Below, piece by piece: positions 1 to 62,830 of a DNA stretch of 62,830 bases. Below the pieces are notes generated by a model. The model saw only the letters and a program-made list of their open reading frames with translations, had not been told where the DNA came from and searched no databases. Positions within the stretch are counted from its first letter, which is position 1. Each line of letters starts with the position of its first letter. Source of the DNA: an uncultured Phaeodactylibacter sp. (GTDB lineage Bacteria > Bacteroidota > Bacteroidia > Chitinophagales > Saprospiraceae); assembly GCA_964488965.1 (NCBI GenBank), contig CAZAXA010000001.1:1-62830 (forward strand). Reading direction: 5' to 3'. The position numbers were made by a program, and so were the translations under genes.

Positions 1-1
1 C

Positions 2-283
2 GCCAACTCCTGGGATATGCTTGGCACCAACCTTTCCATCAAGGAGGGCGACAATATCTGGAGTTCCGACACCAACCGCCTCATGCTGATGGACCGGCGG
101 GATTTCAACAAGCTCGGCCTGGGGCTGGACGACCTGGTGGACGCCTATATCCAAACGGTATTGTCGATGATCGCCATTGACAAAATGGCGTCTACCCTGT
201 TTACCACCAAGAACAAATTCCGGAGCCGCCTTTTCCGCTCGCTCGACGATGATAAGGCGCTGATCGAAGAACTCATGTATTGA
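2..283 (+). CDS. 3' end of a gene starting upstream of the window (hypothetical protein, C-terminal ~93 aa)
   Basis: The frame of the listed 17..283 ORF stays open back to position 2 and stops at TGA 281..283. No motif recognised. Confidence 0.4.
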   Translation, partial: ANSWDMLGTNLSIKEGDNIWSSDTNRLMLMDRRDFNKLGLGLDDLVDAYIQTVLSMIAIDKMASTLFTTKNKFRSRLFRSLDDDKALIEELMY

Positions 284-313
284 AAGGCTTAGTTCGGATA
301 AAACAGTAATTCT

Positions 314-1198
314 ATGCTCGACAAATTCTCCTTTAACCTCGAAGCGGTAGGCATCAGCCTGGGTATCGTGGCCGGCACCTTCCTGGCCGCTTTTATCTTC
401 AACCGGCTTTTCCGGCGGTTTATCCAGCGTTCCAGCGTGGTCATGAAAAACGACCCTACCAATTACGTGTTCCTGCGGCATGCCATCAGCGCAATTATCT
501 ATGTGGTGGGGTTCAGCTGGGCGGTTTATTCCCTTCCGTCTCTGCGTACCGTGGCCAGTTCCCTGCTCGCCGGCGCGGGCATACTGGCCGTGGCCGTCGG
601 TTTTGCCTCCCAGCACGCCCTGAGCAATATCATCAGCGGCATCTTCATCGTGATCTTCAAGCCCTTTGGCGTCAACGACCGCCTGCGTTTCCAGAGCGGC
701 CTGCAGGGCGTTGTGGAAGACATCACCCTGCGCCACGTCGTCATCCGGGATTTTGAGAACCGCCGCATCCTCATTCCCAATTCCGTGATCAGCGGAGAAG
801 TGATCATCAATGCCGATTTCGGAGACGACAAGATTTGTAAGTTTCTGGAGGCCGACATCAGCTATGATTCGGATATCGACCGGGCGCGGGCCATCATGCA
901 GGAAGAAGCGCTGCGGCACCCGCTGAAGATCGACGGGCGTACGCCGGAGCAGATACAGGCCGGCCGGCCCGAAATCCCCGTCCGGGTCATTGCTCTGGGG
1001 GAGTATTACGTTCGCCTCCGGGCCTACGTATGGGCAAAGAACAATGCAGACGCCTTCGAACTGGGCTGCGACCTGCTGGAAAGTATTAAAAAGCGGTTCG
1101 GCCGGGAAGGGATCGAGATACCTTTCCCATACCGCACCATAGTGCAGAAGGCGCCAAGGGCCGAACAAGCTTCCCTGCCGCCGGAGGCAGGCACATAG
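314..1198 (+). CDS. Small-conductance mechanosensitive channel, MscS family
   Basis: 294 aa with ATG at 314. N-terminal hydrophobic helices are followed by an MscS pore/beta-domain signature (ASQHALSNIISGIFIVIFKPFGVNDRL ... GVVEDITLRHVVIRDFENRRILIPNSVI). Confidence 0.85.
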   Translation: MLDKFSFNLEAVGISLGIVAGTFLAAFIFNRLFRRFIQRSSVVMKNDPTNYVFLRHAISAIIYVVGFSWAVYSLPSLRTVASSLLAGAGILAVAVGFASQHALSNIISGIFIVIFKPFGVNDRLRFQSGLQGVVEDITLRHVVIRDFENRRILIPNSVISGEVIINADFGDDKICKFLEADISYDSDIDRARAIMQEEALRHPLKIDGRTPEQIQAGRPEIPVRVIALGEYYVRLRAYVWAKNNADAFELGCDLLESIKKRFGREGIEIPFPYRTIVQKAPRAEQASLPPEAGT

Positions 1199-1537
1199 GG
1201 CGCCTTAAGAGCCTGTAAAAAAGTATTTGAAATTTGGCAATCTGACAGCTTTTCGTTTCTTTTGGAAGGCTTCCCGGATTGAAGGGAAAAAAAAAGCTGC
1301 ACCGGGGAGGCGCAGCTCAAACTTTGGACTAGTATGAAAAAACTCTGCAATAAAATTAACTGGATTTCAGGCAAAATGTTGCTTTGGCGATCCACAATTT
1401 TCTATTATCCGGCCAACGGTTGATTTTTCCGGTTAAACTGCTTTTTTTTTTCGCTGAACGGAATGACCCTCAGGCACGTGCCGGCGCCAAATTCAAACAG
1501 CATCTGACAAAAAAAAACTAAATAAGGCCAAATTTAT

Positions 1538-3205
1538 ATGACTGACATTGAAATCGCCCGCGCGGCCCAATTGCGCGACATCCGCGAAATCGCAGCTCAA
1601 CTCCGCATTGAGGAAAACCAACTACAGCTCTACGGAAAACACAAGGCAAAATTACCGCTGTCCCTCATCGACGAGCAGGCCATACAACGCAACAAGCTCA
1701 TCCTGGTTTCCGCTATTTCGCCCACTCCGGCCGGGGAAGGTAAAACGACGACCTCCATTGGCCTGGCGCAGGGGCTCAACCGGATCGGCAAAAAGGCCGC
1801 CGCCGTACTCCGGGAGCCGTCGCTCGGCCCTGTGTTCGGCATCAAAGGCGGCGCTACCGGCGGCGGCTATTCCCAGGTGCTTCCCATGGAAGACATCAAC
1901 CTGCACTTTACCGGCGATTTTGCCGCCATCGAGAAAGCCCACAACCTGCTGGCCGCCCTCATCGACAACAACCTGCAAAATAAAAAATTCAGCCTGGGCA
2001 TCGACCCCAGGACCGTAACCTGGAAACGGGTGATGGATATGAACGACCGGGCCCTGCGCAAGATCGTTATCGGGCTTGGCGGCACAGCATCCGGGGTGCC
2101 CCGTGAAACCGGCTTTGACATCACTGCGGCCTCTGAGATCATGGCCATTCTCTGCCTTTGCGAGGGGTTGGCAGACCTCAAGCGGCGCCTCGGCAACATA
2201 TTTGTCGGTTTTACCTTCGATCGGCGCCCTGTTTATGCCCGTGACCTCCGGGCCCACGGCGCCATGGCCGCTCTGCTCAAAGACGCCATAAAACCCAACC
2301 TGGTGCAAACGCTGGAAGGTACGCCCGCCATCCTCCACGGCGGCCCCTTTGCCAATATAGCCCAGGGCACCAACTCCGTGCTGGCCACCCGCATGGGCCT
2401 GAGCCTTTCCGACTTCGTGATCACCGAAGCCGGCTTCGGCTTTGACCTGGGAGCCGAAAAGTTCTTCGACATCAAATGCCAGAGCGCCGGCCTGTCGCCC
2501 CGCGCCGTCGTACTGGTCGCTACAGTGCGGGCCCTGAAATACCACGGAGGCGCCGCCCTGGCCGACCTCAAAAAGCCGAACCTCAAAGCGGTGGCCAAAG
2601 GTATGGCCAACCTGGAGAAACACCTTGAGAACATCCGCTTGTTCGGCCTGCCCGCCATCGTGGCCATGAACCGCTTTGAATCCGATGCCGGAGAGGAACT
2701 GCAACTGATCGAAAAACGCTGCCAGGAACTCGGCGCGCCGGCAGCCCTTGCCGACGTCTGGGCTAAAGGAGGCGCCGGCGCCGAAAGCCTGGCCCGAACG
2801 GTGGCAGAAGTTGCCGAACAAAGCCAGGCGCCCTTCAAGCCGTTATACGACTGGGAATGGAGCGTGGAAGAGAAGATCAAAACCGTGGCCACGAAAATAT
2901 ATGGCGCAAAAGCTATTGATTATACATCCAAAGCGCGCGCCGACCTGAAAAAGATTGCGGAACTGGGGCTGGAAAAACTGCCGGTTTGCATTGCCAAGAC
3001 CCAGAAATCGCTTTCCGACAACCCCAAGCTGCTGGGGCGGCCCAAGGATTTTGTCGTGACCGTCCGCGAAATCGAGATCGCTGCCGGCGCCGGTTTCCTC
3101 ATCCCCATCACCGGCGATATCATGCGCATGCCCGGGTTGCCGGCCCAGCCGGCCGCTGAAAATATCGATATCGACGACGAAGGGAATATCACCGGCTTGT
3201 TTTAG
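1538..3205 (+). CDS. fhs: Formate--tetrahydrofolate ligase
   Basis: 555 aa, typical length. It has the N-terminus MTDIEIARAA..., the nucleotide loop SPTPAGEGKTTTSIGL, and the conserved C-terminal GDIMRMPGLP. Confidence 0.95.
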   Translation: MTDIEIARAAQLRDIREIAAQLRIEENQLQLYGKHKAKLPLSLIDEQAIQRNKLILVSAISPTPAGEGKTTTSIGLAQGLNRIGKKAAAVLREPSLGPVFGIKGGATGGGYSQVLPMEDINLHFTGDFAAIEKAHNLLAALIDNNLQNKKFSLGIDPRTVTWKRVMDMNDRALRKIVIGLGGTASGVPRETGFDITAASEIMAILCLCEGLADLKRRLGNIFVGFTFDRRPVYARDLRAHGAMAALLKDAIKPNLVQTLEGTPAILHGGPFANIAQGTNSVLATRMGLSLSDFVITEAGFGFDLGAEKFFDIKCQSAGLSPRAVVLVATVRALKYHGGAALADLKKPNLKAVAKGMANLEKHLENIRLFGLPAIVAMNRFESDAGEELQLIEKRCQELGAPAALADVWAKGGAGAESLARTVAEVAEQSQAPFKPLYDWEWSVEEKIKTVATKIYGAKAIDYTSKARADLKKIAELGLEKLPVCIAKTQKSLSDNPKLLGRPKDFVVTVREIEIAAGAGFLIPITGDIMRMPGLPAQPAAENIDIDDEGNITGLF

Positions 3206-3239
3206 CTCGTTTGGAGAACGGGCCACCCAATCGGCCTAA

Positions 3240-3488
3240 TCAATCAACCAAATGATCCTCCAGCGGCTTCCCCTTCTGAATGCGGAACAGCTCATCGCGG
3301 CACTTTTCGCAATGCCCAAGGTGGGTGATCAGGTTCCGGTATTCCGGGCTTTGCTTTTGCATGCGCCCGTACCAGAAATTGCGCAGGGCCTGCTCGCCCG
3401 GGCACTGGTAGGTGTGCCATATCTGCCTGCCTATGCGCAATAAAACGTAAGCCAGAAGGGCGGCAAGGCCCGCGAAAAGGTACGTCAT
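3240..3488 (-). CDS. Small membrane protein with an H-x3-C-x2-C motif (hypothetical)
   Basis: 82 aa with an ATG start. It has one N-terminal TM helix (YLFAGLAALLAYVLLRI) and a C-terminal HLGHCEKC cysteine/histidine motif. Confidence 0.45.
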   Translation of the reverse strand: MTYLFAGLAALLAYVLLRIGRQIWHTYQCPGEQALRNFWYGRMQKQSPEYRNLITHLGHCEKCRDELFRIQKGKPLEDHLVD

Positions 3489-3735
3489 CGCTCAATGATT
3501 TAGAACCCGGGAAAACACCTTGCCGCGGCCAATGGTTCAACGATAAGGCGCATAAAATAACCCTTAGTGAACTTTGTGTTCATTTTACACGTTTTATAAT
3601 TAGTTCGCATAGAAAAAGATTTATTCTTTTTTTAGCGCCCTATCTGCCTTTTACCAATTTAAACCACTAATTATCAGCCACTTTAAGCAACCTGTCAACA
3701 GGGAAGGCGATTCGTTAACCAAATTTTGTTCAAAT

Positions 3736-3951
3736 ATGAGATTGCGTAAAAAATATCCTTTGGGAAAGGGAAAGTATTACTTCATGATCAAATCAGTACC
3801 CAACAACATTACGATCTTCCGGAAAACCAAAGAAGCAGCCATGTCTGCTTTCTGCAAGTACAAAAACGCAGGCAAAGAAATTGAATGGCTGGGCAAATGG
3901 GACGGCAAGGAGTTCAAGGAAGCATCCCTCCCGGCAGGCGCCGGCGCCTGA
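3736..3951 (+). CDS. Hypothetical small protein
   Basis: 71-aa ATG-initiated ORF in an AT-richer segment, with no competing ORF. No motif recognised. Confidence 0.35.
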   Translation: MRLRKKYPLGKGKYYFMIKSVPNNITIFRKTKEAAMSAFCKYKNAGKEIEWLGKWDGKEFKEASLPAGAGA

Positions 3952-4039
3952 AAAGCTGCCGCATACAGGGGTCCCCGAATAAAATGGCAGCCCTCAGATT
4001 TGAATTACTCCTAATCGTTTACTTTTAAAATTTTTAAAA

Positions 4040-4405
4040 ATGTCGGAAAAAGATCACAAATTATATGAAAAGGCAATAGAGTGGGTCAGGCGCAAAGGTT
4101 ACTCCAGGGTCAAAGCCAATATCGAAGAATTTGACAGGCCCAGTTCCTTTATGCAGCCTGGAGAAGGCGAGGGGCCGGGCATTACGCCGGACATCACCGC
4201 CGTCATGCGCGGCAACAAATGCTACTTTGAGATCGCCGTTAAATCCGATGACAAGCAGCAGGTAGTCACCAGGTGGAAACTCCTGGACCGGATGGCCGCC
4301 CTTAAAGAGGGGAAATTCTATGTCTTTACCCCTCATGGGCACCGGGCCTTTGCCAACCGGCTGGTCAAGCAACATGATATCAACGCCGTATTGGTGAGCC
4401 TGTAA
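4040..4405 (+). CDS. Hypothetical protein, possibly a restriction-endonuclease-like (PD-(D/E)xK-like) fold
   Basis: 121-aa ATG-initiated ORF. The segment ITPDITAV...CYFEIAVKS loosely resembles a PD...E.K nuclease core. The spacing is atypical, so this is only a suggestion. Confidence 0.4.
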   Translation: MSEKDHKLYEKAIEWVRRKGYSRVKANIEEFDRPSSFMQPGEGEGPGITPDITAVMRGNKCYFEIAVKSDDKQQVVTRWKLLDRMAALKEGKFYVFTPHGHRAFANRLVKQHDINAVLVSL

Positions 4406-4487
4406 ATAAAAAAGAAGAGAGGGGCAGGCTTGGTTTTTGAAGCAAACCCGCCCCTTCCTATTCATTCCATTTTAATTTGAAAATATT

Positions 4488-4652
4488 ATGCCAGACAGAA
4501 GGATAAGGGTTAAAGTACTCAAAGAAACCTCCAAAACCGTAACCATCCAACTGATACCGCTGAACCGGAAGATGCCCGTTCCGCGCAAAGATTTTGAAAA
4601 GCGCGTGGAAACCGGCCTTTATGAGATTGTCGGCGGCTACGAAATGGCATAA
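4488..4652 (+). CDS. Possible small protein (54 aa), below the ORF-track cutoff
   Basis: ATG 4488 to TAA 4650..4652 translates as MPDRRIRVKVLKETSKTVTIQLIPLNRKMPVPRKDFEKRVETGLYEIVGGYEMA. It is the third same-strand small ORF in this segment. Confidence 0.3.
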   Translation: MPDRRIRVKVLKETSKTVTIQLIPLNRKMPVPRKDFEKRVETGLYEIVGGYEMA

Positions 4653-4662
4653 AGCAAGTAAC

Positions 4663-6066
4663 TTACTGCCGTACCATCTTCACCACGCCGGCCAGCTTGC
4701 CTTTGCTGTAAAAGCGGAACAGGTACAGGCCGGCTTCAAGGCCTTCCAGGCTGATGCGGGAGTTGCTCACAGGCGCCCGCCTCAACAGTTTGCCCTCCAA
4801 AGTCAGGATTTCATATTCTGCATCGGCCAGTGGAGCGGTAGCGATGAGGTGGATATTGCTGTCCGCGGGGTTGGGAAATACCCGAAAGAAGGCATCTGCC
4901 TCATCAGGGCCCTCCGGCCCCGAGAGATCGGAGCGGTAAAGCCACTCGTAAGCATCGGGGAATTCCCTGGCCCAGTACCATTCGCTGTGTTCCCCGTCGC
5001 TGTGGCTGAGGGCTACCACTTCTTCATTGGTAAAGCCGGCGTTGAGGAGCGTGTTGTACATGGCGTTCATATCTGCCACCTGCTCCCCGCTATTGCCCTC
5101 TCTTTCGCCGGCGATCATATAGATTCGCATATCGGCCTGCTTTCCCGTGTTTGCCACGTGAGCATACGACTGGCTGGAGAACCAGAAGGATGCAGAAAAG
5201 ACGCCCGCCTTGCTGAAGACCTCCTGGTGTTCTATCGCGGCATACATGGAAATAAGGCCGCCCATGGATGAGCCCATGATGCCCGTGTGTTCCCGCCCTG
5301 GTTTGGTCCGGTAGTTTCCGTCAATATAAGGCTTAAGGGTTTCAATGATGAAATCGACATAGGCGCCGCCCTGGCCGCCGCCATAAGTTGGATGTTCCCA
5401 GGGAGAGTACTCATCGGTGCGGCTGGCGCCGCCGTTGTCGATAGCCACTACGATCACTCCCTCATCGCCATCCTCAAAAAGCTGGTTCAGGGATTCATCC
5501 ACCTGCCATTCTCCGGCAAAGGCGGTAGCGGCGTCAAAAACGTTCTGCCCGTCCTGCATATACAGTACCGGATAGCTTTTCCCCGAAGTTTCATAATCAG
5601 GCGGCAGGTAGAGCCAGACCCGGCGGCTGCGGTTGAGCTGAGGCATGTAAAAATCCTGGGACAGTACCGATACGTTGGGGGCTGCAGTGGAATTGCCGCC
5701 CTGCCCCTCCCAACTGAGGATTTGTACCTCCAGGGTTTCCTGCCCGCCGGAATAATTGTAGGTACGGTTGGGCAGAAAACCGCCGCCGGCATTGCCTTCG
5801 ACAGTCTGCCAGCTTCCGCGGGTGAACTTGAACTGAAGGGCGCCGGGAGCAGGGGAAAAGGTGATCTCATACACTTCGCCACCCTGGTTCTCCAGGATGT
5901 AGGCTGCGTTGCCGGGATCCCATCCGTTGAAATTGCCGGCGACGTAGATGTCATCGCCGGGAGGCGTGTTATTGGGTATATCGGTAACGCGAAGCGTCAG
6001 TTGCCCCCAGGCGGTGGAACCCAGCAGAAGGAGCAGGAAGAGAGAAAAAAAATGTCTATTCTTCAT
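4663..6066 (-). CDS. Secreted esterase (alpha/beta hydrolase, 'putative esterase' family) with an N-terminal carbohydrate-binding-like module and a T9SS C-terminal sorting domain
   Basis: I moved the start to ATG 6066 (MKNRHFFSLFLLLLLGSTAWGQ signal peptide). The evidence is a beta-sandwich CBM-like segment (YVAGNFNGWDP...FKFTRGSWQTVE), an esterase core with YPVLYMQDGQNVFD and nucleophile elbow GSSMGG, and a C-terminal FPNPADSNIHL...LYLFRF T9SS-type CTD. Confidence 0.8.
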   Translation of the reverse strand: MKNRHFFSLFLLLLLGSTAWGQLTLRVTDIPNNTPPGDDIYVAGNFNGWDPGNAAYILENQGGEVYEITFSPAPGALQFKFTRGSWQTVEGNAGGGFLPNRTYNYSGGQETLEVQILSWEGQGGNSTAAPNVSVLSQDFYMPQLNRSRRVWLYLPPDYETSGKSYPVLYMQDGQNVFDAATAFAGEWQVDESLNQLFEDGDEGVIVVAIDNGGASRTDEYSPWEHPTYGGGQGGAYVDFIIETLKPYIDGNYRTKPGREHTGIMGSSMGGLISMYAAIEHQEVFSKAGVFSASFWFSSQSYAHVANTGKQADMRIYMIAGEREGNSGEQVADMNAMYNTLLNAGFTNEEVVALSHSDGEHSEWYWAREFPDAYEWLYRSDLSGPEGPDEADAFFRVFPNPADSNIHLIATAPLADAEYEILTLEGKLLRRAPVSNSRISLEGLEAGLYLFRFYSKGKLAGVVKMVRQ

Positions 6067-6299
6067 TAAGGCCAGTTTTTGCGCAAATATACATGCCTGA
6101 GCGGAATAATGCGGCAGCCTGCCCAACCCTTTGAAGGTTTCAACGCGTCTTAACAGTTGCAGCGGGTTTGTGCCGCTGCGGAGATGCGAAATATACCGGA
6201 GTTCTGCCGGGAAGAAGGCAGAATTCGGGCAAAGGTTTAACTGATGAGATGGCCGGATTTATTTATCTTGTCTTCAAAAGCAGTAAAACCGATACGAGC

Positions 6300-7082
6300 A
6301 TGAATACGATCAAAATGGCTATCAGCTCGGTGGGGTTATTTCTGGCGCTGAACCTGGCGGGGCAGCAGGCCAGTGATATCATACACCTCAGGAATGGAAG
6401 CCGGTTCGAAGGGCAGATACTGGAAAAACGGGAAAACGGAACCCTGCGCTTTCAGCTCAATGCAGGGGGAGAGCTGGAATTCAGGGAGGAGGAGATAAGC
6501 CGGATCGAACAAAAAGAGGTATCGCCCAAAGGGGCGGAAAAGGCTGAAGGATCAGCCGGACCGGAACTGCTGCGGGAGAAAACTTACGCGTTCAAAGAAC
6601 GCGGTGTTTTCAATGTCACTTGTTTTTCCACGCTGAGCGGGGCGGCGGACAGCAAGTTCCAGCTCGGCCTGGGCATCCACAATGTCACCGGCTATCAGTT
6701 TCACCGTTTGCTGGGGATCGGGCTGGGCTTGGGAGTGGACACCTACTCCTTTGATAATGGAGAAACGCTGCACCCGGTATTTGCCGAAGCCCGGGGGTAC
6801 CTGTCGCGAAAGAGGGTATCGCCTTACTATTCCGGAAGCGCCGGTTACGGGTTTGCTTTTAAGAGCAGCGATGAACTGATCAACAAGGCCGAGGGGGGAA
6901 TGTTTTTCAGGGGCGCCCTGGGCTTGCGGCTGGGGGCGGATAAAGACACCAATGTATTGGCAGATATAGGATATCAGTATCAGGAGGCATTTTTCGAGCG
7001 CCGTACGCCTTTCCTGAATGAAATAGAGGAAAAGTGGCTCAGGTTCCATCGTATCGTCGTCCGGGTAGGCTTAATTTTTTGA
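6300..7082 (+). CDS. Predicted outer-membrane beta-barrel-like protein (hypothetical)
   Basis: I trimmed the start to ATG 6300 (signal peptide MNTIKMAISSVGLFLALNLAGQQ). The C-terminal half has alternating Gly/aromatic beta-strand patterning and ends in ...VRVGLIF. It lies 3 nt upstream of the ECF sigma gene. Confidence 0.55.
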   Translation: MNTIKMAISSVGLFLALNLAGQQASDIIHLRNGSRFEGQILEKRENGTLRFQLNAGGELEFREEEISRIEQKEVSPKGAEKAEGSAGPELLREKTYAFKERGVFNVTCFSTLSGAADSKFQLGLGIHNVTGYQFHRLLGIGLGLGVDTYSFDNGETLHPVFAEARGYLSRKRVSPYYSGSAGYGFAFKSSDELINKAEGGMFFRGALGLRLGADKDTNVLADIGYQYQEAFFERRTPFLNEIEEKWLRFHRIVVRVGLIF

Positions 7083-7085
7083 TCC

Positions 7086-7640
7086 ATGAGGCTCAGGCCA
7101 GAACAATATTCCGATGAAGAACTGGTGAAGGGCTGCCTGAAGAACGACCGCTTTTCCCAGGAAATGCTGTACCGCAAATATTTCGCAGGAATGATGCGGA
7201 TGTGCCTGCGCTATACGCAAGACCGGGAAGTGGCCATGGATATTCTCAATACGGGCTTCCTAAGGGTTTTTAAAAAACTGCACACATTCGCCTTCAGCGG
7301 CTCGCTGGAAGGGTGGATACGCCGGCTGGTCTTTCACAGCCTGTCGGATTACTTTAAAAAACATTCAAAGCAGGTGCACTTCCTGGACCTCGAGGAACGC
7401 GACGCCCCGATCCGGGCGGGCGCGCTGAGCCGGCTGCACTTTGAAGACATACTCAAACTGGCAGATATGCTGCCCGACGCCACCCGGGAAGTATTTTATC
7501 TCTATGCCATCGAAGGCTATACCCACGTGGAAATTGCCGGGAAGATCAATATCAGCGTCGGAACCTCCAAGTGGCATCTGTCCAACGCAAGAAAGAAACT
7601 GAAACAGTTAATCCGTACATACTACAACCATGCAGGATAA
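7086..7640 (+). CDS. RNA polymerase ECF-type sigma-70 factor
   Basis: 184 aa. It has region 2 (MLYRKYFAGMMRMCLRYTQDREVAMDILNTGFLRVF) and a region 4 HTH (VFYLYAIEGYTHVEIAGKINISVGTSKWHLSNARKKL). Confidence 0.9.
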   Translation: MRLRPEQYSDEELVKGCLKNDRFSQEMLYRKYFAGMMRMCLRYTQDREVAMDILNTGFLRVFKKLHTFAFSGSLEGWIRRLVFHSLSDYFKKHSKQVHFLDLEERDAPIRAGALSRLHFEDILKLADMLPDATREVFYLYAIEGYTHVEIAGKINISVGTSKWHLSNARKKLKQLIRTYYNHAG

Positions 7641-8898
7641 TTACCAGCACGAATTCGACGAGCAGTTCATCGGCCAGGCCTGGCAGGAGATGCGCCGGCT
7701 GCTTGACAAGGAGATGCCGGTGCGGCACAAGCGGCGCCCCGCCTGGTGGCTGTGGCTGTCCGGAGGCTTTCTCCTGCTCGCCCTCCTGGCAGGCAGCGCT
7801 TATTTCCTGTTTCGGCCTGCCCCCATGGCTCCGGCCGTTGCTCCCCGTCCCATTGCCGGCCAGGAACGTGGTGTGGACAAAAGCCGGGATAAAAAAACTC
7901 CGGAAAGCGGGCTTTCAACAGAAAGTGAAACTTTTTCCAGCCGGGATGAAAGCCTTCCGCCCCGGGCCAGAAATGGAGGAAACGAGTTGCAGGGCATGCC
8001 AGCCCGACGCGCTCAGGCGCTTCTTTATGCCGCCCCTGTATTGCAGAAAAGCGATAATATCCTGACCGGCGCCCGGGAAGAGCAGAAAACACAAGAAGGG
8101 CGCCTCGCTGATGAAACTCCAGGTTCAAAGGCGCTACCAGATCAGCGCCTGCCCGCTCCGGCCTTCCTGAAAAACCAGAGCGCCCCTCTCCTGCCCTATG
8201 CCGGCGGAGAAAATTTCTCTGTCAGCAGCACCTCCCTGGGCAAAAGGCCAGCTACCCTCCGCCTGGCCCTGGAAGGAAGCGCCTTTTTCCCGGCCCTCTC
8301 CTTTCCGGATGGATATGGAGGCGGCCTGGCCCTGGAAGCCCGTCCTCATGGCAGCCGCATCTACTGGCGTTCCGGCGCCTTTTTCCGCACTTTCAACCAA
8401 ACCCTGAAAACGGAAGAGAACAGGCTGCGCCTGGAGAATTCTGCTATCAAAATCCCTCAAGCGGATGGCAGCCTGGCCAACAGCGCCAGTACGCTGCTGG
8501 CCCATACCGCCATTAGCCGCACCCAATATATTCAGTTACCTTTCACAGCCGGTTTCCAGTGGAAGCCACGCCTCGCAGTGGAGGCTGGCCTGCAGTTCGG
8601 CATTTTAACTTCAGCTGTGGGGCAAAGCTCCTGGAGCCTGAAAAATGAGGAGAACCTCAGCCCCGGAGGCCCTCTGCCCGGAGATAATACCCTTTACCGG
8701 TTCGATAAAGGCCCGGCCATCCAGAGCCTGAACCACACTGCCCTCGATCTCGTCGCCGGGCTGGCATACCGCCCTTCGGTGCATACCAGCATCAGGTTAT
8801 ACTACCAGTATGGGCTTTCCAATATCCTCACCGGCCCCGGGCAGAAAGCGTACATGCGCGGCCTGCAGTTGTCGGTGGCCTATTATCCGGCGCTGTAA
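7630..8898 (+). CDS. Sigma-associated membrane protein: cytoplasmic N-terminus, one TM helix, Pro/Ala-rich linker, C-terminal porin-like beta-barrel domain
   Basis: It overlaps the sigma gene stop by 11 nt. The TM helix is WWLWLSGGFLLLALLAGSAYFLF. The C-terminal ~210 aa have a beta-strand-rich pattern typical of small OM beta-barrels. It is a paralog of 38725..40005. Confidence 0.7.
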   Translation: MQDNYQHEFDEQFIGQAWQEMRRLLDKEMPVRHKRRPAWWLWLSGGFLLLALLAGSAYFLFRPAPMAPAVAPRPIAGQERGVDKSRDKKTPESGLSTESETFSSRDESLPPRARNGGNELQGMPARRAQALLYAAPVLQKSDNILTGAREEQKTQEGRLADETPGSKALPDQRLPAPAFLKNQSAPLLPYAGGENFSVSSTSLGKRPATLRLALEGSAFFPALSFPDGYGGGLALEARPHGSRIYWRSGAFFRTFNQTLKTEENRLRLENSAIKIPQADGSLANSASTLLAHTAISRTQYIQLPFTAGFQWKPRLAVEAGLQFGILTSAVGQSSWSLKNEENLSPGGPLPGDNTLYRFDKGPAIQSLNHTALDLVAGLAYRPSVHTSIRLYYQYGLSNILTGPGQKAYMRGLQLSVAYYPAL

Positions 8899-8911
8899 CG
8901 TAAATCTCCGT

Positions 8912-9511
8912 TCAGGAATTGGAAGAGACCAGTTTAACTTCCAGGTCGAACTCATCGTAGATGGTCTTGTCGCCCAGGTTGTCGAAGAAACTGCCGGAGC
9001 CGAAGCGCACGTTGAAATCAGAACGGTCCACTTTAATATCGGCAGCAGCAGTCTTCACGCCATTTTCATCAGTGACTTTGGCAAAGAACTTGATCTGCCT
9101 GGTGATTCCCTTGATGGTAAGGTCGCCGACGATCTTGTAATCGCCCGGAGTGCCGCGGGAAACGGACTGGGTGATGACAAACCTGGCGGTGGGGTGCTTG
9201 TCCACGCCAAAAAAGTCGTCAGACTTGAGGTGGTTAACCAGCTTCTGGCTCCACTCGCCTTCCAGGTCGGTACAGGTGATGGAGGCCATATCGATCTCAA
9301 AGGAGCCGCCGGCCAGCTTGTCGCCGTCAAAATCCAGTTTGCCTGACTTCAGTTTGATCGTTCCGGTGTGAGAACCGGTCACTTTGTATCCCTTCCAGAC
9401 GATGTCACTCTTCTCGACATTGACAGGGTTGCTTGCAACAGGGCCCGTGAAGCTCATGGCAACCAGCGCAAGAGCGGCAAAAAGGGCGGTAAAGACTGAT
9501 ACTTTCTTCAT
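8912..9511 (-). CDS. YceI-family periplasmic polyisoprenoid-binding-like protein
   Basis: I moved the start to ATG 9511 (MKKVSVFTALFAALALVAMS signal peptide). YceI-like pattern: VWKGYKVTGSHTGTIKLKSGKL...FFGVDKHPTARF...GDLTIKGITR. Confidence 0.85.
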   Translation of the reverse strand: MKKVSVFTALFAALALVAMSFTGPVASNPVNVEKSDIVWKGYKVTGSHTGTIKLKSGKLDFDGDKLAGGSFEIDMASITCTDLEGEWSQKLVNHLKSDDFFGVDKHPTARFVITQSVSRGTPGDYKIVGDLTIKGITRQIKFFAKVTDENGVKTAAADIKVDRSDFNVRFGSGSFFDNLGDKTIYDEFDLEVKLVSSNS

Positions 9512-9579
9512 GGTTAAAATGGTTTTTATTGATGACGAATTTTCAAACATCCCAACTATAATAAAGTTTGTACAATTAT

Positions 9580-9590
9580 TGTATATACAT
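9580..9590. promoter_or_regulatory. Palindromic box TGTATATACAT, a candidate MarR operator between marR-like and yceI-like genes
   Basis: The core TGTATATACA is self-complementary. The same 11-mer recurs at 10093..10103, upstream of the MarR gene. Confidence 0.4.
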
Positions 9591-9623
9591 TGATTTTTTC
9601 AAAAAAAACGGCTATACTGCCGT

Positions 9624-10076
9624 TCAATCCCTCAGTTTATCCAGCAGGCAGTTCAACTGCTCTGCATCTTCCTCACTCAGGTTGTCCATCTGCCGGTGCA
9701 GGCCATCTTCTATAACGCGGGAGATGCCTTCCAGCGCTTTCAGGCCATGGTCGGTGATCCTGATATCCACCCGCCGCCGGTCAGACGGGCAAGCTGTGCG
9801 TTCTACATAGCCTTTCAGCTTCAGCTTTTCCACCAGGCGGGAAGCATTGGACATTTTGTCGATCATCCGCTCAGTAAGCAGCTTGACCGTAGCCGGCTCG
9901 GGGTACATTCCCCGTAGTATGCGCAGGATATTAAACTGCTGCCAGGATATTTTATAGGGCTTCAGCAAACGTGCCGAATGCTGGCTGAGCCAGGACGCTG
10001 TGAACAGCACGTTGATGTGCGCTTTGTGATGCACACTTCTGAACTTCTTCTGTTTTATTTCTTCTTCAATTCTCAT
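9624..10076 (-). CDS. MarR-family transcriptional regulator
   Basis: I moved the start to ATG 10076 (MRIEEEIKQKKF...). It has a winged-helix MarR pattern (SWQQFNILRILRGMYPEPATVKLLTERMIDKMSNASRLVEKLKLKGYVERTACPSDRRRVDIRITDHG). Confidence 0.85.
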   Translation of the reverse strand: MRIEEEIKQKKFRSVHHKAHINVLFTASWLSQHSARLLKPYKISWQQFNILRILRGMYPEPATVKLLTERMIDKMSNASRLVEKLKLKGYVERTACPSDRRRVDIRITDHGLKALEGISRVIEDGLHRQMDNLSEEDAEQLNCLLDKLRD

Positions 10077-10091
10077 TGCCGGGACAAATAT

Positions 10092-10103
10092 ATGTATATA
10101 CAT
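10092..10103. promoter_or_regulatory. Perfect 12-bp palindrome ATGTATATACAT, 16 nt upstream of the MarR start (candidate autoregulatory operator)
   Basis: It is self-complementary as read directly from the sequence. It shares an 11-mer with the 9580..9590 site. Confidence 0.4.
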
Positions 10104-10292
10104 TTAAAGTTACAACATCAATCTCTTTTTTCCTCTCTGCCCTGCTACTGTTCTCCTGCACAAAAATAAACGCTTTGCCGGTAATCCATAAGCGGAGGGA
10201 CTACAGAAACCGGCAGAACCTGTCAAATATTTAATAAATGCTGTAGTTTTGCAGGCTGAATACCGCCCAGCCAATTCAAAAAAATTCTCGCA

Positions 10293-11099
10293 ATGAAAAT
10301 CCTGATCATCGGTGGAGGAAATATGGGCATGACTTACGCCCAGAGTTTTCTGCGTTCCCACATCACCAGCAAGGAGGACATGATGATCCTCGAGCGGTCG
10401 GCAGATAAGGCCGGGGAACTGGCAAAAAGAGATATCGGCACCATTTACAGCCGGCCGGAAGACTGCCTGGCGCAGGCCGACCTGGTCATATTTGCCGTCA
10501 AGCCCCAGGATGCGCCGGCCTTATTTCGAAGCCTCAAAGCATTGATCGACCCGCAGCAGGCCTTCCTGTCCATCATGGCAGGGGTCAGGATACGGTCCAT
10601 CTGTGATGCGCTGGGCGTGACGAAGGTCATCCGCGCCATGCCCAACCTGCCCGCTCAGATCGGGATGGGCATGACGGCTTTTACTTCTTCGGACGAGGTT
10701 ACCCGCATCGAGCTGGTCATGGTGCAGAACCTGCTCAACACCACAGGCAAGACCATTTATGTAGAGAAGGAGGAGGCCATTGACGCTGCCACGGCCATCA
10801 GCGGCAGCGGCCCTGCCTACGTATGGTTTTTCATGAAATCGCTCATGGACGCCGCCCGGAATATGGGGTTCAACTATTCCGAATCGGAATTGCTGGTCAG
10901 CCAGACCTTCCGGGGCGCCATTGAGCTGTTCAGCAAGGCGGATCTCACCTGTGAGGAGTGGATCGACAAAGTGTGTTCGCGGGGCGGGACCACCGAAGCG
11001 GCCCTGGCCACCTACAACCGCAACCTGGTGCGGGATGATATTATCGCCGGAGCGGATGCCGCGCTGAGGCGGGCCGTTGAGTTGGGGCGGGGGGAGTGA
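10293..11099 (+). CDS. proC: Pyrroline-5-carboxylate reductase
   Basis: 268 aa. It has an N-terminal Rossmann motif (MKILIIGGGNMG) and a P5CR C-terminal dimerisation signature (SGSGPAYVWFFMKSLMDAA ... SRGGTTEAAL). Confidence 0.9.
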   Translation: MKILIIGGGNMGMTYAQSFLRSHITSKEDMMILERSADKAGELAKRDIGTIYSRPEDCLAQADLVIFAVKPQDAPALFRSLKALIDPQQAFLSIMAGVRIRSICDALGVTKVIRAMPNLPAQIGMGMTAFTSSDEVTRIELVMVQNLLNTTGKTIYVEKEEAIDAATAISGSGPAYVWFFMKSLMDAARNMGFNYSESELLVSQTFRGAIELFSKADLTCEEWIDKVCSRGGTTEAALATYNRNLVRDDIIAGADAALRRAVELGRGE

Positions 11100-11169
11100 T
11101 AGCGCGCAATTGCTCCATGTTATCCCAAAAAAACGTATATTGAACCACATCACGGAAAGGCCGTCATAA

Positions 11170-12852
11170 ATGGATAAAGCGCAACTCATATCGGAAGTAA
11201 AGGAACTTCTGGCCAATGCCGAGACGGAGAAGGCCCTCGGCCGGATGGCGGAATTCCTGCAAAACAGCCCGGAGTACCGGCAGTTGTACAACCTTGCCCT
11301 GCAGGCGCGGGCGCAGTTCCGGAAAACCCAGCGGGATGAGCTTCAGGGCCTGGCTTCCGCCGAGCAAAGCAAGCTGAACTACAACCAGGTGACCCGGCAG
11401 GCCTTCCAGATCGCCGAATGGCTGGAAGAAGGGAACCTGCGGCCTGAGGCAGGTTTTGCAGAGGGCAGCCCCCGGCGGTGGCCGCTGGTTGCAGGCATTA
11501 TCGCCCTGCTGCTGATCCTGGGGAGCGGGGGGTATTGGTGGTACCGGTCGCAGCAAGGAAATGCCGAAGAACCCGGGGGAGGTGAAGAACCTCAGCAAAC
11601 CTCCTGCCCTCCGGAAGTGGAGTTCGACCCTGCTTCGGATTTCAATATTCTGGTCATGCCATTTCGAGGCTCGAAAGGGGCGGAACTGCCGCCCCATATC
11701 GCCATTGTCTTTCGCCTGGATGAACTGAAAAATGAATACCGGATTCCCTGCAGCATAAAGGACTTTCCTGTTGATAATCCCGGAAGCGAAATTGCTACCA
11801 CGGAGGACGCGGACAGAAGGGCCAGGGATTGCAAAGCTGAACTTATAATCTGGGGTATTGCCGAGAAGGTTTCCGGCAATACCATCATCTATACCCGTTA
11901 TAAATTTGTCAGCCGTGGAGACCAGTTGCCATTGTACAAGCTTAAAATGACGGAAAATTCCGGGCTGGATACAGTAACCACCATCTCCAGCATCGCCACC
12001 GCCGGTATCCTTACCGAAGGGATTGAGGAGAGTATCAAACTGCTCTTCGGCCTTATCGCCCACGAAAATGAAAACCTGCCGGTGGCTATCGAGATGCTGG
12101 AAAAGTATGAAACGCAGGACTCTGCCGCTACCCTCGTGAAAGGTATGGTACTTGCCCAGGACTACCTGGCCAGCGGCCAGTCGCAGAAAGCCTGGGAATC
12201 CTACAACCAGGTGCTGGACCAGCACCCCAACTACGCCCTGGCCCGCAACAACAGGGGGATGCTCAACTTCCAGAAAGGCAATTATTTAGAAGCCGCCGAA
12301 GACCTCAGCGTGGCCCTGGAAACGGCGCCGGATACCAGCAAGGCGGACATTCTGGAGCTTCGGGGCGCCGCCTACCTCAAGGCCGACCAGTTGGACAAAG
12401 CCAAGGCCGACCTGAAGGATGCCCGGGAATTGCGGCAGCCTGATAAAGGCGTCGATAAAAAAGATGCCCTTGACAGGAAGATCAAAGAGATAGACAGAAA
12501 AATTGAGGCAGAAAAAAGCACCAAGGCATCGGCTGAAGCCAAACTGCGGCTCGACCCCAACAACCTGACGGCACTGAGCCAGAAAGCGGTGTCAAGCCAA
12601 AGGCTGGGCGACTACCAGCAGGCAATCGAGGCCAGCCGGGCCATCCTGCGGAAAGACCCCCGCAATATTGACGCCTACGTAAAGATCATCCAGGCCTACC
12701 GCAGCGCCGGCGATGCCGAACAGATCGAAAAGGCCATCCGGCAGGCCGAAGCTGCCGGCATTTCCAGGGACCGGCTTAACCAATTGACGCCCTTCGACCT
12801 GAACCGGCTGCCTTTGCGGCCCGCCGGCAGTATTCAACTGAAAAAAAACTGA
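11170..12852 (+). CDS. Membrane-anchored TPR protein with an N-terminal helical adaptor-like module
   Basis: 560 aa. Residues 1-90 form a helical module related to the N-terminus of 58395..59789. A TM helix follows (WPLVAGIIALLLILGSGGYWWY). Next is a domain starting FNILVMPFRG... The C-terminal part contains TPR-like repeats (e.g. YALARNNRGMLNFQKGNYLEAAEDLSVAL). Confidence 0.75.
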   Translation: MDKAQLISEVKELLANAETEKALGRMAEFLQNSPEYRQLYNLALQARAQFRKTQRDELQGLASAEQSKLNYNQVTRQAFQIAEWLEEGNLRPEAGFAEGSPRRWPLVAGIIALLLILGSGGYWWYRSQQGNAEEPGGGEEPQQTSCPPEVEFDPASDFNILVMPFRGSKGAELPPHIAIVFRLDELKNEYRIPCSIKDFPVDNPGSEIATTEDADRRARDCKAELIIWGIAEKVSGNTIIYTRYKFVSRGDQLPLYKLKMTENSGLDTVTTISSIATAGILTEGIEESIKLLFGLIAHENENLPVAIEMLEKYETQDSAATLVKGMVLAQDYLASGQSQKAWESYNQVLDQHPNYALARNNRGMLNFQKGNYLEAAEDLSVALETAPDTSKADILELRGAAYLKADQLDKAKADLKDARELRQPDKGVDKKDALDRKIKEIDRKIEAEKSTKASAEAKLRLDPNNLTALSQKAVSSQRLGDYQQAIEASRAILRKDPRNIDAYVKIIQAYRSAGDAEQIEKAIRQAEAAGISRDRLNQLTPFDLNRLPLRPAGSIQLKKN

Positions 12853-12856
12853 AACC

Positions 12857-12895
12857 CTGGCCATGAAGGCCAGAAGGCGCCAGGCGATTCCTGGC
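12857..12895 (+). terminator. Two adjacent GC-rich hairpins downstream of the TPR gene (possible terminator, no U-tract)
   Basis: CTGGCC-atgaa-GGCCAG (12857..12873) and GCCAGG-cgatt-CCTGGC (12879..12895). The arms can also pair crosswise. Confidence 0.3.
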
Positions 12896-13006
12896 CGGCC
12901 GTTAAAAAAGTATCCTTATCTACCATCAAATCCGGAAAATTTGTAACTTTCAGGGCGATACTTTAATTTTTTTGCTGACACCCTGTCCGCTCCAAGCCCT
13001 GAAATT

Positions 13007-14347
13007 ATGCCCGAACACCTCCTCCTGCCCCTGCTCACCCTGCTTATCGGCCTGCTGCTCGGCGGCCTGCTGGGGTGGTTGCTGAGCAAGCTCCGCCAGC
13101 AAAGCGGCCTCCTTTCCAAAACAGAAGTAGAAGAAAAGTACGTGCACAAAGCCCTGTACGATCAGCTTCAGGAACAAGCGGACATCCGGCTCGGCGACCT
13201 GCACGAGAAGGAGGAGGAACTCCGCATTCTCGGCGCCCGGCTGGCGGGCCAGGAGCAGATCATCCGGAATATGGAGGACAGGCTCGATTCGCAGAAGCTG
13301 GAGATGGAAACCCTGCAGGAGCGCGCCCGCGCCGAGTTCGAGAACCTGGCCAACCGCCTCCTGGAAGAAAAAAGCCGGAAATTCTCCCTCCAGAACCAGG
13401 AACAGCTGCATAACATCCTGGCGCCCCTGCGCGAAAAAATCCAGGCCTTTGAAGAAGGAGTGGAAAAACGCTTTGTCGAAGAAACCAGGGACCGCGTCAG
13501 CCTCAAAAAGGAGATCGAGCACCTGCGTGAACTCAACCAGCAGCTCAGCGCCGAGGCCAACAACCTCGCCAGCGCCCTGAAGGGAGATAATAAAACCCAG
13601 GGAGACTGGGGAGAAATCCAACTGGAGCTGCTGCTGGAAAGGGCGGGCCTGAAAAAAGGCATCCACTATGAAGCCCAGCCCAGCTTTTCCGACAACGGCC
13701 AGCAAAAGCGCCCCGACTTCGTCATCAACCTGCCCGAGGGCAAGCACCTCATCATCGACTCCAAAGTATCGCTTACTGCCTACGAACGCTTCTACCGGGC
13801 CGAAAATGAAAAAGAACGGCAACAACACCTCAGGGCCCATGTAGAGAGCATCCGCCAGCACATCCGCAGCCTCAGCGGCAAAAATTACCAGCAGCTGTAT
13901 CACATCAACTCCCCCGATTACTTACTGCTCTTCATTCCCATCGAACCGGCTTTTGCCCTGGCCGTACAGCAGGACGAGCGGCTCTTCCTCGACGCCCTGG
14001 GGCAGAATATCGTCATCGTGTCCACCTCTACCCTGCTGGCCACCATGCGGACGGTATCCTACATCTGGAAACAGGAAAAGCAAAAACGCAGCGTACTGGA
14101 AATTGCCCGCCAAAGCGGCATGCTCTACGACAAATTCGTCAGCTTCGTGGAAGACCTGAAAGGCATCGGCCAACGCCTGGAGCAGGCCCAGGGCGCTTAC
14201 AATGACGCCATGAACAAGCTGGTGGATTCCAAAAAGTTCGGCGACACGCTGGTCGGGCGGGCAGAGCGCATCCGCGAACTGGGCGCACGGGCGTCTAAAA
14301 GCCTGCCGGAAGGTTTGGTGGAAACGGCACGGGAGGAGGAGGAGTAG
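13007..14347 (+). CDS. rmuC: DNA recombination protein RmuC
   Basis: 446 aa. It has an N-terminal TM helix, a long coiled coil, and an RmuC nuclease-like core (RPDFVINLPEGKHLIIDSKVSLTAYERF ... DYLLLFIPIEPAF). Confidence 0.9.
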   Translation: MPEHLLLPLLTLLIGLLLGGLLGWLLSKLRQQSGLLSKTEVEEKYVHKALYDQLQEQADIRLGDLHEKEEELRILGARLAGQEQIIRNMEDRLDSQKLEMETLQERARAEFENLANRLLEEKSRKFSLQNQEQLHNILAPLREKIQAFEEGVEKRFVEETRDRVSLKKEIEHLRELNQQLSAEANNLASALKGDNKTQGDWGEIQLELLLERAGLKKGIHYEAQPSFSDNGQQKRPDFVINLPEGKHLIIDSKVSLTAYERFYRAENEKERQQHLRAHVESIRQHIRSLSGKNYQQLYHINSPDYLLLFIPIEPAFALAVQQDERLFLDALGQNIVIVSTSTLLATMRTVSYIWKQEKQKRSVLEIARQSGMLYDKFVSFVEDLKGIGQRLEQAQGAYNDAMNKLVDSKKFGDTLVGRAERIRELGARASKSLPEGLVETAREEEE

Positions 14348-14441
14348 GTATGGATGCCAATCAATTTTTGATTTTTAGCTTTCTTTGAAGGGCTGCCGAT
14401 CAGGTGCAGCCCGCAGCGGGCAAAGCCCAAATCCTGGATCC

Positions 14442-14936
14442 CTACTTCCACTGATACTGCACCATGGCCCGGAAAGCGATCGACTTGGCGTCGTCCTTCG
14501 CCGCGCCCTGAATGGCCAGGTCCACCTGATTGAAAGAGATGAGGAAGGTAGGCGGGTAGACGTTGCGCTCTCCCGGAAAGAAGGCCATGGGGTAGCCGGA
14601 GACGGCCTCCATCTCGTACTCGGCGCCCATAAAGCGCTGCTGCCACTTGCCGGCCAGGGCGCTGAACTGTACGGGGTCTTTACGGATGTTGCTCTGAAGG
14701 ATAAGGATCGCCAGTTCATCCCCGACGGCGCGGCCGGGCATCAAAAAGGTGCAGGCGGAGCGTTCGCCTGCATTGACATTGACAGGCGTGGGGTTCTCCA
14801 CCGGCTCCCGCAGGATATCTTTCAACTGGTTCAGGGTCAGCAGTTCACAGGCAGCAGGGATGGTAATGCCCTGCTGTTCTCCTGTCCCACAGGCGGTAAG
14901 CAAAACAAGGATCAGGAGGAAGCTGAAGTATTTCAT
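14442..14936 (-). CDS. Hypothetical lipoprotein
   Basis: 164 aa with an ATG start. Lipobox: MKYFSFLLILVLLTAC-G. It occupies the region covered by the spurious 5' extension of the + strand ORF 14385..16490. Confidence 0.6.
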   Translation of the reverse strand: MKYFSFLLILVLLTACGTGEQQGITIPAACELLTLNQLKDILREPVENPTPVNVNAGERSACTFLMPGRAVGDELAILILQSNIRKDPVQFSALAGKWQQRFMGAEYEMEAVSGYPMAFFPGERNVYPPTFLISFNQVDLAIQGAAKDDAKSIAFRAMVQYQWK

Positions 14937-15056
14937 GGCGGCAACTTTTTGGCGAAGATAAACACTCCCCTCCTCTTTTTCTCAAGTATTGGGCCGCCCG
15001 ATCAATTTGCCACCCGGGGATTTTTCCTAAATTTACGCCTCAAAAAAAATATTCCC

Positions 15057-16490
15057 ATGAAGATTTTCTCCATCCTTGCCCTCATTGCCGCGCTGGGCTA
15101 CGCCTGCACTTCCTCAACTGGCGGGCAGCCAGGGGGCGCGGCGCTTGAATCTCCCGACATCCAGATACAAATCCAGGGCGCCCCGGCCGGCACGGCCTAC
15201 CTGATCGGCAACTTTGCCGACCAGAACTACCGTGCCGACTCCACACAGATCGACGCTGCCGGCAATTTCCGCTTCCAGCGGGATGAACCTTACAAACCTG
15301 GCCTGTACTACGTTTTCTACACCAACCAGGCCGCTATTCAGATGATGGCCGACGCCGACCAGACCTTCAGCATGAAGGCCAGCATGGCAGACCCGGTAGG
15401 CAGCATGCAGGTGGAAGGCAGCCTCGATAACGAACTGCTCTACAAAAACCTGCAGTTCGAAGGCGCCGTACAACCCAAATTCCAGGAGGTGTCCATGAAG
15501 ATGCAGGGCCTGCCCCAGGGCAGCCCGCAGTACCAGCAGCTTAAGGCCGAACAGGACGCCCTCATCGCCCAGCGCAGAACCCACCTGAAAGAGATTTTCG
15601 ACGGCTACCCCAACGCCCTGTTCACCAAATTCAAAAACGCCGGCCAAAACCCGGAAGTCCGCGACGTCCGCAAGCCCGACGGCACGGCCGACACCAGCGC
15701 CCAGATATACTTTTACCGTACCGGCTTCTGGGATAATGTCGATTTCAGCGACGAACGGCTGCTGTACACCCCGGTTATCTTCAACAAGCTCAAACGATAT
15801 ATTACGGAGCTTACCGTACAGCATCCCGATTCCATCAACAAGGCCGCCAGCTTCCTGGTCGACAAGGTGCTCAACCATCGGGAGTACTTCAAGTTCTTTG
15901 CCAACTGGATCGTCCTGCAATACGAACCCACCAAGACCACCCTTATGGACCCAGAGGCCGTTTTCGTCCACATGGTGCAGAACTACTTTACCTACGATCG
16001 CGCCTTCTGGTCAGATTCCGCCGAGATTTATGCCATCCAGCTGCGCGCCACCGAGATGGCCGGCAGCCTGGCCGGCCAGCCCGGCCCCGATGTAAAGGCT
16101 CAGGGCCCCGATGGGAAGATGCACGCCATCTCCGATATCAAGGCGCCCTACGTGGTGGTCTATATGTTCAACCCGGATTGCGAGCATTGCCAGGAGGAAA
16201 GCCCGAAACTGGTGCAGTTCTACCGCGAATGGAAAAGCAAGGGCGTGGAAGTCTTCGGCATCGGGGTCGACACCGAAGTGGAGGAATGGAAAGCCTACCT
16301 GAAAAAGACGGGAATGGACGTGTGGCCCAACGTCTTCGACCCCACCAACAAGGCCATCTACGGCAAATACTTCGTGAACATCACCCCGGAAATCTACGTA
16401 CTCAATCCCGAGCGCACCATCATCGCCAAGAACCTGAAAGTGAACCAGATCGCCGAGGTGATCGAGAGGGACAGGCGGAGGGCTCGCTGA
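15057..16490 (+). CDS. Thioredoxin-fold lipoprotein (TlpA/AhpC-TSA-like thiol-disulfide oxidoreductase) with an N-terminal accessory domain
   Basis: I trimmed the start to ATG 15057 (MKIFSILALIAALGYAC lipobox). The C-terminal thioredoxin fold has a CxxC motif (VVVYMFNPDCEHCQEESPKL). Confidence 0.8.
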   Translation: MKIFSILALIAALGYACTSSTGGQPGGAALESPDIQIQIQGAPAGTAYLIGNFADQNYRADSTQIDAAGNFRFQRDEPYKPGLYYVFYTNQAAIQMMADADQTFSMKASMADPVGSMQVEGSLDNELLYKNLQFEGAVQPKFQEVSMKMQGLPQGSPQYQQLKAEQDALIAQRRTHLKEIFDGYPNALFTKFKNAGQNPEVRDVRKPDGTADTSAQIYFYRTGFWDNVDFSDERLLYTPVIFNKLKRYITELTVQHPDSINKAASFLVDKVLNHREYFKFFANWIVLQYEPTKTTLMDPEAVFVHMVQNYFTYDRAFWSDSAEIYAIQLRATEMAGSLAGQPGPDVKAQGPDGKMHAISDIKAPYVVVYMFNPDCEHCQEESPKLVQFYREWKSKGVEVFGIGVDTEVEEWKAYLKKTGMDVWPNVFDPTNKAIYGKYFVNITPEIYVLNPERTIIAKNLKVNQIAEVIERDRRRAR

Positions 16491-16636
16491 CCGTCTCCTT
16501 CGGAGCGTATCCCCTCAAAATGGAGTGGTGGAATGTTGGAGTACTGGAGCGAAAATGCCAAGGAAAAAACAAGCGAGATGAAAATTTGCCATATATTAGA
16601 TGCTGTTAATGCTGAAAACCTGAAAATCATTTTCCT

Positions 16637-17311
16637 ATGACTAACATCGCCAGAACCTTCTTCCTCTTTCTGTTATGTGCCGCCCTTCTGTCCTCTTCCT
16701 GCAATACCAGCCGTACTGTCAAAGGCGCGGTTATCGGCGGCACTGCCGGCGGCGTAGCCGGCGGCGCCATCGGCAAAAAATCGGGAAATACCGCAGCAGG
16801 TATTATCATCGGGTCGGCCATCGGCGGCACAGCCGGCGCCCTGATCGGCAATTATATGGATAAACAGGCCAGGGAGATCGAACGCGATATGGAGGGCGCC
16901 ACCGTGAAGCGGGTCGGCGAAGGCATCCTCATCACTTTCGACTCCGGGCTGATGTTCGACGTCAACTCCTATCAGTTGCGCCCGGCGACGAAAAGCAACC
17001 TGGAGGAACTGTCCCGCATCCTGCAAAAATATGAGGACACCAATATCCTCATCGAAGGCCATACCGACAGCAGCGGATCTGAAGAACTCAACCAGGATTT
17101 GTCTGAAAAGCGGGCCGGCGCCGTCTATGCCTATCTGGTACAGCAGGGATTGGTGGCCAGCCGCTTCAGCACGGTCGGCTACGGCGAGATGCAGCCTATA
17201 GCTACCAATGAGACACCCGCCGGCCGCCAGCAGAACCGCCGGGTGGAGGTCGCCATCTATGCGAACAAGAAATTGCAAAAGGCTGCGAAAAGAGGAGATA
17301 TCGGAGGATAG
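16637..17311 (+). CDS. OmpA-family peptidoglycan-binding lipoprotein with a glycine-zipper N-terminal segment
   Basis: The glycine zipper is GAVIGGTAGGVAGGAIG...GSAIGGTAGALIG. The OmpA_C signature is FDVNSYQLRP...IEGHTDSSGSEELNQDLSEKRAGAV...NRRVEV. Confidence 0.9.
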   Translation: MTNIARTFFLFLLCAALLSSSCNTSRTVKGAVIGGTAGGVAGGAIGKKSGNTAAGIIIGSAIGGTAGALIGNYMDKQAREIERDMEGATVKRVGEGILITFDSGLMFDVNSYQLRPATKSNLEELSRILQKYEDTNILIEGHTDSSGSEELNQDLSEKRAGAVYAYLVQQGLVASRFSTVGYGEMQPIATNETPAGRQQNRRVEVAIYANKKLQKAAKRGDIGG

Positions 17312-17318
17312 GCCAACC

Positions 17319-17702
17319 TTACTGCTTCACCTTCAGCATATCCTTACTCACCGACTCCACATCCAATACTATCTCCGGAGCGCCGTCGGCTTTGCGGGTG
17401 ATGACGAGTCTGTTGCCTTCCCCCCAGGCCCAGCTCGCTTCCTCATTGGTGACGCCATCCGCCGGGGCAATGCCGTGATAAATGCATTGGCCTCCTTCCA
17501 TTAGCTCAAAACCTTCTCTGCTGAAGGCCGGCGGAAATTCGTAGGCGGCCGGGCGGAAGACTTTCAGGTTCTGCGTATCTTCTTCGTAGGAATGGGACCA
17601 GGAGCCGATCAGCTCGGCCGGATAGGTTCCCTTGTTCTGCTTGTCCTGGCAGCCGGCCAGTATAGCGCACGGGATAAGGATGGCGAATAGGATCTTTCTC
17701 AT
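17319..17702 (-). CDS. Hypothetical lipoprotein
   Basis: 127 aa with an ATG start. Lipobox: ILIPCAILAGC-Q. Confidence 0.55.
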   Translation of the reverse strand: MRKILFAILIPCAILAGCQDKQNKGTYPAELIGSWSHSYEEDTQNLKVFRPAAYEFPPAFSREGFELMEGGQCIYHGIAPADGVTNEEASWAWGEGNRLVITRKADGAPEIVLDVESVSKDMLKVKQ

Positions 17703-17759
17703 AATTGAAAGAATAAGTATGTGAATAACTACGCTAAGTGTGGCATTTCCAGGAAAGTT

Positions 17760-19400
17760 TTATCTGTGTCCTTTTCTGGCGGTGCTTTCCTCTTCGGCCG
17801 TCGTATACACTTCGAATGAAGCCCGTTCCGGGCTGAGCGCGGCCGTGTACTGGTTTTCAGCAACGATGAAATACTGGATGGCCTCATTGCTTTCCTTTTT
17901 GGCCGTCGCCCCCCAGATGCCGTCGCCTGCCATCTGGTCGTCGTGGCCACTGTCGTCAAACATTTCGAGTTTTCGCCATGGGCCGAGCCTGCCGTAGCGG
18001 TAGAACAACCAGGCGGCCTCCGCCCCTTCCAGGCTGGCATTGAACACCATAATGTCCTCAAAGTCGAGATGCTTCACCTCACTGATAGCCGGCGGCTCCT
18101 TGCTTATCAGCGGATGCTCCATCAGGTATCTGGTGCGCGGGCCCATCAGTTCGGCAATGCCGATGATGCTAACCTTTTCAGCTTTTGCCGTCTCGTACAG
18201 GTTCTTCTCAAAAGCCTCGTAGTCATAAAGCCTGTTGGTATCGCTCTTTACGTAAGGCGCGATCATGCGGTGGATCTCTTCGGCGCGTTTCAGGTAAGTA
18301 CTGTCGACAAAATAGTCTTCCAGGATGGTGCGGATATGGGCCACGTACATCTTCCGGTAAAGGTTATCCGACAAGAGGTTGGTGATAAGGGGGCGCTTTT
18401 CGTTCTTATCCTTGTAATGGATGAAGGGGCTCAGTTCCTGCATCTCCTCGTCGGTAAGGGGGCTGCCTTTGGAGCCGTCGTAACGGAAACCGCCGAAAGA
18501 CAGGTTCATATCCCAGACGATGGGGTGGAAAACGCCTTCGTTGTCCCGGTAGAGGTAGTAATTGTGGCAAAAGCGGCCCGTATAGCTATCGAGGTTGACC
18601 AGCACGATATTGAAGGCCAGCATCCAGAGGGCCTGGTCGATGTTGAAAATGGAGTCGAGTTTCGCCGGTTGCTGGTTGAGGATTTTGGCCAGTTCGATGA
18701 GCTTTTTCCAGCCGAAATCGGATTTAACCTCGTACAGCCCCCGGTAGCACATGGAATCAGGCCCCAGATATTGGAGGGAGGCTTTATCGCCCTGCGGGCA
18801 ATGCGGCAGTTCCTTATACCCCCAGATGGGGTCGCATTTGAAAAGGATGCCATCATCGCCCTTGAAATAATGCTCCAGAAATTCATCCTCCACCGATTCG
18901 GTGCTGTTGTACAGGCCCAGGTAAGCGCCATTGATAAAAAGCTGAACAAAATTAGCGCGGGGCGCGGGCATATAACGGCGGGCGATCTCGTAGGAAAGCA
19001 CTTCCCGTATGAAGGACGGGTCGCGGAAGACGTTGCTCAGCTTTATTTTATCCACCCCTCCCGGCAGCTTCTGGTCTTTGATGGTAAAGTTGAAATCGAT
19101 ATTGAAGGGCAGTTTGGAATAGCCGGATTTCCGGACGTTGAAATAAGAGCTGTTGCCTTTGTAGCGCACGCCTACCCCTTTGTACTTTTTCCCTTCGAAA
19201 ACAGCGTCGCCTACCAGGCGTTGTTCGTACCCCTGCTGTTTAAAGGAATCCAGCACGTATTCCCAGTTATCCGTTTCAAAAATGAGGCGAAGTTCCTTGA
19301 CCTTCCCTACTTCAAAAAGGCCTTCATTGCCCTTATCCTGGGCAGTGAGGACAGTAGTGGCCAATAAGGCTGCGGCCAGGGATAAATGATACCTTAACAT
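17760..19400 (-). CDS. CotH-family (atypical kinase fold) secreted protein, paralog 2
   Basis: 546 aa with a signal peptide. CotH-type core: FRDPSFIREVLSYEIARRYMPAPRANFVQLFINGAYLGLY...ALWMLAFNIVLVNLDSYTGRFCHNYYLYRD. It is colinear with 19508..21121. Confidence 0.8.
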   Translation of the reverse strand: MLRYHLSLAAALLATTVLTAQDKGNEGLFEVGKVKELRLIFETDNWEYVLDSFKQQGYEQRLVGDAVFEGKKYKGVGVRYKGNSSYFNVRKSGYSKLPFNIDFNFTIKDQKLPGGVDKIKLSNVFRDPSFIREVLSYEIARRYMPAPRANFVQLFINGAYLGLYNSTESVEDEFLEHYFKGDDGILFKCDPIWGYKELPHCPQGDKASLQYLGPDSMCYRGLYEVKSDFGWKKLIELAKILNQQPAKLDSIFNIDQALWMLAFNIVLVNLDSYTGRFCHNYYLYRDNEGVFHPIVWDMNLSFGGFRYDGSKGSPLTDEEMQELSPFIHYKDKNEKRPLITNLLSDNLYRKMYVAHIRTILEDYFVDSTYLKRAEEIHRMIAPYVKSDTNRLYDYEAFEKNLYETAKAEKVSIIGIAELMGPRTRYLMEHPLISKEPPAISEVKHLDFEDIMVFNASLEGAEAAWLFYRYGRLGPWRKLEMFDDSGHDDQMAGDGIWGATAKKESNEAIQYFIVAENQYTAALSPERASFEVYTTAEEESTARKGHR

Positions 19401-19507
19401 AAGCGAGTAGAGTATGTGATGTTCCTTCTACTGAACGAAAAATTGCGAAGCCCCGCGGCTTACTGCCTGCCGGAACTTCGCAATTCATGGGCAATATACA
19501 AGTAAAA

Positions 19508-21121
19508 TCAATTATTCAACTCTTCCAGGCTCGCCGTATGCTGCTCGTACATGTACCGCGGCGGGTCGAAGGCAACCGCTTTGGCATTCTCGGCAAAGAT
19601 GTAGTACTGTAAAGCGGCGCCGCCCGCATCCGGCTTCACAACCGCGCCGTACACGCCGTCTTCCCCTTCTCCATCGTTATGCTGGCCGTCATCCCGCATT
19701 TCCATCGACTTGAAGGGCGCGGCAGGGTCAAAGCGGTAGTACAACACCACGCTCTTGGGAAACTTGTCCACCCGCGCCTGTATCTTAAAGTCCGTAACCC
19801 TTTCCGATGAAAAGCGTTCGCGGCGCGTGACCGACACCTCGCTCACTTCCGGGGGTACGACCGACAGGAGGGCATTCTCCTTCAGGTAGGCGGTGCGGGG
19901 GCCCATCAGTTCCTGCAGGCCCGGTATGCGGCTCCGGTTGCCGATGGTGCTCGTCAGGCTGGCGTCAAAGTCCTCCATGCTGTAGTAACGGTTGGCGTCC
20001 TCTTCAAAGGCCTTTCGGATAAGGGCCTGCAGTTCCCGTGCGCGTTCGGCGTATTGGTCCCTGCGGAAGAAATCGTTCATCATCGTCCGCAGGTGAGCCA
20101 GGTAGGTTTTCTGATACACTTCATTGCTGAGCAGGCGGCTGATGAGCGGCTTGGCAGGGTTGTCGATGTGCAGCAACGGATTCATCTCCTGCAGTTCCTT
20201 GAGCTTCAGGTCAGAACCGATGCCGGTGTTTTTGTAACTGCCAAAGCACAGGTTCAGGTCGTAGAGGATAGGCGTGAACTGCCCCTGCTGGTCCTTGTAC
20301 AGATAATAATTCTCGCTGTAGCGGCCGGTGTAGCTGCTCAGGTTAACCAGGAGATTGTTGAAGGCCAGCATCCAAAGGGCCCGGTCGACATTAAGAACCC
20401 GGCTGGCCTCGTCCGGTTTCGAATTGAGAAGATAGGTCAGCTCGATGAGGTCGTCCCAGCCGGATTCGGACAGCAGCACGAAGTTGCGCAGATAACACTT
20501 GGCGCTGTTGTCGTACTGGAGGGAACCGAATACATCACTTTTACACCCCTGTGGTTCTTCCTCCACCAGATCGGGGGCGCATTGCACGAAGGTGCCTTTG
20601 CTGTTGCCAAAATGATGGGCCAGAAAAGCGTCGTCGATGGGCTCTATGTTAACGAACAGGCCGTAATACTCGCCGTTGACAAATACTTTGGTGTAGTTGG
20701 CCCGGGGCGCCGGCAAATACTGGCGGGCGATCTCATAGCCCAGCACTTCCCGCACCATGCTCGGGTCGCGCAGGGCGCTCGACAAGTTAACTGTCTGCTG
20801 CCCCTGGTAGTTCTGCTCCTTATCGATGAAGTTGAGCTTGATGTAAAGGCTGTTGCGCTTGCTGCCGGGCTGAAAGGAGCGGCTGCCCCGGTAACGGACG
20901 CCGATGTCGTTGAACTTTTGGCCGTTGATCTCGATGGAGCCCAGCAGCAGGCCTTCGCCGTTGAAACGCAGCGAGTCCAGCACATAGCGCCAATTCTCCT
21001 GTTCAAAGCTGATCTTTATCTCCTGGATGGTATTCACATCGTAGAAATCGTCTTGAGCCAGAACAGGGGAAAAAGAACTTAGGAGGATTAGGCTGAGGAA
21101 GGTCAGAATGCTTCTTTTCAT
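19508..21121 (-). CDS. CotH-family (atypical kinase fold) secreted protein, paralog 1
   Basis: 537 aa with a signal peptide (MKRSILTFLSLILLSSFSPVLAQ). Core: LRDPSMVREVLGYEIARQYLPAPRANYTKVFVNGEYYGLF...ALWMLAFNNLLVNLSSYTGRYSENYYLYKD. Confidence 0.8.
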   Translation of the reverse strand: MKRSILTFLSLILLSSFSPVLAQDDFYDVNTIQEIKISFEQENWRYVLDSLRFNGEGLLLGSIEINGQKFNDIGVRYRGSRSFQPGSKRNSLYIKLNFIDKEQNYQGQQTVNLSSALRDPSMVREVLGYEIARQYLPAPRANYTKVFVNGEYYGLFVNIEPIDDAFLAHHFGNSKGTFVQCAPDLVEEEPQGCKSDVFGSLQYDNSAKCYLRNFVLLSESGWDDLIELTYLLNSKPDEASRVLNVDRALWMLAFNNLLVNLSSYTGRYSENYYLYKDQQGQFTPILYDLNLCFGSYKNTGIGSDLKLKELQEMNPLLHIDNPAKPLISRLLSNEVYQKTYLAHLRTMMNDFFRRDQYAERARELQALIRKAFEEDANRYYSMEDFDASLTSTIGNRSRIPGLQELMGPRTAYLKENALLSVVPPEVSEVSVTRRERFSSERVTDFKIQARVDKFPKSVVLYYRFDPAAPFKSMEMRDDGQHNDGEGEDGVYGAVVKPDAGGAALQYYIFAENAKAVAFDPPRYMYEQHTASLEELNN

Positions 21122-21438
21122 ATTTGGATAGATGTGATTTCAGGATTATAATAAATTATAATTTTTGCCTTGCAATATTAAGAAATTTATTCCTAAGAGC
21201 ATGTTTATGCTTTCACTGTTTCCACGGCCCTGATGTTTTACCCGCAATACAGTACGAAAGGGATAACGATTTTTTTCCGGCGGTATTACACCTGTCGTTA
21301 ACATAGCCACTTTTTCACAATATATCAGGGCAGTTCCATTACCATAACGCAAAATCGGGAATGGTTACACTTTTGGAAGGACAATCTTGGGGAGCCCGGC
21401 AATTTTTTTATTCCGGCACAGGCGGCTTTCGGCCGGCC

Positions 21439-21657
21439 CTAAAAAAGCTGCGCCAGGTGCAGGTAAATATTGACCGTCATCAGGGCAATGAGGAGAAGGG
21501 CGGCGATGCGCATCCAGCGGCCGTTGCGGCGGCGGAATTCTTCCGCCCGCTTTTGTACCTGCTCATCCCCGGCGCGCAGGCGGCCGATGGAAAAAAGGTA
21601 GATATAAATGCCCATGGCGAGGAAGAGTAGTTCGAGCAACAGGCCGAGGTATTCCAT
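21439..21657 (-). CDS. Small two-TM membrane protein (hypothetical)
   Basis: 72 aa with an ATG start. Two hydrophobic helices flank a basic loop. It starts just downstream of the asparaginase-like gene stop. Confidence 0.45.
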   Translation of the reverse strand: MEYLGLLLELLFLAMGIYIYLFSIGRLRAGDEQVQKRAEEFRRRNGRWMRIAALLLIALMTVNIYLHLAQLF

Positions 21658-21660
21658 AGG

Positions 21661-22155
21661 TCAGCTGTTTATTTCTTCAAAGAAGCCGGTTTTGGTATTC
21701 TTCTGCACATTGTCCCAATGAAAATATCGGCCGTTCATGGCTACATATACGCCCGGAGGCAGGGTCTGAACAAAGGCCAGGGCGCTGCCCAGGTTGAAAA
21801 AGCCGTCGGAGGAAGTGCCGAATGCATAGGGGATCATTGCGCCGGTCAGGACGATCGTCTTCCCTTCAACGGGATGCCGGGCCAGGTACTGCGCCGTCTC
21901 CACTATCCGGTCGGTACCGTGAGTGATGAGGATTTTATGGTAAACGCAGCGCCGGCAGTTATAGGCGATGATCTCCCGGTCTTCTTCCCGCATCTCCAGG
22001 CTGTCGATCATCATCAGGGTTTTCAGGTCGATATCCAGAGTACACCGCCCCCGCTCGAACATGCTGGGCAAATGTGTATCCCTGAAGTACAACTGCCCGG
22101 AAATGTAGTTGTAATCCTTGTCGAACGTCCCGCCGGTTACGAATACCTGTATCAT
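21661..22155 (-). CDS. Short asparaginase-domain protein (type I asparaginase N-domain-like)
   Basis: I trimmed the start to ATG 22155 (MIQVFVTGGTFDK, matching the asparaginase TGGT nucleophile loop). A second motif is ITHGTDRIVETAQYL (HGTD motif). Confidence 0.7.
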   Translation of the reverse strand: MIQVFVTGGTFDKDYNYISGQLYFRDTHLPSMFERGRCTLDIDLKTLMMIDSLEMREEDREIIAYNCRRCVYHKILITHGTDRIVETAQYLARHPVEGKTIVLTGAMIPYAFGTSSDGFFNLGSALAFVQTLPPGVYVAMNGRYFHWDNVQKNTKTGFFEEINS

Positions 22156-22191
22156 GGATGGAGATTTACTATTGGCTATTCGTTGACTGTC

Positions 22192-22238
22192 GTTCGTTGC
22201 CTGTTGCCGGAATGCATAACGAACAACAAACAACGAAC
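22192..22238. repeat. Imperfect hairpin built from GTTCGTTG / CAACGAAC units, between the M16 gene and the asparaginase-like gene
   Basis: GTTCGTTGCCTGTTG (22192..22206) pairs with CAACAAACAACGAAC (22224..22238) at 13 of 15 positions. More partial pairing extends outward. Confidence 0.35.
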
Positions 22239-22260
22239 AACAACCAACTCTATCCCTCCT

Positions 22261-24351
22261 TTATTTCACCTCAAAGATTTCATCGGCCAGGCCGGTGTTG
22301 ACCTTCACCGATTCCACCTTCAGGGTGATGGGGAACGGCGCCATGCCGGCAGATTTTAGCTCATGGGCAATACGGATGCCCTCAACCTCCCGGTAGTCGC
22401 CATACTCGTTGGACACTGTCATGGCGCCCTGCGGGCCTTCCTGAGTGGATATGGCCTTCACCTTCAGGCCGGTCTGCACATCGTAATACTCCGTAGATTT
22501 TTCGCCGGAAGGTTCGGTAACCAGTATGCGGTATGCTTTTTTACCGTCCAGTTGCTCGATGCCGTCGAGCGCCAGCTCATAGCCCTTATCCTTGTATTTT
22601 CTTTCCCTGAACAGCTCGGCATCCCTCCTCATGCTTTCGGCATCTTCGCCTTCCAGCTTCTGCTCCTGGCCCATAGCGGCGGCCATTCCCTTTTTGCCGT
22701 CGAAACGGGTTTCATTGACAAGCATGCCATTCATCTCCACCTTCATCAGCATCTTTGCCGGCGCCTTGCGCTGCATGGTCATCTGCATGGCCATACCCTG
22801 CACGGAAGTACTCATAGTAAGGGTCAGGTCTTTCACCGTCTCCAGTTTTTCCCTGCCGCCGATGGCAGCCAGGTAGTTCTCTACCACATCCAGGGCCGTG
22901 AGCCCCTCGGGCAGGGCATCTTCCTCTGCAGCTATCGGGTTGCCGGAGGCATCGAAGAAGCGCAGCTCGCCGTTGCCGGCAAAGCTGCCCAGCTTGTCCG
23001 CCACTTCCGCCTTGTTGCCCACCACTACGATGTAGGCCTGTTCAGGCAGGATGTATTTCCCGGCCACTTCCTGCAGGCGCCCGGCAGAAACGGCGCTCAC
23101 ATTTTTGAGGTAATTGGCGTAATAATCCCTGGGCAGCTTGTAACGGGCCGTATTCAATGCCAGGCGGGCCACCGTCTCCGGCTGCTCCATACCCCGGGCG
23201 AAGCTGCCGGTGATGTAGTTTTTGACGCCCTGCAGTTCTTCCTCCGGCGCCCGTTCGTCCCGTATGCGGTTCATCTCATAAAGGAACTCGACGAGGGCGC
23301 TGTCGGTCACCGCATTGCGCACGCTGCCGCCGGCGGAGAAATAACCGACATACTTGTCCGGGGAAAGGGTGGAGTTCACACCGTAGGAATAACCTTTATC
23401 TTCCCGGATGTTGAGGTTCAGGCGGCTGCTGAGGCCGCCGCTGCCCAGCAAGGTGTTCAATACATTGGCGGCGATAGCATCCTCGGAACCGGGCTTGAGG
23501 TTCACCGGGTAGGTGATATCTATGACGGATTGAACCGCTCCGGGTTTATCCACGAAGGCCACCACCGGAGCTTCCGGCGCTTCGGGGCGTTCGTAAAACT
23601 CACTGGCGACCGTTCCCTTCTCCCAGGTGCTGAAGTACTTTTCGGCGATCTTTTTCGCCTCCGCTACTTTGATGTCCCCAATGATGGCCAGATAAGAAAT
23701 ATTGGGCTTGAAGTAATTTTCATAGAAGGCTTTGCACCCTTCTACGGTAACCGACTCAATGCTTTTCTCAGTCACCACTTCGCCATAGGGGTGCGCCCCG
23801 TAACGCAGCATCTGGGCGACATTGTCCGCAACGACGTCGGGGTCGTCTTTCTGGGAAGAGAGTTCGGACAGTTTTTGTCTTTTCAGCTTCTCAAATTCTT
23901 CCTCTGGAAAAGTGGGGTGCAGCAAAACATCGACCATCACTTCCAGAAGCTTGTCCTTGTGTTTCACCAGGCAGGCGCCATAGAGGCCTTCCTCACTGCT
24001 GCGCAGGCTGGCGCCGATAAAGTCTACCGCCGCGTCGATATCCGCTTTGGAACGGGTTTTGGTACCCCGCGCCAGCAGTGTGCCCGCCATCTCCGCCGTC
24101 CCGGCATGCGCTCCCTCTTTTACAGGCGGCACGTCGACCAGCAGGTTGAAAGCAATGCGCGGCAGTTTGTGATTTTCCACCACGATCACCTGAAGGCCGT
24201 TCTCCAGGCTGAACTCCTCATACGCCCCGAAGCGGATTTCCGGGGCAGGGCCCGGCGCCGGCGGCGCTTTGCGAAAATCATCATTCTGAGCAAAAAGCCC
24301 CTGAAAACCGGCAAGGGCGAAAAACAGGATCAATATTTTTATATTTCTCAT
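22261..24351 (-). CDS. M16-family peptidase, non-catalytic subunit type, with an extra C-terminal ~230-aa domain
   Basis: 696 aa with a signal peptide. The M16 fold has no His-x-x-Glu-His motif (GTAEMAGTLL sits at the equivalent position). A C-terminal extension begins about LTALDVVENYLAAIGGREKLE. Confidence 0.8.
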   Translation of the reverse strand: MRNIKILILFFALAGFQGLFAQNDDFRKAPPAPGPAPEIRFGAYEEFSLENGLQVIVVENHKLPRIAFNLLVDVPPVKEGAHAGTAEMAGTLLARGTKTRSKADIDAAVDFIGASLRSSEEGLYGACLVKHKDKLLEVMVDVLLHPTFPEEEFEKLKRQKLSELSSQKDDPDVVADNVAQMLRYGAHPYGEVVTEKSIESVTVEGCKAFYENYFKPNISYLAIIGDIKVAEAKKIAEKYFSTWEKGTVASEFYERPEAPEAPVVAFVDKPGAVQSVIDITYPVNLKPGSEDAIAANVLNTLLGSGGLSSRLNLNIREDKGYSYGVNSTLSPDKYVGYFSAGGSVRNAVTDSALVEFLYEMNRIRDERAPEEELQGVKNYITGSFARGMEQPETVARLALNTARYKLPRDYYANYLKNVSAVSAGRLQEVAGKYILPEQAYIVVVGNKAEVADKLGSFAGNGELRFFDASGNPIAAEEDALPEGLTALDVVENYLAAIGGREKLETVKDLTLTMSTSVQGMAMQMTMQRKAPAKMLMKVEMNGMLVNETRFDGKKGMAAAMGQEQKLEGEDAESMRRDAELFRERKYKDKGYELALDGIEQLDGKKAYRILVTEPSGEKSTEYYDVQTGLKVKAISTQEGPQGAMTVSNEYGDYREVEGIRIAHELKSAGMAPFPITLKVESVKVNTGLADEIFEVK

Positions 24352-24431
24352 CTCGATTTTTATCTACATCATTAACAAATACAAGCCCGCCCTCCTACCT
24401 GGGCCGGGTAAAATGCACGAATACCCCTCCC

Positions 24432-25763
24432 CTATGGCTGATTTGGCCTAGGCAAATAGTGCAACACCACGCTGTTCTCCTCCACCAGGTATTTTTTTGC
24501 AGCATTCTGAATATCCTCGCGGGTGACGGCCAGGTAGCGGTTGATCTCTTCGTTGACAAGCCTGGCGTCGCCGTATAGCACCTCATAGGTGGCCAGGGTA
24601 TTGGCGATGCCGAAGACTGTGGCGTTGCGGCTGACGAGTTCGCTCTCCACCTGATTGCGCAGCTTCTGGAACTCCTCTTCCGTGACGCCCTCCTTCTGCA
24701 CTTTTTCGACCTCCTGGTTGATGGCCTCTTCCACAGCTTTGGCGTCCACGCCGGCATTACATATGGCATAAGACAGCGCCAGGCTGGGGCCTTCCCTGTC
24801 GTCCACGAAGTTGCCGGTCTGAATGGCCAGTTGCTTTTCATCCACCAGGGCTTTCTTCAGGCGGGAGCTTTCCCCTTCCGACAGCAGGCGGGCCAGCATG
24901 TTGACGGCATAAAAGTCCTCCTCGCCGATAGCAGGCGTACGGTAGGCGATAAACACCCCCGGCAGTTGTATGGCGTCGAAGACGGTATCCCGAACCTGCT
25001 TGCCGAGCGGCGGCTCCTGCACTTTCGGCCGGTAGATGGGCTCCGTGCGCCCGGGAATATCCTTGAAATACTTTTCCACCCACTTCTTCGCCTGGCCGGG
25101 TTCGAGGTCCCCGGCAATGACGAGTACGGCATTATTGGGCACGTAGAACTGCCGGTAGAATTTGACGTAATCCTCCTCTGAAGCAGCGTTCAGATGATCC
25201 ATAGAGCCGATGGGCGTCCACTGATAGGGGTATTTCTGGTAGAGCCTTTTTGAAATCTCCTTCTGGAAGGAGCCATAGGGGCGGTTGTCATAACGCATGC
25301 GCATCTCCTCCTTGACCACTTCGCGCTGGGTTTCCACCCCCTTCTGGTCTACTTTGGCGTGCAACATGCGTTCCGACTCCAGCCACAGGCCCAGCTCCAG
25401 CTGGTTGGAAGGCAACACCTCGAAGTAGCAGGTATTGTCGGAAGTGGTGTAGGCATTAAGGGTGCCGCCCGCATCCTGGACGTACTGGAAAAACTCGCCC
25501 CTGCCGATGTTCTCAGAGCCCTCAAACAGCAAGTGCTCAAAGAAATGGGCAAAACCGGTGCGGCTGGGGTCTTCGTTCTTGGAACCCACGTGGTACATCA
25601 CCGCAATGGCCACGATGGGCGTGCTCTGGTCCTGATGGAGAATGACCGTAAGGCCGTTGTCCAGCGTGTACTTCTCAAAATTGATTTTGTTTTCCTGGGC
25701 TCCGGCCCCACTACCGCTCAGCAACGCTATAGCGCTAAGGAAAAAGGTCAAAAAATTCTTCAT
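24432..25763 (-). CDS. M16-family zinc peptidase (pitrilysin/insulinase type), catalytic subunit
   Basis: 443 aa with a signal peptide. Inverted zinc motif HFFEHLLFEGS with a downstream Glu (EVVKEEM). Confidence 0.9.
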   Translation of the reverse strand: MKNFLTFFLSAIALLSGSGAGAQENKINFEKYTLDNGLTVILHQDQSTPIVAIAVMYHVGSKNEDPSRTGFAHFFEHLLFEGSENIGRGEFFQYVQDAGGTLNAYTTSDNTCYFEVLPSNQLELGLWLESERMLHAKVDQKGVETQREVVKEEMRMRYDNRPYGSFQKEISKRLYQKYPYQWTPIGSMDHLNAASEEDYVKFYRQFYVPNNAVLVIAGDLEPGQAKKWVEKYFKDIPGRTEPIYRPKVQEPPLGKQVRDTVFDAIQLPGVFIAYRTPAIGEEDFYAVNMLARLLSEGESSRLKKALVDEKQLAIQTGNFVDDREGPSLALSYAICNAGVDAKAVEEAINQEVEKVQKEGVTEEEFQKLRNQVESELVSRNATVFGIANTLATYEVLYGDARLVNEEINRYLAVTREDIQNAAKKYLVEENSVVLHYLPRPNQP

Positions 25764-25915
25764 TGGTAATTATTTTGGTACAGGATAGATCTTTCGCGCT
25801 GCGAAAATGAAAAAATATTTCCCGATATAAAACCGGAATATACGGAAATGTACAAATTGCCAGACAAAATAAGGCAGGAAAGGGAAGTATGGGGGCGCCA
25901 GGATTGATAAGTTCA

Positions 25916-26110
25916 GACAGGATTGACAGGTTTTGGCCTGGCAATACTTTGTTCCTTTAACAGGAGCGCGGCCTCCAGGCCCGCGAATTAGATAAAAAAT
26001 CTATTTTGGAACGGAATATAACCTTAAAAAAGGGGGGCGGCTTAACTATAAAAACCCGGTTTAAGAGAACCCGGAAACACTACTCCCCGCAGCCTCCTGT
26101 CAATCCTGTC
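25916..26110. repeat. MITE/REP-like element bounded by a perfect 15-bp inverted repeat
   Basis: GACAGGATTGACAGG (25916..25930) and its exact reverse complement CCTGTCAATCCTGTC (26096..26110). The same terminal motif recurs at 41397..41472. Confidence 0.5.
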
Positions 26111-26150
26111 CAAACATGAAAGCCAGGCCCCGAGCCACGAATCCCGCCCC

Positions 26151-26627
26151 CTACACCACCTTATCCGCACAGGAGGAACTGGCAAAAGCATCGGGCTTGG
26201 CCTTAAAGACGAAGCCCATGCCCAGGATGTAGCCCATAGCTTCCTTGAGCGCGGTATTGGACTGGAAGTGCGGGTCCGTATTGATATCTGCGTGGACTTC
26301 CAGGGCCACGTCGTGCCGGTCGAGCAGGTCGCAGAGAGCATAGGCCACCTCTACAGATTTGGCCACTTCGGTGATCATGCGTTCGCGCAGCCCCAGCTTG
26401 CCCGGTTCTCTGGAGTTTGCAATAAACATGAAGCCGCCTTTTTTCTCCCTCAGGAAAACGATCACGGTAGCAAATTCGATGATGCCGTTACGCACCTGGG
26501 AGTCGGAACCGATACAGACTTTAAGGCGGTGGCCGTTGTTCTTCTCCCTGAGAATAGCCTCCTCCACAGCGTCTTTGATCGGAAGTTCAATTCTTTGGCC
26601 GTTGAGCCTTCGCCAATTCATCGCCAT
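26151..26627 (-). CDS. YkuK/DUF458-like protein (RNase H-like fold family)
   Basis: 158 aa. The pattern KVCIGSDSQ...FATVIVFLREKKGGFMF...EVHADIN is as I recall for the DUF458 family. The assignment is from memory only. Confidence 0.55.
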   Translation of the reverse strand: MAMNWRRLNGQRIELPIKDAVEEAILREKNNGHRLKVCIGSDSQVRNGIIEFATVIVFLREKKGGFMFIANSREPGKLGLRERMITEVAKSVEVAYALCDLLDRHDVALEVHADINTDPHFQSNTALKEAMGYILGMGFVFKAKPDAFASSSCADKVV

Positions 26628-26801
26628 CGTAGTTTTTGCTAAAACTAAAAAAAACTCAACCCGATTTTTTAACGGATTGATAAATTTAACTCAAAATTTA
26701 ATTTCAATTAATATTTTGCTAAACACCCATACTATGGCGGAAGGTTCCCCCGGCGGGATTTTTTTGCTCCCGCTTTACTTTGCTTACTTTTGCTTCAAAA
26801 A

Positions 26802-27626
26802 ATGCCCTCCTTTGCCGACAAATTACAGGAACTCCGCCCCGGGCAGGCCGCTGTGGCCGCCGTGCCCTTCGATGCCTATTCCTCCTTTATGCTGGGAACC
26901 GCCAAGGCGCCGCGGAAAATCTGGGAGGCCTTTCATTCCGATTCCGCCAATACCTTTACTGAAGGAGGAACGGACATTAAGGGCCATCCCCTCGTAGTGG
27001 ATGTGGGGCCCCTGCCCTTTAAATACTACCTGGACATCACGGCGGGCATCGCGCAACTGCTGGACAAAGAAGCGCGGGTGCTCAGCCTGGGCGGCGACCA
27101 TTCCATCACCTACCCCATCATGAAGGCTTTCGCCCAAAAGCATGGCCCGCCCGCCATCCTGCAATTCGACGCCCACAGCGACCTCTACGATTCCTTCGGG
27201 GGCAACCGTTATTCTCACGCCTGCCCCTTCGCCCGCATCATGGAGGAAGGGCTGGCCTGCCGCCTCGTGCAGGTGGGCGTCCGCACCCTGACCACCCATC
27301 AGCGGGAGCAGGCGCAGCGCTTCGGCGTGGAGGTCCACGAAATGAAGGGCGGTATTCCGGAAAAACTTCAACTGGAAGGGCCCCTCTACCTCAGCCTCGA
27401 CATGGATGTGCTGGACCCGGCCTTCGCCCCCGGCATTTCCCATTATGAGCCCGGAGGAATGTCCGTCCGTGAGGTGCTCCGCCTCATCCACGCCATCGAC
27501 GCCCCCATCATCGGGGCGGACATCGTGGAGTTCAACCCCCGCCGCGACCTCAACGGCATGACCGCTATGGTGGCCGCCAAGTTCTTCCGGGAGATTCTGG
27601 GGAAGATGGTTGATTGGGTTGATTAA
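26802..27626 (+). CDS. Arginase-family ureohydrolase (agmatinase-like)
   Basis: The listed start 26790 is TTG, so I used ATG 26802. Manganese-ligand motifs are present: LGGDHSITYP, QFDAHSDLYD, LSLDMDVLDPAFAPG. Confidence 0.85.
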   Translation: MPSFADKLQELRPGQAAVAAVPFDAYSSFMLGTAKAPRKIWEAFHSDSANTFTEGGTDIKGHPLVVDVGPLPFKYYLDITAGIAQLLDKEARVLSLGGDHSITYPIMKAFAQKHGPPAILQFDAHSDLYDSFGGNRYSHACPFARIMEEGLACRLVQVGVRTLTTHQREQAQRFGVEVHEMKGGIPEKLQLEGPLYLSLDMDVLDPAFAPGISHYEPGGMSVREVLRLIHAIDAPIIGADIVEFNPRRDLNGMTAMVAAKFFREILGKMVDWVD

Positions 27627-27653
27627 GTCTGCAGAATGTAAAATTCAGTCGAT

Positions 27654-30600
27654 ATGGCCACTGTAAAGCTCAATATTCCCACCCTGATAACGGACGCCAG
27701 GATAGAGGACAAGGTTCATTACCATCTGCGGCCCTTATTTACCGGCTTTCCGGTAGCCAGGCACCGCCGTTTTGACAATGCGGTAGCTTTATTTCAGAAA
27801 GAGGTCCGGCACACTTTCCGTTCTTACCGCCTGGACCGCCAGGGCGCCGGCCACCTGCTGTGGTTTATGTTCAGGCCGGAAGTGCATTATCAGCAGTACC
27901 ATTTCGAGTTCGACCTCGGCAGGCAGTTCGTCAGCGGGCCTTTCGGGGTAGTCCATTTCAGGCTGGAAGGCAAGGTTTTTGTCCTGTTGCCTGCCATCCG
28001 CAATTTCATGTTCATGCTTCCTGCCGAAAAAGGGGACAAAACCGACGTGGAAGGGGCGTCGAAGGAGGCCATACAGGCCATGCTGCGCAACATCAAAAAA
28101 GAAGACGAGAGCGAGTTCAGGCCGGAGGTTTTTTTTGCCGGCCGGCGGGAATTCATCACCACCATAGAGGTAACGGTAAATATCGGGCAGGGTAGCTTCA
28201 GTTTCGAGGCTCCTTCCGCTCACTGGTTTTTTGCCAGCCTTATGGACGATACCAATTTTGACGGAGCTGTAGAGATCGAACGCGTCGGCCAGAACCTGAA
28301 CAGCCTCTACCCTTCCGAACTACGGCGCGCCTACTACCAGGAGGAACTCGTGGGACAGTTGTACAAGGCCATTTTCCAGGGAGGCAATACGCCCCTGGCC
28401 ATTGTCGGGCCGGAGGGCGTCGGCAAGCACACTATCATCCATGAGGTATTGTGGAGGTATGAAAGCGGATTTTACGAAACCCGCAAAGGGCGCGCCCAGC
28501 GCATCTGGCTGATCGACCCCAACCGGATCATCTCCGGGATGAGCATTGTCGGCATGTGGCAGAAGCGCTTCGAAGCTATCCTCTCCTATGTGATAAAGCC
28601 GGGAGAAGCCGCCAAAACCAGCGACAAAATCCTGATAGACAAACCCGTAGCCTTGCTTCGCATCGGAAAATCGGCTCAGAGCACCATGGCCCTCAGCGAT
28701 GTGCTGCGCCCCTACCTGGAGAAACGGCAATTGCAGGCCACCTTGCTGGCCAGCCCGGAAGAATGGAAAGTGATCCAGGAAAGAGGGCGGCGTTTTGCCG
28801 CCCTCTTCCAGGTAGTACGGCTCAGCGAGCCCGGGCAGGCGGAAGCCATCCGGATCATCCTGAAAAACCGGCGCGCCCTGGAACGGGAGAACGATTGCTC
28901 GATAACCATACAGGCGGTTCAGCAACTGCTGGCCATACAGCGCAACTACCTGAAGAACAAACCCCTGCCTGGAAGCGTAATGAAGCTGATGCAGCAACTG
29001 GCCGTCAAGCACCGCTACCGCTCAGTCAATGCTCCGGAAGTCCGCGAAGAATTTAAGGCCTTCAGCGGCCTGGAGGAGCGGATTTTTGATTCTGCGCGGC
29101 AGTTCCAGGAGGAAGAAGTGCACCGGCATATATCCCAGGAACTGGTCGGCCAGCCCCGGGCGGTAGAGGCGCTGGCCAATATCGTGCACATCATCAAGGC
29201 CAAACTGGCGGACAAAGGCCGGCCGCTGGGCTCCTTCCTGTTCATCGGCCCGACAGGGGTCGGCAAAACGCAGGCGGCCAAGGTGCTGTGCAAATACCTG
29301 ATGGGCGACGAGAAGTACCTGATGCGCTTCGACATGAACGAGTACATAGACCAGGGGGCCGTTCACCGCCTCATCGGGGACGACTTCAACCCGGAAGGGC
29401 AGCTCACCGGCGCCGTTCGCTACCGCCCCTTTGGCATCGTGTTGCTGGATGAGATCGAAAAGGCCCACCCCCGTATTCACGACCTGTTGCTGCAACTTCT
29501 GGATGACGGCCGGCTCACCGACAGCATGGGGAGGGCGGTTGATTTCACCAACACGGTCATCATCATGACCTCCAATGTGGGGTCGCAGCAGGTGAATACC
29601 CGCCTGGGGTATCAAGCCGGCCCTGAAGATGATGCCGCCGTCTACCGCCGAGCCGTCGAGCAGGAGTTTCGGCCCGAGTTCATCAACAGGATCGGGCAGA
29701 TCGTCATCTTCAACGCTCTGGAGCTCGGCCACATTCTTGGCATCGCCCGCCTTCAAATCCGGGAACTGTTGCAGCGTGACGGCTTTGTGCGGCGGACTAC
29801 TATTCTCAATATTTCCAAAGAAGCGCTGGAATGGGTGGCCCGGCGGGGCTTTGACGCCCGCATGGGAGGGCGGGCCCTGAAGCGGCAGATAGAACGGGAC
29901 CTCACCTCCCTGTCAGCCAAACAACTGATCTCCACGCAGGCTGAAACACCCATTCTCTTCGACGTCCTCCTGGAAGAAGGCCGCCTCATACCGGTGATCC
30001 GGCCCCTGCAGTTCGTCCAGCCGATCGAGGACGACTGGCTGCCAGAACTTCCCGATGAAACCCGGGGCAAGCCCTTTTATAACCAGTTGCTCCGCAAACT
30101 GGAACACATCCGCAGCCAGCTGCTTGATTTTGAGGAAAAGAGGGAAGCCCACACCGAACCTTTGGTGTATGCCGAGGGGCGCGCCTCCAGCGGCCTGGGC
30201 TGGGAATACTACCACTTCAAAGACAGGGTAGAAGAAACCCGTGAAAACATCAATAATATCAGCCTGGGATTCAGGGACAGGAACTACAAATACGGGCCGG
30301 CCATTCCCCTGCGCCTCAAGCCGGTCAGCCTGGTTCCTAAAAAGGATTGGTCTGCCAAGGGCATAAGAGAAAACATCAAGGACCGTTTATTCCAGCAGGA
30401 AGGTATCCGGGAGATAAGCGAGGCTTATCATTTCGGGATGGCGCCCTTTGACAGCATCAAGACGGAATTTATCGGCAACTACCTGGATGTGGCCTTGCTG
30501 CAGATGCAGCTCAGGGGCGTACTCAGGGGGCGGCCGGAGAAGAGAAACCTGAAAATAAAATCTTACCTCACAGGAATGGGGGAATGGGAAACCGCCTTTT

Positions 30601-30965
30601 TGCTCGATAAGTACTCCGAACTGTTCCAGTTGCTGGATATTCCCCACAAAGTACACAAGAACCGCGGCCTGATCGATATTGAAGCTTTTTCCCTCTACGA
30701 ACTCCTGCAGGGTGAGGAAGGCATTCACCTTTTCTATCCGGGGCAGCGCAACCCCATTCCCGTCCACGTCTCACTGGGGGTAAAAGGCAGGGAGGAAAAT
30801 GCCTACCGGGTAGTGCGCATTTACGACGGGGCCGATACGCTGACAGACCTGCGCACAGGCTTTTCCAATGCCGTCAATATTACGGCCAGTGAATTCAAGC
30901 TGTTGCTTTATGCCGGCATCGGCAAAGGGCTGCGCGGCCTGCTCAACCCGTTCCGAAATAAATGA
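27654..30965 (+). CDS. Atypical Clp/Hsp100-like double AAA+ protein (degenerate D1, intact D2) with unassigned N-terminal (~235 aa) and C-terminal (~320 aa) domains
   Basis: 1103 aa. The D1 Walker A is GPEGVGKH and the Walker B position is ILIDK. The D1 small domain is Clp-like (VVRLSEPGQAEAIRIIL...LPGSVMKLMQQLA). D2 is canonical: FLFIGPTGVGKTQ, IVLLDEIEKAHPRIHDLLLQLLDDGRLTD, VIIMTSN, GGRALKR. Confidence 0.85.
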   Translation: MATVKLNIPTLITDARIEDKVHYHLRPLFTGFPVARHRRFDNAVALFQKEVRHTFRSYRLDRQGAGHLLWFMFRPEVHYQQYHFEFDLGRQFVSGPFGVVHFRLEGKVFVLLPAIRNFMFMLPAEKGDKTDVEGASKEAIQAMLRNIKKEDESEFRPEVFFAGRREFITTIEVTVNIGQGSFSFEAPSAHWFFASLMDDTNFDGAVEIERVGQNLNSLYPSELRRAYYQEELVGQLYKAIFQGGNTPLAIVGPEGVGKHTIIHEVLWRYESGFYETRKGRAQRIWLIDPNRIISGMSIVGMWQKRFEAILSYVIKPGEAAKTSDKILIDKPVALLRIGKSAQSTMALSDVLRPYLEKRQLQATLLASPEEWKVIQERGRRFAALFQVVRLSEPGQAEAIRIILKNRRALERENDCSITIQAVQQLLAIQRNYLKNKPLPGSVMKLMQQLAVKHRYRSVNAPEVREEFKAFSGLEERIFDSARQFQEEEVHRHISQELVGQPRAVEALANIVHIIKAKLADKGRPLGSFLFIGPTGVGKTQAAKVLCKYLMGDEKYLMRFDMNEYIDQGAVHRLIGDDFNPEGQLTGAVRYRPFGIVLLDEIEKAHPRIHDLLLQLLDDGRLTDSMGRAVDFTNTVIIMTSNVGSQQVNTRLGYQAGPEDDAAVYRRAVEQEFRPEFINRIGQIVIFNALELGHILGIARLQIRELLQRDGFVRRTTILNISKEALEWVARRGFDARMGGRALKRQIERDLTSLSAKQLISTQAETPILFDVLLEEGRLIPVIRPLQFVQPIEDDWLPELPDETRGKPFYNQLLRKLEHIRSQLLDFEEKREAHTEPLVYAEGRASSGLGWEYYHFKDRVEETRENINNISLGFRDRNYKYGPAIPLRLKPVSLVPKKDWSAKGIRENIKDRLFQQEGIREISEAYHFGMAPFDSIKTEFIGNYLDVALLQMQLRGVLRGRPEKRNLKIKSYLTGMGEWETAFLLDKYSELFQLLDIPHKVHKNRGLIDIEAFSLYELLQGEEGIHLFYPGQRNPIPVHVSLGVKGREENAYRVVRIYDGADTLTDLRTGFSNAVNITASEFKLLLYAGIGKGLRGLLNPFRNK

Positions 30966-30974
30966 ACCCGGTGA

Positions 30975-31544
30975 TCATTGTTCCCGGCGCTGTATTTCAT
31001 CTCTTATCTTTGCCGCCTGTTCATAATCCTCATTCGACAGGGCCTCTTCCAGCAGGGTTGCCAGTTCCTGGTCAGAAACGCTGCTCAGGTTCTTCCTGGT
31101 AGCGGGAGGCGTAGGGTGGGCGGCAGCCGGGCGGTCGACAATGACCCCGGCCTCATCCATGATGAAATCGTAGGCATAAATGGGGCATTCAAAACGTACC
31201 GCCAGGGCTATGGCGTCGGAAGTCCGGGAATCCAGTTCAAAAGTAGCTCCATCGATCCTCCGGCAAACCATCGTGGCATGGAAAACGCCAAAGCGGAGAT
31301 TGGAGATGATGACCTCTGCCAGCTTAATTCCCAGAGCGGAAAGCGTATTTTTAAAAAGGTCGTGGGTCATAGGACGGTTGACGGGCACCCTTTCCAGGGC
31401 CAGGGCGATGGCCTGCGCTTCGAAAGCACCAATAACGACGGGGAGACGGCGGTTGCCCGCGTCCTCCTTCAACACTACTATAAAACTGTTCGGTTGAGAC
31501 TCACTGTTGGCCAGCGCTACTATTTTCAACTCCAGTTTTCTCAT
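30975..31544 (-). CDS. Bifunctional nuclease family protein (DUF151/BFN) with a C-terminal UVR motif
   Basis: 189 aa. BFN pattern: FIVVLKEDAGNRRLPVVIGAFEAQAIALALE...RPMTHDL...DSRTSDAIALAVRFECPIY. The C-terminal UVR-like helix is LEEALSNEDYEQAAKIRDEI. Confidence 0.85.
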   Translation of the reverse strand: MRKLELKIVALANSESQPNSFIVVLKEDAGNRRLPVVIGAFEAQAIALALERVPVNRPMTHDLFKNTLSALGIKLAEVIISNLRFGVFHATMVCRRIDGATFELDSRTSDAIALAVRFECPIYAYDFIMDEAGVIVDRPAAAHPTPPATRKNLSSVSDQELATLLEEALSNEDYEQAAKIRDEIQRREQ

Positions 31545-31817
31545 TCCATTCCTGGTGCCTTTTAATGTACGTACAAAATCTGACTACATCGGAAAAGGCC
31601 GTTTCCTGCTGGCCCGGCCTCCAAAGTTGAAAGGAAGGTTTAACGTTCCCTGCTTGTTTTCAGTAATATGCAGACGCCCGCTTTTATCCGGAATATAGCG
31701 ATAACGGCCATCGGTTTAGACGCTTTAATATAAGTAGTATCTGTCAATATATAAAGCAGATGGGGTGATTTATTTACGCGGAGCAGATTTTCTGCTTTTC
31801 TCCCGGGCGCCCTTCGC

Positions 31818-33107
31818 TCACGTCCGGGGATAAGCGCGCAGTGCTTCCACAAGCCGGCCGAGGTCTTCCGTCAGGGTGTAAACATTAGGCGTAACCCTTA
31901 TTCCGTTGATGTTCTCCCAGTTGATAGCCACGGTATGTAACTGGCGCTCTCTGAAGAGCCAGCCGCTCAACTCCTGGTTGTCTTCACCTGCCAGGCTGAA
32001 TAAGGCCAGGCTGCAGCTCAGATTCGGGCCGGAGGGTGAATGCAGCCGGAAGCCGGGAATTTTCTCTGCCTGTTCTACCCAGTAGCGCCGAAGGTACAGG
32101 AGGCGTTCCAGTTTTCGCTCAGCGCCGATCATGAGGTGAAAGTCGATGGCCTGGGCGATGGCCTGTTCAATGGCGAAGGAGCGGGTGCCCAGGCTTTCAA
32201 ACTTTCGGATATCCGCACTTTCCGGTTCTACAGCCCCGAAGAGGGGGTACAGCTGTGCAATTTTTTCCTGCCGGACATAGAGCATGCCACTGCCAAAGGG
32301 CGCACAGAGCCATTTGTGGAGGCTGGTACCGAAATAGTCGCATTCCAGTTCAGGAATCGTAAAATTCAACTGGGCAAAGGAGTGGGCGCCATCGACCAGC
32401 ACCTCGATTCCCCGCTGGCGGGCCTGCCGGGCAATCTCGCGCACGGGCAGCACCTGCCCGTTCCAGTTGATGACATGGGTGATGTGGACAAGCCGGGTGC
32501 GGGGGGTAAAGGCGGAAACGAAGGCATCCACGATCTGCTGTTCGTCTTCGATCGGAAAATCGAAAGAAAGCCATTTCAGGACAATGCCGTCCCGCAGGGC
32601 TCTTTGTTTCCAGGCGTTGATCATATTAGGATAGTCCTGGCGGGTGAGCACCACCTCGTCGCCGGCCTTGAGGCGAAGCCCGAAGATCACCGTTTCCAGC
32701 GCCTCCGAGGCATTGCGGTTGACGGCTATTTCTTCAGGAGAACACCCGGCCAGGGCGGCCAGCCTGGCGCGCAGGGGTTCTCTGCCATCGTCCAGTATCC
32801 GCCACATGTAATAGGTGGGCAACTCGTTGCTCATCCGATTATAGCGCTCCACCGCTTCCTGGACGGCGATTGGCTGAGGAGAAACCCCGCCGTTGTTGAG
32901 GTTAACTATAGACGAAGATACCGAATACGCCAATCTGACCTGCCGCCAGAAGGATTCGTCCTGCGCCAGTTCTCCGGCGGGAATATGCCCGTAGCTATCC
33001 AGAAAAACCTGCAGCCTGCCGGCCATTGCCGATGAATAGAAGGGAGCGGCGGCGCTCATGCCAAGCGTACCCGCCAGCGCCCGCAGAAATTTCCTCCTGG
33101 TGCCCAT
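31818..33107 (-). CDS. Class V aminotransferase-fold PLP enzyme with a twin-arginine (Tat) signal peptide
   Basis: The listed start 33137 is TTG, so I used ATG 33107, giving MGTRRKFLRALAGTLGMSAAAPF (RRxFL Tat motif). The PLP lysine context is GTSLHKWLCAP. Confidence 0.8.
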   Translation of the reverse strand: MGTRRKFLRALAGTLGMSAAAPFYSSAMAGRLQVFLDSYGHIPAGELAQDESFWRQVRLAYSVSSSIVNLNNGGVSPQPIAVQEAVERYNRMSNELPTYYMWRILDDGREPLRARLAALAGCSPEEIAVNRNASEALETVIFGLRLKAGDEVVLTRQDYPNMINAWKQRALRDGIVLKWLSFDFPIEDEQQIVDAFVSAFTPRTRLVHITHVINWNGQVLPVREIARQARQRGIEVLVDGAHSFAQLNFTIPELECDYFGTSLHKWLCAPFGSGMLYVRQEKIAQLYPLFGAVEPESADIRKFESLGTRSFAIEQAIAQAIDFHLMIGAERKLERLLYLRRYWVEQAEKIPGFRLHSPSGPNLSCSLALFSLAGEDNQELSGWLFRERQLHTVAINWENINGIRVTPNVYTLTEDLGRLVEALRAYPRT

Positions 33108-33140
33108 GATTAAGCCTGGTTTAATCCTCGCGCCCAAGCA

Positions 33141-33674
33141 CTAAAGTACTATGGCCGCCTCTTTTTTAATGGCCAGCAGCGCCTTTTCCACCGCCGTGAT
33201 CTCGCGCTGGTTGACCATGTTGAACAATGCCTGGGCCAGTTCTTTCCCGTCGGCCCGGGGGCCGGCCTTTTCGGCCACCAGGGATACCATGTTCACCGCT
33301 TCATCCCTGGCCATCTTAATGATCTCCCACAATTGTTCGGAGACATAGACCTGCTGGGTGATATTGTGTTCGTATTCCTGCTGGATGGCCAGCAGCAGGG
33401 CCACGCGCAGTTCTCCCGCCGTCATCCCCTCTTTTCTGATGCGCAGCAGCAGGTTGGGAATAGAGATGCGTTCGCACAGCATGGAAAGGCGTTCATAGGC
33501 CTGCAACTTCAGAGGCAGGGTCATTTCGAGCTGGCCCTTGCGCAGTTCAGCCGCCTGCAGGCGGTACTGGTTCTCGAGGTAAGTTTTTAAAATGTAATAG
33601 GCCGTCAGAAAGACGATCAACGCCGGTACTGTCAGCTTCACCAATTCCAGGATAAAAGATAACCAAGTTGGCAT
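33141..33674 (-). CDS. Hypothetical membrane-anchored protein
   Basis: 177 aa with an ATG start. It has an N-terminal TM helix (LSFILELVKLTVPALIVFLTAYYIL). No catalytic motif recognised. Confidence 0.55.
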   Translation of the reverse strand: MPTWLSFILELVKLTVPALIVFLTAYYILKTYLENQYRLQAAELRKGQLEMTLPLKLQAYERLSMLCERISIPNLLLRIRKEGMTAGELRVALLLAIQQEYEHNITQQVYVSEQLWEIIKMARDEAVNMVSLVAEKAGPRADGKELAQALFNMVNQREITAVEKALLAIKKEAAIVL

Positions 33675-33864
33675 AGGCCTGTTTCCGTTTTTTCAGCCCT
33701 AAAGCTACCAAAATTTACAGCAAATCACCAATCCGGCAAACGGAAGCAAACCAAACCTGCCTTCCGCCTGTTCACTTTGGTAAGACCAACTGGCCACAGC
33801 AAGGCAAAATTTTGCAAAGCACGGCCAGTCGAGTATATTTGCAGCAGCAGCAAAACATTCAAGT

Positions 33865-34221
33865 ATGAGCGAAATGAAACATTCTGCTATCGAGTCGCCC
33901 ATTTCCCTGACCGCCGGCGCCGTAAATGCGCTGAAAAAAATAAAGGAGGAACAATCCATCTCCGAGCAGCACGGCCTCAGGGTCGGCGTAAAAGGAGGGG
34001 GATGCTCGGGTTTTTCCTACGTCCTGGGCTTCGACCTCCAGAAGGAGAACGACCAGGTATTCGAAGTGAACGGCATCAGGATACTGATGGAAAAAGCCCA
34101 TGCCATCTACCTGCTCGGCATGGAAATAGACTGGGTTGAAGGGCTCGGCAACCGGGGCTTTTCCTTCAGCAACCCCAATGCCACGGATACCTGCGGCTGC
34201 GGTTCTTCCTTCTCGGCCTGA
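33865..34221 (+). CDS. Iron-sulfur cluster insertion/assembly protein, IscA/ErpA/HesB family
   Basis: 118 aa. Family pattern: GLRVGVKGGGCSGFSY...C-terminal CGCGSSFS. Confidence 0.9.
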   Translation: MSEMKHSAIESPISLTAGAVNALKKIKEEQSISEQHGLRVGVKGGGCSGFSYVLGFDLQKENDQVFEVNGIRILMEKAHAIYLLGMEIDWVEGLGNRGFSFSNPNATDTCGCGSSFSA

Positions 34222-34258
34222 AGGCCTTTAGCTGCGGCCAGGCCTGAAAAATAACTGC

Positions 34259-34399
34259 TATAGTGATTCTCCTCACTTTATGAGTTTATGCGCGAGAAGC
34301 GGGAATATAAATTCCCGCGTAGTAGCGCAGGAATCTATATTCCTGCTTCTCTACCAAGAAGCTAAAACCTCAATTTGTGAGGGAGGAGAATCACTATAA
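34259..34399. repeat. Highly structured ~140-bp inverted-repeat element (outer stem, inner stem and two twin hairpins): MITE-like or structured RNA
   Basis: The outer arms are CTATAGTGATTCTCCTCAC (34259..34277) and GTGAGGGAGGAGAATCACTATA (34378..34399). The inner stem is GAGAAG/CTTCTC. The twin hairpins are GCGGGAAT-ataa-ATTCCCGC (34300..34319) and GCAGGAAT-ctat-ATTCCTGC (34328..34347). Confidence 0.55.
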
Positions 34400-34585
34400 A
34401 TAGCGCAGATGGAGAGTCAGTTGTTTAACCACAACTGGCTCTTCTGCTTAAAACAACCCTGGTTTTGCCGTTATCCTCCATTATAGCTTCCAAATGACAA
34501 ATGTGGGTATAGCGCCGGGCCATAAGCAACTATATATGACAGGCCGGGTATTTCTAAAAACAGGCACAAAAAATGACAAATATAT

Positions 34586-36439
34586 ATGAAAAGACCACTA
34601 CTACTTATTTCCGGCCTTTTATACGGCCTGTTCTCATTTGCTCAGCCCACTGTCCTTTTTGAGGAGCAGTTCGACGGCGGCATTCCTGATAGTTGGGAGA
34701 TCGGCCCGGGCGACCCCCTCGGGGCGGTGTGGCAATGGACGGCCAACGGCAGGGCCGACGCCGCGCTGGTCAACGGAGTGCCTACCGGCGCTATCCTCTG
34801 GGGCAACCGCATGCCGATCAATTCCCCTTCCGTTGCCAATGGCGCCGCCATGTACAATTCTGATGTGTACGACTCCGGCGGCATCAACGTAGGCCAGGGC
34901 CCCTACCCCAACGGCAGCAGCGGCGCCCTTACTTCGCCTTCGGTCGACTGTTCGGGGCAGGATAAGGTTTACCTCACCTTCTACCAGTATGTGCGCGCCT
35001 TTCTGACCAACTCTTCCTGCCTGGTATCCGCTTCCAACGACGGTGGCCAGACCTGGACGGATTTCCCGATCAACCGGCAGTTTACCGATGCCCGCAGCTC
35101 CACCCGGGATGATGTACAGCTCATCGACATCTCCGAAATAGCGGCCAACCAGGCGGACGTCAGGGTCCGCTTCACCTGGGACGGCCTGTATTTTTTCTGG
35201 CTCATCGACGATGTGCGCCTGATCACGCCCCCGAAGTACGCCCTGGCCCTGGAAAATTTCTTCTATACCCCGGCAAGCTTCGCCCAGCCCGTCACCCAGG
35301 TTGCTACCGATACCTTCGTTTTCAACATCGAAATGTCTAACCTCGGCAGCGACCCCATTCCCAACCTCGTCTTTAAAGGCAGCGTACTGAGGGCCAGCAA
35401 CAACCAGGTGATTTACAGCGACAGCCTGGTGCTGGACGAATTCCCGGGCCTGTACAGGGATTCCACCCTGCAGATCGAGAGGCTCTGGGCGCCGGATCTC
35501 AATACCGGCGACTACCTGCTGCGCTTCGAGGTATATTCCCAGAATGCAGATATCCGCGCACAGGACTTCACGCCCCTCAACGACGTGCGCACCGCCCCCT
35601 TCCAGATAAGCGGCCGCATGTTCGCCAAGGAAGACGGCCCGGATACCGGCGTCCGCCCCGGTACGCTGTCGGATTACACTATCGGGAATTTCTACCAGAT
35701 GAGCCCGCTGGCCGGCAACAACTTCGTCATCGAGGAGCTGCGCTTCGCCGCCGCTACCAACCCCGGCGACCCGCCGCTGGCCGGCAATACCATTACCTTC
35801 ATCGTCTATAAGGTGAAGGACGAAGTCGCCTCCGACTGGTCCAATTTCGAAGATATCGGCGACAGTTCCCTGGACCTGGCCGGTTTCGGCACTTACACCT
35901 TCACCTCTGATGACGACGACCTCGAGATTCTCTCCGTCGACGTCTTTGACCTCGATAACAACCCCATCCCCCTGGCGCCCAACGGGCGGTATTTTGCCGT
36001 AGTTGCCTACTCTGAGGGCGCCAATACCATCTTCCATGCCACCGATGACGATATCGACTATTTTCAGATCTCCACCATCGTCAAACTCGGTGAGGAATGG
36101 TTCCTGGGCGGCTTCGGCCCGGAAACTTCGGCCGTACTGAGGATGGTGATACAACTGTCCAATACAACAGACGAAACTCCGCTGGAGGACAGCGCCATGA
36201 CGCTCTTTCCCAACCCTGCCGCCGATGTTCTCCAGGTTCAGCTCGGGCTGGAGGCGCCCACGCCTGCCATGCTCATTATAGCGGATATGAACGGCAAGGT
36301 GCTCGACATCCGGGAATACGCCGGCGTACAATGGGAAAACCTGCAGTTCAGCCTCAGCTCCCTGCCCGCCGGGGCCTACCTTATACGGCTGAGTACGGAT
36401 GCCGGCACGAAAACGAAGCAGTTCATAGTGGCGAAGTAG
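34586..36439 (+). CDS. Secreted protein with a T9SS C-terminal sorting domain (function unknown)
   Basis: 617 aa. Signal peptide: MKRPLLLISGLLYGLFSFAQ. The C-terminal CTD is LFPNPAADVLQVQL...GAYLIRLSTDAGTKTKQFIVAK. Confidence 0.75.
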   Translation: MKRPLLLISGLLYGLFSFAQPTVLFEEQFDGGIPDSWEIGPGDPLGAVWQWTANGRADAALVNGVPTGAILWGNRMPINSPSVANGAAMYNSDVYDSGGINVGQGPYPNGSSGALTSPSVDCSGQDKVYLTFYQYVRAFLTNSSCLVSASNDGGQTWTDFPINRQFTDARSSTRDDVQLIDISEIAANQADVRVRFTWDGLYFFWLIDDVRLITPPKYALALENFFYTPASFAQPVTQVATDTFVFNIEMSNLGSDPIPNLVFKGSVLRASNNQVIYSDSLVLDEFPGLYRDSTLQIERLWAPDLNTGDYLLRFEVYSQNADIRAQDFTPLNDVRTAPFQISGRMFAKEDGPDTGVRPGTLSDYTIGNFYQMSPLAGNNFVIEELRFAAATNPGDPPLAGNTITFIVYKVKDEVASDWSNFEDIGDSSLDLAGFGTYTFTSDDDDLEILSVDVFDLDNNPIPLAPNGRYFAVVAYSEGANTIFHATDDDIDYFQISTIVKLGEEWFLGGFGPETSAVLRMVIQLSNTTDETPLEDSAMTLFPNPAADVLQVQLGLEAPTPAMLIIADMNGKVLDIREYAGVQWENLQFSLSSLPAGAYLIRLSTDAGTKTKQFIVAK

Positions 36440-36505
36440 GGAGGGTTGATCGTTCGGAGTTCAAGAGGCAAATGTAGGCCATCCCATATTTATCATGCTT
36501 TGAAG

Positions 36506-36586
36506 ATGGAACGCGGATGACGCAGATGATGCGAATCCGCGGGGATAAGAACTCTGCCGGAGTTATCCGCATTATCCGCGTTCCAT
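36506..36586. repeat. Imperfect palindromic extragenic element rich in ATCCGC/GCGGAT units
   Basis: ATGGAACGCGGATGACGCAGATGA (36506..36529) pairs with TTATCCGCATTATCCGCGTTCCAT (36563..36586) over 24 positions, with 2 mismatches and 2 G-T wobbles. It lies between convergent genes. Confidence 0.5.
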
Positions 36587-36639
36587 TCCAAAATTCGGGA
36601 TAGCCCATGTGTGCCGGGCCGGGCTGCCAAAATGATCCG

Positions 36640-37905
36640 TTACATGTTGTTGATGATCTCTGTGCCGAACTCGGAGCACCGCAGCAGGGTGGCCCCTTCC
36701 ATCAGGCGGTGGAAATCGTAGGTGACGCGCTTTTTGGAAATGGCGCCTTCTACTCCTTTGATGACGAGGTCGGCGGCTTCTTTCCAGCCCATGTAGCGGA
36801 ACATCATTTCGCCGGACAGGATCACCGAGCTCGGGTTGACCTTGTCGAGGCCGGCATATTTCGGCGCCGTGCCGTGGGTTGCTTCAAAGATGGCCCGGCC
36901 GGTGGTATAGTTGATATTGGCGCCCGGGGCGATACCGATGCCGCCTACCTGTGCCGCCAGGGCATCGGAGATGTAGTCGCCGTTCAGGTTGAGGGTAGCG
37001 ATAACGGAATATTCATTCGGGCGGGTAAGGATTTGCTGCAGGAAGGCGTCGGCAATGGCGTCTTTGATGAGCACGGCGCCGCGGGCCAGAGCTTCGTCCT
37101 GGGCCTTGTTGGCGGCATCTGTGCCCTGATCGGCGGCAATGCGGTCGTACTGAGCCCAGGTGAATACCTTGCCGGCGTACTCCCGCTCGGCAACTTCATA
37201 GCCCCACTCCTTGAATTTGCCTTCGGTGTATTTCATAATGTTGCCTTTGTGAACGAGGGTCACGGAAGGCAGGCCGTTGTCGAGAGCGTAATCGATGGCT
37301 GAGCGCACCAGGCGTTCGGTGCCCTCTACAGATACGGGCTTGATACCAAGAGATACCGTATCCGGGAAGCGGATTTGGGTGACGCCCATCTCATCGATGA
37401 GGAACTTCTTGAGCTTTTCCAGTTCAGGGGTGCCGTTAAGGTATTCGATGCCGGCATAGATATCTTCGGTATTTTCGCGGAAGATGACCATGTTGATGTC
37501 GCCGGGCCTTTTCACGGGGGAGGGCACGCCGGTAAACCACTGTACCGGGCGCACGCAGGCGAAAAGGTCGAGCTTCTGGCGCAGGGCGACGTTCAGGGAA
37601 CGGATGCCGCCGCCAACCGGGGTGGTCAGGGGCCCTTTGATAGCCACCAGGTATTCCTCGATGGCATGCAGGGTTTCATCCGGCAACCATTCGCCGGTCT
37701 GGTCGAAGGCCTTCTGGCCGGCCAGCACTTCCGTCCAGTGTATCTTCCGTTTGCCGCCATAGGCTTTTTCAACCGCAGCGTCAAGAACGCGGACGGAAGC
37801 CGCCCAGATGTCGGGGCCGATGCCGTCGCCTTCGATGTACGGAATGATGGGGTCATCGGGTACTGTCAACTTCCCTTTTTCGATTGTTACTTTGCTTCCA
37901 CTCAT
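36640..37905 (-). CDS. icd: NADP-dependent isocitrate dehydrogenase
   Basis: 421 aa. N-terminus: [20 protein letters not shown]. Family motifs: [26 protein letters not shown] and [12 protein letters not shown]. Confidence 0.95.
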
Positions 37906-38174
37906 TTTATTTTACTGTTTTATTTATTTCGGGCCTTCCTTTTTCAAAAGCAGCACAAATGTAATAATTTATATTTTTTCGGGCGGAGGAGGGGTGTAAT
38001 TTTAAAAGGCGCGAGTTTCCTCCCCGTCCGGCCCCTGCCTTTTCCCGTTCGGCAACAAATATTTTTCCCGGCCGCCATTTCCCTTTAGCTTATCTGGTGT
38101 AAAGAAAATTTTTACTCCCAGGCAACCCTTTTGCCCCCGGCCGGGTACAGGGGAAGCAAATACCCATTCGCCAG

Positions 38175-38732
38175 ATGCCCGCTGAAGCCGCATCCGATCT
38201 ATTGCCCGTCATTCTGGGTTGCCGCAGGCGGCAGCGCAGTAGCCAGCATGAACTGTACAAGCGGTTCTACGCCTACGGCATGAGCATCACCATGCGTTAT
38301 GCGGATGATGAAGATGAGGCCGTCCAGGTGCTGAACGACAGTTTCATGAAGGTATTCCGGCATATAAAAAAATATGACCTGGACAAACCCTTTAAACCCT
38401 GGTTCCGGCAGGTCGTGGTGAATACGGCGATCAATCACGTCCGCAAGCAGGAAAAATTCAAAAGAGAAGTACAGATGGATGAAGCCAGAAATATCTCAAC
38501 GGATGAGGACATTCTGGGCCGGATCAGCTACCAGGAGCTCATGGCCATGGTACAGTCCCTCACTGCCGCCTACCGCACAGTATTCAACATGTACGTCATC
38601 GACGGCTTTAAACACGAAGAGATCGCCAGAGCGCTGGGGATTAGTGTGGGAACATCCAAATCCAACTTATCCAAGGCCAGGAACAAGCTCCGGGAGATGA
38701 TCCATAAAAACCTGAATACGCGTTATGCCTGA
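38175..38732 (+). CDS. RNA polymerase ECF-type sigma-70 factor
   Basis: 185 aa. It has region 2 (ELYKRFYAYGMSITMRYADDEDEAVQVLNDSFMKVF) and a region 4 HTH (VFNMYVIDGFKHEEIARALGISVGTSKSNLSKARNKL). Confidence 0.85.
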   Translation: MPAEAASDLLPVILGCRRRQRSSQHELYKRFYAYGMSITMRYADDEDEAVQVLNDSFMKVFRHIKKYDLDKPFKPWFRQVVVNTAINHVRKQEKFKREVQMDEARNISTDEDILGRISYQELMAMVQSLTAAYRTVFNMYVIDGFKHEEIARALGISVGTSKSNLSKARNKLREMIHKNLNTRYA

Positions 38733-40005
38733 GCTTTCAAAGCACGAGCTGGACAGCTTGTTCCAAAGGGGTTCCGAGCGGTACGATTTCGAATACAAGC
38801 CCGCCGCCTGGAAACAAATGGAAGCCATGCTGGAACGTAACCGCCGCCGCCGGGCCCTGATGTGGCGGGCCTGTGGCCTGGCTGTTCTTATCCTGCTGGC
38901 AACCCTGGCACGCTGCTTTTTTTTCCCCGGAACAAATGCACGGCATGACATTTTAAACCGGAAGGCAGCCCGGACGGAGACAGATCACGGGGCCGCAGGC
39001 GAGAAAGCCCCGGGGCATAAGGGACAGAACAGGAACGCCCCCTACCTCAACGATAAAAACGCTGTGCCGAGGCCGGATAACGGCGCTCCCGGCACAGCGC
39101 CCGCCGAACCAGGGCGGGGCAGCCGGCCTCAGGCGATGCGCCCGCTGCTCCGGCATTGGGAAATCGGTGAGAAGGGAACGAGGCCTGTGAGGCCTTTGCC
39201 GGCTGCTGTTAACCCTCCCCACCCTGAGCCTGAAAAAAGCTCTGTCGTACCGAAGATAAACACCGAAGGGCCTTCTGATAAGGGAATAACGGTGGAAGCG
39301 CCCGCGCCGCTCCCCTCTTTGCCTTCTGCTTTTTCCCCGCCGGCCATAGCGCCGGAACAGCGGGACATACCGCCCCTCCCAGGCCAGGAGCGCCAGAAAG
39401 GCCGGCGCAAGCCTTCTAACCGCCTGCTGGCCGGGCCGGCCTTTGCCGCCGGGCTGAACGCCATCGGCCGGGGCAGCTTCTCGGAAAGTGGATGGAAGGC
39501 GGGCCTTTTCGTGGAATACCAGTACCAGAGCCGCCTGGCGCTGAGCATGGGCGCCAGCTTCCAGCGCATGAACTATCTGGCCGGCAGAGGAGAATACGTT
39601 CCTCCTAAAGGCTTCTGGACCAGGCGAATAGCCCCCGATAATACCCGGGGCCTGTGTAACATCATCGAAGTGCCGGTGATGCTGAAGTACTACCACAAGG
39701 GGTATTCCGGCAACGGCCCCTATCTCAGCGCCGGCCTGTCCGCTTACTTTCTGCTGATGGAAGAATACTGGTACCAATATTCTCTCGGCGACCCCGATCT
39801 CATCCGGTGGTGGCAAACGGGAAAAAACCAAAGCTACTGGCTGGCGGCAGGGCAGGCCGCGGCCGGCTACCAGGCCAGCCTGGGCAAAAGCTGGGCGTTG
39901 CAACTGGGGCCTTACCTGCAGGTTCCGCTCTCGGGGGTAGGCCACGGGCAGGTGAAGATTTATAGCCTGGGCCTGGAGATGCGGCTGCTGGGCAAGGTTT
40001 GGTGA
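38725..40005 (+). CDS. Sigma-associated membrane protein with a C-terminal porin-like beta-barrel domain (paralog of 7630..8898)
   Basis: It overlaps the sigma stop by 8 nt. The N-terminal ...AAWKQMEAMLERNRRRR is followed by a TM helix (ACGLAVLILLATLARCFFF), a Pro-rich linker, and a C-terminal beta-rich domain ending ...LEMRLLGKVW. Confidence 0.7.
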   Translation: MPELSKHELDSLFQRGSERYDFEYKPAAWKQMEAMLERNRRRRALMWRACGLAVLILLATLARCFFFPGTNARHDILNRKAARTETDHGAAGEKAPGHKGQNRNAPYLNDKNAVPRPDNGAPGTAPAEPGRGSRPQAMRPLLRHWEIGEKGTRPVRPLPAAVNPPHPEPEKSSVVPKINTEGPSDKGITVEAPAPLPSLPSAFSPPAIAPEQRDIPPLPGQERQKGRRKPSNRLLAGPAFAAGLNAIGRGSFSESGWKAGLFVEYQYQSRLALSMGASFQRMNYLAGRGEYVPPKGFWTRRIAPDNTRGLCNIIEVPVMLKYYHKGYSGNGPYLSAGLSAYFLLMEEYWYQYSLGDPDLIRWWQTGKNQSYWLAAGQAAAGYQASLGKSWALQLGPYLQVPLSGVGHGQVKIYSLGLEMRLLGKVW

Positions 40006-40081
40006 AGAGGAATACCTGGAAAAGGATAGGATAAAAGAGCGTCCAAAAAACAACATCATTCCGTAACCAAAAAATGTGTTT

Positions 40082-41392
40082 ATGAAAAAGTCAAGCTTAC
40101 TATTACTGGCCGTGGCCGGGTTCCTGTTGCCGCGGGGGCTCCATGCTCAGGATGTCCTTTTCAACCTTACCAACATGAATCCGCATATCGGGCAGAAATT
40201 CGAGGCCCGGCTGATCGATAAGGCCACTATGAAAGAGGAAGGCCGGGAATCGGTGGCGTCCATTCCCGGAGCCAATTTTTCTGTGAACCTGAGGGGAGAA
40301 ACCGGCCGGAGTTACTTCCTGGATTTTTACGCCGACCTCAACCAGAATGGCGCCTATGATGCTCCTCCCGCTGACCATGCCTGGCGGCTCGATGCCGACA
40401 ACCTGGCCTCCGGGATGAACACATTTTCCTTCTCTCACGGCACTAATTTTACCGACATTCAGTGGAGGCACCGGCTCCGCTTTCAGCTCACGGGCATGAA
40501 CCCGCATGTGGGCCAGGGCTTCGGCGTCCGCCTGGTCGACCAGGCCACCGGCAAGGAAGTAGGCCGCGAAGGCCGCGACGCCATTGAAATGGCCAACTTC
40601 GATATTGATCTTCCTTTCCTGGAAGCAGGCCATACTTACAACCTGGATTTTTACGCCGACCTCAGCCAGAACGGCCTGTATGACGCCCCGCCCGCCGACC
40701 ATGCCTGGCGCCTGACAGTCGGCCCGGCCGATGGCGATGAGACGGTAACTTTTCCTCACGCCACCAACTTCACCGACATCGAATGGGTGTATGAGTTCAA
40801 GCTGGAGTTTTTCAACATGACTCCCCACGTTGGGCAGAAACTGGAACTCCGCGTAGTCAATACCGGAACCGGGCTGGAAGCCGGCCGGGCCAGCCTGCCC
40901 GAAATCCTGCTACCCGGTTTTGAGCTGCGGGTACCCGGCATACAGGCAGGGCAGAATTACAATGCCGACTTCTACGCCGACCTCAACCAGAACGGCAGCT
41001 ACGACTCGCCGCCTGCCGACCATGCCTGGCGCATCAACTTTGACGATGACGATGGGGACGAAAGCCGGGAGTTCACCCACAATACCAGCTTTACAGATAT
41101 CGGATTCCCCACTGCCATCAAGGAGATCGGCAGCCTTGAGAGCTGGAACGCCTACCCCAACCCTGTGTCCGAAAACCTCCGCATCGAACTAGGCCTGCGG
41201 CAGCCTGCTTACCTCTCTGCCCGATTGTACGATAACCAGGGCAGGTTGCTGCGAACCTTGTTCCAGGGAATGGCGCCCTCCGGCCCAAGCAGCTATCAGG
41301 CCAACGGGCTGGGCGAGCTGAGCAGCGGTATGTACTACCTCGTCCTCCAAAACGGAGAGGGCGTGGCTGTCAGAAAAATAACCATCCAATAA
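40082..41392 (+). CDS. Secreted protein with three ~105-aa tandem repeats and a T9SS C-terminal sorting domain
   Basis: The listed start 40076 is GTG, so I used ATG 40082 (MKKSSLLLLAVAGFLLPRGLHAQ). The repeats are at about 40154..40465, 40475..40786 and 40796..41104. Each contains MNPH[IV]GQ and DFYADLNQNG.YD.PPADHAWR. The CTD is YPNPVSENLRIEL...MYYLVLQNGEG. Confidence 0.75.
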   Translation: MKKSSLLLLAVAGFLLPRGLHAQDVLFNLTNMNPHIGQKFEARLIDKATMKEEGRESVASIPGANFSVNLRGETGRSYFLDFYADLNQNGAYDAPPADHAWRLDADNLASGMNTFSFSHGTNFTDIQWRHRLRFQLTGMNPHVGQGFGVRLVDQATGKEVGREGRDAIEMANFDIDLPFLEAGHTYNLDFYADLSQNGLYDAPPADHAWRLTVGPADGDETVTFPHATNFTDIEWVYEFKLEFFNMTPHVGQKLELRVVNTGTGLEAGRASLPEILLPGFELRVPGIQAGQNYNADFYADLNQNGSYDSPPADHAWRINFDDDDGDESREFTHNTSFTDIGFPTAIKEIGSLESWNAYPNPVSENLRIELGLRQPAYLSARLYDNQGRLLRTLFQGMAPSGPSSYQANGLGELSSGMYYLVLQNGEGVAVRKITIQ

Positions 41393-41396
41393 TGAA

Positions 41397-41472
41397 GACA
41401 GGATTGGCAGGGTGGGCTGGATTCCACTGTGCGGCGGGCCATGCGCATGTCCATAAAACCTGTCAATCCTGT
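41397..41472. repeat. Short inverted-repeat element sharing the terminal motif of 25916..26110
   Basis: GACAGGATTGGCAGG (41397..41411) versus CCTGTCAATCCTGT (41459..41472). This is the same motif with one substitution, and the two copies are about 47 bp apart. Confidence 0.45.
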
Positions 41473-41596
41473 ACATCCTGCACTAGCCTGACATCATGAG
41501 GCCAAAAGCAATAAAATTCATCCTGGTTTGTGTGCTTTGCCTTGCCATTGTCACCGGCATTGTAGTGCTTGTACAATATCTGAGCGGCGGGTAGGC

Positions 41597-41776
41597 TTAC
41601 TCAAACAAGCCTTCAAGGCTCTCTTCTGCCTGGCGCAGTTTTTCCCGGCAGTAGGCGATGAGTTCGGCGGCCCGTTTCACCTTTGCCGACAGTTCATCGA
41701 CGCTGACGGCGTCCTCCTGGAGTTGCGCGACGATCTGCTGCAGTTCCTGCAGGGCTTCTTCGTAAGATAGTTTCAT
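41597..41776 (-). CDS. xseB: Exodeoxyribonuclease VII small subunit
   Basis: It is not in the ORF track (59 aa). My hand translation gives MKLSYEEALQELQQIVAQLQEDAVSVDELSAKVKRAAELIAYCREKLRQAEESLEGLFE. This is the typical XseB helical hairpin pattern, and the gene sits immediately downstream of xseA. Confidence 0.8.
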   Translation of the reverse strand: MKLSYEEALQELQQIVAQLQEDAVSVDELSAKVKRAAELIAYCREKLRQAEESLEGLFE

Positions 41777-41803
41777 GCTGATTTTTGATTCTTGATTCTT
41801 GAT

Positions 41804-43120
41804 TCAGGCATCATCTACCACCGAATCCACCTCCCCATCCCCCAGCCGGGTTGTGATCCTGTCCCCGCCTTTCAACTCCTGCGCCGAGCGCACCGCCTTC
41901 CCCTCCTTCAGGGTGACGCTAAACCCCCGTTTCAAGGTTGCTTCCGGGCTGAGCAGTTGGTTGATCTGTTCAAACTGCTGCAGGCGCCGCTTTTCCAGGC
42001 GCAGGCGTTGCCGGGCCAGGCGGGGGATGTCTTCAGCAAATCTGTTGACGGCTTCCTGTTGCCGGTTGAGCCGCATCTTTGGATAGTATTGCAGGGCCTG
42101 CTCCTGGCGCTCCAGCAAAAGAGCCGCCTCGCGGGTTTTGAAACTGGCCTGCAGCCGGAGTTGTTGCCCCAGTTGATGCAGGCTGCCTTCGAATTCCATG
42201 TTGCGGTGCACGATAAAATCGGCCACGGCAGTCGGCGTTTTCAGGGCGGCATGAGCTACTTTATCGAGCAGCACTTCATCCACATCATGGCCGATGCCGG
42301 TGAGGACGGGCAGGGTGGACTCCGCCACTGCCTTGCAGAGAGCATAACTGTCGAAGGCGGCAAGGTCGAGTTTGGCGCCGCCGCCGCGGATAATGGCGGC
42401 ACAGTCAAAGCGGGCCCTTCGGCGTTCTGCTTTGCTCAGTGCCCGGATCACTTCCTCCTCAGTTTGGCCGCCCTGCATGGCGGCGGGATGGAGGCGGCAA
42501 TCGAAGCGATAGCCGTAGGCGTTTTCCTGCAACTGCTGGAGGAAGTCCTGCAGCCCGGCGGCCGTTTCCGAACTGATAACGGCGATGCGTTGGAGGGCAA
42601 TGGGCAGGGCGTGGCGTTTATTCCTGCCAATGAGTTGCTCGCGCTCCAGCCGTTCGAGGATTTGCCGGCGGCGCAATTCCATCTGGCCCAGCGTATAGGC
42701 CGGGTCAATGTCCTCCACGATGAGCTTAAGGCCGTAACGCTCGTGGAAATCCACCCGTACCAGGAGCAGTGCCTCGATACCGTCCCGGAGGAGGCCGTCG
42801 AGCGTACGCCCCAGCTTGCCGCGCAGTTTGCGCAGGCTGGCCTGCCAGATCACTCCTTCCGCCTGAGCGACAATCTCATCGCTTCCGCTGTCCTTCTGCA
42901 CCAGGCTGAGGAAGCAGTGGCCCCGCGCCTCGTTGGCCTGGGCAATCTCGCAGCTCACCCATAAGGGGGCGGGCAGGTTGAGGGCCAGCACCCGGCGGAT
43001 GTGTTCATGAAGTTCGAAAAGGCTGTGTTTTTCCAAATGGCGGTGGTTTTTGCAGCAGTAAAGGTAAGAGGTAGGGAGGAGGCAGAGTAAAAAATGAAGC
43101 GCATTTTGATATATTTCCAC
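41804..43120 (-). CDS. xseA: Exodeoxyribonuclease VII large subunit
   Basis: It has an OB-fold N-terminus (LWVSCEIAQANEARGHCFLSLVQKD), a catalytic region (PVLTGIGHDVDEVLLDKVAH), and a C-terminal coiled coil. The listed start is GTG 43120. TTG 43036 would give a more typical N-terminus, so the start is unresolved. Confidence 0.85.
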   Translation of the reverse strand: MEIYQNALHFLLCLLPTSYLYCCKNHRHLEKHSLFELHEHIRRVLALNLPAPLWVSCEIAQANEARGHCFLSLVQKDSGSDEIVAQAEGVIWQASLRKLRGKLGRTLDGLLRDGIEALLLVRVDFHERYGLKLIVEDIDPAYTLGQMELRRRQILERLEREQLIGRNKRHALPIALQRIAVISSETAAGLQDFLQQLQENAYGYRFDCRLHPAAMQGGQTEEEVIRALSKAERRRARFDCAAIIRGGGAKLDLAAFDSYALCKAVAESTLPVLTGIGHDVDEVLLDKVAHAALKTPTAVADFIVHRNMEFEGSLHQLGQQLRLQASFKTREAALLLERQEQALQYYPKMRLNRQQEAVNRFAEDIPRLARQRLRLEKRRLQQFEQINQLLSPEATLKRGFSVTLKEGKAVRSAQELKGGDRITTRLGDGEVDSVVDDA

Positions 43121-43145
43121 AAAAACAACAAACGGGAATTCTGAA

Positions 43146-43228
43146 ATCTATCTGCGGCATCCCAAAGGGGTACGATTGGGTTTTAAAAACCTCAAAGGTT
43201 TTGGTTTTCAGGCCGCAGAGAAGTAGAT
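43146..43228. other. Nested inverted repeats in the xseA / T9SS-protein divergent intergenic region
   Basis: ATCTATCTGCGGC (43146..43158) pairs with GCCGCAGA-gaag-TAGAT (43212..43228). Inside lies the palindrome GGTTTTAAAAACC (43179..43191). Confidence 0.35.
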
Positions 43229-43300
43229 TGGAAAACTTTTGATACGGGTTGCCGAAAAGCATAGCTTCAGCCCGGATTATTCATAAAATCAGGATCGTAT

Positions 43301-44434
43301 ATGAAAAACATTGGACTATGTTGGATGTTTTTGACAGGATTCGCGATTCCGGTTCAATCCCAGATCACGATCACCAATCAGGTCTTTCCGGCCGCAGGAG
43401 ACACCTTGTTTTACGCCGTGGATAATCAACCCGGTTCAATTGTCATTACGCCTCCCGGCGGTAACCAGCATTGGGATTTCAGCAACCTCCATCCTTCGTT
43501 TACCTGGGAACGAATTTATCAGGACGCCAGCGCCGGCGCCAATTACGGGTCTTTCCCTTCGGCTACTTTGTTCTATCAAACCGGCATTGCAAATGCGGAG
43601 GCGTACCTTAGGGTCACCGGCCAGGAAGTATCGCTTTTGGGCTTTTCGGGCGGCGACCCGGCGGCGCTGGGCCTCAACCTGGTTTCCGTATATAACCCGC
43701 CGGTCGTTGAAAGCCGGGCCCCGGTACAGTTTTTCGACATCCATCAGATAAGTTCGGGGCTCCTGATACCCTTTGAGCCTGGGATTTTGCCAGGCGTGGC
43801 CCAACTGCCTGTGAACCCCGACTCCCTGCGTATCCGGGTCGCCATAAGCCGGCTTGATGTGGTGGATGCCTGGGGCACGCTGTCCATTCCCGGCGGCGCC
43901 TATGAGGTGCTGCGCCAAAAAAGGACGGAATACCGCGAATCCCGGCTCGATGCAAAAGTGCCGCCTCTGGGGTGGCTGGATATTACGGATGTAGCGATCC
44001 AGGCTCTTAATTTGAGTTCTCTGGGCGTAGACACCACCACTACCTATCATTTTTTGAATGGCCAATCCAAGGAAGCCATTGCCGTTTGCACGGCCGATAA
44101 TTCGGGCCTGGCAGTGGTTAGCGTACAATATAAAAACCTGGATGTTTCGACGGGAGTAAAAGATGCGGGCCAGGCAGGCATCGATCTGGCTGTTTTCCCC
44201 AATCCGGCCGAAGATGTTTTGCATATCCGGGTAAGCAGCCCATGGCCGGAAAATCATACGCTGTTGATCTGTAATATCCTTGGCGAGGAAGTGTGGCGCA
44301 AAACCTGCTCCGGGCCTGCAGGCCAATTGGAGGAAGAAGTGGATATCGCCCACTTTGAAAAGGGCGTTTATTTGTGCAGGTCCTTAAATGGGGGAAGGCG
44401 AACAGGGCAGGTATTATTTGTGAAAAGCAGATAG
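43301..44434 (+). CDS. Secreted protein with a T9SS C-terminal sorting domain (function unknown)
   Basis: 377 aa with a signal peptide. The C-terminal CTD is VFPNPAEDVLHIRV...GVYLCRSLNGG. Confidence 0.7.
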   Translation: MKNIGLCWMFLTGFAIPVQSQITITNQVFPAAGDTLFYAVDNQPGSIVITPPGGNQHWDFSNLHPSFTWERIYQDASAGANYGSFPSATLFYQTGIANAEAYLRVTGQEVSLLGFSGGDPAALGLNLVSVYNPPVVESRAPVQFFDIHQISSGLLIPFEPGILPGVAQLPVNPDSLRIRVAISRLDVVDAWGTLSIPGGAYEVLRQKRTEYRESRLDAKVPPLGWLDITDVAIQALNLSSLGVDTTTTYHFLNGQSKEAIAVCTADNSGLAVVSVQYKNLDVSTGVKDAGQAGIDLAVFPNPAEDVLHIRVSSPWPENHTLLICNILGEEVWRKTCSGPAGQLEEEVDIAHFEKGVYLCRSLNGGRRTGQVLFVKSR

Positions 44435-45049
44435 GCTATATAATATATGTTAGAGACAGGGTTTAAAAGGCATTGAGCCACCCCGGAGCCCTGGTATGGC
44501 CCGGGATGGCCCATGCAAAATGAGGAACTGTAAATAACGGAACACAAATAAAGAAGCATAAAACCCCATAAGCATAAAAGCTTAGCTATCTATGCACACT
44601 TATGATTTGAACAGTTTATTCTTAATAAAAGAGCCCAGCAAAAGGAGGGCGAATACGGACATCAATAATTTTGCTCCCATGATGAATGGATTGATGTTTT
44701 AGTGATGAAGAAACCCGCCCATTGGCAGGCCTCTTCATCACAAAACGCGTTTATTAAATAGCTACTAACTGTCCATTCCAAAGGCGTAGTAATATACGCC
44801 CGGCACATCTTCGTATATTCCTTCCAGCATGAAGGATTCCACGGCGTAACAAAACGCGGTGGACAGGCGTACCGCTAATTTGTTCTACCTTCACCACCGG
44901 GCGTGCCAAGCCGGCATATCCAAAGGCCAGAGCAGTTGATAAGCTGGTAACAACAGCTACGACAGCTGTTATCCAGATGATCTTTTTCATGGCTTAATAA
45001 AGATTTATCAGTCAACTTGAACAGTGATCTTTCCCGAAGGGTAGAAAGA

Positions 45050-45394
45050 TTAAGCCATGCAGTCGTAAAAACGGAGATTGTGGTAAAGCAGGTACAGCGG
45101 CCGCCTGCTGAAAGAGCGCTTGGCAGCGGCTACCCGGGGAGCACAGGCAGCCGGCAGATGAACCGCCGCCTTTTCAGAAGAGGAAGTTAAAGCTGCGGGC
45201 TGAGGCAAAGGGCCGTTGCCGTGCTGGCCGGAAGGATGGGAAAATTGCGTCAGGGCGAGGTAGATATCCTGATTCGCAGCATCTTCCGCCATGACGAAGG
45301 CGTATTCTTCCAGCACTCCCTTGCTGTCCAGCAGCGGGAAGGCGAAGATGCCAAAGGCAAAGGTGAGTAATGCTATGCGGATCAGGTTCATCAT
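45050..45394 (-). CDS. Hypothetical small secreted/membrane protein downstream of the sigma/anti-sigma pair
   Basis: I trimmed the start to ATG 45394 (MMNLIRIALLTFAFGIFAFPLL). It is on the same strand as, and directly after, 45497..46813. No motif recognised. Confidence 0.4.
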   Translation of the reverse strand: MMNLIRIALLTFAFGIFAFPLLDSKGVLEEYAFVMAEDAANQDIYLALTQFSHPSGQHGNGPLPQPAALTSSSEKAAVHLPAACAPRVAAAKRSFSRRPLYLLYHNLRFYDCMA

Positions 45395-45496
45395 ATTAAA
45401 CCGATGGAGTTTTTCCGCCTCAAAGGTGCAACACTTACAGCTCAGTGTCAAATCCTTAACTTAGCTTTAACGCTTGATTCATTCCCGAGCCGGCGA

Positions 45497-46813
45497 TTAC
45501 AACTTAAACCTGACGGCATAACTTGCCTGCTGTCCGGAGCCCTCCCATTTCGGCCCTTCCAGCAGCAGGCGGATGGCCTCTTCGTCACAGCCGTACCCCA
45601 GGCCCTGTTTGACGTGTACGTTGCCCGGCCGGCCGCCGGGCTGTATCCGGAATTCCAGTTTTACTTTGCCTTCGATGTTCCTGGCCCTGGCCTCTGCCGG
45701 ATACTTCAGGTTCTGCCGGATGTATTGGCGCATTTGGTTGAAGCCCCCCTCCGGCCGCGGCGGCGGGGTTTCTTTCTGGCGGGCCCCAAATCCTGTGACG
45801 ACAACCTCGTCGAGAGCCAGGGCATTTTCGTAGAGCACCACCTCCAGGCTGTCTTCCTGCCCGACGGCAAGTTCCTGCGTAACGTAGCCGGTATAAGTAA
45901 AAAGGAGCTCGCCTGCGGCGCCTTCGGGGATTTCCAGGCTAAAACTGCCGTCGATACTGGTGACGCTACCCTGGTTGGTTCCTTTCAGGATGACGCTGGC
46001 GCCGATCAGCGGCTCGCCGTCAGCGTCAAAGACGTATCCCCGGAGTTTGCGGCCTGCGGGGGCGGGCGCTTCACTTTTCAGTGCCGGCGCCGCCGGTTTT
46101 GCTTTGGCCGTGATGGTTGCGCCTTCTGTATCTTTTTCTTCTGTTGTGGCCGCCGCCTCTTTGCTGATGAGGCTGGCCCCTTCGGCGGTGATATCCGCTT
46201 TTTTTGCCTCCGGTGGAGCCTGCAGTTGTTCGGCTCCGGCTATCTCTCCGGCTGCTTCGGCAGTCCGCGCCCTGTCCTGGTAAACATCCGGCTCCTGCCG
46301 GGCCGGCTGCCCGGGTTCCTCGCCACGGCCTTTCTCTGGAGGCACGGGGGGAGACAGGTTCCTGGAAGCATCGGCGGATATAGCAGTTTCAGCTTCCTGA
46401 GGGCCGGCGTCTTTCGCTTCGTCTTCCGCCATTGCCGGTTGGGCGGCCTGCTGTTCCGTTCCTGCTGCTGCTTTTTCCTCAAAAGCAAGTTCGCGCTGGC
46501 CGGCGCCCTGCCGGTTGATGAGCCATAAACCGCCCGCCGCCAGGGCCAGCACAACTGCCGCTGCCGCTACCCGGGGCAGGTAGAACAACATTCCCTTCCT
46601 CTTTCTGCTCCGTTCCCGCAAACGCCCTTTCAGTTGCTCCAGCCGCTCGGTATGCCGCCCTTCCGGATGGCGCCGGTAGCCTTCCAATGCTTCTGCCAGG
46701 AACGGATCATCCTCCGCCAGTTGCTCCAACTGCCGTTCTTCTTCAAGAGGGGTATCGCCCCGCACCCACCGCCGAAGCAGTTCCAGAAGGTTATATGTCG
46801 GTTGTTGGTTCAC
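45497..46813 (-). CDS. Anti-sigma-like membrane protein with a CarboxypepD_reg-like domain and a TonB C-terminal domain
   Basis: GTG start at 46813. The N-terminus is LLELLRRWVRGDTPLEEERQLEQL, followed by a TM helix (VAAAAVVLALAAGGLWLI) and a low-complexity linker. Then come LRGYVFDADGEPLIGASVILKGTNQGSVTSIDGSFSL and a TonB_C-like segment, YPAEARARNIEGKVKLEFRIQPGGRPGNVHVKQGLGYGCDEEAIRLL. Confidence 0.75.
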   Translation of the reverse strand: MNQQPTYNLLELLRRWVRGDTPLEEERQLEQLAEDDPFLAEALEGYRRHPEGRHTERLEQLKGRLRERSRKRKGMLFYLPRVAAAAVVLALAAGGLWLINRQGAGQRELAFEEKAAAGTEQQAAQPAMAEDEAKDAGPQEAETAISADASRNLSPPVPPEKGRGEEPGQPARQEPDVYQDRARTAEAAGEIAGAEQLQAPPEAKKADITAEGASLISKEAAATTEEKDTEGATITAKAKPAAPALKSEAPAPAGRKLRGYVFDADGEPLIGASVILKGTNQGSVTSIDGSFSLEIPEGAAGELLFTYTGYVTQELAVGQEDSLEVVLYENALALDEVVVTGFGARQKETPPPRPEGGFNQMRQYIRQNLKYPAEARARNIEGKVKLEFRIQPGGRPGNVHVKQGLGYGCDEEAIRLLLEGPKWEGSGQQASYAVRFKL

Positions 46814-46862
46814 GGTTATATGGTCATATTGCTTGTCAGTGTATCGGCGTATCAGTGCAGGC

Positions 46863-47459
46863 TCACCCTCTCCCCTCCCTTTCCACCCCCGCCTTCTTCT
46901 CCAAACACATCTTCAGGTTGCGCCGGCCGTTCTGGATATAGGAGCGGATTCTGCCCACCTCTTCCTCCCGGAGCCCGGCGATCTCCTTGTAAGAATGCCC
47001 TTCCAGGTAGAAAGCCTGGATGCACTGCCGTTGTTCTTCCGGCAGTTGTTCCATACAATGCTGCAGGCCTTTCACCTGGCCATTGTCCTCTTCGAACTCA
47101 ATAATATGATGCCTGCCGTCGACAGATTGCATAAGCTGGGGATCGAAACTTTCTTCCCTCCGCCGGCTGGCCTTGCGCAGCTGCATCAGGCAATAATTCT
47201 TAGTCAGGACGTGCAGCCAGCTTTTAAAGTTATGCACCTCGTGCTCCCTCACTTTGGCGACGAGTTGTTCGAAGACGGCCATGGCTGCGTCTTCGGCTTC
47301 CTGCTCGTCCCGGCAGTATTTCAGGCAAACGCCGTACACCAGCTCCGCATAGCGTTCAAAAAGCCGCCCCAGCCAGGCGAGCTCGCCGGTGGCCCGATAA
47401 CGGGCGAGCAAATCCTCATCGGATAAGCCGCGGGAACGCTGCTGGAAAAAGCGGAGCAT
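46863..47459 (-). CDS. RNA polymerase ECF-type sigma-70 factor
   Basis: 198 aa. It has region 2 (LFERYAELVYGVCLKYCRDEQEAEDAAMAVFEQL) and region 4 (AFYLEGHSYKEIAGLREEEVGRIRSYIQNGRRNL). Confidence 0.9.
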   Translation of the reverse strand: MLRFFQQRSRGLSDEDLLARYRATGELAWLGRLFERYAELVYGVCLKYCRDEQEAEDAAMAVFEQLVAKVREHEVHNFKSWLHVLTKNYCLMQLRKASRRREESFDPQLMQSVDGRHHIIEFEEDNGQVKGLQHCMEQLPEEQRQCIQAFYLEGHSYKEIAGLREEEVGRIRSYIQNGRRNLKMCLEKKAGVEREGRG

Positions 47460-47654
47460 GAGAATGATGCCGGTTATTGATTAAATCTGGTGAATTCAGA
47501 TGTAAAAGTAGGAGGTATATGCAAGTATATCAAGCTATGATGCGAATTGTGCCGAAAAGGATGGGAGCGCGGGGTGCAAATGAACATAAAGTTTCTATAT
47601 TTTTTTGTATCATAATCCCGGCATATCCGTCATAACAGGCAACAAAGTACCCTC

Positions 47655-47686
47655 CCAGGCGTATAATCCGCCTGGCTTTCTTTTTG
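47655..47686 (+). terminator. Intrinsic-terminator-like hairpin plus T-tract with no upstream + strand gene
   Basis: CCAGGCG-tataatc-CGCCTGG (47655..47675) is followed by CTTTCTTTTTG. It lies about 90 nt upstream of the NUDIX ATG and about 195 nt from the divergent sigma start. Confidence 0.4.
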
Positions 47687-47774
47687 CGCAGATAAAAAAT
47701 ACTGAAAAACAATGCCACAATGGAGAGCCCAAAGCCCCGATGCCGCCGCATACGAGGCCACAAGCAGAAGACAA

Positions 47775-48305
47775 ATGATAGACTGGAAAAAGATAAACGA
47801 ACAATATGCCTACCGCGGGTGGAGGCACATGATACAAAGGCGTTTTGAAATGCCCGACGGGCGCCATGCCGACTTCGACGTGATCGGCATCGAGACCTTC
47901 GTGACCATAGCGGCCTTCACGAAGAAGCGTGAAGCCATCATGGTCCGCCAGTTTCGCCCGGGGCCCGAGATGGTGCTGACCAGTTTCCCGGAAGGGCTGG
48001 TAGACCCCCGGGAGTCGCCGGAGATGACCGCCCGCCGGGAGTTGCTCGAAGAAACGGGCTTCGAGGCCGGCCACATCAATTTCCTCAAGGAGGTGCGCAG
48101 CGCCTACACCACCGAACGGCAGGTCATCCTGCTGGCCACTGATTGCCATAAGGCCGGCCAGCAACGCCTGGATGCCAACGAATTTATCGAAGTGCTCACC
48201 CTGCCGCTGAACGAATTCAGGAAGCTGCTTCGCAACGCCGAAGACACCAGCTTCGCCAATGTGGATGCCGGCTACCTCGCCCTGGACAGGCTGGGGTGGA
48301 TGTGA
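47775..48305 (+). CDS. NUDIX hydrolase
   Basis: NUDIX box: GLVDPRESPEMTARRELLEETGF. I chose the start at ATG 47775 (MIDWKKINEQY...). An in-frame ATG at 47712 is also possible. Confidence 0.85.
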   Translation: MIDWKKINEQYAYRGWRHMIQRRFEMPDGRHADFDVIGIETFVTIAAFTKKREAIMVRQFRPGPEMVLTSFPEGLVDPRESPEMTARRELLEETGFEAGHINFLKEVRSAYTTERQVILLATDCHKAGQQRLDANEFIEVLTLPLNEFRKLLRNAEDTSFANVDAGYLALDRLGWM

Positions 48306-48311
48306 GTTTGT

Positions 48312-48340
48312 TATTCGGGGTTCGTTCCGAATCCCGAATA
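48312..48340. terminator. Strong 13-bp hairpin between convergent NUDIX and S9 peptidase genes (possible bidirectional terminator, no U-tract)
   Basis: TATTCGGGGTTCG-ttc-CGAATCCCGAATA forms 13 pairs, including one G-T wobble. Confidence 0.4.
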
Positions 48341-48363
48341 CACAAATAACGAATCAACGCCCC

Positions 48364-50337
48364 CTACGGCTTCGCCGGCTCCCCCTTCAGATATTTATTG
48401 AACCATCCCATCAGGCGTCGGCTGTAATCCAGGCGGGCGGTGGCATTGCGGTTGCCGTGGCCCTCGCCGGGGTACAGCGCCAACCCTACCGGCGTCTGGG
48501 TGCGGGTCTTGATGTGGCGGTACAATTCCATCGACTGGCTGGGGTCGACGCGGGTATCATCCGCGCCGGCCATGATCAGCAGGGGCGTTTTGCACTGGCC
48601 GGCGTAGTAGATGGGGCTGCGTTTCAGAAAATACTCGTAGTCTTCCCAGATGCGCTTGCGGGAGTGTACCAGGTAGAGTTCTTCCGGAATATCGCTGGTA
48701 CCCCACTTGGAAATATTGTCGCTAATGCCCACGAACATGACGCCGGCGGCAAATTTTTCCGTATAACGGGTGGCCATCCACCCGGTGGCATAACCACCAT
48801 AAGAACCGCCGGTGACGCCCACCTTGTCTTTATCCACCAGCCCCTGGCCTATGAGGTAATCCACTCCATCGACGATATCGTCAAATTCCTTGCCGGCCAG
48901 GTCGCCCTGGCTCGACATGGCAAAGGCCAGCCCCCGGCCCGTGCTGCCCCGGTAGTTGGGGTAGAAAACGCGGTAGCCTTCGGCCGCCGCCATCTGCCCG
49001 GCAGTAGAATAGTAGGTCAGCCAGCCATTGTCATAATGGGATTCCGGCCCGCCGTGCACCACGGTGATCAGCGGATAGGCCTTGCCCTTCTCCTCGTTCA
49101 GGGGATGGATGAGGATGCCCTGCAGTTCCAGCCCGTCGCGGGCCTTGAAGGTGACAGCCTCCTGGCGCCCCAGCTTTTTGTCAGCCAGCCAGGGGTTACT
49201 GACGGTGATGCGCTGAGGTTCTTTCATTTCTCCGGAGAGGAGGAAAGCCTCATCGGGAAATTCCGGGCTGTTGGCGATAAGTGCCAGAAGCCCGTTGGGC
49301 GTCCGGCTGAAGCTGCTCAAATTCAGCCCGCCGGTATTGCGCTCCCGCTTCAGGCCGCTGCCATCCGCCTTGATGGAACCCAGGGTTGAGGACAGCCCTT
49401 CGCTGGCAATGAACTGCAGGCTTTCGTTTCCTGCCCATTCAAAATCATCGAACATGCCTTCAAAATCGGGCGCCAGCAGTTTGGGCTCGCCGCCGTTGGC
49501 CTCAGCCACGAAGAGGCGCCCGGCAATGGGGTCATGGGTATCGGCCCCGCCGATGAAGGCCAGCCGCCTGCCGTCCGGGCTCCATGCCATTTTGCCCAGC
49601 TTGCCGGTGTGTTGCACGAGTATCGCCCTTTCCTGCTTTTCCGCGTCAATGATGTAAATCCGTTGCTTCATGTAGTAATCGTCGATCAACGGAGTAGGCG
49701 CCACGGCTACAGCGAGCGCCTTGCCGTCCGGGCTCCACTGGATGTCGTGGAAATTTCCGTTGATGTTGACGGCCTTCGGTTCTTTCTGCTCCCAATCCAT
49801 CATATAGGCGCGGGAGTACGTGAGGTTCTCCTCGTAGAGGATGGGTTCGTAGGGTAGTTTGTCTTCGCCCTCCGTTTTTTTCCCGGGTTCGGCGGCGATG
49901 AAAGCCAGCTTTTTGCCGTCGGCCGACCACTGGTACTGTGAGATGGCGGTTTCAAAGGCATAAACTTTCTGCGCCTCCCCGCCGGAGAGCGACAGTTCAT
50001 AGAGGGACGTAACTTCGTCGCCGTCCATTTTGGCCAGGAAAGTAATGCTGTTGTGGGCAGGCCGGAATCCGGCAGCCCGAACGCTGCCGCGGGTGAACAG
50101 GGGCAACGGCTGCTGCTGGCCGGCGCGGTACAGGTAGAGGTGGTAGCTGGCCGGCTTGTTCTCTTTATAAGGGTCGGCCGGCTCCGAAACGGTATAGGCC
50201 ACCATCTGGCCGTCGTCAGAGATGTCTGCGCTGCTGACCATCCGGAGGCGGGCGATGTCGTCCGCCGTCAGGCCCTGGGCATGGGCTATCAGTATGGAAA
50301 AAACGAAGGCCAGGGCAAAGAGGATCTTTTGGATCAT
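48364..50337 (-). CDS. S9-family serine peptidase (prolyl oligopeptidase/acylaminoacyl-peptidase type) with an N-terminal beta-propeller
   Basis: 657 aa with a signal peptide. It has WD40-like/TolB-like repeats (WSPDGK...), the nucleophile GGSYGGY, and downstream DDTRV and PGEGHG triad contexts. Confidence 0.9.
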   Translation of the reverse strand: MIQKILFALAFVFSILIAHAQGLTADDIARLRMVSSADISDDGQMVAYTVSEPADPYKENKPASYHLYLYRAGQQQPLPLFTRGSVRAAGFRPAHNSITFLAKMDGDEVTSLYELSLSGGEAQKVYAFETAISQYQWSADGKKLAFIAAEPGKKTEGEDKLPYEPILYEENLTYSRAYMMDWEQKEPKAVNINGNFHDIQWSPDGKALAVAVAPTPLIDDYYMKQRIYIIDAEKQERAILVQHTGKLGKMAWSPDGRRLAFIGGADTHDPIAGRLFVAEANGGEPKLLAPDFEGMFDDFEWAGNESLQFIASEGLSSTLGSIKADGSGLKRERNTGGLNLSSFSRTPNGLLALIANSPEFPDEAFLLSGEMKEPQRITVSNPWLADKKLGRQEAVTFKARDGLELQGILIHPLNEEKGKAYPLITVVHGGPESHYDNGWLTYYSTAGQMAAAEGYRVFYPNYRGSTGRGLAFAMSSQGDLAGKEFDDIVDGVDYLIGQGLVDKDKVGVTGGSYGGYATGWMATRYTEKFAAGVMFVGISDNISKWGTSDIPEELYLVHSRKRIWEDYEYFLKRSPIYYAGQCKTPLLIMAGADDTRVDPSQSMELYRHIKTRTQTPVGLALYPGEGHGNRNATARLDYSRRLMGWFNKYLKGEPAKP

Positions 50338-50484
50338 GTTGGCTTGTTTTTGGTGAGAAAAATATGCGATTTTCTAATAGGAACAAGGTAAGGGCTTTAG
50401 GGTTTGAAGGGTTGGGCCTTTATGGGATTATTATACTCCGCTGCAACAGGCTTTGTGGCGTTGCAATGGGGCTTGGCATGGCCG

Positions 50485-50632
50485 GGGTTGTGCAAAAAGG
50501 TATAGTACACTGATCTTTTAGGATCGTAACCATCAAAGGCGGTGATCTTAACAAATCCTGACCAATCCTAATACATCCCTGGCTACCTATGGTAGCAGTG
50601 TACTGTCCTCCCAGGGGCTTTTTTCACAACCC
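50485..50632. repeat. MITE-like long inverted-repeat element with an internal perfect hairpin and a T-tract
   Basis: The left end is GGGTTGTGCAAAAAGG...AGTACACTG (50485..50512). The right end is CAGTGTACT...CTTTTTTCACAACCC (50596..50632). The internal hairpin is GCTACC-tat-GGTAGC (50582..50596). Confidence 0.45.
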
Positions 50633-50691
50633 TCGCGGCACGGCGCTTTTGAACAATGTCCGCTGGCCCTGCGATCAGAATGATCGCGGCA

Positions 50692-53337
50692 CTATTCACC
50701 GAACAACAGCAGCCCGCTCCATATTGCCGGCGCTGCCGTTGCCTTAGCCCGGATCATTCCGAGCTTGGCCTGCCGAAGCGCCGCCGCGGGGCTTTGGCCA
50801 CCAAGCAATTCCTTATAAAGGGGCGCCATCATTTCCACAGCATAGATACTGGCAGGCTTCCAGAGGGATATTATTACATTGGAGGCGCCGGCATCCAGAA
50901 AAGAACGGCTCAGGGAGAGGGCGCCTTCACCTTCCGCCAACTGCCCCATGCCGCTATCACAGTTGCTGACCACCACCAGTTCGGCCTGAAGCGTCAGGGT
51001 GGCGGCCTCCGGACAGAAGAGGATACCGTCTTCGGCGCTGCCGCCTTCCTTTTGGGCGAAGGCGATACCGGACAGAGCGGGGGTGGCCTCGTTGATAAAA
51101 CCGTGCGTGGCCAGGTGCAGGTAGCGGCAATGCCCGGCGCGCTCCCGGAAAGCCGGCTCGCTGGCCTCAGCCCGGAGCAGCGCCGCTGCGGTTTGTTTTT
51201 TACCGGAAAACTGTTCCAGGATGCCATTCATCTCTATTTCCGAGAGTGGCAGGGGAAGGAAGCGGCGCCCGTCGGGAGCGGCGGCGAGCAGGCTTCTGCT
51301 CTGCTGGTAAGCAGTGTCGAAGACAAAAGCGTTGCTGCTTCCGATGGCGTTGTCATTTGCCTGTTGGCTGAAAAAGGGGGCCATGCCCAGCAGGCCTTCG
51401 CCGTAGTTGCCGGACGGAGCGCCTGCCCTCGCGAAGAGGCTTGCCGAATGCCGGTACTGAACGGCCACATCTCCGATGAGGTAATCGAGCTTGTGCAGTT
51501 TTACCTTTTCCGGTTTGTCCATCCTGTTGGCGGACAGCGCTTCAAAAGGAATATGGACAAGCTTCCCGTGGGGAAGGATGATGAGTTCTTCTTTCTCATC
51601 GAGCAGTCCCTTTACCGGGAGGATGAGCCGCCTATAGAGGTTGCCGCTGTAAAAAGCGAATTTCTGTTCGTCCCCTTGCCGGATAGCCTTCAGGTAGCCG
51701 TCGATGGCATCGGGCAGGGCGGGCAGTTTCAGTTCCTCGTCCGGCCCGGCGCTGAGTTGCGATACTGTGAAACTGCCGTCGGCCAGGGCAAAGATGAAGT
51801 AATGGCTATTGCCGGTGAAGTAGGCCAACATGGCCTGCTTTTTGCCGAGTTTGCCCTGCAACTGTTGAGGCGTAGCCAGTTCCAGGGCGAAGCGTTGCCG
51901 GTAGTAGGCCGGCGAAGCGCTTTGGAGGCTTTCGGCGAAGGCCCGGTAGGCCTGCCGCCGGCGCTCCAGTTTTTGCTGCAGGCCCGCCTTGTCGGGGTAG
52001 AGGTTGAAGTCCGCCTCTGCCGCTTTCATGGCGTAGCGCAGGCGGGCTTCTTCTTCCCGCAGGTCCGGCGGCAGTTGCGCAAGCCCCTGCCGGTGGATGC
52101 GGTTGAGGCGCAGTGCCAATGCCCGGGCGCGTTCGGAAAGCTCGAAGGCCTTTTCGGCCTGGGCAGGGTTGCCTGTTGCCCGATAAAGCCGGCAGGCTGC
52201 GGTTATGCCCGCCTCGAAGACGGGAATATGTTCTTCCAGGATGGCCAGGCGGTTATTCTCGTCAATAAGCAGGGCCGCTTCCTCTTCCAGCGCTTCGATG
52301 CCGCGCTGGCTGGCAGCCAGGGCCTGCCCGAGGTGTTCCTGCCCGCCTGCTTTAAGCAGCAGGGCCGCTTTTGCCGACAGGGCGCGGGCCAGCAGGAGGC
52401 GGCTGAGGGAAAGCTGTTCCGGGCCGGGATTATCCCCGATGCGGGCGCCGGCAAAGCCCGGGCAGAGCTGGCGGAGCGCTTCCTGCACGGCATAACGGGC
52501 GCCTGCCGTATCTTCTGTGCTGAGCCGGAGTTCCGCCAGAGCGATCAGGCTACGGCCCAGTTCGCGGCGGCTTCCGCCATCAGGGCTTTGAAAAGCCTCT
52601 CTGGCCAGAGCATAGCAGGCCTCGGCTTTCTGGAAGGCCCCTTCCCGGAAGGCCAGTTCTCCCCGGGCGTCATACAGCTGCCCCTTGCGGGCGGCGCCGC
52701 CCGCCAGCCCTTTTTCCACGGCCAGAGCTTTTTCCATCCATTCCCAGGCAGCTTCCGTATTCCCTTCGAGCAGGCAGGTGCGCCCAATGTAGTAATAATT
52801 GATGGCAACGGCCGGCGCCTCTTCCCCTTCTTCGATCAGGAGGATATCCAGCGACTGTTGATAGTACCGGCGGGCCCGTTCGTACTGTTTAAGTTCCGCA
52901 AAGGTATGGCCGAAATGTTCCTTGATACGGGCGGCTGTCTGCGGGGCGTCGATAAGGGGGAATGCCTCGGAGCGGAACAACTGGGCCAGCGCCCGCTCGT
53001 ATTGGCCCTGCCGGAGATAGATGGCGCCGGCGCGCAGGTAGTTTTTTGCAGCATCTTCAGGGATGAACTGCTGCAGCAGTTCCAGGGAGGCGGCGTTGTC
53101 GGCCAGGGCGGCCGCCAGGTTGCCCAGTTGCAGGTAGTTGTAACTCCTCAGGAAGAGGGCCTCTCCCTTATCGTACAAGCGGCCGGGATGGGCATCCATA
53201 AACTCGCCGAGCAGCGCATTAGAGGCCTCGTAGCGGCCGGCAGCGGAAAGGGCTTCGGCCTCCCCGAGCATCTTTTCGGGCTGTGCCTTGGCGGTATGTA
53301 AAAAAGTGAGCAGTACAAAGAGCAGGGGATATTTCAT
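50692..53337 (-). CDS. Secreted TPR-repeat CHAT-domain (caspase-like) protease
   Basis: 881 aa with a signal peptide (MKYPLLFVLLTFLHTAKAQ). About 550 aa of TPR-like repeats are followed by a C-terminal CHAT domain with a His/Cys dyad context (YLHLATHGF ... LVVVSNCDSGMG). Confidence 0.9.
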   Translation of the reverse strand: MKYPLLFVLLTFLHTAKAQPEKMLGEAEALSAAGRYEASNALLGEFMDAHPGRLYDKGEALFLRSYNYLQLGNLAAALADNAASLELLQQFIPEDAAKNYLRAGAIYLRQGQYERALAQLFRSEAFPLIDAPQTAARIKEHFGHTFAELKQYERARRYYQQSLDILLIEEGEEAPAVAINYYYIGRTCLLEGNTEAAWEWMEKALAVEKGLAGGAARKGQLYDARGELAFREGAFQKAEACYALAREAFQSPDGGSRRELGRSLIALAELRLSTEDTAGARYAVQEALRQLCPGFAGARIGDNPGPEQLSLSRLLLARALSAKAALLLKAGGQEHLGQALAASQRGIEALEEEAALLIDENNRLAILEEHIPVFEAGITAACRLYRATGNPAQAEKAFELSERARALALRLNRIHRQGLAQLPPDLREEEARLRYAMKAAEADFNLYPDKAGLQQKLERRRQAYRAFAESLQSASPAYYRQRFALELATPQQLQGKLGKKQAMLAYFTGNSHYFIFALADGSFTVSQLSAGPDEELKLPALPDAIDGYLKAIRQGDEQKFAFYSGNLYRRLILPVKGLLDEKEELIILPHGKLVHIPFEALSANRMDKPEKVKLHKLDYLIGDVAVQYRHSASLFARAGAPSGNYGEGLLGMAPFFSQQANDNAIGSSNAFVFDTAYQQSRSLLAAAPDGRRFLPLPLSEIEMNGILEQFSGKKQTAAALLRAEASEPAFRERAGHCRYLHLATHGFINEATPALSGIAFAQKEGGSAEDGILFCPEAATLTLQAELVVVSNCDSGMGQLAEGEGALSLSRSFLDAGASNVIISLWKPASIYAVEMMAPLYKELLGGQSPAAALRQAKLGMIRAKATAAPAIWSGLLLFGE

Positions 53338-53599
53338 AACAGCTTTTTGTCATTTCAGGACTTTGGCGAAAGTAAAGAGAATTCCTGAGACGTGAGCTTC
53401 TTCAAAGGCATTACCTTATTCCATCAAAATAAACCTTTGATTGTTAATTCAATGAGGGCCTTCCCGAAAACGACATGCTCACCTTAAGAAAAAATTAACC
53501 CTTCCTTGTTAGGGGGCTGGCCGGGATCATCGGTAGTGAGAGTAAACCCCATTGCCAAAACCCTGGATATACTTCAAAACCCTTTAAAAACGATCTGCC

Positions 53600-54277
53600 A
53601 TGAAAAACCTGATCATTTTTCTTTTTGCAGCTTTACTGCTGAGCAGCTGTGGCCGGGAGTATTACAAAACGGCCGGTTATGATACATACGCCCCCGGGCA
53701 TCGGGCCATCGCCGTGGCGCCGGTAGAGACGATCACTACCGGCCGCATCCCGCCGGAAGTCACCCAGGAGATGATCGAACAGATCGAGGATGCCGAAAGC
53801 CAGGCCTTCCAGATTTCCCTCTTCAATGAGATCGCCCGCCGCAGCGGGAGCCGACCGGGTGAGATACAGATCAACCTGCAGCACTATTCCGAGACCAACA
53901 AGCGGCTCAGGGACGCCGGGTATACGCCCCGCGAAAGCCTGGAACTGGCGCCTGCCCAACTGGCGGAGATTCTGGGCGTCGACGCCGTGGTGCGCGCCAC
54001 CGTCCGGAAAACCCACTACCTGACCGACCTGGAAGCTTTCGGCTTCGATATGGCGAGCACCTTCCTGGCCATCTTTACCGACTGGCCTTTCTGGTTCCTT
54101 CCCGACTCCAAAACTGCAGATGTCGACGCTTCCTGCAGCATCCTCGACGGCAAGGCGGGCGTACCTGTCTGGTCCACCAACCGCCGCTGGCGGCTGGACT
54201 GGAACCGCCGCCACAACGAGATCATCGACAACATCAGCCGGAAAATGGCGCGGAGGTTTCCGTATCGGACGCCGTGA
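53600..54277 (+). CDS. Hypothetical lipoprotein
   Basis: 225 aa. Lipobox: FAALLLSSC-G. No catalytic motif recognised. Confidence 0.6.
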   Translation: MKNLIIFLFAALLLSSCGREYYKTAGYDTYAPGHRAIAVAPVETITTGRIPPEVTQEMIEQIEDAESQAFQISLFNEIARRSGSRPGEIQINLQHYSETNKRLRDAGYTPRESLELAPAQLAEILGVDAVVRATVRKTHYLTDLEAFGFDMASTFLAIFTDWPFWFLPDSKTADVDASCSILDGKAGVPVWSTNRRWRLDWNRRHNEIIDNISRKMARRFPYRTP

Positions 54278-54507
54278 GGGGGGGATTCGTGCATTGGTGA
54301 AAGGGCTGCGGAAAGCCGGAGTATCGTCTTTTTCCGAAATACGATAGCAATGCGCTGAAATGCTTTGTAGGTGTTTCCACTGTATTTCCCCGGATTCCTT
54401 CATTTAACCCTGACTGCTTACCCCGGGCAGAGAGGTAAACCTTTATCCTTCACCCTGAGTGGAGCGGGAAATGCTATGCCCGCTCCGCTCACAAACGCCT
54501 TAATAAA

Positions 54508-55092
54508 ATGAAAAACACCCTGAGCACTCTGTTGGCCATCATCCTGTTGGCCGCCTTCACCCAACAGGCAGAAGCCCAATGCCGGAACGGCCGGCAGAAG
54601 AAGGGATTCCTGGACGCCCACATCGGCATCGGGCTGTTTCCCACTTATCTCAAGGACAACGGCCGTACGGCGGGCCTGCCCCTCAGCGGGAGCCTGAACT
54701 ACCGGCTGCAGCAAAACTTCAGCCTGGGCGCCTTTGCCGGCTACTCCTTCACTTACGGCGCCCGCGTTTTTGTGGGCAGCAAAACGGCCGCCCCCTGGAA
54801 GAACCGTACCGCGGTGGCCGGCCTGCGCTTTGCCGCCCACTCTAACCCCCTTGGCGGCTGGGAGTTCTACGGCGGCATGGCCGCAGGCATGCACTTCAGC
54901 CGTTTCGACATCATGGAGGCCAAAGCCCGGGAAAAGGCCCGGCAGCATGGCTTCCAAGCCCGGCGTTCCAAATTCTACGCCACCGGTTTTATCGGCGCCC
55001 GGTATTGCCTGCGCAAAAACCTCGGCCTGTTTACCGAAGTGGGTATGGGGGATTCGCTGCTGAAGATGGGGGTGAGTTGCAGGGTTTGGTAA
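54508..55092 (+). CDS. Small outer-membrane beta-barrel protein (hypothetical)
   Basis: 194 aa. Signal peptide: MKNTLSTLLAIILLAAFTQQAEAQ. It has Gly/aromatic-rich alternating strands and a terminal aromatic residue (...CRVW). Confidence 0.65.
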   Translation: MKNTLSTLLAIILLAAFTQQAEAQCRNGRQKKGFLDAHIGIGLFPTYLKDNGRTAGLPLSGSLNYRLQQNFSLGAFAGYSFTYGARVFVGSKTAAPWKNRTAVAGLRFAAHSNPLGGWEFYGGMAAGMHFSRFDIMEAKAREKARQHGFQARRSKFYATGFIGARYCLRKNLGLFTEVGMGDSLLKMGVSCRVW

Positions 55093-55205
55093 TCTTCCTA
55101 CAGCGGCTCCCGCTTTTAAACCTGAAGAGATATTCAGAGCCGCCCTGGCTATATAACTGCATATCCAGGGTAAAGCCAGGTAATTACCCAGTGAGAAGCC
55201 CGGCC

Positions 55206-58200
55206 TCAAACCGGAATACTAAAGCTCAAAACCCCTTTTGCCTGGTGCAACTCTATCTGATGAACAGCCCCCATATCCGACAACAGGCTCACCATTTCCC
55301 CGGACTGCAGGAAGTTGTTCAGCACTGTCCTGTCCGCCTCAGTTTTATCGAACTCTATAACAAAACTCAACTGCATTTTATCCCGCCCCAGGTACACCTG
55401 CAAAGAGCGCGTACCAGCCCTCAAAAGGCTGTCGACCGACGCTTTTACCAGCCGGAGGAACATCTGCCGGAACTGCATATCGAGGGCCAGCGCGCCGATT
55501 TCCGGGCCGGCGAGCAAGCCTATATCCGCACGGCCTTCGCTGCGGAGCCTGTCGGCATACGCCTCGATCCGCTCCACGGCTTTGGCCATGCTGTCGTTCT
55601 CCGGCGCCACGGCCCAGAGCATATCGTCCATGGCCTGCATCATCTGCTGCGATTTGCTGGTGATCTGCTCCAGGTAGCCGGCCGCCCTGGCCGGATCCTT
55701 TCGCGCCTTGATGGCCGCCATCTCGCTCAGGATGTGGATGCTGTTCAGTACCGTCCTGACCTGCGCGTGCAACTGATCGGCAATCTTTGCCCGCATCTGC
55801 TGGACGGATTTCGTCCTGCGCATTCTCTCCCGGTCGAAAAGGAAAATGAGCGCCCCGGCAGCCAGGCCAACGAGGCTGTAAAACCACCAGGCCTGCCAGA
55901 AGGGCGGGTTACGCCGGATGGGGAGCGCCCGGATGGGGCCCAGGGTCCCGTCTGCATAAACCGGTTGAAGAAGAAAGCGGTAAGAGCCGGCCGGCAGGTA
56001 AGAATACACGGCAATATTTTTCTCGTTAACCTGCCAGTCCTGATCCAGGCCCTCCATCTTGTAGCGGATGCTGTTGCTGCCGTAGAACTGCAGGGTGGAA
56101 AACTCCATGGCCAGGGCGCTTTCGTAGTGTCGAAGCCGGAGGCCGCCGGCCTCTTCCAGCGAATCCACCAGCATCAGGCGGTTGTTAACCTGCAGGCTTG
56201 TCAGCGTAGCCGCCGGCCTGTCATTTTCGATTTGATTGAAAACAGCCGGGTCGAACACCACAAAAGACTCCGACGCGCCGAATAACATCCTGCCGTCGGG
56301 AAGGGCATAGGAAGAGGCCAACACGAAGTTTTCATCATCGATACCGTCGCGGCGGCCAAACTGCAGTACTGTCGAAGTATGGATGTTGGCCCGGTACAAT
56401 CCACTGGTGGTAGATATCCAGACATTTCCGGACTGGCCAGGGGCGAGGTCTGCAATATATCCGGCCAGGGCCTCCTCCACTTTGACCCTGGCCAGCGCCC
56501 TGCGTTTCCGGTTGAACACCAGCAGGGACGACAGGCCGGAAACGGCCACCAGGCTGTCGTTGTAATCGAGCACCGATGAGGCGCCGGCGTCCGGCAGGCG
56601 CAGTTCGGGCACTGCATGCTCATTGTCCAGGCGCATGGTTATCTGCCCTGTGGCCGGGTCGATGACGCAGAGCCCCCGGCTTTGCGTGGCCACCCACAAC
56701 AGGCCTTCCCTGTCGACGATCATTTTGTTGATGCTGCAGTCGGGCAGCCCTTCGAATCTGGAAGGGCCCTGCCCCGCCGGGCGGCCGGAACGATCACATT
56801 TCCAGCGAAAGAGGCCGATGCCCTGCATGCCCAGCCAGAGGTCGCCGCGCCGGTCCTCCACAACCTGCCGGATGGTGTGGTTTTCCAGCATTCCGGACCG
56901 GTAAACTTCCATCGTATTGGCCCGCTCATCATAACGGATAACCCGCCCCGGCTGCGACGACATCCATATGACGCCCTCCCTCCGCGAAAGGCTCATACTC
57001 CAGATGCTGTACTCTTTTATGCCTGGGTCGCCCTTGTAGTCAAAGGGCAGCTCATTCCATTGGCCGTCGTAGCGGTACAGCCCGTCGCCCCAGACGGATA
57101 CCAGCACCGTACTGTCCGCCAGCCGGATAAAATCGGTGGGGCTGCCGTGCCCGCGCTGGTTCAGGCGCCGGTTGAAATGGCTGATGTTGCGAAAGTATTC
57201 CCTGCCGGGATTGAAGGTAAATATCCCGTTGTCGCTCGTACCTGCCCAGATCGTATGCTCGCGGTCCTCAAACAGGCATTTGATGGACTGGTAACGGATA
57301 GGCCGGTTGGCGCCGGAGCCGTTGGGAACCAGTTGGAAAGTGTCCGTAACCTCATTGTACCGGGCAAAAATATTGGCGCCGTACAGCCAGACAGCCCCAT
57401 CACGGCTTTCGAAAAATGGGGCGGCCTCAATATAACCGCCTGTGAGCACGGCCGGCTCGTAACCACGGATCAGCGCCGTTTTTTCGGCAAGGCCGAAGCT
57501 GTAAACCTTTGGCGTATGGTAAAGGTAAGGCCAGGACTGGCACCAGAGCCGGCCCCTGTGGCTGGCCAGCAGATTATAGGTTTCCGCTCCCTCCGGATAG
57601 CCCGGCAGGCGCAGGGGCTCCAAAGCTGCCCCGCTACCGTTCCAGCCGCCTTGCCGGGTATGGAAAAGAAACAACCCCTCCGGCCCAAAGCTCAGGACAT
57701 AATCGGAGGAACCCGGCAGCGGCGCCAGGCCGGAAACCCGCCAGCCCTTCGATGCCGGCGCCGGAAAGGCGTAATCGTGGAAATGGCTTTTTTGTTCATC
57801 CCAGATGTACAGCCCCCCTCTGATGCCCAGGATGAAAATATTGCCCCAGGCGTCGCCAAGGAAACGTGCCTCCGGCAACCGCTCCACCTTTCTGCCGCCT
57901 TCGAAGATGCCGGCTTCCCGGAAGGACTGTTTGCCGGTGTCAAAAATACCCGCAACGCCCTCCCCGGACATCAGCCACAACCGGCCCCGCCGGTCGACGT
58001 ACAGATGCCCGACCACATTCGACGGGATCGACCGCTTATCCCCGGGGTCATGTTTGAAATTGCGGAAACGGATGCCGTCATAACGCTGCAGGCCGTGCGA
58101 GGTCCCGATCCAGATATACCCCTGGCTGTCCTGAGTTATGGCATTGGCCGAATTGGAGGACAAACCCTGATCCGTGCTAAGGTGTTTAAATGAAAAATGG

Positions 58201-58265
58201 ATTTCCTGCGCAGGGAGGAAGACGTACGGCAAGACATTGAGCAGGAAGGTGCAAAGGCCCCGCAT
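55206..58265 (-). CDS. Beta-propeller/Y_Y_Y-type periplasmic sensor with a TM helix, HisKA_3-like dimerisation helix and a degenerate ATP-binding domain
   Basis: 1019 aa. It has 'two-component regulator propeller'-type repeats (GYIWIGTSHGLQRYDG, LWLG, VWIST...), a TM helix (WWFYSLVGLAAGALIFLF), and a DHp-like segment (ADQLHAQVRTVLNSIHILSEMA). The last ~110 aa lack the N-box, DxGxG and GxGL motifs. Confidence 0.8.
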   Translation of the reverse strand: MRGLCTFLLNVLPYVFLPAQEIHFSFKHLSTDQGLSSNSANAITQDSQGYIWIGTSHGLQRYDGIRFRNFKHDPGDKRSIPSNVVGHLYVDRRGRLWLMSGEGVAGIFDTGKQSFREAGIFEGGRKVERLPEARFLGDAWGNIFILGIRGGLYIWDEQKSHFHDYAFPAPASKGWRVSGLAPLPGSSDYVLSFGPEGLFLFHTRQGGWNGSGAALEPLRLPGYPEGAETYNLLASHRGRLWCQSWPYLYHTPKVYSFGLAEKTALIRGYEPAVLTGGYIEAAPFFESRDGAVWLYGANIFARYNEVTDTFQLVPNGSGANRPIRYQSIKCLFEDREHTIWAGTSDNGIFTFNPGREYFRNISHFNRRLNQRGHGSPTDFIRLADSTVLVSVWGDGLYRYDGQWNELPFDYKGDPGIKEYSIWSMSLSRREGVIWMSSQPGRVIRYDERANTMEVYRSGMLENHTIRQVVEDRRGDLWLGMQGIGLFRWKCDRSGRPAGQGPSRFEGLPDCSINKMIVDREGLLWVATQSRGLCVIDPATGQITMRLDNEHAVPELRLPDAGASSVLDYNDSLVAVSGLSSLLVFNRKRRALARVKVEEALAGYIADLAPGQSGNVWISTTSGLYRANIHTSTVLQFGRRDGIDDENFVLASSYALPDGRMLFGASESFVVFDPAVFNQIENDRPAATLTSLQVNNRLMLVDSLEEAGGLRLRHYESALAMEFSTLQFYGSNSIRYKMEGLDQDWQVNEKNIAVYSYLPAGSYRFLLQPVYADGTLGPIRALPIRRNPPFWQAWWFYSLVGLAAGALIFLFDRERMRRTKSVQQMRAKIADQLHAQVRTVLNSIHILSEMAAIKARKDPARAAGYLEQITSKSQQMMQAMDDMLWAVAPENDSMAKAVERIEAYADRLRSEGRADIGLLAGPEIGALALDMQFRQMFLRLVKASVDSLLRAGTRSLQVYLGRDKMQLSFVIEFDKTEADRTVLNNFLQSGEMVSLLSDMGAVHQIELHQAKGVLSFSIPV

Positions 58266-58394
58266 GGTCGGATTTCTTTGAAAACAAAGCTAAGAAATGT
58301 TCTTTATTTTCCGGGGCCTGTGCGCATCTCACCCAAAATCTTTGTAAATTACACTTTGGCCGCCAAGCTATGATCAAACTCAAAAAAGAAGGTC

Positions 58395-59789
58395 ATGGAA
58401 GGCCTGGATAAAATAAAACGCGGCCTGGAAAAACTGGTAGGCGAAGACCACCTCCCCGAAGCATTCGCCCGCCTTTTGGAGGCCCTTCCGGAAAAGTCTC
58501 CACAGCGCAGCGCCGTGCTGTTGCTGAAAAGCAGGATGAAGGGCGCCGAAAAGAAGCGTGCGGAAGGGACGATGAGCGACGAGAAGGTCGAACGCGCCCT
58601 CAACCGCATCCGCTCGGCCCTGCTGAAACTGATCGGCGGGCTGGAAGCAAGCGATTTTGACCCCGGACAGATGCCCTCCAGGCTGTCCCAATCCGGCAAG
58701 GTCAAACAGGGCAGCATCCTGCACCGCATCCCGGGGCAGATGGAGCTCCTGAAGGAAACGCGCTGCCTGGTGCGCATCGCGCTTGACGAAAAGACTCTCC
58801 TCGAGAACATCAGCCTGGACGAGCACTCCAAAATCGAATCTCTCCGCATCGCCGAGGCCATGGAGGTGGAACTGGCCGGCCCCGATAAGGGCAATACCTT
58901 CTCCATCCGAAATGTGAACAGGACAAAGCAGTTCATCGACGAAGACGCGCCCACGCAATGGCTGTTTTACGTCAGGCCCCTCCGGCAGGGCGTCTTCCCG
59001 CTGATTCTGAAGGTGGCGGTGATCGAGAAGGTGCATGGCGAAGAATGCCGGCGGGAGGCCGTATTCGAAAGGACGATCGACATCGTGGCCGGGCCGGCGG
59101 AGGAAGCTGAAGAAGACGCCTTCGAACGGGCAGGTTTTTCCTTCAACTATTATACCACCAGCACCATGGCCGGTATAGATGCCGTCGCTGTCACTCAACC
59201 GGAAGTGGCCGGCAAGGAGCCCTTCCTCATGCAGGTCGAGGATGTGTTCACCCTCCGGGGGCAGGGCACGGTGGTCGCCGGCAGGATCGTGCAGGGCGTC
59301 GTCAGGGCGGGCAGCACGGTCGAGATCGTCGGCGAGGAGGCCTCCGGGGCAAAACCGAAGGCCCTTACGGCGACGGCCGTGGAACTGTTCCGCAAAATGC
59401 CGGACGAGGAGGAGGAAGAGGACGACGCCATCCGCCGCCTGCTGCTGCGGGGCATCCGCAAAGGCGCCATACAGCGGGGCATGCTCATCCGTTCACCCGG
59501 CGCCGCCCACGCCCGCTTCATAGCGGAGTTACGCCTGCCGGGCAAAGTGGAAGGCGGGTGGTTCAGGGCAGTGCACGGCGGCTACCAGCCCCGGTTTTAC
59601 TTCGGCGCCATTGACATGGCCGGCCAGTTGAAGCTGCCTGGCAGCATAGAAATGGCCATGCCGGGCGACAGCGTTACCGTTGAGGTGGAACTGGCGCAAC
59701 CTCTTGCTGTGGAGAAAGGCCTGCGCTTTGCTATTCGCGAGGGTGGGCTGACCATGGGGGCAGGCAAGGTGACGAAGGTGTTGAAATAG
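58395..59789 (+). CDS. Fusion protein: N-terminal helical adaptor-like module + beta-rich middle region + EF-Tu domain II/III homolog lacking the GTPase domain
   Basis: 464 aa with ATG at 58395. Residues ~274-464 match EF-Tu domains II-III motif by motif: EPFLMQVEDVF, GTVVAGR, VEIVG, LFRK, LLLRGI, GYQPRFYF, MPGD, GLRFAIREGGLTMGAGKVTKVLK. No P-loop, DxxG or NKxD motif occurs anywhere in the protein. Confidence 0.85.
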   Translation: MEGLDKIKRGLEKLVGEDHLPEAFARLLEALPEKSPQRSAVLLLKSRMKGAEKKRAEGTMSDEKVERALNRIRSALLKLIGGLEASDFDPGQMPSRLSQSGKVKQGSILHRIPGQMELLKETRCLVRIALDEKTLLENISLDEHSKIESLRIAEAMEVELAGPDKGNTFSIRNVNRTKQFIDEDAPTQWLFYVRPLRQGVFPLILKVAVIEKVHGEECRREAVFERTIDIVAGPAEEAEEDAFERAGFSFNYYTTSTMAGIDAVAVTQPEVAGKEPFLMQVEDVFTLRGQGTVVAGRIVQGVVRAGSTVEIVGEEASGAKPKALTATAVELFRKMPDEEEEEDDAIRRLLLRGIRKGAIQRGMLIRSPGAAHARFIAELRLPGKVEGGWFRAVHGGYQPRFYFGAIDMAGQLKLPGSIEMAMPGDSVTVEVELAQPLAVEKGLRFAIREGGLTMGAGKVTKVLK

Positions 59790-59809
59790 GATAGGCATGC
59801 CTGCTCAAA

Positions 59810-60760
59810 CTATACCCTCACATTTGTCGGTATCGCCACCGCTTCCCCCTTCTGAAGGAGGTTTCTGGGAACATTCTTCCTGATGATCTTCGAAAATTCA
59901 ACGAGGTGGGCCTTGCGGACGTGGTTCGGCAGATAGAGCAGGCTAATCTCGCGGACCCGCTTCTCGCCGGCCAGATTCCTGATCATGTCCTCTTTTTCAC
60001 TTTGCAGGTGGATGGTGGCCAGCTCGGGCAGGAAGGTGATGCCCCCCCGGAATTCCACGATACGGCAAAGCGACTCGATGGAGTTGCTTTCAAAGTAAAA
60101 GAGTTCCTTGCCGGGTTTCTTTTTACCGATCTCACAGATGTTGTTTACCTGATCCCGGAAGCAGTTGCCTTCTTTTAGCAGCCAGATGTCGGAAGGAGGA
60201 ATATCATCTACGCCGACCTCCTCTTTCTGGTATAACTCGTGTTCCCTGGATACGAAGAGTTTGAAGGCCTCGTAAAAAAGGGGGATGATCTCGAAAGTTG
60301 TCGTCAGGGAGATCGGAGTGGAAATGATGCCGCCGTCGAGCGTGCCGGCCTTGATCTCCTGAATGATCTCCTCCGTCAGCGCTTCGCGGATGTGGATATT
60401 GAGCTGGGAGAACTTTTCGTTCAATTCGTTGATGAACAAAGGCAGGATGTAGGGCGCCAGGGTGGGAATGACCCCGATCTTAAGGGTTCCGGATACGTTC
60501 TCGTTCAGCATATTGGCCAGGTCTTTCAGTTGGCCGGCTTCATTCAACAGCAAGCGGGCGCGGTCCAGAAACAGCCGTCCCTTGTCCGTCGCTTCGATCT
60601 TCTTTTTCGAGCGGTCGAAAATGGCCAGGTCCAATTCCTCTTCCAGTTTCCGGACCTGGACGCTCATCGCCGGCTGGGAGATTCCCATCGCATGGGCCGC
60701 CCGGCTGAAACTGCGGTAGTGCTGAAGCGCCATGGCGTATTCCAGCTGCTGTAATGTCAT
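59810..60760 (-). CDS. oxyR: LysR-family hydrogen-peroxide sensor/regulator OxyR
   Basis: 316 aa. The LysR HTH is MTLQQLEYAMALQHYRSFSRAAHAMGISQPAMSVQVRKLEEEL. The redox cysteine pair has OxyR spacing (LKEGNCFRDQVNNIC, i.e. C-x8-C). It is divergent from katG. Confidence 0.85.
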   Translation of the reverse strand: MTLQQLEYAMALQHYRSFSRAAHAMGISQPAMSVQVRKLEEELDLAIFDRSKKKIEATDKGRLFLDRARLLLNEAGQLKDLANMLNENVSGTLKIGVIPTLAPYILPLFINELNEKFSQLNIHIREALTEEIIQEIKAGTLDGGIISTPISLTTTFEIIPLFYEAFKLFVSREHELYQKEEVGVDDIPPSDIWLLKEGNCFRDQVNNICEIGKKKPGKELFYFESNSIESLCRIVEFRGGITFLPELATIHLQSEKEDMIRNLAGEKRVREISLLYLPNHVRKAHLVEFSKIIRKNVPRNLLQKGEAVAIPTNVRV

Positions 60761-60783
60761 TTGGCTATAATTTAAACTTATAG

Positions 60784-62830
<2,047 letters not shown>

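Follow-up and report, generated by a model that had tools for sequence, protein, structure and literature searches.

The window analysed here, a stretch of 62,830 nucleotides from an uncultured Phaeodactylibacter sp., contains two genes, 47 kb apart, whose products begin with the same small helical domain (Table 1). One product is a protein with a single transmembrane (TM) helix and TPR repeats (the TM-TPR protein), and the other is a fusion that ends in two domains of elongation factor EF-Tu (the EF-Tu fusion). A shared N-terminal helical module on these two otherwise unrelated proteins was the core of the original prediction, and both reading frames and both N-termini are as it had described them.

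Table 1. Coordinates of the two EAD11-headed genes and of the features of their products
Protein	Feature	Coordinates (nt)	Strand	Details
TM-TPR protein	Open reading frame	11170..12852	+	560 aa
TM-TPR protein	EAD11 head	11170..11439	+	Pfam match to residues 6-82 (nt 11185-11415); four helices in AlphaFold2 (AF2) model
TM-TPR protein	Single transmembrane helix	11485..11541	+	Residues 106-124; hydropathy 1.83 over 19 residues
TM-TPR protein	Post-TM region, predicted periplasmic	11554..12069	+	Residues 129-300; matches no known family
TM-TPR protein	TPR repeats	12091..12756	+	Residues ~308-529; Pfam TPR_9, TPR_16, TPR_2, TPR_1 and others above cut-offs
EF-Tu fusion	Open reading frame	58395..59789	+	464 aa
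EF-Tu fusion	EAD11 head	58395..58658	+	Pfam match to residues 7-84 (nt 58413-58646); four helices in AF2 model
EF-Tu fusion	Ig-like beta-sandwich middle domain	58704..59093	+	Residues 104-233; all-beta in AF2 model, block pLDDT 74-92
EF-Tu fusion	EF-Tu domains 2 and 3, without GTPase domain	59265..59780	+	Pfam GTP_EFTU_D2, residues 291-365; GTP_EFTU_D3, residues 371-462

Compared directly, the two heads show little likeness. BLASTP returns no alignment between them and their identity in a multiple alignment is 15%, as might be expected if two helical, charged N-terminal segments resembled each other by chance. However, a search of Pfam-A places both in the same family, PF19964 (EAD11), with E 1.5e-11 and 44.5 bits for the TM-TPR head and E 6e-17 and 61.8 bits for the head of the EF-Tu fusion, exceeding the curated gathering score of 26 bits by 18 and 36 bits, respectively. 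The same HMM stays below its cut-off in all 14 control genomes. When the first ~95 residues of 14 TPR-protein orthologs and of 8 relatives of the EF-Tu fusion are compared as profiles with hhalign, the two align over 84 columns with 96.3% probability and E 1.7e-9. Moreover, helix boundaries coincide in two independent AF2 models, with helices at residues 3-15, 19-30, 34-58 and 64-87 of the TM-TPR head (pLDDT 93.7, pTM 0.82) and at residues 2-16, 20-30, 36-57 and 62-81 of the fusion head. The Pfam scores and the profile alignment rule out chance resemblance, to which we assign a negligible probability, and the likeness of the two heads is confirmed as real at the level of sequence profiles.

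The best explanation is that both heads are EAD11 adaptor domains, that is, small (~85 residues), non-enzymatic four-helix bundles; Pfam gives no match to a catalytic family in either head. The original prediction had also likened the module to the 'effector-associated domain' (EAD) adaptors of NTP-dependent bacterial conflict systems, and this was right, since both heads pass the Pfam EAD11 cut-off. Pfam thus has a family for the domain already, and PF19964 tags are attached to both proteins and their orthologs in the public protein collection. The domain models as a plain four-helix bundle. With this model, Foldseek finds nothing in the PDB at E <= 0.001, and a wide fold search with VIA puts generic four-helix bundles in its top rows, the best (Z 10.3) being to designed proteins, which points to neither a Death fold nor any particular relative. 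A chain of the tomato NRC3 resistosome appears in weak Foldseek rows at E 1.8, and no Death-fold chain is among the structural matches listed.

The TM-TPR protein had been envisaged as a cytoplasmic module followed by a TM helix, a topology that fits the positive-inside rule. Three lysines and arginines flank the helix on its N side and one on its C side, where the acidic residues mainly lie; because of this distribution of charge, the head most likely lies in the cytoplasm and the TPR part in the periplasm (N-in). The same distribution is seen in most of 13 TM-TPR orthologs and in all six other paralogs with a TM helix. Conservation among orthologs is highest in the head (68%, compared with 46-56% elsewhere), and the ~170 residues that follow the helix, which match nothing in Pfam, form its least conserved long region (46%). 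The TM-TPR head is 67-78% identical to its orthologous heads but only 12-24% identical to the heads of 17 paralogs in the same genome.

Exactly one ortholog of the TM-TPR protein occurs in each of nine genomes of the genus, and the protein is also found in one sister genus. The gene adjoins proC in at least 7 of the 9 genus loci, and in the window's genome (G000) rmuC lies downstream. As a single-copy gene beside proC throughout the genus, it resembles a stable housekeeping gene more than a mobile defence gene. Identity among orthologs is 50-61% for the TM-TPR protein and 87-91% for the neighbouring proC and, judged by these values, the TM-TPR protein evolves faster than its neighbour. Sludge and wastewater metagenomes contain DNA of the locus. 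Much of the TPR gene, with part of the head, is also represented by contigs from four libraries, of sludge or wastewater, that bear a metatranscriptomic label. These contigs cannot show transcription; DNA may have been carried over, and the kind of two of the libraries is uncertain. A gap in cover between proC and the TPR gene in one run is without meaning.

The EF-Tu part of the second protein aligns with solved EF-Tu chains from their residue ~200 to the end, and the GTPase domain is therefore missing from the fusion. In this alignment an acidic run stands in place of the GDN loop, and RHT is replaced by WFR; we take the GDN loop and RHT of EF-Tu to be its tRNA-contact loops. For the head together with the middle domain, Foldseek finds only generic Ig/PapD/MSP-like sandwiches. 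In the ESM Atlas, both the Ig domain and the post-TM region of the TPR protein fall into unnamed clusters with weak leads (EAD11 cluster 0.84, TolB_N 13%, FlgO 17%). The Ig domain is common to many paralogs in the genus that have other C-termini, and elsewhere in the genus the head-Ig unit precedes FGE-sulfatase (FGS), a TM helix plus YfiO-like TPR, or other C-termini. EF-Tu D2-D3 therefore fills a variable position that is otherwise held by binding domains.

The complete fusion is found only in G000, in a metagenomic twin that is 96% identical, and in G008/P0002. Between G000 and G008 the identity is 73% in the head, 69% in the Ig domain, 59% in D2 and 46% in D3, so that here, too, the head is the best-conserved part. 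Over D2-D3 as a whole, the fusion copies of the two genomes are 51% identical and their true EF-Tu proteins 96%; relative to the EF-Tu of the cell itself, the cargo of the fusion changes about 12 times faster.

Where, then, might partners of the two heads be found? The original prediction saw no STAND/NTPase partner with this head in the window, and indeed no third EAD11 domain lies there. The genome, by contrast (6.9 Mb in 943 contigs, ~90% complete), encodes 18 EAD11 proteins, all above the PF19964 cut-off in an HMM search. Two of the 16 outside the window are STAND NTPases, and the module is thus far from confined to the pair that was first noticed. The domain is terminal in all 18 proteins, at the N-terminus of 15 and at the C-terminus of 3. 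The NTPase cores are EAD11-NB-ARC-TPR (C213, 652 aa) and EAD11-nSTAND1-FGE-sulfatase (C48, 933 aa). Enzymatic cargo comprises a caspase-EAD11 protein (C16), a TIR-EAD11 protein that PADLOC classes as ThsB-like (C181) and an EAD11-Ser/Thr kinase (C660), with a weak NARF-like match (C203) also placed in the enzyme class. An EAD11-putAbiC protein (C241) represents AbiC-like membrane proteins. Seven others are single-pass membrane proteins with a head, one TM helix and an outside domain, and their charge bias points to a cytoplasmic head. These are the TM-TPR protein of the window, C392, C502, C221, EAD11-TM-DUF4384 (C165), EAD11-TM-CarboxypepD_reg (C646) and C394, in which the order is head-Ig-TM. 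Three proteins (C113, C309 and C348) consist of EAD11 and no recognisable cargo. The idea that the small reading frame of C309 had broken off the end of a larger gene upstream of it was rejected when the upstream frame proved to be the end of recG.

The EAD11 genes of G000 are scattered, mostly among housekeeping neighbours. No two are adjacent on any contig, a count that the fragmented assembly (943 contigs) may keep too low. The gene for EAD11-TM-DUF4384 lies immediately upstream of one for a 960-aa WD40-caspase. Next to the gene for the EAD11-kinase is one for an AbiEii toxin. Among the PADLOC models there is none for the two window proteins, nor for the two STANDs of G000. As to which STAND might be a conserved partner, the NB-ARC protein was rejected, since no EAD11-bearing ortholog of it was found in the genus. 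EAD11-bearing orthologs of EAD11-nSTAND1-FGS do exist, in G008 and G002, and this protein co-occurs with the EF-Tu fusion in both of the fusion-bearing genomes, G000 and G008, a small sample (n=2).

EAD11 occurs in every one of the 9 sister genomes within the genus, in 10-36 copies each, and at the level of the family in 18 of 24 genomes. Elsewhere in the order, outside the family, 1 of 16 genomes has it, and in an even sample of other Bacteroidota whose genomes are at least 90% complete, 3 of 120 do. Judged from these counts, the EAD11 set is lineage-specific and expanded in the genus. Predicted domain content and gene order in the relatives make the link to conflict systems explicit. In G019 an operon combines EAD11-CHAT, SIR2-EAD11 and nSTAND1-LRR, and in G079 an EAD11-X gene adjoins one for TIR-EAD11. 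G002 encodes a 1550-aa ROCO GTPase, LRR-Roc-COR-EAD11, with EAD11 at its C-terminus. G006 has a 1324-aa HEAT-repeat protein, also with C-terminal EAD11, whose match to NACHT is weak and below threshold. Both G002 and G006 contain EAD11-nSTAND1-FGS and EAD11-Ig-FGS. On the ROCO, HEAT, SIR2 and TIR proteins of the relatives, EAD11 is thus C-terminal.

What could a shared head accomplish? With moderate confidence we propose that it lets sensors and effectors assemble with EAD11-bearing NTPase switches, which is the 'EAD principle' of Kaur, Burroughs, Iyer and Aravind; the EAD11 architectures of G000 and its relatives match that principle as set out in PMC7159879 and PMC8195603. The analysis establishes membership of the family, the class of fold, the repertoire across the genome, the expansion in the lineage, the pattern of conservation and a signal of topology. 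From there we infer that EAD11 binds EAD11, that particular partners pair, and that the two window proteins act as sensors. The switches of G000 would be the NB-ARC-TPR and nSTAND1-FGE-sulfatase STANDs. Sensing would fall to the periplasmic TPR part behind one TM helix and to the Ig plus EF-Tu D2-D3 bait, the effectors would be the caspase, the TIR protein, the kinase and the AbiC-like membrane protein, and the cell would respond, under regulation, by counter-invader action or by suicide. Among the two window proteins, the TM-TPR protein would be the constant, receptor-like member and the EF-Tu fusion the rare, fast-evolving, bait-like one. The divergence of paralogous heads could reflect distinct pairing specificities, or contacts could be made via a small number of conserved positions, namely the G-T-x-S turn and the N-R-I helix. 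A complex prediction for one pair, the heads of nSTAND1-FGS (A5) and of the EF-Tu fusion (A6), scored 0.01 against a mark of 0.32, a result that counts neither way.

A bolder version of the scheme can be drawn, which we think unlikely. The seven proteins with an EAD11 head, one TM helix and a periplasmic binding domain would be death-receptor-like sensors that report envelope events (phage adsorption, predation, damage) to EAD11-STAND, caspase and TIR proteins via like-with-like head contacts, with the TM-TPR protein as the constant member of the group. The soluble EAD11-Ig-EF-Tu(D2-D3) protein would match them in the cytoplasm, as a bait for EF-Tu-targeting proteins of invaders. If true, bacteria would have a trans-acting counterpart both of receptor-adaptor-caspase signalling and of the integrated decoys of plant NLRs.

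For the TM-TPR protein a quite different role deserves consideration, namely that of an envelope housekeeping protein whose head is a mere cytoplasmic handle for protein binding or dimerisation. An immune network would then be made up of the EF-Tu fusion and the enzyme-bearing paralogs alone. The single ortholog in every genus genome and in the sister genus, the proC neighbourhood in most loci and rmuC downstream in G000 (see above) all favour such a role, as does the absence of defence genes beside the TM-TPR gene; moreover, envelope assembly factors commonly have TPR and a periplasmic location. Yet the head is a bona fide PF19964 domain, a family otherwise found here on STAND, caspase, TIR, SIR2, CHAT and ROCO proteins, the orthologs have diverged well beyond proC, and the arrangement of head, TM helix and outside domain recurs in six further paralogs. 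A housekeeping role is in our view an unlikely one.

One may also ask whether EAD11 recruits anything at all. Perhaps it is an executioner triggered by oligomerisation, or an autoinhibitory bundle, like the four-helix CC domain with which plant CC-NB-ARC-LRR receptors begin, in which case a shared head would mean a shared output and no recruitment. The modelled four-helix bundle, the CC-NLR-like order of EAD11-NB-ARC-TPR in one paralog, the NRC3 chain in the weak Foldseek rows and the many membrane-bound EAD11 proteins would all be in keeping with this. The structural matches, however, are generic for helical bundles, the best being designed proteins, and the head is found on proteins that have an effector of their own (caspase, TIR, SIR2, kinase) and at C-termini, an arrangement that an adaptor fits better. 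An executioner or autoinhibitory bundle thus seems quite improbable to us.

The present finding confirms existing annotation and extends the catalogue, and it is a clear but ordinary example of predicted immune wiring. What is added is a genome-wide list of partners, a class of receptor-like proteins with one TM helix, the finding that the TM-TPR protein, with its conserved head, is kept throughout the genus, a model of the domain with four helices, and the operon examples in relatives. The main interest lies in a tractable system for the EAD principle. EADs are a purely computational prediction so far, and the EAD-mentioning papers searched yielded no test of EAD-EAD recruitment. The genome and the genus offer a compact test bed, in which 18 heads belong to a single family and are joined to two NTPase cores, to classical effectors and to two unusual types of cargo, a receptor-like protein with periplasmic TPR and a fast-evolving copy of EF-Tu that lacks the GTPase domain. 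Cultured species of Phaeodactylibacter exist. If pairing were shown, adaptor-mediated, trans-wired bacterial immune signalling would be established, and the sensing target of the odd cargo identified.

Several known systems invite comparison. In plant CC-NB-ARC-LRR receptors, as in the EAD11-NB-ARC-TPR protein C213, a bundle of four helices is followed by an NB-ARC NTPase and a sensor made of repeats. A sequence relation between EAD11 and the CC domain is not detectable, however, and EAD11 is also found at C-termini and on many proteins that are not NTPases. The metazoan Death-fold adaptors and receptors (FAS-FADD-caspase) are alike in their logic, with a small helical terminal module on a membrane receptor-like protein, on NTPase switches and on a caspase, and with like-with-like assembly proposed. 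The Death fold has six helices, whereas the EAD11 model has four, and the EAD11 membrane proteins are oriented N-in, the reverse of FAS. Closer to hand are the STAND-FGS conflict systems, in which the N-terminal EAD or effector varies (PMC8195603). The EAD11-nSTAND1-FGE-sulfatase proteins of G000 (C48) and G002 have the same order as EAD/effector-STAND-FGS, although the passages on these systems in that paper list EAD1, 2, 7, 8 and bDLD3, and EAD11 takes that place here.

The nearest comparison is with the EAD class itself, whose concept and terminal-adaptor logic were set out in PMC7159879 and PMC8195603; there, too, homotypic EAD interaction is a prediction, and the name 'EAD11' is absent from the supplement of PMC7159879. 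Some features of G000 depart from that class. Its copies are dispersed, without adjacent EAD11 genes, whereas adjacency is seen in the relatives G019 and G079, and its paralogous heads are old and divergent, while the EADs of one genome reportedly tend to be alike. EF-Tu D2-D3 and a TM helix with periplasmic TPR are not mentioned as cargo of EADs in the main texts searched, which mention EF-Tu domains only in an EACC1-caspase system. Other features agree. EADs are small, all-helical, non-enzymatic and terminal domains that occur in many copies per genome, and the 18-copy set of G000 is within the range reported for EAD1 (e.g., 22 in Frankia). Their cargo is variable and rapidly evolving, as it is here. 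The Roc-COR proteins of filamentous Bacteroidetes bear varied C-terminal effectors or EADs (PMC7159879, PMC8195603). As in the EAD class, copies of EAD11 are carried by NTPase cores (STAND, ROCO) and by effectors (caspase, TIR, SIR2, CHAT, kinase), and the presence of both kinds within one genome, a feature of that class, is found in G000.

EAD11, the small four-helix adaptor domain predicted to act in bacterial conflict systems, is found at the C-terminus of an LRR-Roc-COR GTPase in one relative of the same genus (G002). In another (G006) it ends a HEAT-repeat protein that matches NACHT weakly and below the threshold. Several NTPase classes are therefore served by EAD11 within one genus. The nSTAND1-FGE-sulfatase protein has 11 matches in the genome of the window (G000); in G002, there are as many as 23. 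These STAND/FGS paralogs form a large repertoire, with N-termini that are mostly other than EAD11.

Features of the EAD11 survey in the window and in other loci and genomes
Feature	Location	Positions	Strand	Remark
Operon EAD11-CHAT, SIR2-EAD11, nSTAND1-LRR	L094, G019 contig C8	2230-8276	-	
LRR-Roc-COR GTPase, C-terminal EAD11	L090, G002	4229-8881	-	1550 aa
HEAT-repeat protein, C-terminal EAD11	L091, G006	4082-8056	-	1324 aa
Ig-like middle domain of EF-Tu fusion	window	58704-59093		
Acidic run EEEEEDDAIRR in EF-Tu D2 part	window	59400-59460		residues about 336-355 of fusion
TPR-CHAT caspase-like protease	window	50692-53337	-	881 aa; Pfam CHAT, E 4.8e-48
EAD11 protein (C-terminal) and overlapping 346-aa ORF	L021, G000 contig C309	586-1910	+	135 aa
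EAD11-TM-DUF4384 and WD40-caspase genes	L023, G000 contig C165	3161-7070	-	caspase 960 aa
EAD11-Ser/Thr kinase gene, downstream of AbiEii toxin gene	L025, G000 contig C660	320-3374	+	

A genome of the same family (G019) carries an operon encoding EAD11-CHAT (297 aa), SIR2-EAD11 (384 aa) and nSTAND1-LRR (1259 aa) proteins, in which the stop codon of the SIR2-EAD11 gene overlaps the start of the gene that follows. No EAD11 was detected on the STAND protein itself.

In the EF-Tu fusion, the acidic run occupies the place of the conserved (A/Q)GDNVG loop of real EF-Tu, and the D3 motif GGRHTPF is changed to GGWFRAV; we take these two changes to suggest that tRNA contacts have been altered or lost. 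The Ig-like middle domain, which matches no Pfam family, is a mobile module in its own right. It recurs in about 20 genus paralogs with different C-termini, and also in a 775-aa open frame (L058) in a genome of another family (G034), where EAD11 was not found. The TPR-CHAT protein, from which EAD11 is absent, is a further conflict-type protein sharing the window with both EAD11-headed proteins.

Elsewhere in G000, the short EAD11 protein on C309 lies downstream of the end of recG, and its gene is overlapped by 123 nt by an ORF in another frame with no Pfam family; the overlap may reflect a frameshift or assembly error that breaks up one longer EAD11 protein. On C165, 62 bp separate the EAD11-TM-DUF4384 gene from the WD40-caspase gene that follows it on the same strand; it is the only EAD11 gene of G000 that probably shares an operon with an effector. 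The AbiEii toxin gene on C660 directly precedes the EAD11-Ser/Thr kinase gene, within which the contig stops; in PADLOC, this kinase resembles the mad6 and PD-T4-6 kinases.

Follow-up and report, generated by a model that had tools for sequence, protein, structure and literature searches.

A divergent double-ring Clp/Hsp100 protein of Saprospiraceae with a predicted hydrolysis-dead D1 and a catalytically complete D2

Introduction

Clp/Hsp100 proteins are textbook models of AAA+ rings that turn ATP hydrolysis into protein unfolding, and present thinking assigns a central part to aromatic pore-1 loops in the ring that hydrolyses. The locus described here raises the question of what kind of machine a member of this superfamily can be when one of its two rings seems dead and the other is without the canonical loop. 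We analysed a window of 62,830 nucleotides from an uncultured Phaeodactylibacter sp. (assembly GCA_964488965.1, contig CAZAXA010000001.1), in which a plus-strand gene (27654..30965) encodes a divergent Clp/Hsp100 double-ring AAA+ protein of 1103 aa. An earlier note on this DNA had proposed a specialised unfoldase or remodeller with a pseudo-ATPase ring. Judged from its sequence, the protein very likely belongs to a large class of Clp/Hsp100 proteins, not described before, in which D1 is dead and D2 is live.

Results

The open reading frame and the motifs quoted for it in the earlier note are real, and the start codon is backed by an N-terminus, MAxVKLxIPTLV, that is conserved among homologues. 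More than 400 full-length homologues were found. The hosts are filamentous bacteria that abound in activated sludge, and the gene is therefore easy to find in environmental data. Metagenome contigs of four independent studies carry identical codons for His-259 and Lys-330, and contigs from wastewater metatranscriptomes tile the gene, which is thus transcribed. The neighbours named before were also recovered, an arginase/agmatinase-family gene 27 nt upstream and a convergent BFN (DUF151)-UVR gene.

The protein has the build of the class-1 double-ring Clp/Hsp100 superfamily, an AAA_2-type module (Pfam, 156.6 bits, cut-off 27) and a ClpB_D2-small domain (40.5 bits, cut-off 21.9) preceded by a D1 module, whose small domain gives a weak match to AAA_lid_9 (15 bits). 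Within this superfamily it falls far below the NCBIfam equivalog and exception models for ClpB, ClpA, ClpK, ClpV and ClpG, with 230-313 bits against cut-offs of 885-1900. The individual scores are 312.8 versus 1232.1 (TIGR03346) and 274.7 versus 1417 (NF008118) for ClpB, 294.7 versus 993.15 for ClpA (TIGR02639), 232.7 versus 884.95 for ClpV (TIGR03345), and 237 and 230 versus 1900 for the ClpK and ClpG models. Pfam finds no Clp_N domain in the 1103 aa, in agreement with the earlier note, and the absence of a ClpB-type middle coiled coil (M-domain) is borne out by a gap of about 120 aa in a MAFFT alignment with E. coli ClpA and ClpB. A phmmer alignment likewise runs through ClpA in one stretch (aa 241-759), while it splits around the M-domain of ClpB and skips ClpB residues 411-530. 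Since the M-domain is missing, the layout is ClpA-like, and the D1-D2 linker has the length of that in ClpA. With these scores and without Clp_N and M-domain, the protein is not a housekeeping ClpB or ClpA, as had been proposed, and also not a ClpC, ClpV or ClpK.

ClpV/TssH was considered as a separate candidate and ruled out by the TIGR03345 score, the missing M-domain and the lack of T6SS genes in the window and the loci examined. Contractile machinery is known from some Saprospiraceae (Aureispira, Saprospira), and a Clp/Hsp100 protein of these bacteria might therefore recycle contractile sheaths of a T6SS or a contractile injection system in the manner of ClpV/TssH, or simply be a diverged housekeeping ClpB or ClpC. 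The membership tests have already largely refuted this reading: the protein has neither the M-domain that ClpV and ClpB share nor Clp_N, its D1 is predicted to be catalytically dead, no neighbourhood examined holds T6SS or injection-system genes, and the ixotrophy paper does not mention ClpV. We consider the chance of it negligible.

The D1 module (28251..29063) comprises large and small subdomains and aligns to residues 200-411 of ClpB D1 with 38.6 bits. Both changes reported earlier are present: the Walker A motif reads GPEGVGKH (28407..28430), with His-259 replacing Thr or Ser, and the Walker B motif ILIDK (28629..28643), with Lys-330 replacing the catalytic Glu. Column counts across the family were taken on 133 representatives and those for close relatives on a set of 27. 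The Walker B Glu is lost in 132 of the 133 representatives, the position being occupied by Asn in 81, Asp in 41, Lys in 5 and Glu in a single one. Judged from these columns, Lys at this position is a local variant. The His after GK occurs in 23/27 close relatives, as opposed to 25/133 representatives, and on this distribution it marks a subclade, most of the family keeping Thr or Ser. Neither substitution is strain noise: both codons recur in the four studies, the His marks a subclade and the loss of the Glu is family-wide, so that orthologs do not bear out a canonical D1. The arginine fingers of D1 are gone as well, ERRFQ of ClpB being AALFQ here (Ala383-Leu384, 28800..28805, MAFFT alignment with E. 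coli ClpA and ClpB); in the family the two columns hold Asp in 115 and Leu in 113 of the 133 representatives. By alignment, a hydrolysis-dead D1 combined with a catalytically complete D2 is a conserved trait of the family, in the 133 representatives as in the 27 close relatives.

The D1 pore-1 loop is GMSIVG (28536..28553) where ClpA and ClpB have KYRG, and the pore-loop Tyr is Ile in this protein (133 representatives: Tyr 44, Ile 37, Val 31, Phe 6). Column identity in D1 is 0.62-0.82 among Saprospiraceae homologues and reaches 0.72-0.82 over aa 281-400, above that of the N- and C-terminal regions. Read as conservation, these values indicate that D1 is under strong purifying selection, the channel-facing loops above all. 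A regulatory role of D1, proposed in the earlier note, would go beyond what this conservation shows.

The D2 module (29121..29963; 231 bits to ClpB D2) carries the full catalytic set, Walker A GPTGVGKT (29247..29270), Walker B IVLLDE (29436..29453, with the LLDE core), sensor-1 MTSN, the Arg finger in RPEFINR and sensor-2 GGRALKR (29865..29885). K538, D599, E600, N641, R679 and R740 are invariant in 133/133 representatives. The claim that D2 has all canonical Clp motifs holds for these catalytic residues, but not for the pore-1 loop. Here the segment reads GDDFNPEG (29376..29399) instead of GAPPGYVGxxxGG as in ClpA and ClpB, a deletion of five residues that removes PGYVG. It is eight residues long in 126 of the 133 representatives, compared to 13 in ClpA and ClpB, and contains an aromatic residue in 84/133 and none in 49/133. 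The designation as unfoldase is consequently less secure than assumed before, because the sole live ring is without the canonical pore-1 loop. That a double ring with a dead D1 can still work is indicated by ClpA, in which D2 does 80-90% of the hydrolysis and is the principal unfoldase (PMC7568338). We regard a D2-driven unfoldase or remodeller as probable.

The earlier note had seen no obvious ClpP-docking IGF/IGL loop. At the level of motifs this was wrong, and the reading of the protein as a protease partner is reopened: in the alignment with E. coli ClpA and ClpB, the tripeptide LGY (aa 651-653, 29604..29612) sits at the position of the ClpA IGL, where ClpB has FGE. The IGF of ClpX has the same topology, between sensor-1 and Arg finger. 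[LVMI]-G-[FY] is found at the site in 24/27 close relatives, and among the 133 representatives the three columns hold a hydrophobic residue in 112, Gly in 120 and then Phe in 112, Leu in 10 or Tyr in 6, so that about 85-90% have Gly-Phe, mostly as LGF, VGF, IGF or MGF. All six distant paralogues examined have xGF as well. An LGF loop is an accepted marker separating ClpP partners from ClpB (PMC10149685). The third residue here is Tyr and not the canonical Phe or Leu, and the hydrophobic-Gly pair may be partly structural, because these columns read FGE in E. coli ClpB. A GYVG-type aromatic pore-1 loop, a criterion for ClpP partners in the ClpP-proximal ring, is not found in D2. The characterised ClpP partners ClpX, ClpA and ClpC, to our knowledge, all have such a loop in the ring adjacent to ClpP. 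No clpP was seen close by, either in the window or at any of about 90 loci examined; clpP is usually located away from clpA and clpC. Taken together, the motifs make coupling to ClpP plausible, at somewhat less than an even chance.

The two terminal regions, aa 1-235 and aa 785-1103, are covered by no Pfam or NCBIfam family, in keeping with the earlier note, which could assign neither of them, and neither matches a known Clp accessory domain. The N-terminal domain had been put at about 235 aa. In AF2 model m4c1f4578670e a separate α/β domain exists, spanning only aa 1 to about 190 (27654..28223; pLDDT about 90 over aa 1-180), while residues 200-245, approximately, are the first helices of D1. 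Its best Foldseek match in the PDB has an E-value of 0.1 (TM-scores up to 0.25), and BFVD gave nothing significant.

The C-terminal extension is modelled in two parts (mc954f80b0186). Part 1 (aa ~785-960, 30006..30533) consists of long helical hairpins, with helices at model residues 22-53, 70-97, 128-146 and 155-178 and a mixed pLDDT of 50-95. Part 2 (aa ~961-1100, 30534..30953) is a compact α/β domain with a pLDDT of about 85-95, whose secondary Foldseek matches are ferredoxin-like folds. A polar patch on three adjacent β-strands of this domain (E1021, G1023, H1025, R1055, Y1057, D1065 and R1067; 30714..30854) is well conserved, each residue being present in 113-131 of the 133 diverse representatives. 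We also note that an extension of some 320 aa after the D2 small domain could stand in the way of ClpP docking. When the model of the extension is compared with the PDB by Foldseek, the ten best matches are all RF1, RF2 or mtRF1 (probability 0.72-1.0, E 4e-4 to 5e-2), and one might thus imagine a module akin to a release factor that brings the ATPase to stalled ribosomes. The likeness does not survive closer comparison: TM-scores are 0.19-0.33, the family profile aligned with real E. coli RF1 by hhalign reaches a probability of 0.35%, Pfam gives no PCRF or RF-1 match beyond one of PCRF at E = 0.09 in a single member out of 19, and the GGQ motif is absent, the candidate Q column being I/T/V/L/F and lying in a β-strand of the model. 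What is left is a weak likeness of fold. We have rejected the release-factor likeness, and a ribosome-associated factor appears most unlikely.

Within the window, the statement that operon logic gives no clear hint stands. Relatives show more. Divergently encoded to their gene lies a tandem CbbX/SpoVK/EccA-type AAA+ gene, seen in 6/6 loci in one set, in 46/64 assessable loci and in 28/33 loci with full flanks, compared to 5-11/33 (15-33%) for other neighbours. In this window the pairing is broken and the partner gene is absent. Distant members are found in three-paralogue operons with abutting or overlapping gene ends (L088, L089 and L095). The CbbX, SpoVK and EccA clade consists of dedicated single-client chaperones (PMC11513918), and together with the high retention of the pair this favours a stand-alone, ClpP-independent remodeller that acts with the tandem ATPase on one dedicated client or complex, xGF making a contact within the protein or with the partner. 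The shortened D2 pore loop, which argues against processive threading, and the large C-terminal domain modelled at the D2 end would fit such a remodeller. However, distant members and paralogues whose loci lack the partner conserve xGF just as well, and it therefore cannot be a partner-specific contact; 18/64 assessable loci, besides this window, have no adjacent partner; and a divergent pair confined to one bacterial family could reflect synteny by descent. We consider this explanation rather unlikely.

The distribution of the gene bears on another possibility, that of an ATPase of an anti-phage or conflict system, like the ClpB-like DolB of Dodola or the candidate PDC-M37B. PADLOC matches both (1e-26 for PDC-M37B and 8e-22 for DolB), distant members have multi-ATPase operons, and an EAD11-TPR gene lies downstream in two loci (L006 and L007). 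The PADLOC matches, however, cover only the generic AAA_2 region of D2 (aa 477-650), and no DolA-like or other system partner occurs in the neighbourhoods examined. The neighbours are housekeeping genes, and the gene itself belongs to the stable core, in single copy and with synteny kept throughout the bacterial family in 144 GTDB species of Saprospiraceae/Lewinellaceae, which is a pattern of vertical inheritance and neither patchy nor island-borne. A defence function is thus very improbable. At 50% identity the protein family falls into at least 133 clusters, with relatives in at least one gammaproteobacterial MAG.

Discussion

What, then, might this machine do? Our best explanation as a whole, which we hold tentatively and at slightly below even chances, is a D2-driven, ClpA-like Clp unfoldase of a new class, with ClpP docking as the simplest reading of the motif. 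The protein would assemble into a ring driven by D2 alone, while D1, which would not hydrolyse and would bind nucleotide at most, would serve assembly and form a channel for the substrate. With the D2 pore-1 loop truncated, grip probably lies on the conserved D1 loops and the short D2 remnant, and D2 would shift both by moving whole protomers. The [LIVM]-G-[FY] at the bottom of D2, where ClpA has its IGL, would most simply dock ClpP, and chosen clients would then be delivered for degradation. The N-terminal domain may select a substrate or an adaptor, while the C-terminal α/β domain, on whose surface Glu/His/Arg/Tyr/Asp/Arg are conserved, may bind a ligand, a regulator or a client. In most relatives the protein would work with, or be co-regulated with, the divergently encoded tandem CbbX/SpoVK/EccA-type AAA+ protein, and distant lineages probably form mixed rings with two paralogues. 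A more daring version splits grip and fuel between the rings: D2 would hydrolyse without a pore-1 loop, a dead D1 would keep the channel loops (ancestrally S/K-Y-V/L-G), and the substrate would pass through D1 to a ClpP docked by LGF, with a three-paralogue mixed ring in distant lineages and a single paralogue plus the CbbX/EccA-type AAA+ protein in Saprospiraceae. We regard this version as speculative and unlikely in its entirety.

The family is widespread and combines a dead but conserved D1, a live D2 without GYVG and a ClpP-docking-type tripeptide; we know of no characterised member that joins these three features. If threading is true, the family tests how far two rings can divide labour, and if there is no threading, it shows other uses of the Clp scaffold. 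It also adds two domains that are predicted to fold confidently and have no structural relatives, and brings to light that its genes are persistently paired with one for a tandem CbbX/SpoVK/EccA-type ATPase. Cultured relatives of the host organisms exist for experiments.

Among known systems, ClpA, the ClpP-coupled unfoldase of E. coli, shares most with the protein described here: D1 and D2 without an M-domain, a linker of equal length, the single-stretch alignment, a hydrophobic-Gly-hydrophobic tripeptide at the IGL position with the same loop geometry, and D2 as main motor, here by prediction. Unlike ClpA, our protein has no Clp_N for ClpS docking and instead has the N-domain of about 190 aa and the long C-extension; its D1 is without Walker B Glu and Arg fingers, and the GYVG loop of D2 is deleted. 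The disaggregase ClpB/Hsp104 provides the best D2 match, with Walker, sensor, Arg-finger and D2-small elements in common. ClpB, however, has two hydrolysis-competent rings, whereas D1 is here predicted to be dead from sequence (GKH, D-K for D-E, no Arg fingers); Clp_N is missing, as is the M-domain and hence an Hsp70-coupling element, and a tripeptide of the LGF type is present that ClpB lacks. A precedent for an additional Clp class is ClpI of Actinomycetota, defined bioinformatically by N-domain, M-domain length and LGF loop and experimentally uncharacterised (PMC10149685). The same markers are used here and ClpI is likewise known from sequence only, but it has intact ATPase modules, translocation motifs and a ClpC-length M-domain, in contrast to the dead D1, missing M-domain, truncated D2 pore loop and long C-extension of this protein. 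Among type II AAA+ proteins, a single degenerate ring is otherwise known from NSF (D2), PEX1/PEX6 (D1) and p97 (D1), where a non- or poorly hydrolysing ring serves as assembly scaffold and the other ring works. Those are classical AAA proteins and not Clp/Hsp100, and in the present family it is the dead ring whose channel loops stay highly conserved, while the canonical pore loop is missing from the live one.

Results

We show here that the window encodes a member of the Clp/Hsp100 superfamily with a ClpA-type layout. The gene (27654-30965, + strand) is an intact ORF for a protein of 1103 aa, and every motif quoted in the earlier note was found in its place. Pfam recognizes AAA_2 (aa 523-681, 156.6 bits), ClpB_D2-small (aa 691-763) and, as a weak match, AAA_lid_9 (aa 396-469). 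Compared with PDB sequences, the second ring, D2 (aa 457-783), reaches 231 bits against ClpB, while the first ring, D1 (aa 245-463), reaches only 38.6 bits, and a single unbroken alignment to ClpA spans aa 241-759. The M-domain is absent, as had been described, leaving a gap of ~120 aa versus ClpB, and the linker has the length found in ClpA. Class placement relied on NCBIfam equivalog scores as a proxy for a D1/D2 phylogeny; for alignment, the real E. coli ClpA and ClpB from NC_000913 were used. The equivalogs for ClpB, ClpA, ClpK, ClpV and ClpG score 230-313 bits versus cut-offs of 885-1900, hence the protein falls outside all named classes and, as proposed before, is not a housekeeping ClpB or ClpA.

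The first ring lacks three catalytic elements at the sequence level and is still conserved. At least 8 metagenome studies of sludge, wastewater and bioreactors contain near-identical copies of the gene, and a stretch of 351 nt with both the His-259 and Lys-330 codons is identical letter for letter in contigs from 4 independent studies, which rules out strain noise or assembly error behind these substitutions. A close set comprised 27 full-length Saprospiraceae/Lewinellaceae homologues with 52-79% identity. Of these, 23/27 have GxxGxGK-H as D1 Walker A, and the position of the Walker-B catalytic Glu is occupied by Asn in 25/27 and by Lys in 2/27, including the window protein. Family-wide counts were taken from 133 full-length representatives. 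Here, the Walker-B Glu position holds Asn in 81, Asp in 41, Lys in 5 and Glu in 1, the arginine finger positions are Asp (115) and Leu (113), the Walker-A Lys is Arg in 36, and the residue after GK is Thr (92), His (25) or Ser (12). Aligned with E. coli ClpA and ClpB, the arginine fingers ERRFQ (ClpB) and ARRFQ (ClpA) become AALFQ in the window protein and SDLFQ in the family, and the pore-loop KYRG of both references becomes SIVG in the window protein. These residue counts mark a predicted hydrolysis-dead D1 as a trait that defines the entire family. The substitutions first noted in one protein are thus conserved in orthologues, albeit to different extents: loss of the Walker-B Glu is family-wide, His-for-Thr is the mark of the subclade nearest to the window protein, and Lys-330 is a local variant of the family Asn. 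Column identity among the Saprospiraceae homologues is 0.72-0.82 over aa 281-400, above that of the terminal regions, and conservation in D1 peaks in the channel-facing loops, GMSIVGMWQKRFE and ALLRIGKSAQ..LRPYLEKRQLQ. Judged by this conservation, D1 is not decaying.

D2 is predicted to be catalytically complete, with K538, D599, E600, N641, R679 and R740 invariant in 133/133 representatives. However, the claim that it carries all canonical Clp motifs does not stand, because the pore-1 loop is truncated. Where ClpA and ClpB have GAPPGYVG(F/Y)xxGG, the window protein has GDDFNPEG, a deletion of five residues in which PGYVG is gone. Of the 133 representatives, 126 have a segment of 8 residues here, and only 84 have an aromatic residue within it. 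Likewise, a ClpP-docking loop had been regarded as not obvious, but a putative ClpP-loop-type tripeptide, LGY, is present at aa 651-653 between sensor-1 and the arginine finger. It lies within one alignment column of the IGL site of ClpA, with equal loop lengths, and shares its topology with the IGF of ClpX. Conservation extends across the family: [LVMI]-G-[FY] is found in 24/27 close homologues, and among the 133 representatives the first position is hydrophobic in 112, Gly follows in 120, and the third residue is Phe in 112, Leu in 10 and Tyr in 6. At the sequence level, the LGF/IGF loop is the accepted criterion for telling ClpP partners from ClpB (PMC10149685). In E. coli ClpB, FGE occupies the same columns, and the hydrophobic-Gly pair may therefore be partly structural.

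Both terminal domains are novel. No Pfam match was obtained for aa 1-235 or aa 785-1103, neither domain is covered by any Pfam or NCBIfam family, and Foldseek and Pfam searches gave no match to known Clp accessory domains, in line with the earlier note. The N-terminal domain of ~235 aa described there indeed has no known match, but its extent has to be corrected, since aa ~200-245 form the first D1 helices with the conserved block FDGAxEIEKVGxDLNSLYP. An AF2 model of the N-region from a 23-sequence alignment is confident over aa 1-180 (pLDDT ~90; β-sheet and packed helices) and of low confidence over aa 181-240. Foldseek found nothing significant for this domain in PDB (best E-value 0.1, TM <=0.25) or BFVD. 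When single sequences served as templates, hhalign gave a probability of <=0.3% against the N-regions of the divergently encoded partner protein and of the first and third paralogues of the distant operons (both described below).

The model of the C-extension (aa 781-1103, pTM 0.74) has long helical hairpins at aa ~800-960 and, behind them, a compact α/β domain at aa ~961-1100 (pLDDT ~85-95). Its best ten PDB matches in Foldseek are all RF1/RF2/mtRF1, with TM-scores of only 0.19-0.33. Release-factor homology was rejected: hhalign against the real E. coli RF1 gives 0.35%, Pfam gives no signal for PCRF or RF-1, an HMM profile search of PDB is empty, and GGQ is absent, the candidate column being hydrophobic and placed in a β-strand. 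A Lon- or FtsH-like protease domain after D2 was also set aside, as a conserved Ser/His/Cys catalytic set is missing; what is conserved, on a sheet face, is a set of Glu, His, Arg, Tyr, Asp and Arg. The polar/aromatic patch E1021, G1023, H1025, R1055, Y1057, D1065 and R1067 is kept in 113-131 of the 133 representatives, and the extension outside it diverges quickly. These residues alternate along three adjacent strands and hence lie on one face of the sheet, a pattern expected of a binding surface.

In an exhaustive HMMER search, this ~1100-aa architecture recurred in more than 150 clusters (50%-identity level), the most divergent at ~33% identity. When GTDB species genomes were scanned with the D1 alignment, 144 relatives were found and 80 loci kept. 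Relatives named to family or genus are all Saprospiraceae or Lewinellaceae, including Phaeodactylibacter, Lewinella, Aureispira, Saprospira and Flavilitoribacter; the remainder are labelled only broadly, for example as Bacteroidota or Chitinophagales. We found no description of the family in the literature. In 3/5 distant loci (~32-35% identity), the orthologue has a Clp-like paralogue on either side; the three tandem genes encode proteins of ~1060-1130, ~1085 and ~755 aa, and their ends abut or overlap (L088:2727-11432; L089:4297-13797; L095:4618-13563). The distant lineages include a Gammaproteobacteria MAG (one locus). All triad paralogues share the Walker-B-deficient D1 (with one exception, FDE), the truncated D2 pore loop and xGF, the latter in 6/6 distant paralogues examined. 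Adjoining genes with these common features suggest that the paralogues form mixed rings. In L095, the triad directly follows a MoxR-type AAA_5 gene and a DUF2201 (VWA-like) gene.

The earlier statement that operon logic gives no clear hint holds for the window, but relatives reveal a persistent divergent partner. This gene is divergently adjacent in 6/6 loci from an exact protein look-up (Clp-like identity 52-79%), lies upstream on the opposite strand in 46/64 assessable loci, and occurs in 28/33 loci with full flanks, compared with 5-11/33 for any other neighbour. The partner (for example L006:7168-9807, - strand; the usual partner in L001-L007) has ~880-900 aa, an unassigned N-terminal region of ~295 aa and two CbbX/SpoVK/EccA-type AAA modules, each with intact Walker A and B (GNPGTGKT and VLFIDE, each twice). 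Its copies are 66-100% identical to that of L006, a conservation above that of the Clp-like protein. After the partner, the next most persistent neighbour in close relatives is a DUF7935 gene (window 33141-33674, - strand, two genes downstream; kept in 17/80 related loci). In the Phaeodactylibacter relative with 79% identity, an EAD11 (effector-associated)-TPR gene is directly downstream (L006:13409-15058; L007:6342-7991). No clpP or clpX was found near the Clp-like gene in the window and ~90 loci.

In the window itself, tblastn detects no partner. An ORF of 881 aa (50692-53337, - strand) was considered and rejected, as it encodes a TPR and CHAT (caspase-like protease) protein, an architecture common in conflict or signalling systems. 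As had been reported, 27 nt separate the start of the Clp-like gene from an arginase/agmatinase-family gene before it, and a BFN (DUF151)-UVR gene converges on it from the other side. Synteny with L003 and L006, the closest relatives, begins exactly at the ATG of this gene, after the intergenic gap 27627-27653. The genes upstream of it (22261-27626; agmatinase, RNaseH-like and two M16 peptidases) are present in 0/80 related loci. The gene has therefore been parted from its divergent partner by a lineage-specific rearrangement, which brought it to its place behind the agmatinase gene.

In metatranscriptomes of wastewater and activated sludge, contigs tile the Clp-like gene with 0-2 mismatches at a depth of ~3-12, compared with 28-56 for the RNaseH-like and 12-19 for the BFN gene. 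Such uneven depth across neighbours speaks for RNA and against DNA contamination. The agmatinase/Clp junction is crossed by one contig (27449-27681), which suggests read-through into the Clp-like gene. The highest contig depth of the region belongs to the RNaseH-like gene (PF04308; 26151-26627, - strand). The stop codons of the Clp-like and BFN-UVR genes are 9 nt apart (30965-30975), which leaves no room for separate terminators, and thus the convergent transcripts probably overlap.

Discussion

We propose a ring that would be powered by D2 alone, with D1 acting as assembly and channel ring. The N-domain would pick a client or adaptor, the C-terminal patch would bind a ligand or regulator, and the tripeptide would dock onto ClpP. 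To our knowledge, GYVG is present in the ClpP-adjacent ring of all ClpP partners known so far, and the loss of this motif from D2 is the main objection to ClpP coupling. In addition, the large C-extension could block the ClpP-docking face. For these two reasons our confidence is graded: a D2-driven remodeller or unfoldase is likely, while coupling to ClpP is possible but somewhat doubtful. The main rival, a stand-alone remodeller that would handle a dedicated client together with the tandem CbbX/EccA-type partner, seems rather unlikely to us, even though the clade of the partner is made up of single-client chaperones (PMC11513918).

A D2-driven machine is feasible by comparison with ClpA, in which unfolding is mainly the work of D2, the site of 80-90% of hydrolysis, and D1 has an auxiliary role (PMC7568338). 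We are highly confident in the description of the family at class level; its closest precedent is ClpI, a Clp class that was likewise defined by bioinformatics (PMC10149685).

Follow-up and report, generated by a model that had tools for sequence, protein, structure and literature searches.

The window, by which we mean the whole 62,830-nucleotide stretch of DNA that was analyzed (uncultured Phaeodactylibacter sp., GenBank assembly GCA_964488965.1, contig CAZAXA010000001.1), contains a gene whose product joins an EAD11 domain, a beta-sandwich domain and homologs of EF-Tu domains II and III (Table 1). The upstream neighbor is divergent and the downstream neighbor convergent, and the gene is solitary, its surroundings consisting of housekeeping genes and containing no defence island. 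A scan of the intergenic region upstream for the sigma-70 consensus gave no match, which says little for Bacteroidota, and the protein matched none of the families of PADLOC-DB 2.0 at E values up to 1. Three fusion proteins were compared, the window protein, P0001 and P0002, and none of them contains a hydrophobic segment. The fusion is a soluble protein in which an EAD11 adaptor and a conserved beta-sandwich are followed by neofunctionalized EF-Tu domains II and III without the GTPase domain.

Table 1 Features of the fusion gene, and a second EAD11 gene in the window
Feature	Coordinates	Strand	Basis and remarks
Whole gene	58395..59789	+	ORF and translation; 464-aa EAD11 / beta-sandwich / EF-Tu domain II+III fusion, monocistronic
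Divergent intergenic region, 129 bp	58266..58394	.	Gene coordinates and sequence; separates the Reg_prop/Y_Y_Y sensor gene from the fusion gene; presumed promoter region
EAD11 effector-associated domain, helical bundle	58413..58646	+	aa 7-84; Pfam PF19964 and AlphaFold2
Beta-sandwich "mid" domain, conserved, without a Pfam family	58707..59087	+	aa 105-231; AlphaFold2 and family conservation
Acidic fast-evolving linker	59088..59210	+	aa 232-272; low pLDDT, dN/dS, NCBIfam alignment starts
EF-Tu domain II homolog	59211..59498	+	aa 273-368; Pfam GTP_EFTU_D2, PDB EF-Tu alignment
Acidic loop DEEEEEDDA replacing EF-Tu loop DEGRAGEN(V), including N273	59403..59429	+	Alignments
EF-Tu domain III homolog	59499..59786	+	aa 369-464; Pfam GTP_EFTU_D3, AlphaFold2, Foldseek
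GGWFRAV replacing near-invariant GGRHTPF (E. coli 316-322, domain III)	59553..59573	+	Alignment with 102 EF-Tu sequences
Second EAD11 protein	11170..12852	+	EAD11 (aa 6-82, Pfam E 1.1e-9), transmembrane helix, TPR repeats

A preliminary description of the locus, made from the letters, had assigned the last ~190 residues to EF-Tu domains II and III. This is borne out by Pfam, in which GTP_EFTU_D2 (PF03144) matches residues 291-365 (E 9e-10, 39.3 bits against a cut-off of 30.3) and GTP_EFTU_D3 (PF03143) matches residues 371-462 (E 3.7e-22), both above the gathering cut-off, and by the solved EF-Tu structures of the PDB, which align at residues 260-463 with an E value of 1.6e-48; every motif pair that had been quoted against canonical EF-Tu was found again in the alignment. 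The G domain and its GTPase motifs had been described as absent, and indeed GTP_EFTU (PF00009) has no Pfam match in the fusion protein, which completes the Pfam outcome that had been predicted, and a motif scan of the whole protein found neither GxxxxGK[ST] nor [NT]KxD, the sole DxxG being DMAG at residue 407, within domain III. The NCBIfam EF-Tu models likewise cover only residues ~226-464, equivalent to EF-Tu positions ~166-396, and score the whole protein at 178.8-190.2 bits, below their cut-offs of 449-522.4. Two of these models extend the alignment back into the start of the linker, to about residues 226-255, and judging from the alignment the last G-domain helix may have left a short remnant there. 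A G domain encoded just upstream, which had been proposed as a check on homologs, is found neither at the window locus nor at that of the ortholog.

In the AlphaFold2 model domain III has a pLDDT of about 90, and its best Foldseek matches are EF-Tu (E about 2e-11), while the linker falls below 50. Domain II was modeled with low confidence in the full-length prediction, and this is due to the alignment, in which MAFFT had set the EF-Tu rows under the N-terminal module, leaving residues 261-320 with zero EF-Tu coverage; with this cause identified, a reading of domain II as disordered was not adopted. Taken over the PDB alignment, Foldseek and the residue alignment, the structural cores of both domains are preserved. 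With a pI of about 9.3, the whole of domains II-III is more basic than EF-Tu, which has a mean pI of 6.4, and given this overall basic character the acidic loop was set aside as an argument against nucleic-acid binding.

The N-terminal half had been described as a helical head with an adaptor-like appearance followed by a beta-rich middle. Both exist, the head with helices to residue 88 and the middle at residues 105-231, each with a pLDDT above 90; the correction is that they are not an ad hoc arrangement and form a conserved two-domain module of a large family. The head is EAD11 (PF19964) at residues 7-84 (E 1.9e-15, 57 bits against a cut-off of 26), in terminal position and with helices at residues 4-16, 20-30, 36-57 and 62-81 (pLDDT about 90-97), and since Kaur et al. 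class this domain as an adaptor, the suggestion of an adaptor role finds support. The mid domain (pLDDT 91.9, pTM 0.84) has no match in a profile search of PDB sequences, and Foldseek returned only generic Ig-, macroglobulin- or PapD-like sandwiches, with TM scores of 0.35-0.49 and a best E value of 7.6e-4. Its invariant residues include G106, M116, C124, R127 and W189, and the family motifs ILxRIP, CxVRIA and TxW-F-V-PL are all present in the window protein.

EAD11 and the mid domain co-occur in 934 representative clusters, for which 150 family representatives were listed and 146 of them scanned against Pfam; the N-terminal 256 residues of the window protein match 149 representatives in phmmer (E 1e-36 to 1e-60, 34-45% identity). 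What is common to all 146 is the EAD11 and mid pair, to which many different C-terminal domains are attached: FGE-sulfatase in 35, Fib_succ_major in 18, TonB_C in 12, Lcl_C in 9, and further YfiO, PG_binding, Ig/cadherin and FHA domains, with TIR in one only. The variable C-terminal position is filled mostly by binding domains, an observation with which the idea of a decoy or sensor is consistent, and the single TIR indicates that it is able to hold effectors too. A transmembrane helix is present in 128 of 155 family members, with the N terminus inside, and among the 150 representatives listed EF-Tu occurs only in the lineage of the window, where it has replaced the transmembrane helix and extracytoplasmic binding domain typical of the family. 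These data define a large undescribed family, built of EAD11 and a new beta-sandwich and consisting mostly of single-pass membrane proteins of N-in topology whose ectodomains are lectin-like or bind the envelope; their layout is reminiscent of the way receptor and adaptor are arranged in animal death receptors. The family also extends the EAD11 repertoire beyond the AP-GTPase proteins on which the domain was reported.

Genes of this family are solitary, among housekeeping genes. Several adjoin two-component genes: a Reg_prop/Y_Y_Y sensor, transcribed divergently, lies next to the window gene, while locus L001 has a hybrid kinase, L009 a Reg_prop protein, and L007, L008 and L010 a His_kinase and LytTR regulator pair 25 nt upstream. 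A general association with two-component genes was considered from these loci and rejected, as it is absent in L016 and L017.

The EF-Tu part is derived from a Saprospiria-type tuf gene, that of the lineage itself. The best EF-Tu matches of the fusion are those of Lewinella and Saprospiraceae, and domain II has a 4-residue insertion of Saprospiria type (ASGAKP, with ASxAKP shared with Saprospiria EF-Tu); since this insertion is common to the fusion and to Saprospiria tuf, the one stems from the other. Derived substitutions common to both orthologs point to a single fusion origin. The EF-Tu part is only about 50% identical to its parent EF-Tu, compared with 67% between Lewinella and E. coli EF-Tu over the same region, and this divergence weakens a strict mimic reading.

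The aminoacyl-tRNA contact residues of EF-Tu are expected to show >99% conservation (PMC3239215), a near-universal conservation that the fusion protein does not share. Measured against the 113 positions that are at least 95% conserved among 102 EF-Tu sequences, 73 are kept in the window protein and 59 in all three fusion proteins; a decoy for binders of so highly conserved a target should keep the target surface, and about half of the near-invariant positions are lost. The residues of the aminoacyl pocket, E215, D216, F218, E259 and R262, are retained in all three proteins, as is R288, which contacts the 5'-phosphate, and the GLRFAIREGG block and T382 are also kept. None of the three keeps the GGRHTPFF block, N273 and the loop around it, or E232/R233; the window protein and P0001 also differ from EF-Tu at Q329 and T338, P0002 lacks E378, and R223 and T228 of the domain II loop differ among natural variants, as does R381.

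That GGRHTPF has been replaced by GGWFRAV, as first noticed from the letters, is real, and P0002 has EGKPAAI at this site; the label "aminoacyl-end pocket" attached to it does not hold, the site lying in domain III within the Pfam D3 match, and we take it to form part of the T-stem and domain I/III interface of EF-Tu instead. Nor does it follow from the loss of GGRHTPF that an aminoacyl end can no longer be bound, as the pocket residues named above are retained and the changes at this site fit a lost domain-I interface at least as well, so that the argument from pocket loss fails. Indeed, the missing domain-I interface is enough to account for many of the losses (316-323, 329, 375, 378). The acidic run in place of the DEGRAGEN loop was also recovered in the alignments, and where the window protein has DEEEEEDDA the loop of P0002 is likewise acidic or charged (EENEKNDK). 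The pattern suggests that the EF-Tu part has been released from its canonical role, and delivery of aminoacyl-tRNA by the fusion protein is not expected.

One important consideration is whether so unusual an architecture is genuine, as it could in principle be a chimera created during assembly, or a tuf pseudogene that happened to become fused to a gene upstream of it. Its great rarity would fit such an origin: the architecture was seen in two lineages only among the searches made, and the fusion lineage is present in 1 of 185,579 species genomes, in a collection that excludes the window organism, and absent from JGI metagenome contigs and IMG/VR when lineage-specific patterns were used. The rest of the evidence already contradicts an artefact or decaying remnant, which we consider scarcely credible. 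The identical protein occurs on 6 contigs, and at the 4 places read, from 4 sequencing runs, the flanking genes are the same, so that neither a chimera nor a frameshifted remnant, both raised beforehand as possible refutations, was encountered. The nine natural variants are all full length, at 464 residues, and the ortholog P0002, from a Phaeodactylibacter MAG (GCA_024103175.1), is 57% identical and has the same architecture in a different neighborhood; the gene has been kept intact in two lineages. With dN/dS at about 0.3, the earlier view that the frame is intact and the gene no decayed tuf copy stands. Between the fusion and P0002, dN/dS is 0.33 overall, 0.26 in domain II, 0.30 in domain III and about 1.1 in the linker, and in both EF-Tu domains, where dS is about 1.0-1.5, it stays well below 1.

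The adaptor part has evolved more slowly than the EF-Tu part, with a dN of 0.17-0.18 against 0.26-0.47 and an identity to P0002 of 68% against 49%; the higher dN of the EF-Tu part could reflect relaxed constraint rather than an arms race. Beside neighboring genes with a dN/dS of 0.06-0.12, that of the fusion gene is raised, at 0.43. The Phaeodactylibacter locus was examined as a candidate for conserved synteny, which its gene sizes had suggested; when the proteins were compared, the fusion gene had a counterpart but the rest of the locus shared no more than a Reg_prop sensor paralog of 22% identity, and synteny was rejected. Matches in phage collections proved to be ordinary tuf genes in host-contaminated or mislabelled records, and P0003, a candidate full-length intermediate paralog, turned out to be an ordinary EF-Tu in which a C-terminal stretch is duplicated, probably through an error of assembly. 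The very rare lineage could be a short-lived evolutionary experiment.

EAD11 has been defined as a homotypic adaptor of NTPase-centred conflict systems, in which the modules linked to EADs are usually effectors and FGS is treated as an invader sensor; it was found on LRR + AP-GTPase + COR proteins of Haliscomenobacter, beside TIR and caspase variants (Kaur et al. 2020, PMC7159879; Kaur et al. 2021, PMC8195603). The immune context of the fusion rests on this EAD11 annotation, itself a computational prediction. The second EAD11 protein of the window is a possible member of the same EAD11 network and not its NTPase core; the two EAD11 copies have no BLAST-level similarity to each other, and no core NTPase with EAD11 is encoded within the 62.8-kb window. 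A word-indexed protein search with the EAD11 domain alone gave no match, nor did tblastn of residues 1-256 against plasmids, and EAD11-bearing AP-GTPase genes are absent from the 150 kb read of Haliscomenobacter plasmid pHALHY01.

We tentatively favor, at a probability of about 0.4, the interpretation that the fusion is an adaptor-coupled, non-enzymatic binding module, a sensor or a bait, in an EAD-type conflict network. The double beta-barrel derived from EF-Tu would bind a cytoplasmic ligand, and the EAD11 head, through homotypic contact with another EAD11, would couple this binding to a core switch protein whose gene lies elsewhere in the genome. EF-Tu is a recurrent meeting point of phage and host, as seen in Lit with Gol, type IV Thoeris, Avs7, Q-beta replicase and several toxins, and to our knowledge it is the cell's normal EF-Tu that is used in every such case. 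The most attractive candidate ligand would be a protein of an invader, for example a phage major capsid protein, whose usual docking site is domains II-III of EF-Tu: these domains are bound by T4 Gol (PMC3014915), and the capsid-protein sensor Avs7 also uses them to bind host EF-Tu (preprint 10.64898/2026.01.04.697583). The narrower proposal, that the protein is a dedicated bait on whose EF-Tu copy a phage protein docks, triggering an LRR / AP-GTPase-type switch through the EAD11 adaptor, is speculative and, in our estimate, unlikely.

It is also conceivable, if rather improbable, that the fusion is an effector directed at translation. Clustered or released via EAD11 by an activated core, the GTPase-less fragment would compete with real EF-Tu at the ribosome, whose 30S shoulder is contacted by domain II, for EF-Ts through domain III, or for the ends of aminoacyl-tRNA, and protein synthesis would stop, as in abortive infection. 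The retention of E215, D216, F218, E259, R262 and R288 in all three fusion proteins favors this, and so does the TIR at the same position in one family member, but the C-terminal domains of the family are mostly non-catalytic binders and not toxins, GGRHTPFF, N273 with its loop and E232/R233 are lost in all three proteins (together with Q329 and T338, or E378), and R223 and T228 vary among natural variants. Moreover, high-affinity aminoacyl-tRNA binding needs the G domain of EF-Tu, which is absent here. Effectors are the usual partners of EADs in the scheme of Kaur et al., and translation arrest through EF-Tu is a known outcome of defence (Lit, type IV Thoeris; 10.64898/2026.01.04.697583); a stoichiometric competitor would, however, have to match EF-Tu, which is among the most abundant proteins of the cell and makes up 6-10% of the proteome (10.64898/2026.01.04.697583). 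A purely targeting or guard function, in which the EF-Tu part would only dock the EAD11 and beta-sandwich adaptor on the translation machinery so that the network monitors or acts there, appears quite remote. Such docking would suit the preserved structural cores of domains II and III and a family of N-in membrane proteins whose TonB_C, PG_binding_1, YfiO-like and lectin-like domains look like envelope anchors or binders, but canonical ribosome and tRNA contact residues have been lost, and from sequence data this function would look the same as that of a sensor.

The family might instead have nothing to do with immunity and serve general signaling or scaffolding among Bacteroidota envelope proteins, with the EF-Tu variant acting as a lineage-specific regulator that, for example, conveys translation status to the nearby two-component sensor, an explanation we also judge to be improbable. 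It would account for the solitary genes among housekeeping genes, for the lack of a PADLOC match and for the two-component neighbors of several members (the window gene, L001, L007, L008, L009 and L010). Sensor genes of two-component type are, however, very abundant in such genomes, and no such neighbors are found at L016 and L017. The documented occurrence of EAD11 on LRR / AP-GTPase / COR proteins beside TIR and caspase variants also argues against it, as do features typical of conflict genes, namely the extreme C-terminal variability, FGS domains of lectin-like type and a dN/dS of 0.43 where the neighboring genes have 0.06-0.12.

If the sensor or bait interpretation is correct, it would mean that bacteria are able to copy a housekeeping target and reserve the duplicate for surveillance, and the protein would offer a compact tool to find phage proteins that touch EF-Tu. 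Were it a bait in the strict sense, it would give bacteria their first equivalent of the integrated decoys of plants, here made from a core translation factor, and would be a hard-wired version of what Avs7 and Lit do with host EF-Tu.

The fusion can be set against several known systems. Its domains II and III are clearly homologous to those of EF-Tu (TIGR00485 / PRK12735), from which it differs in lacking the G domain and in having another N-terminal partner, and it cannot be a GTP-dependent tRNA carrier. With typical members of its own family, in which a transmembrane helix is followed by an extracytoplasmic domain (FGE-sulfatase, Fib_succ_major, TonB_C or the like), it shares EAD11 and the beta-sandwich, whereas it has no transmembrane helix and carries a cytoplasmic EF-Tu-derived module. 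Like the EAD11-type EAD proteins, it has a terminal EAD11 above the Pfam threshold fused to a module that varies between relatives, its solitary gene lies away from any core, as the EAD principle allows, and it belongs to the class Saprospiria, which is also that of Haliscomenobacter. It differs from them in having EF-Tu domains II+III as the attached module, and EAD11 is here always followed by a conserved beta-sandwich without a Pfam family; in the main texts of PMC7159879 and PMC8195603 and in the supplements consulted, the terms EF-Tu, EFTU and GTP_EFTU do not occur. In the Lit system with the T4 Gol peptide and in Avs7, EF-Tu domains II-III serve as a dock for a phage capsid protein or an immune sensor, but these systems use the cell's normal full-length EF-Tu and encode no EF-Tu-derived domain, whereas the fusion is a dedicated, diverged EF-Tu copy hard-wired to an adaptor, with a ligand that is only proposed. 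Finally, plant NLR receptors carry integrated decoys, such as WRKY in RRS1 and HMA in RGA5, and the concept would be the same, a copy of a host-target domain placed on immune hardware to trap pathogen proteins. This is an analogy only, the fusion being bacterial and its copy borne on an adaptor protein rather than within an NTPase receptor.

The protein encoded by the fusion gene carries an EAD11 effector-associated domain (EAD, an adaptor of predicted NTPase-centred conflict systems) and the second and third domains of EF-Tu (table). Pfam, NCBIfam and PDB matches together with AlphaFold2 bear out the preliminary description of a helical head, a beta-rich middle and EF-Tu domains II and III from which the G domain is missing, and, as it anticipated, the D2 and D3 models of Pfam are matched while GTP_EFTU has no match anywhere in the protein. 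The EF-Tu models of NCBIfam align with the C-terminal half alone (aa ~226-464, equivalent to EF-Tu positions ~166-396), with scores of 179-190 bits that are far under the cut-offs of 449-522, and aa 260-463 match solved EF-Tu structures at E 1.6e-48. A motif scan finds neither a P-loop nor NKxD, and the sole DxxG falls in domain III. AlphaFold2 predicts a helical bundle (to aa 88) and then a beta-sandwich (aa 105-231) with pLDDT >90, and domain III is likewise confident; the full-length model gives domain II low confidence through an artefact of the alignment, in which no EF-Tu row covers aa 261-320.

Coordinates of the fusion gene, its domains and other features of the window and of phage-like contigs
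Feature	Position	Strand	Description
Fusion gene	58395..59789	+	intact ORF, 464 aa
EAD11 (PF19964)	aa 7-84 of fusion protein		Pfam E 1.9e-15
GTP_EFTU_D2	aa 291-365 of fusion protein		Pfam E 9e-10
GTP_EFTU_D3	aa 371-462 of fusion protein		Pfam E 3.7e-22
Second EAD11 protein	11170..12852	+	560 aa: EAD11 aa 6-82, transmembrane helix ~aa 104-124, unassigned region, TPR repeats
CotH kinase-family gene	17760..19400	-	tandem pair with next
CotH kinase-family gene	19508..21121	-	tandem pair with previous
AAA_2 protein	27654..30965	+	1103 aa; one ClpB-type AAA_2 domain with D2-small domain, aa 523-763; no Pfam match over N-terminal ~520 aa
TPR + CHAT (caspase-like) protein	50692..53337	-	881 aa, signal-peptide-like N-terminus; 5 kb from fusion gene
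Mirror ORF of TPR + CHAT gene	50656..53301	+	same length; most likely a non-coding antisense ORF
Reg_prop/Y_Y_Y sensor gene	55206..58265	-	divergent from fusion gene
Sandwich protein, IMG/VR contig L018	4734..5501		~253 aa
Sandwich protein, IMG/VR contig L019	4740..5498		~253 aa
Sandwich protein, IMG/VR contig L021	4667..5431		~253 aa

Among EF-Tu proteins, those of Lewinella and Saprospiraceae match the fusion best, and they have a 4-residue insertion in common with it (ASGAKP in the fusion vs. ASEAKP, AAGTKP and similar). An ortholog of the same architecture, P0002 (480 aa, 57% identical), is encoded by a Phaeodactylibacter MAG in a neighbourhood unrelated to the window locus by protein comparison, and the many derived substitutions common to both orthologs, among them P213Q, E232V, R233Q, G257A, G275R and the loss of GGRHTPFF, point to a single founding event. 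The EF-Tu part is about 50% identical to Saprospiria EF-Tu, against 67% between the Lewinella and E. coli proteins over the same region. Of the 113 positions that are at least 95% conserved across 102 EF-Tu sequences, the three fusion proteins (the window protein, its ortholog P0002, and P0001, a variant from the window protein's own 90% cluster) keep between 69 and 77 (73, 77 and 69, with 73 for the window protein), with 59 kept in all three, and the losses concentrate at the 265-275 loop, which is now acidic, and at 316-323, 327-338 and 232-233. The canonical EF-Tu residues R223, T228 and R381 vary among natural variants of the fusion. Across bacteria, conservation of the EF-Tu surface that contacts aminoacyl-tRNA exceeds 99% (PMC3239215), and with these changes the EF-Tu part has therefore left its canonical role. 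This pattern of losses does not single out a new function, because loss of domain I alone would yield part of it. Contrary to the preliminary description, the altered GGRHTPF motif is not the aminoacyl-end pocket, for it sits in domain III, and the pocket residues E215, D216, F218, E259 and R262 are kept in the EF-Tu alignment. We take GGRHTPF to line the T-stem and the interface between domains I and III, which also holds the kirromycin-resistance sites G316, Q329, A375 and E378. Substitutions on those sites (Q329R at aa 400 of the window protein; equivalents of G316E, A375T and E378K in P0002) are consistent with this interface having been released once the G domain was lost.

Six contigs carry the identical fusion protein, with the same flanking genes at the 4 places read, from 4 different sequencing runs, and an artefact is extremely improbable. 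The 90% cluster holds nine variants, each of 464 aa, with 22 differing sites; the variants (the window type and cluster members P0001 and P0269-P0276) form two haplotype groups with apparent recombinants. The full-length variants, the ortholog and an overall dN/dS of 0.33 against P0002 uphold the earlier view that this is not a decayed tuf copy. By region, and computed at dS of about 0.45-1.5, near saturation, dN/dS against P0002 is 0.38 for EAD11, 0.21 for the mid domain, ~1.1 for the linker, 0.26 for domain II and 0.30 for domain III. Against P0001 (96% identical) it is 0.43, and 0.06-0.12 for three neighbouring genes, so that the gene is under purifying selection yet evolves faster than its surroundings. 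The EF-Tu part has dN of 0.26-0.47 vs. 0.17-0.18 for the adaptor half, and the two are respectively 49% and 68% identical to P0002. When the window type is compared with P0001, domain II shows 5 non-synonymous changes, R223Q and T228A at positions invariant in EF-Tu among them, and 1 synonymous change, and domain III shows 2 and 7, counts too few for testing. The lineage was detected only in the window population and 1 of 185,579 species genomes, and it was not found in JGI metagenome contigs or IMG/VR. One candidate, P0003 (446 aa, on a 2109-bp JGI contig), was rejected as an otherwise normal EF-Tu whose score is inflated by a tandem duplication of its last ~50 residues, probably an assembly artefact.

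The adaptor half belongs to a large family: when aa 1-256 are searched exhaustively with HMMER, 934 representative clusters match at E up to 0.001, 216 of them at E up to 1e-30, and the proteins are 210-1573 aa long. Among the matches listed, EAD11 is present in all 146 representatives scanned against Pfam, and the C-terminal domain is FGE-sulfatase in 35, Fib_succ_major in 18, TonB_C in 12, Lcl_C in 9, YfiO-like in 4, PG_binding_1 in 3, Ig/cadherin or FHA in a few and TIR in 1; EF-Tu domains occur, among the family matches listed, in P0001 and P0002 only, both without a transmembrane helix. A hydrophobic helix immediately follows the sandwich in 128/155 members, mean K+R is 3.6 before it and 1.5 after (108 cases vs. 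8), and an N-terminal signal peptide is essentially absent, from which typical members are predicted to be N-in single-pass membrane proteins with EAD11 and the sandwich in the cytoplasm and the binding domain outside it. The mid domain matches no Pfam family; its Foldseek matches are all generic sandwiches of Ig-, macroglobulin- or PapD-like type, and a PDB sequence profile search was empty. The ~253-aa proteins of the three phage-like IMG/VR contigs each have a lipoprotein-type signal, a homolog of the mid sandwich that is 27-29% identical and carries the motif YTEWxFNVTPL, and a C-terminal transmembrane anchor whose tail is basic. None has EAD11, so the sandwich is not restricted to EAD11 proteins and also occurs in viruses.

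The fusion gene is monocistronic, with the divergent sensor gene upstream and a convergent LysR gene downstream. Two-component genes adjoin several family members (the window and loci L001, L007, L008, L009 and L010), and at L007, L008 and L010 a His_kinase and LytTR regulator end 25 nt upstream of the family gene; this adjacency may be coincidence, as family loci L016 and L017 show none. The TPR + CHAT protein has no homolog at the P0002 locus. The second EAD11 gene, 47 kb from the fusion gene, indicates that this genome uses EAD11 on several proteins; its product lacks the beta-sandwich, and the two EAD11 domains have no BLAST-level similarity. No NTPase core is visible within the 62.8-kb window. 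On Haliscomenobacter hydrossis plasmid pHALHY01, a dense conflict-type cluster at 11-34 kb encodes two NACHT proteins, a caspase-family protein, a 2048-aa SUMF1/FGE-like protein, a MoxR ATPase and a CHAT protein, with a SLATT + nucleotidyltransferase pair nearby.

What the analysis shows is the anatomy, origin, selection pattern and family context. Beyond these we infer, tentatively and at a probability of about 0.4, that the EF-Tu-derived part would be a cytoplasmic binding or sensing module which EAD11 would couple to a core switch, because most occupants of the variable position are binding domains and, of the two halves, the EF-Tu part evolves faster. A translation-blocking effector is unlikely, and a ribosome-targeting anchor decidedly so. 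A non-immune signalling role, which would fit the solitary position of family genes among housekeeping genes at the loci read and the lack of a PADLOC match for the fusion protein, is improbable too. Within the preferred reading of a binding or sensor module, a bait function would be attractive by analogy, since T4 Gol binds EF-Tu domains II-III and licenses Lit (PMC3014915), and Avs7, a sensor of capsid protein, engages host EF-Tu through the same two domains (preprint 10.64898/2026.01.04.697583), though the strong divergence from EF-Tu argues against a faithful mimic.

EADs are described as small non-catalytic adaptors (Kaur et al., PMC7159879, PMC8195603): a core component bears one copy, other copies are attached to effector or signalling domains that may be encoded at another place in the genome, and homotypic contacts are thought to unite them. 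EF-Tu domains are mentioned neither in the text of the two papers nor in the supplements consulted; the source data place EAD11 C-terminally on LRR + AP-GTPase + COR proteins of H. hydrossis, also a member of Saprospiria, and the FGS (FGE-sulfatase) domain is read there as a lectin-like invader sensor. The adaptor class is already known, and it is the attachment of an EF-Tu module to EAD11 that is new.
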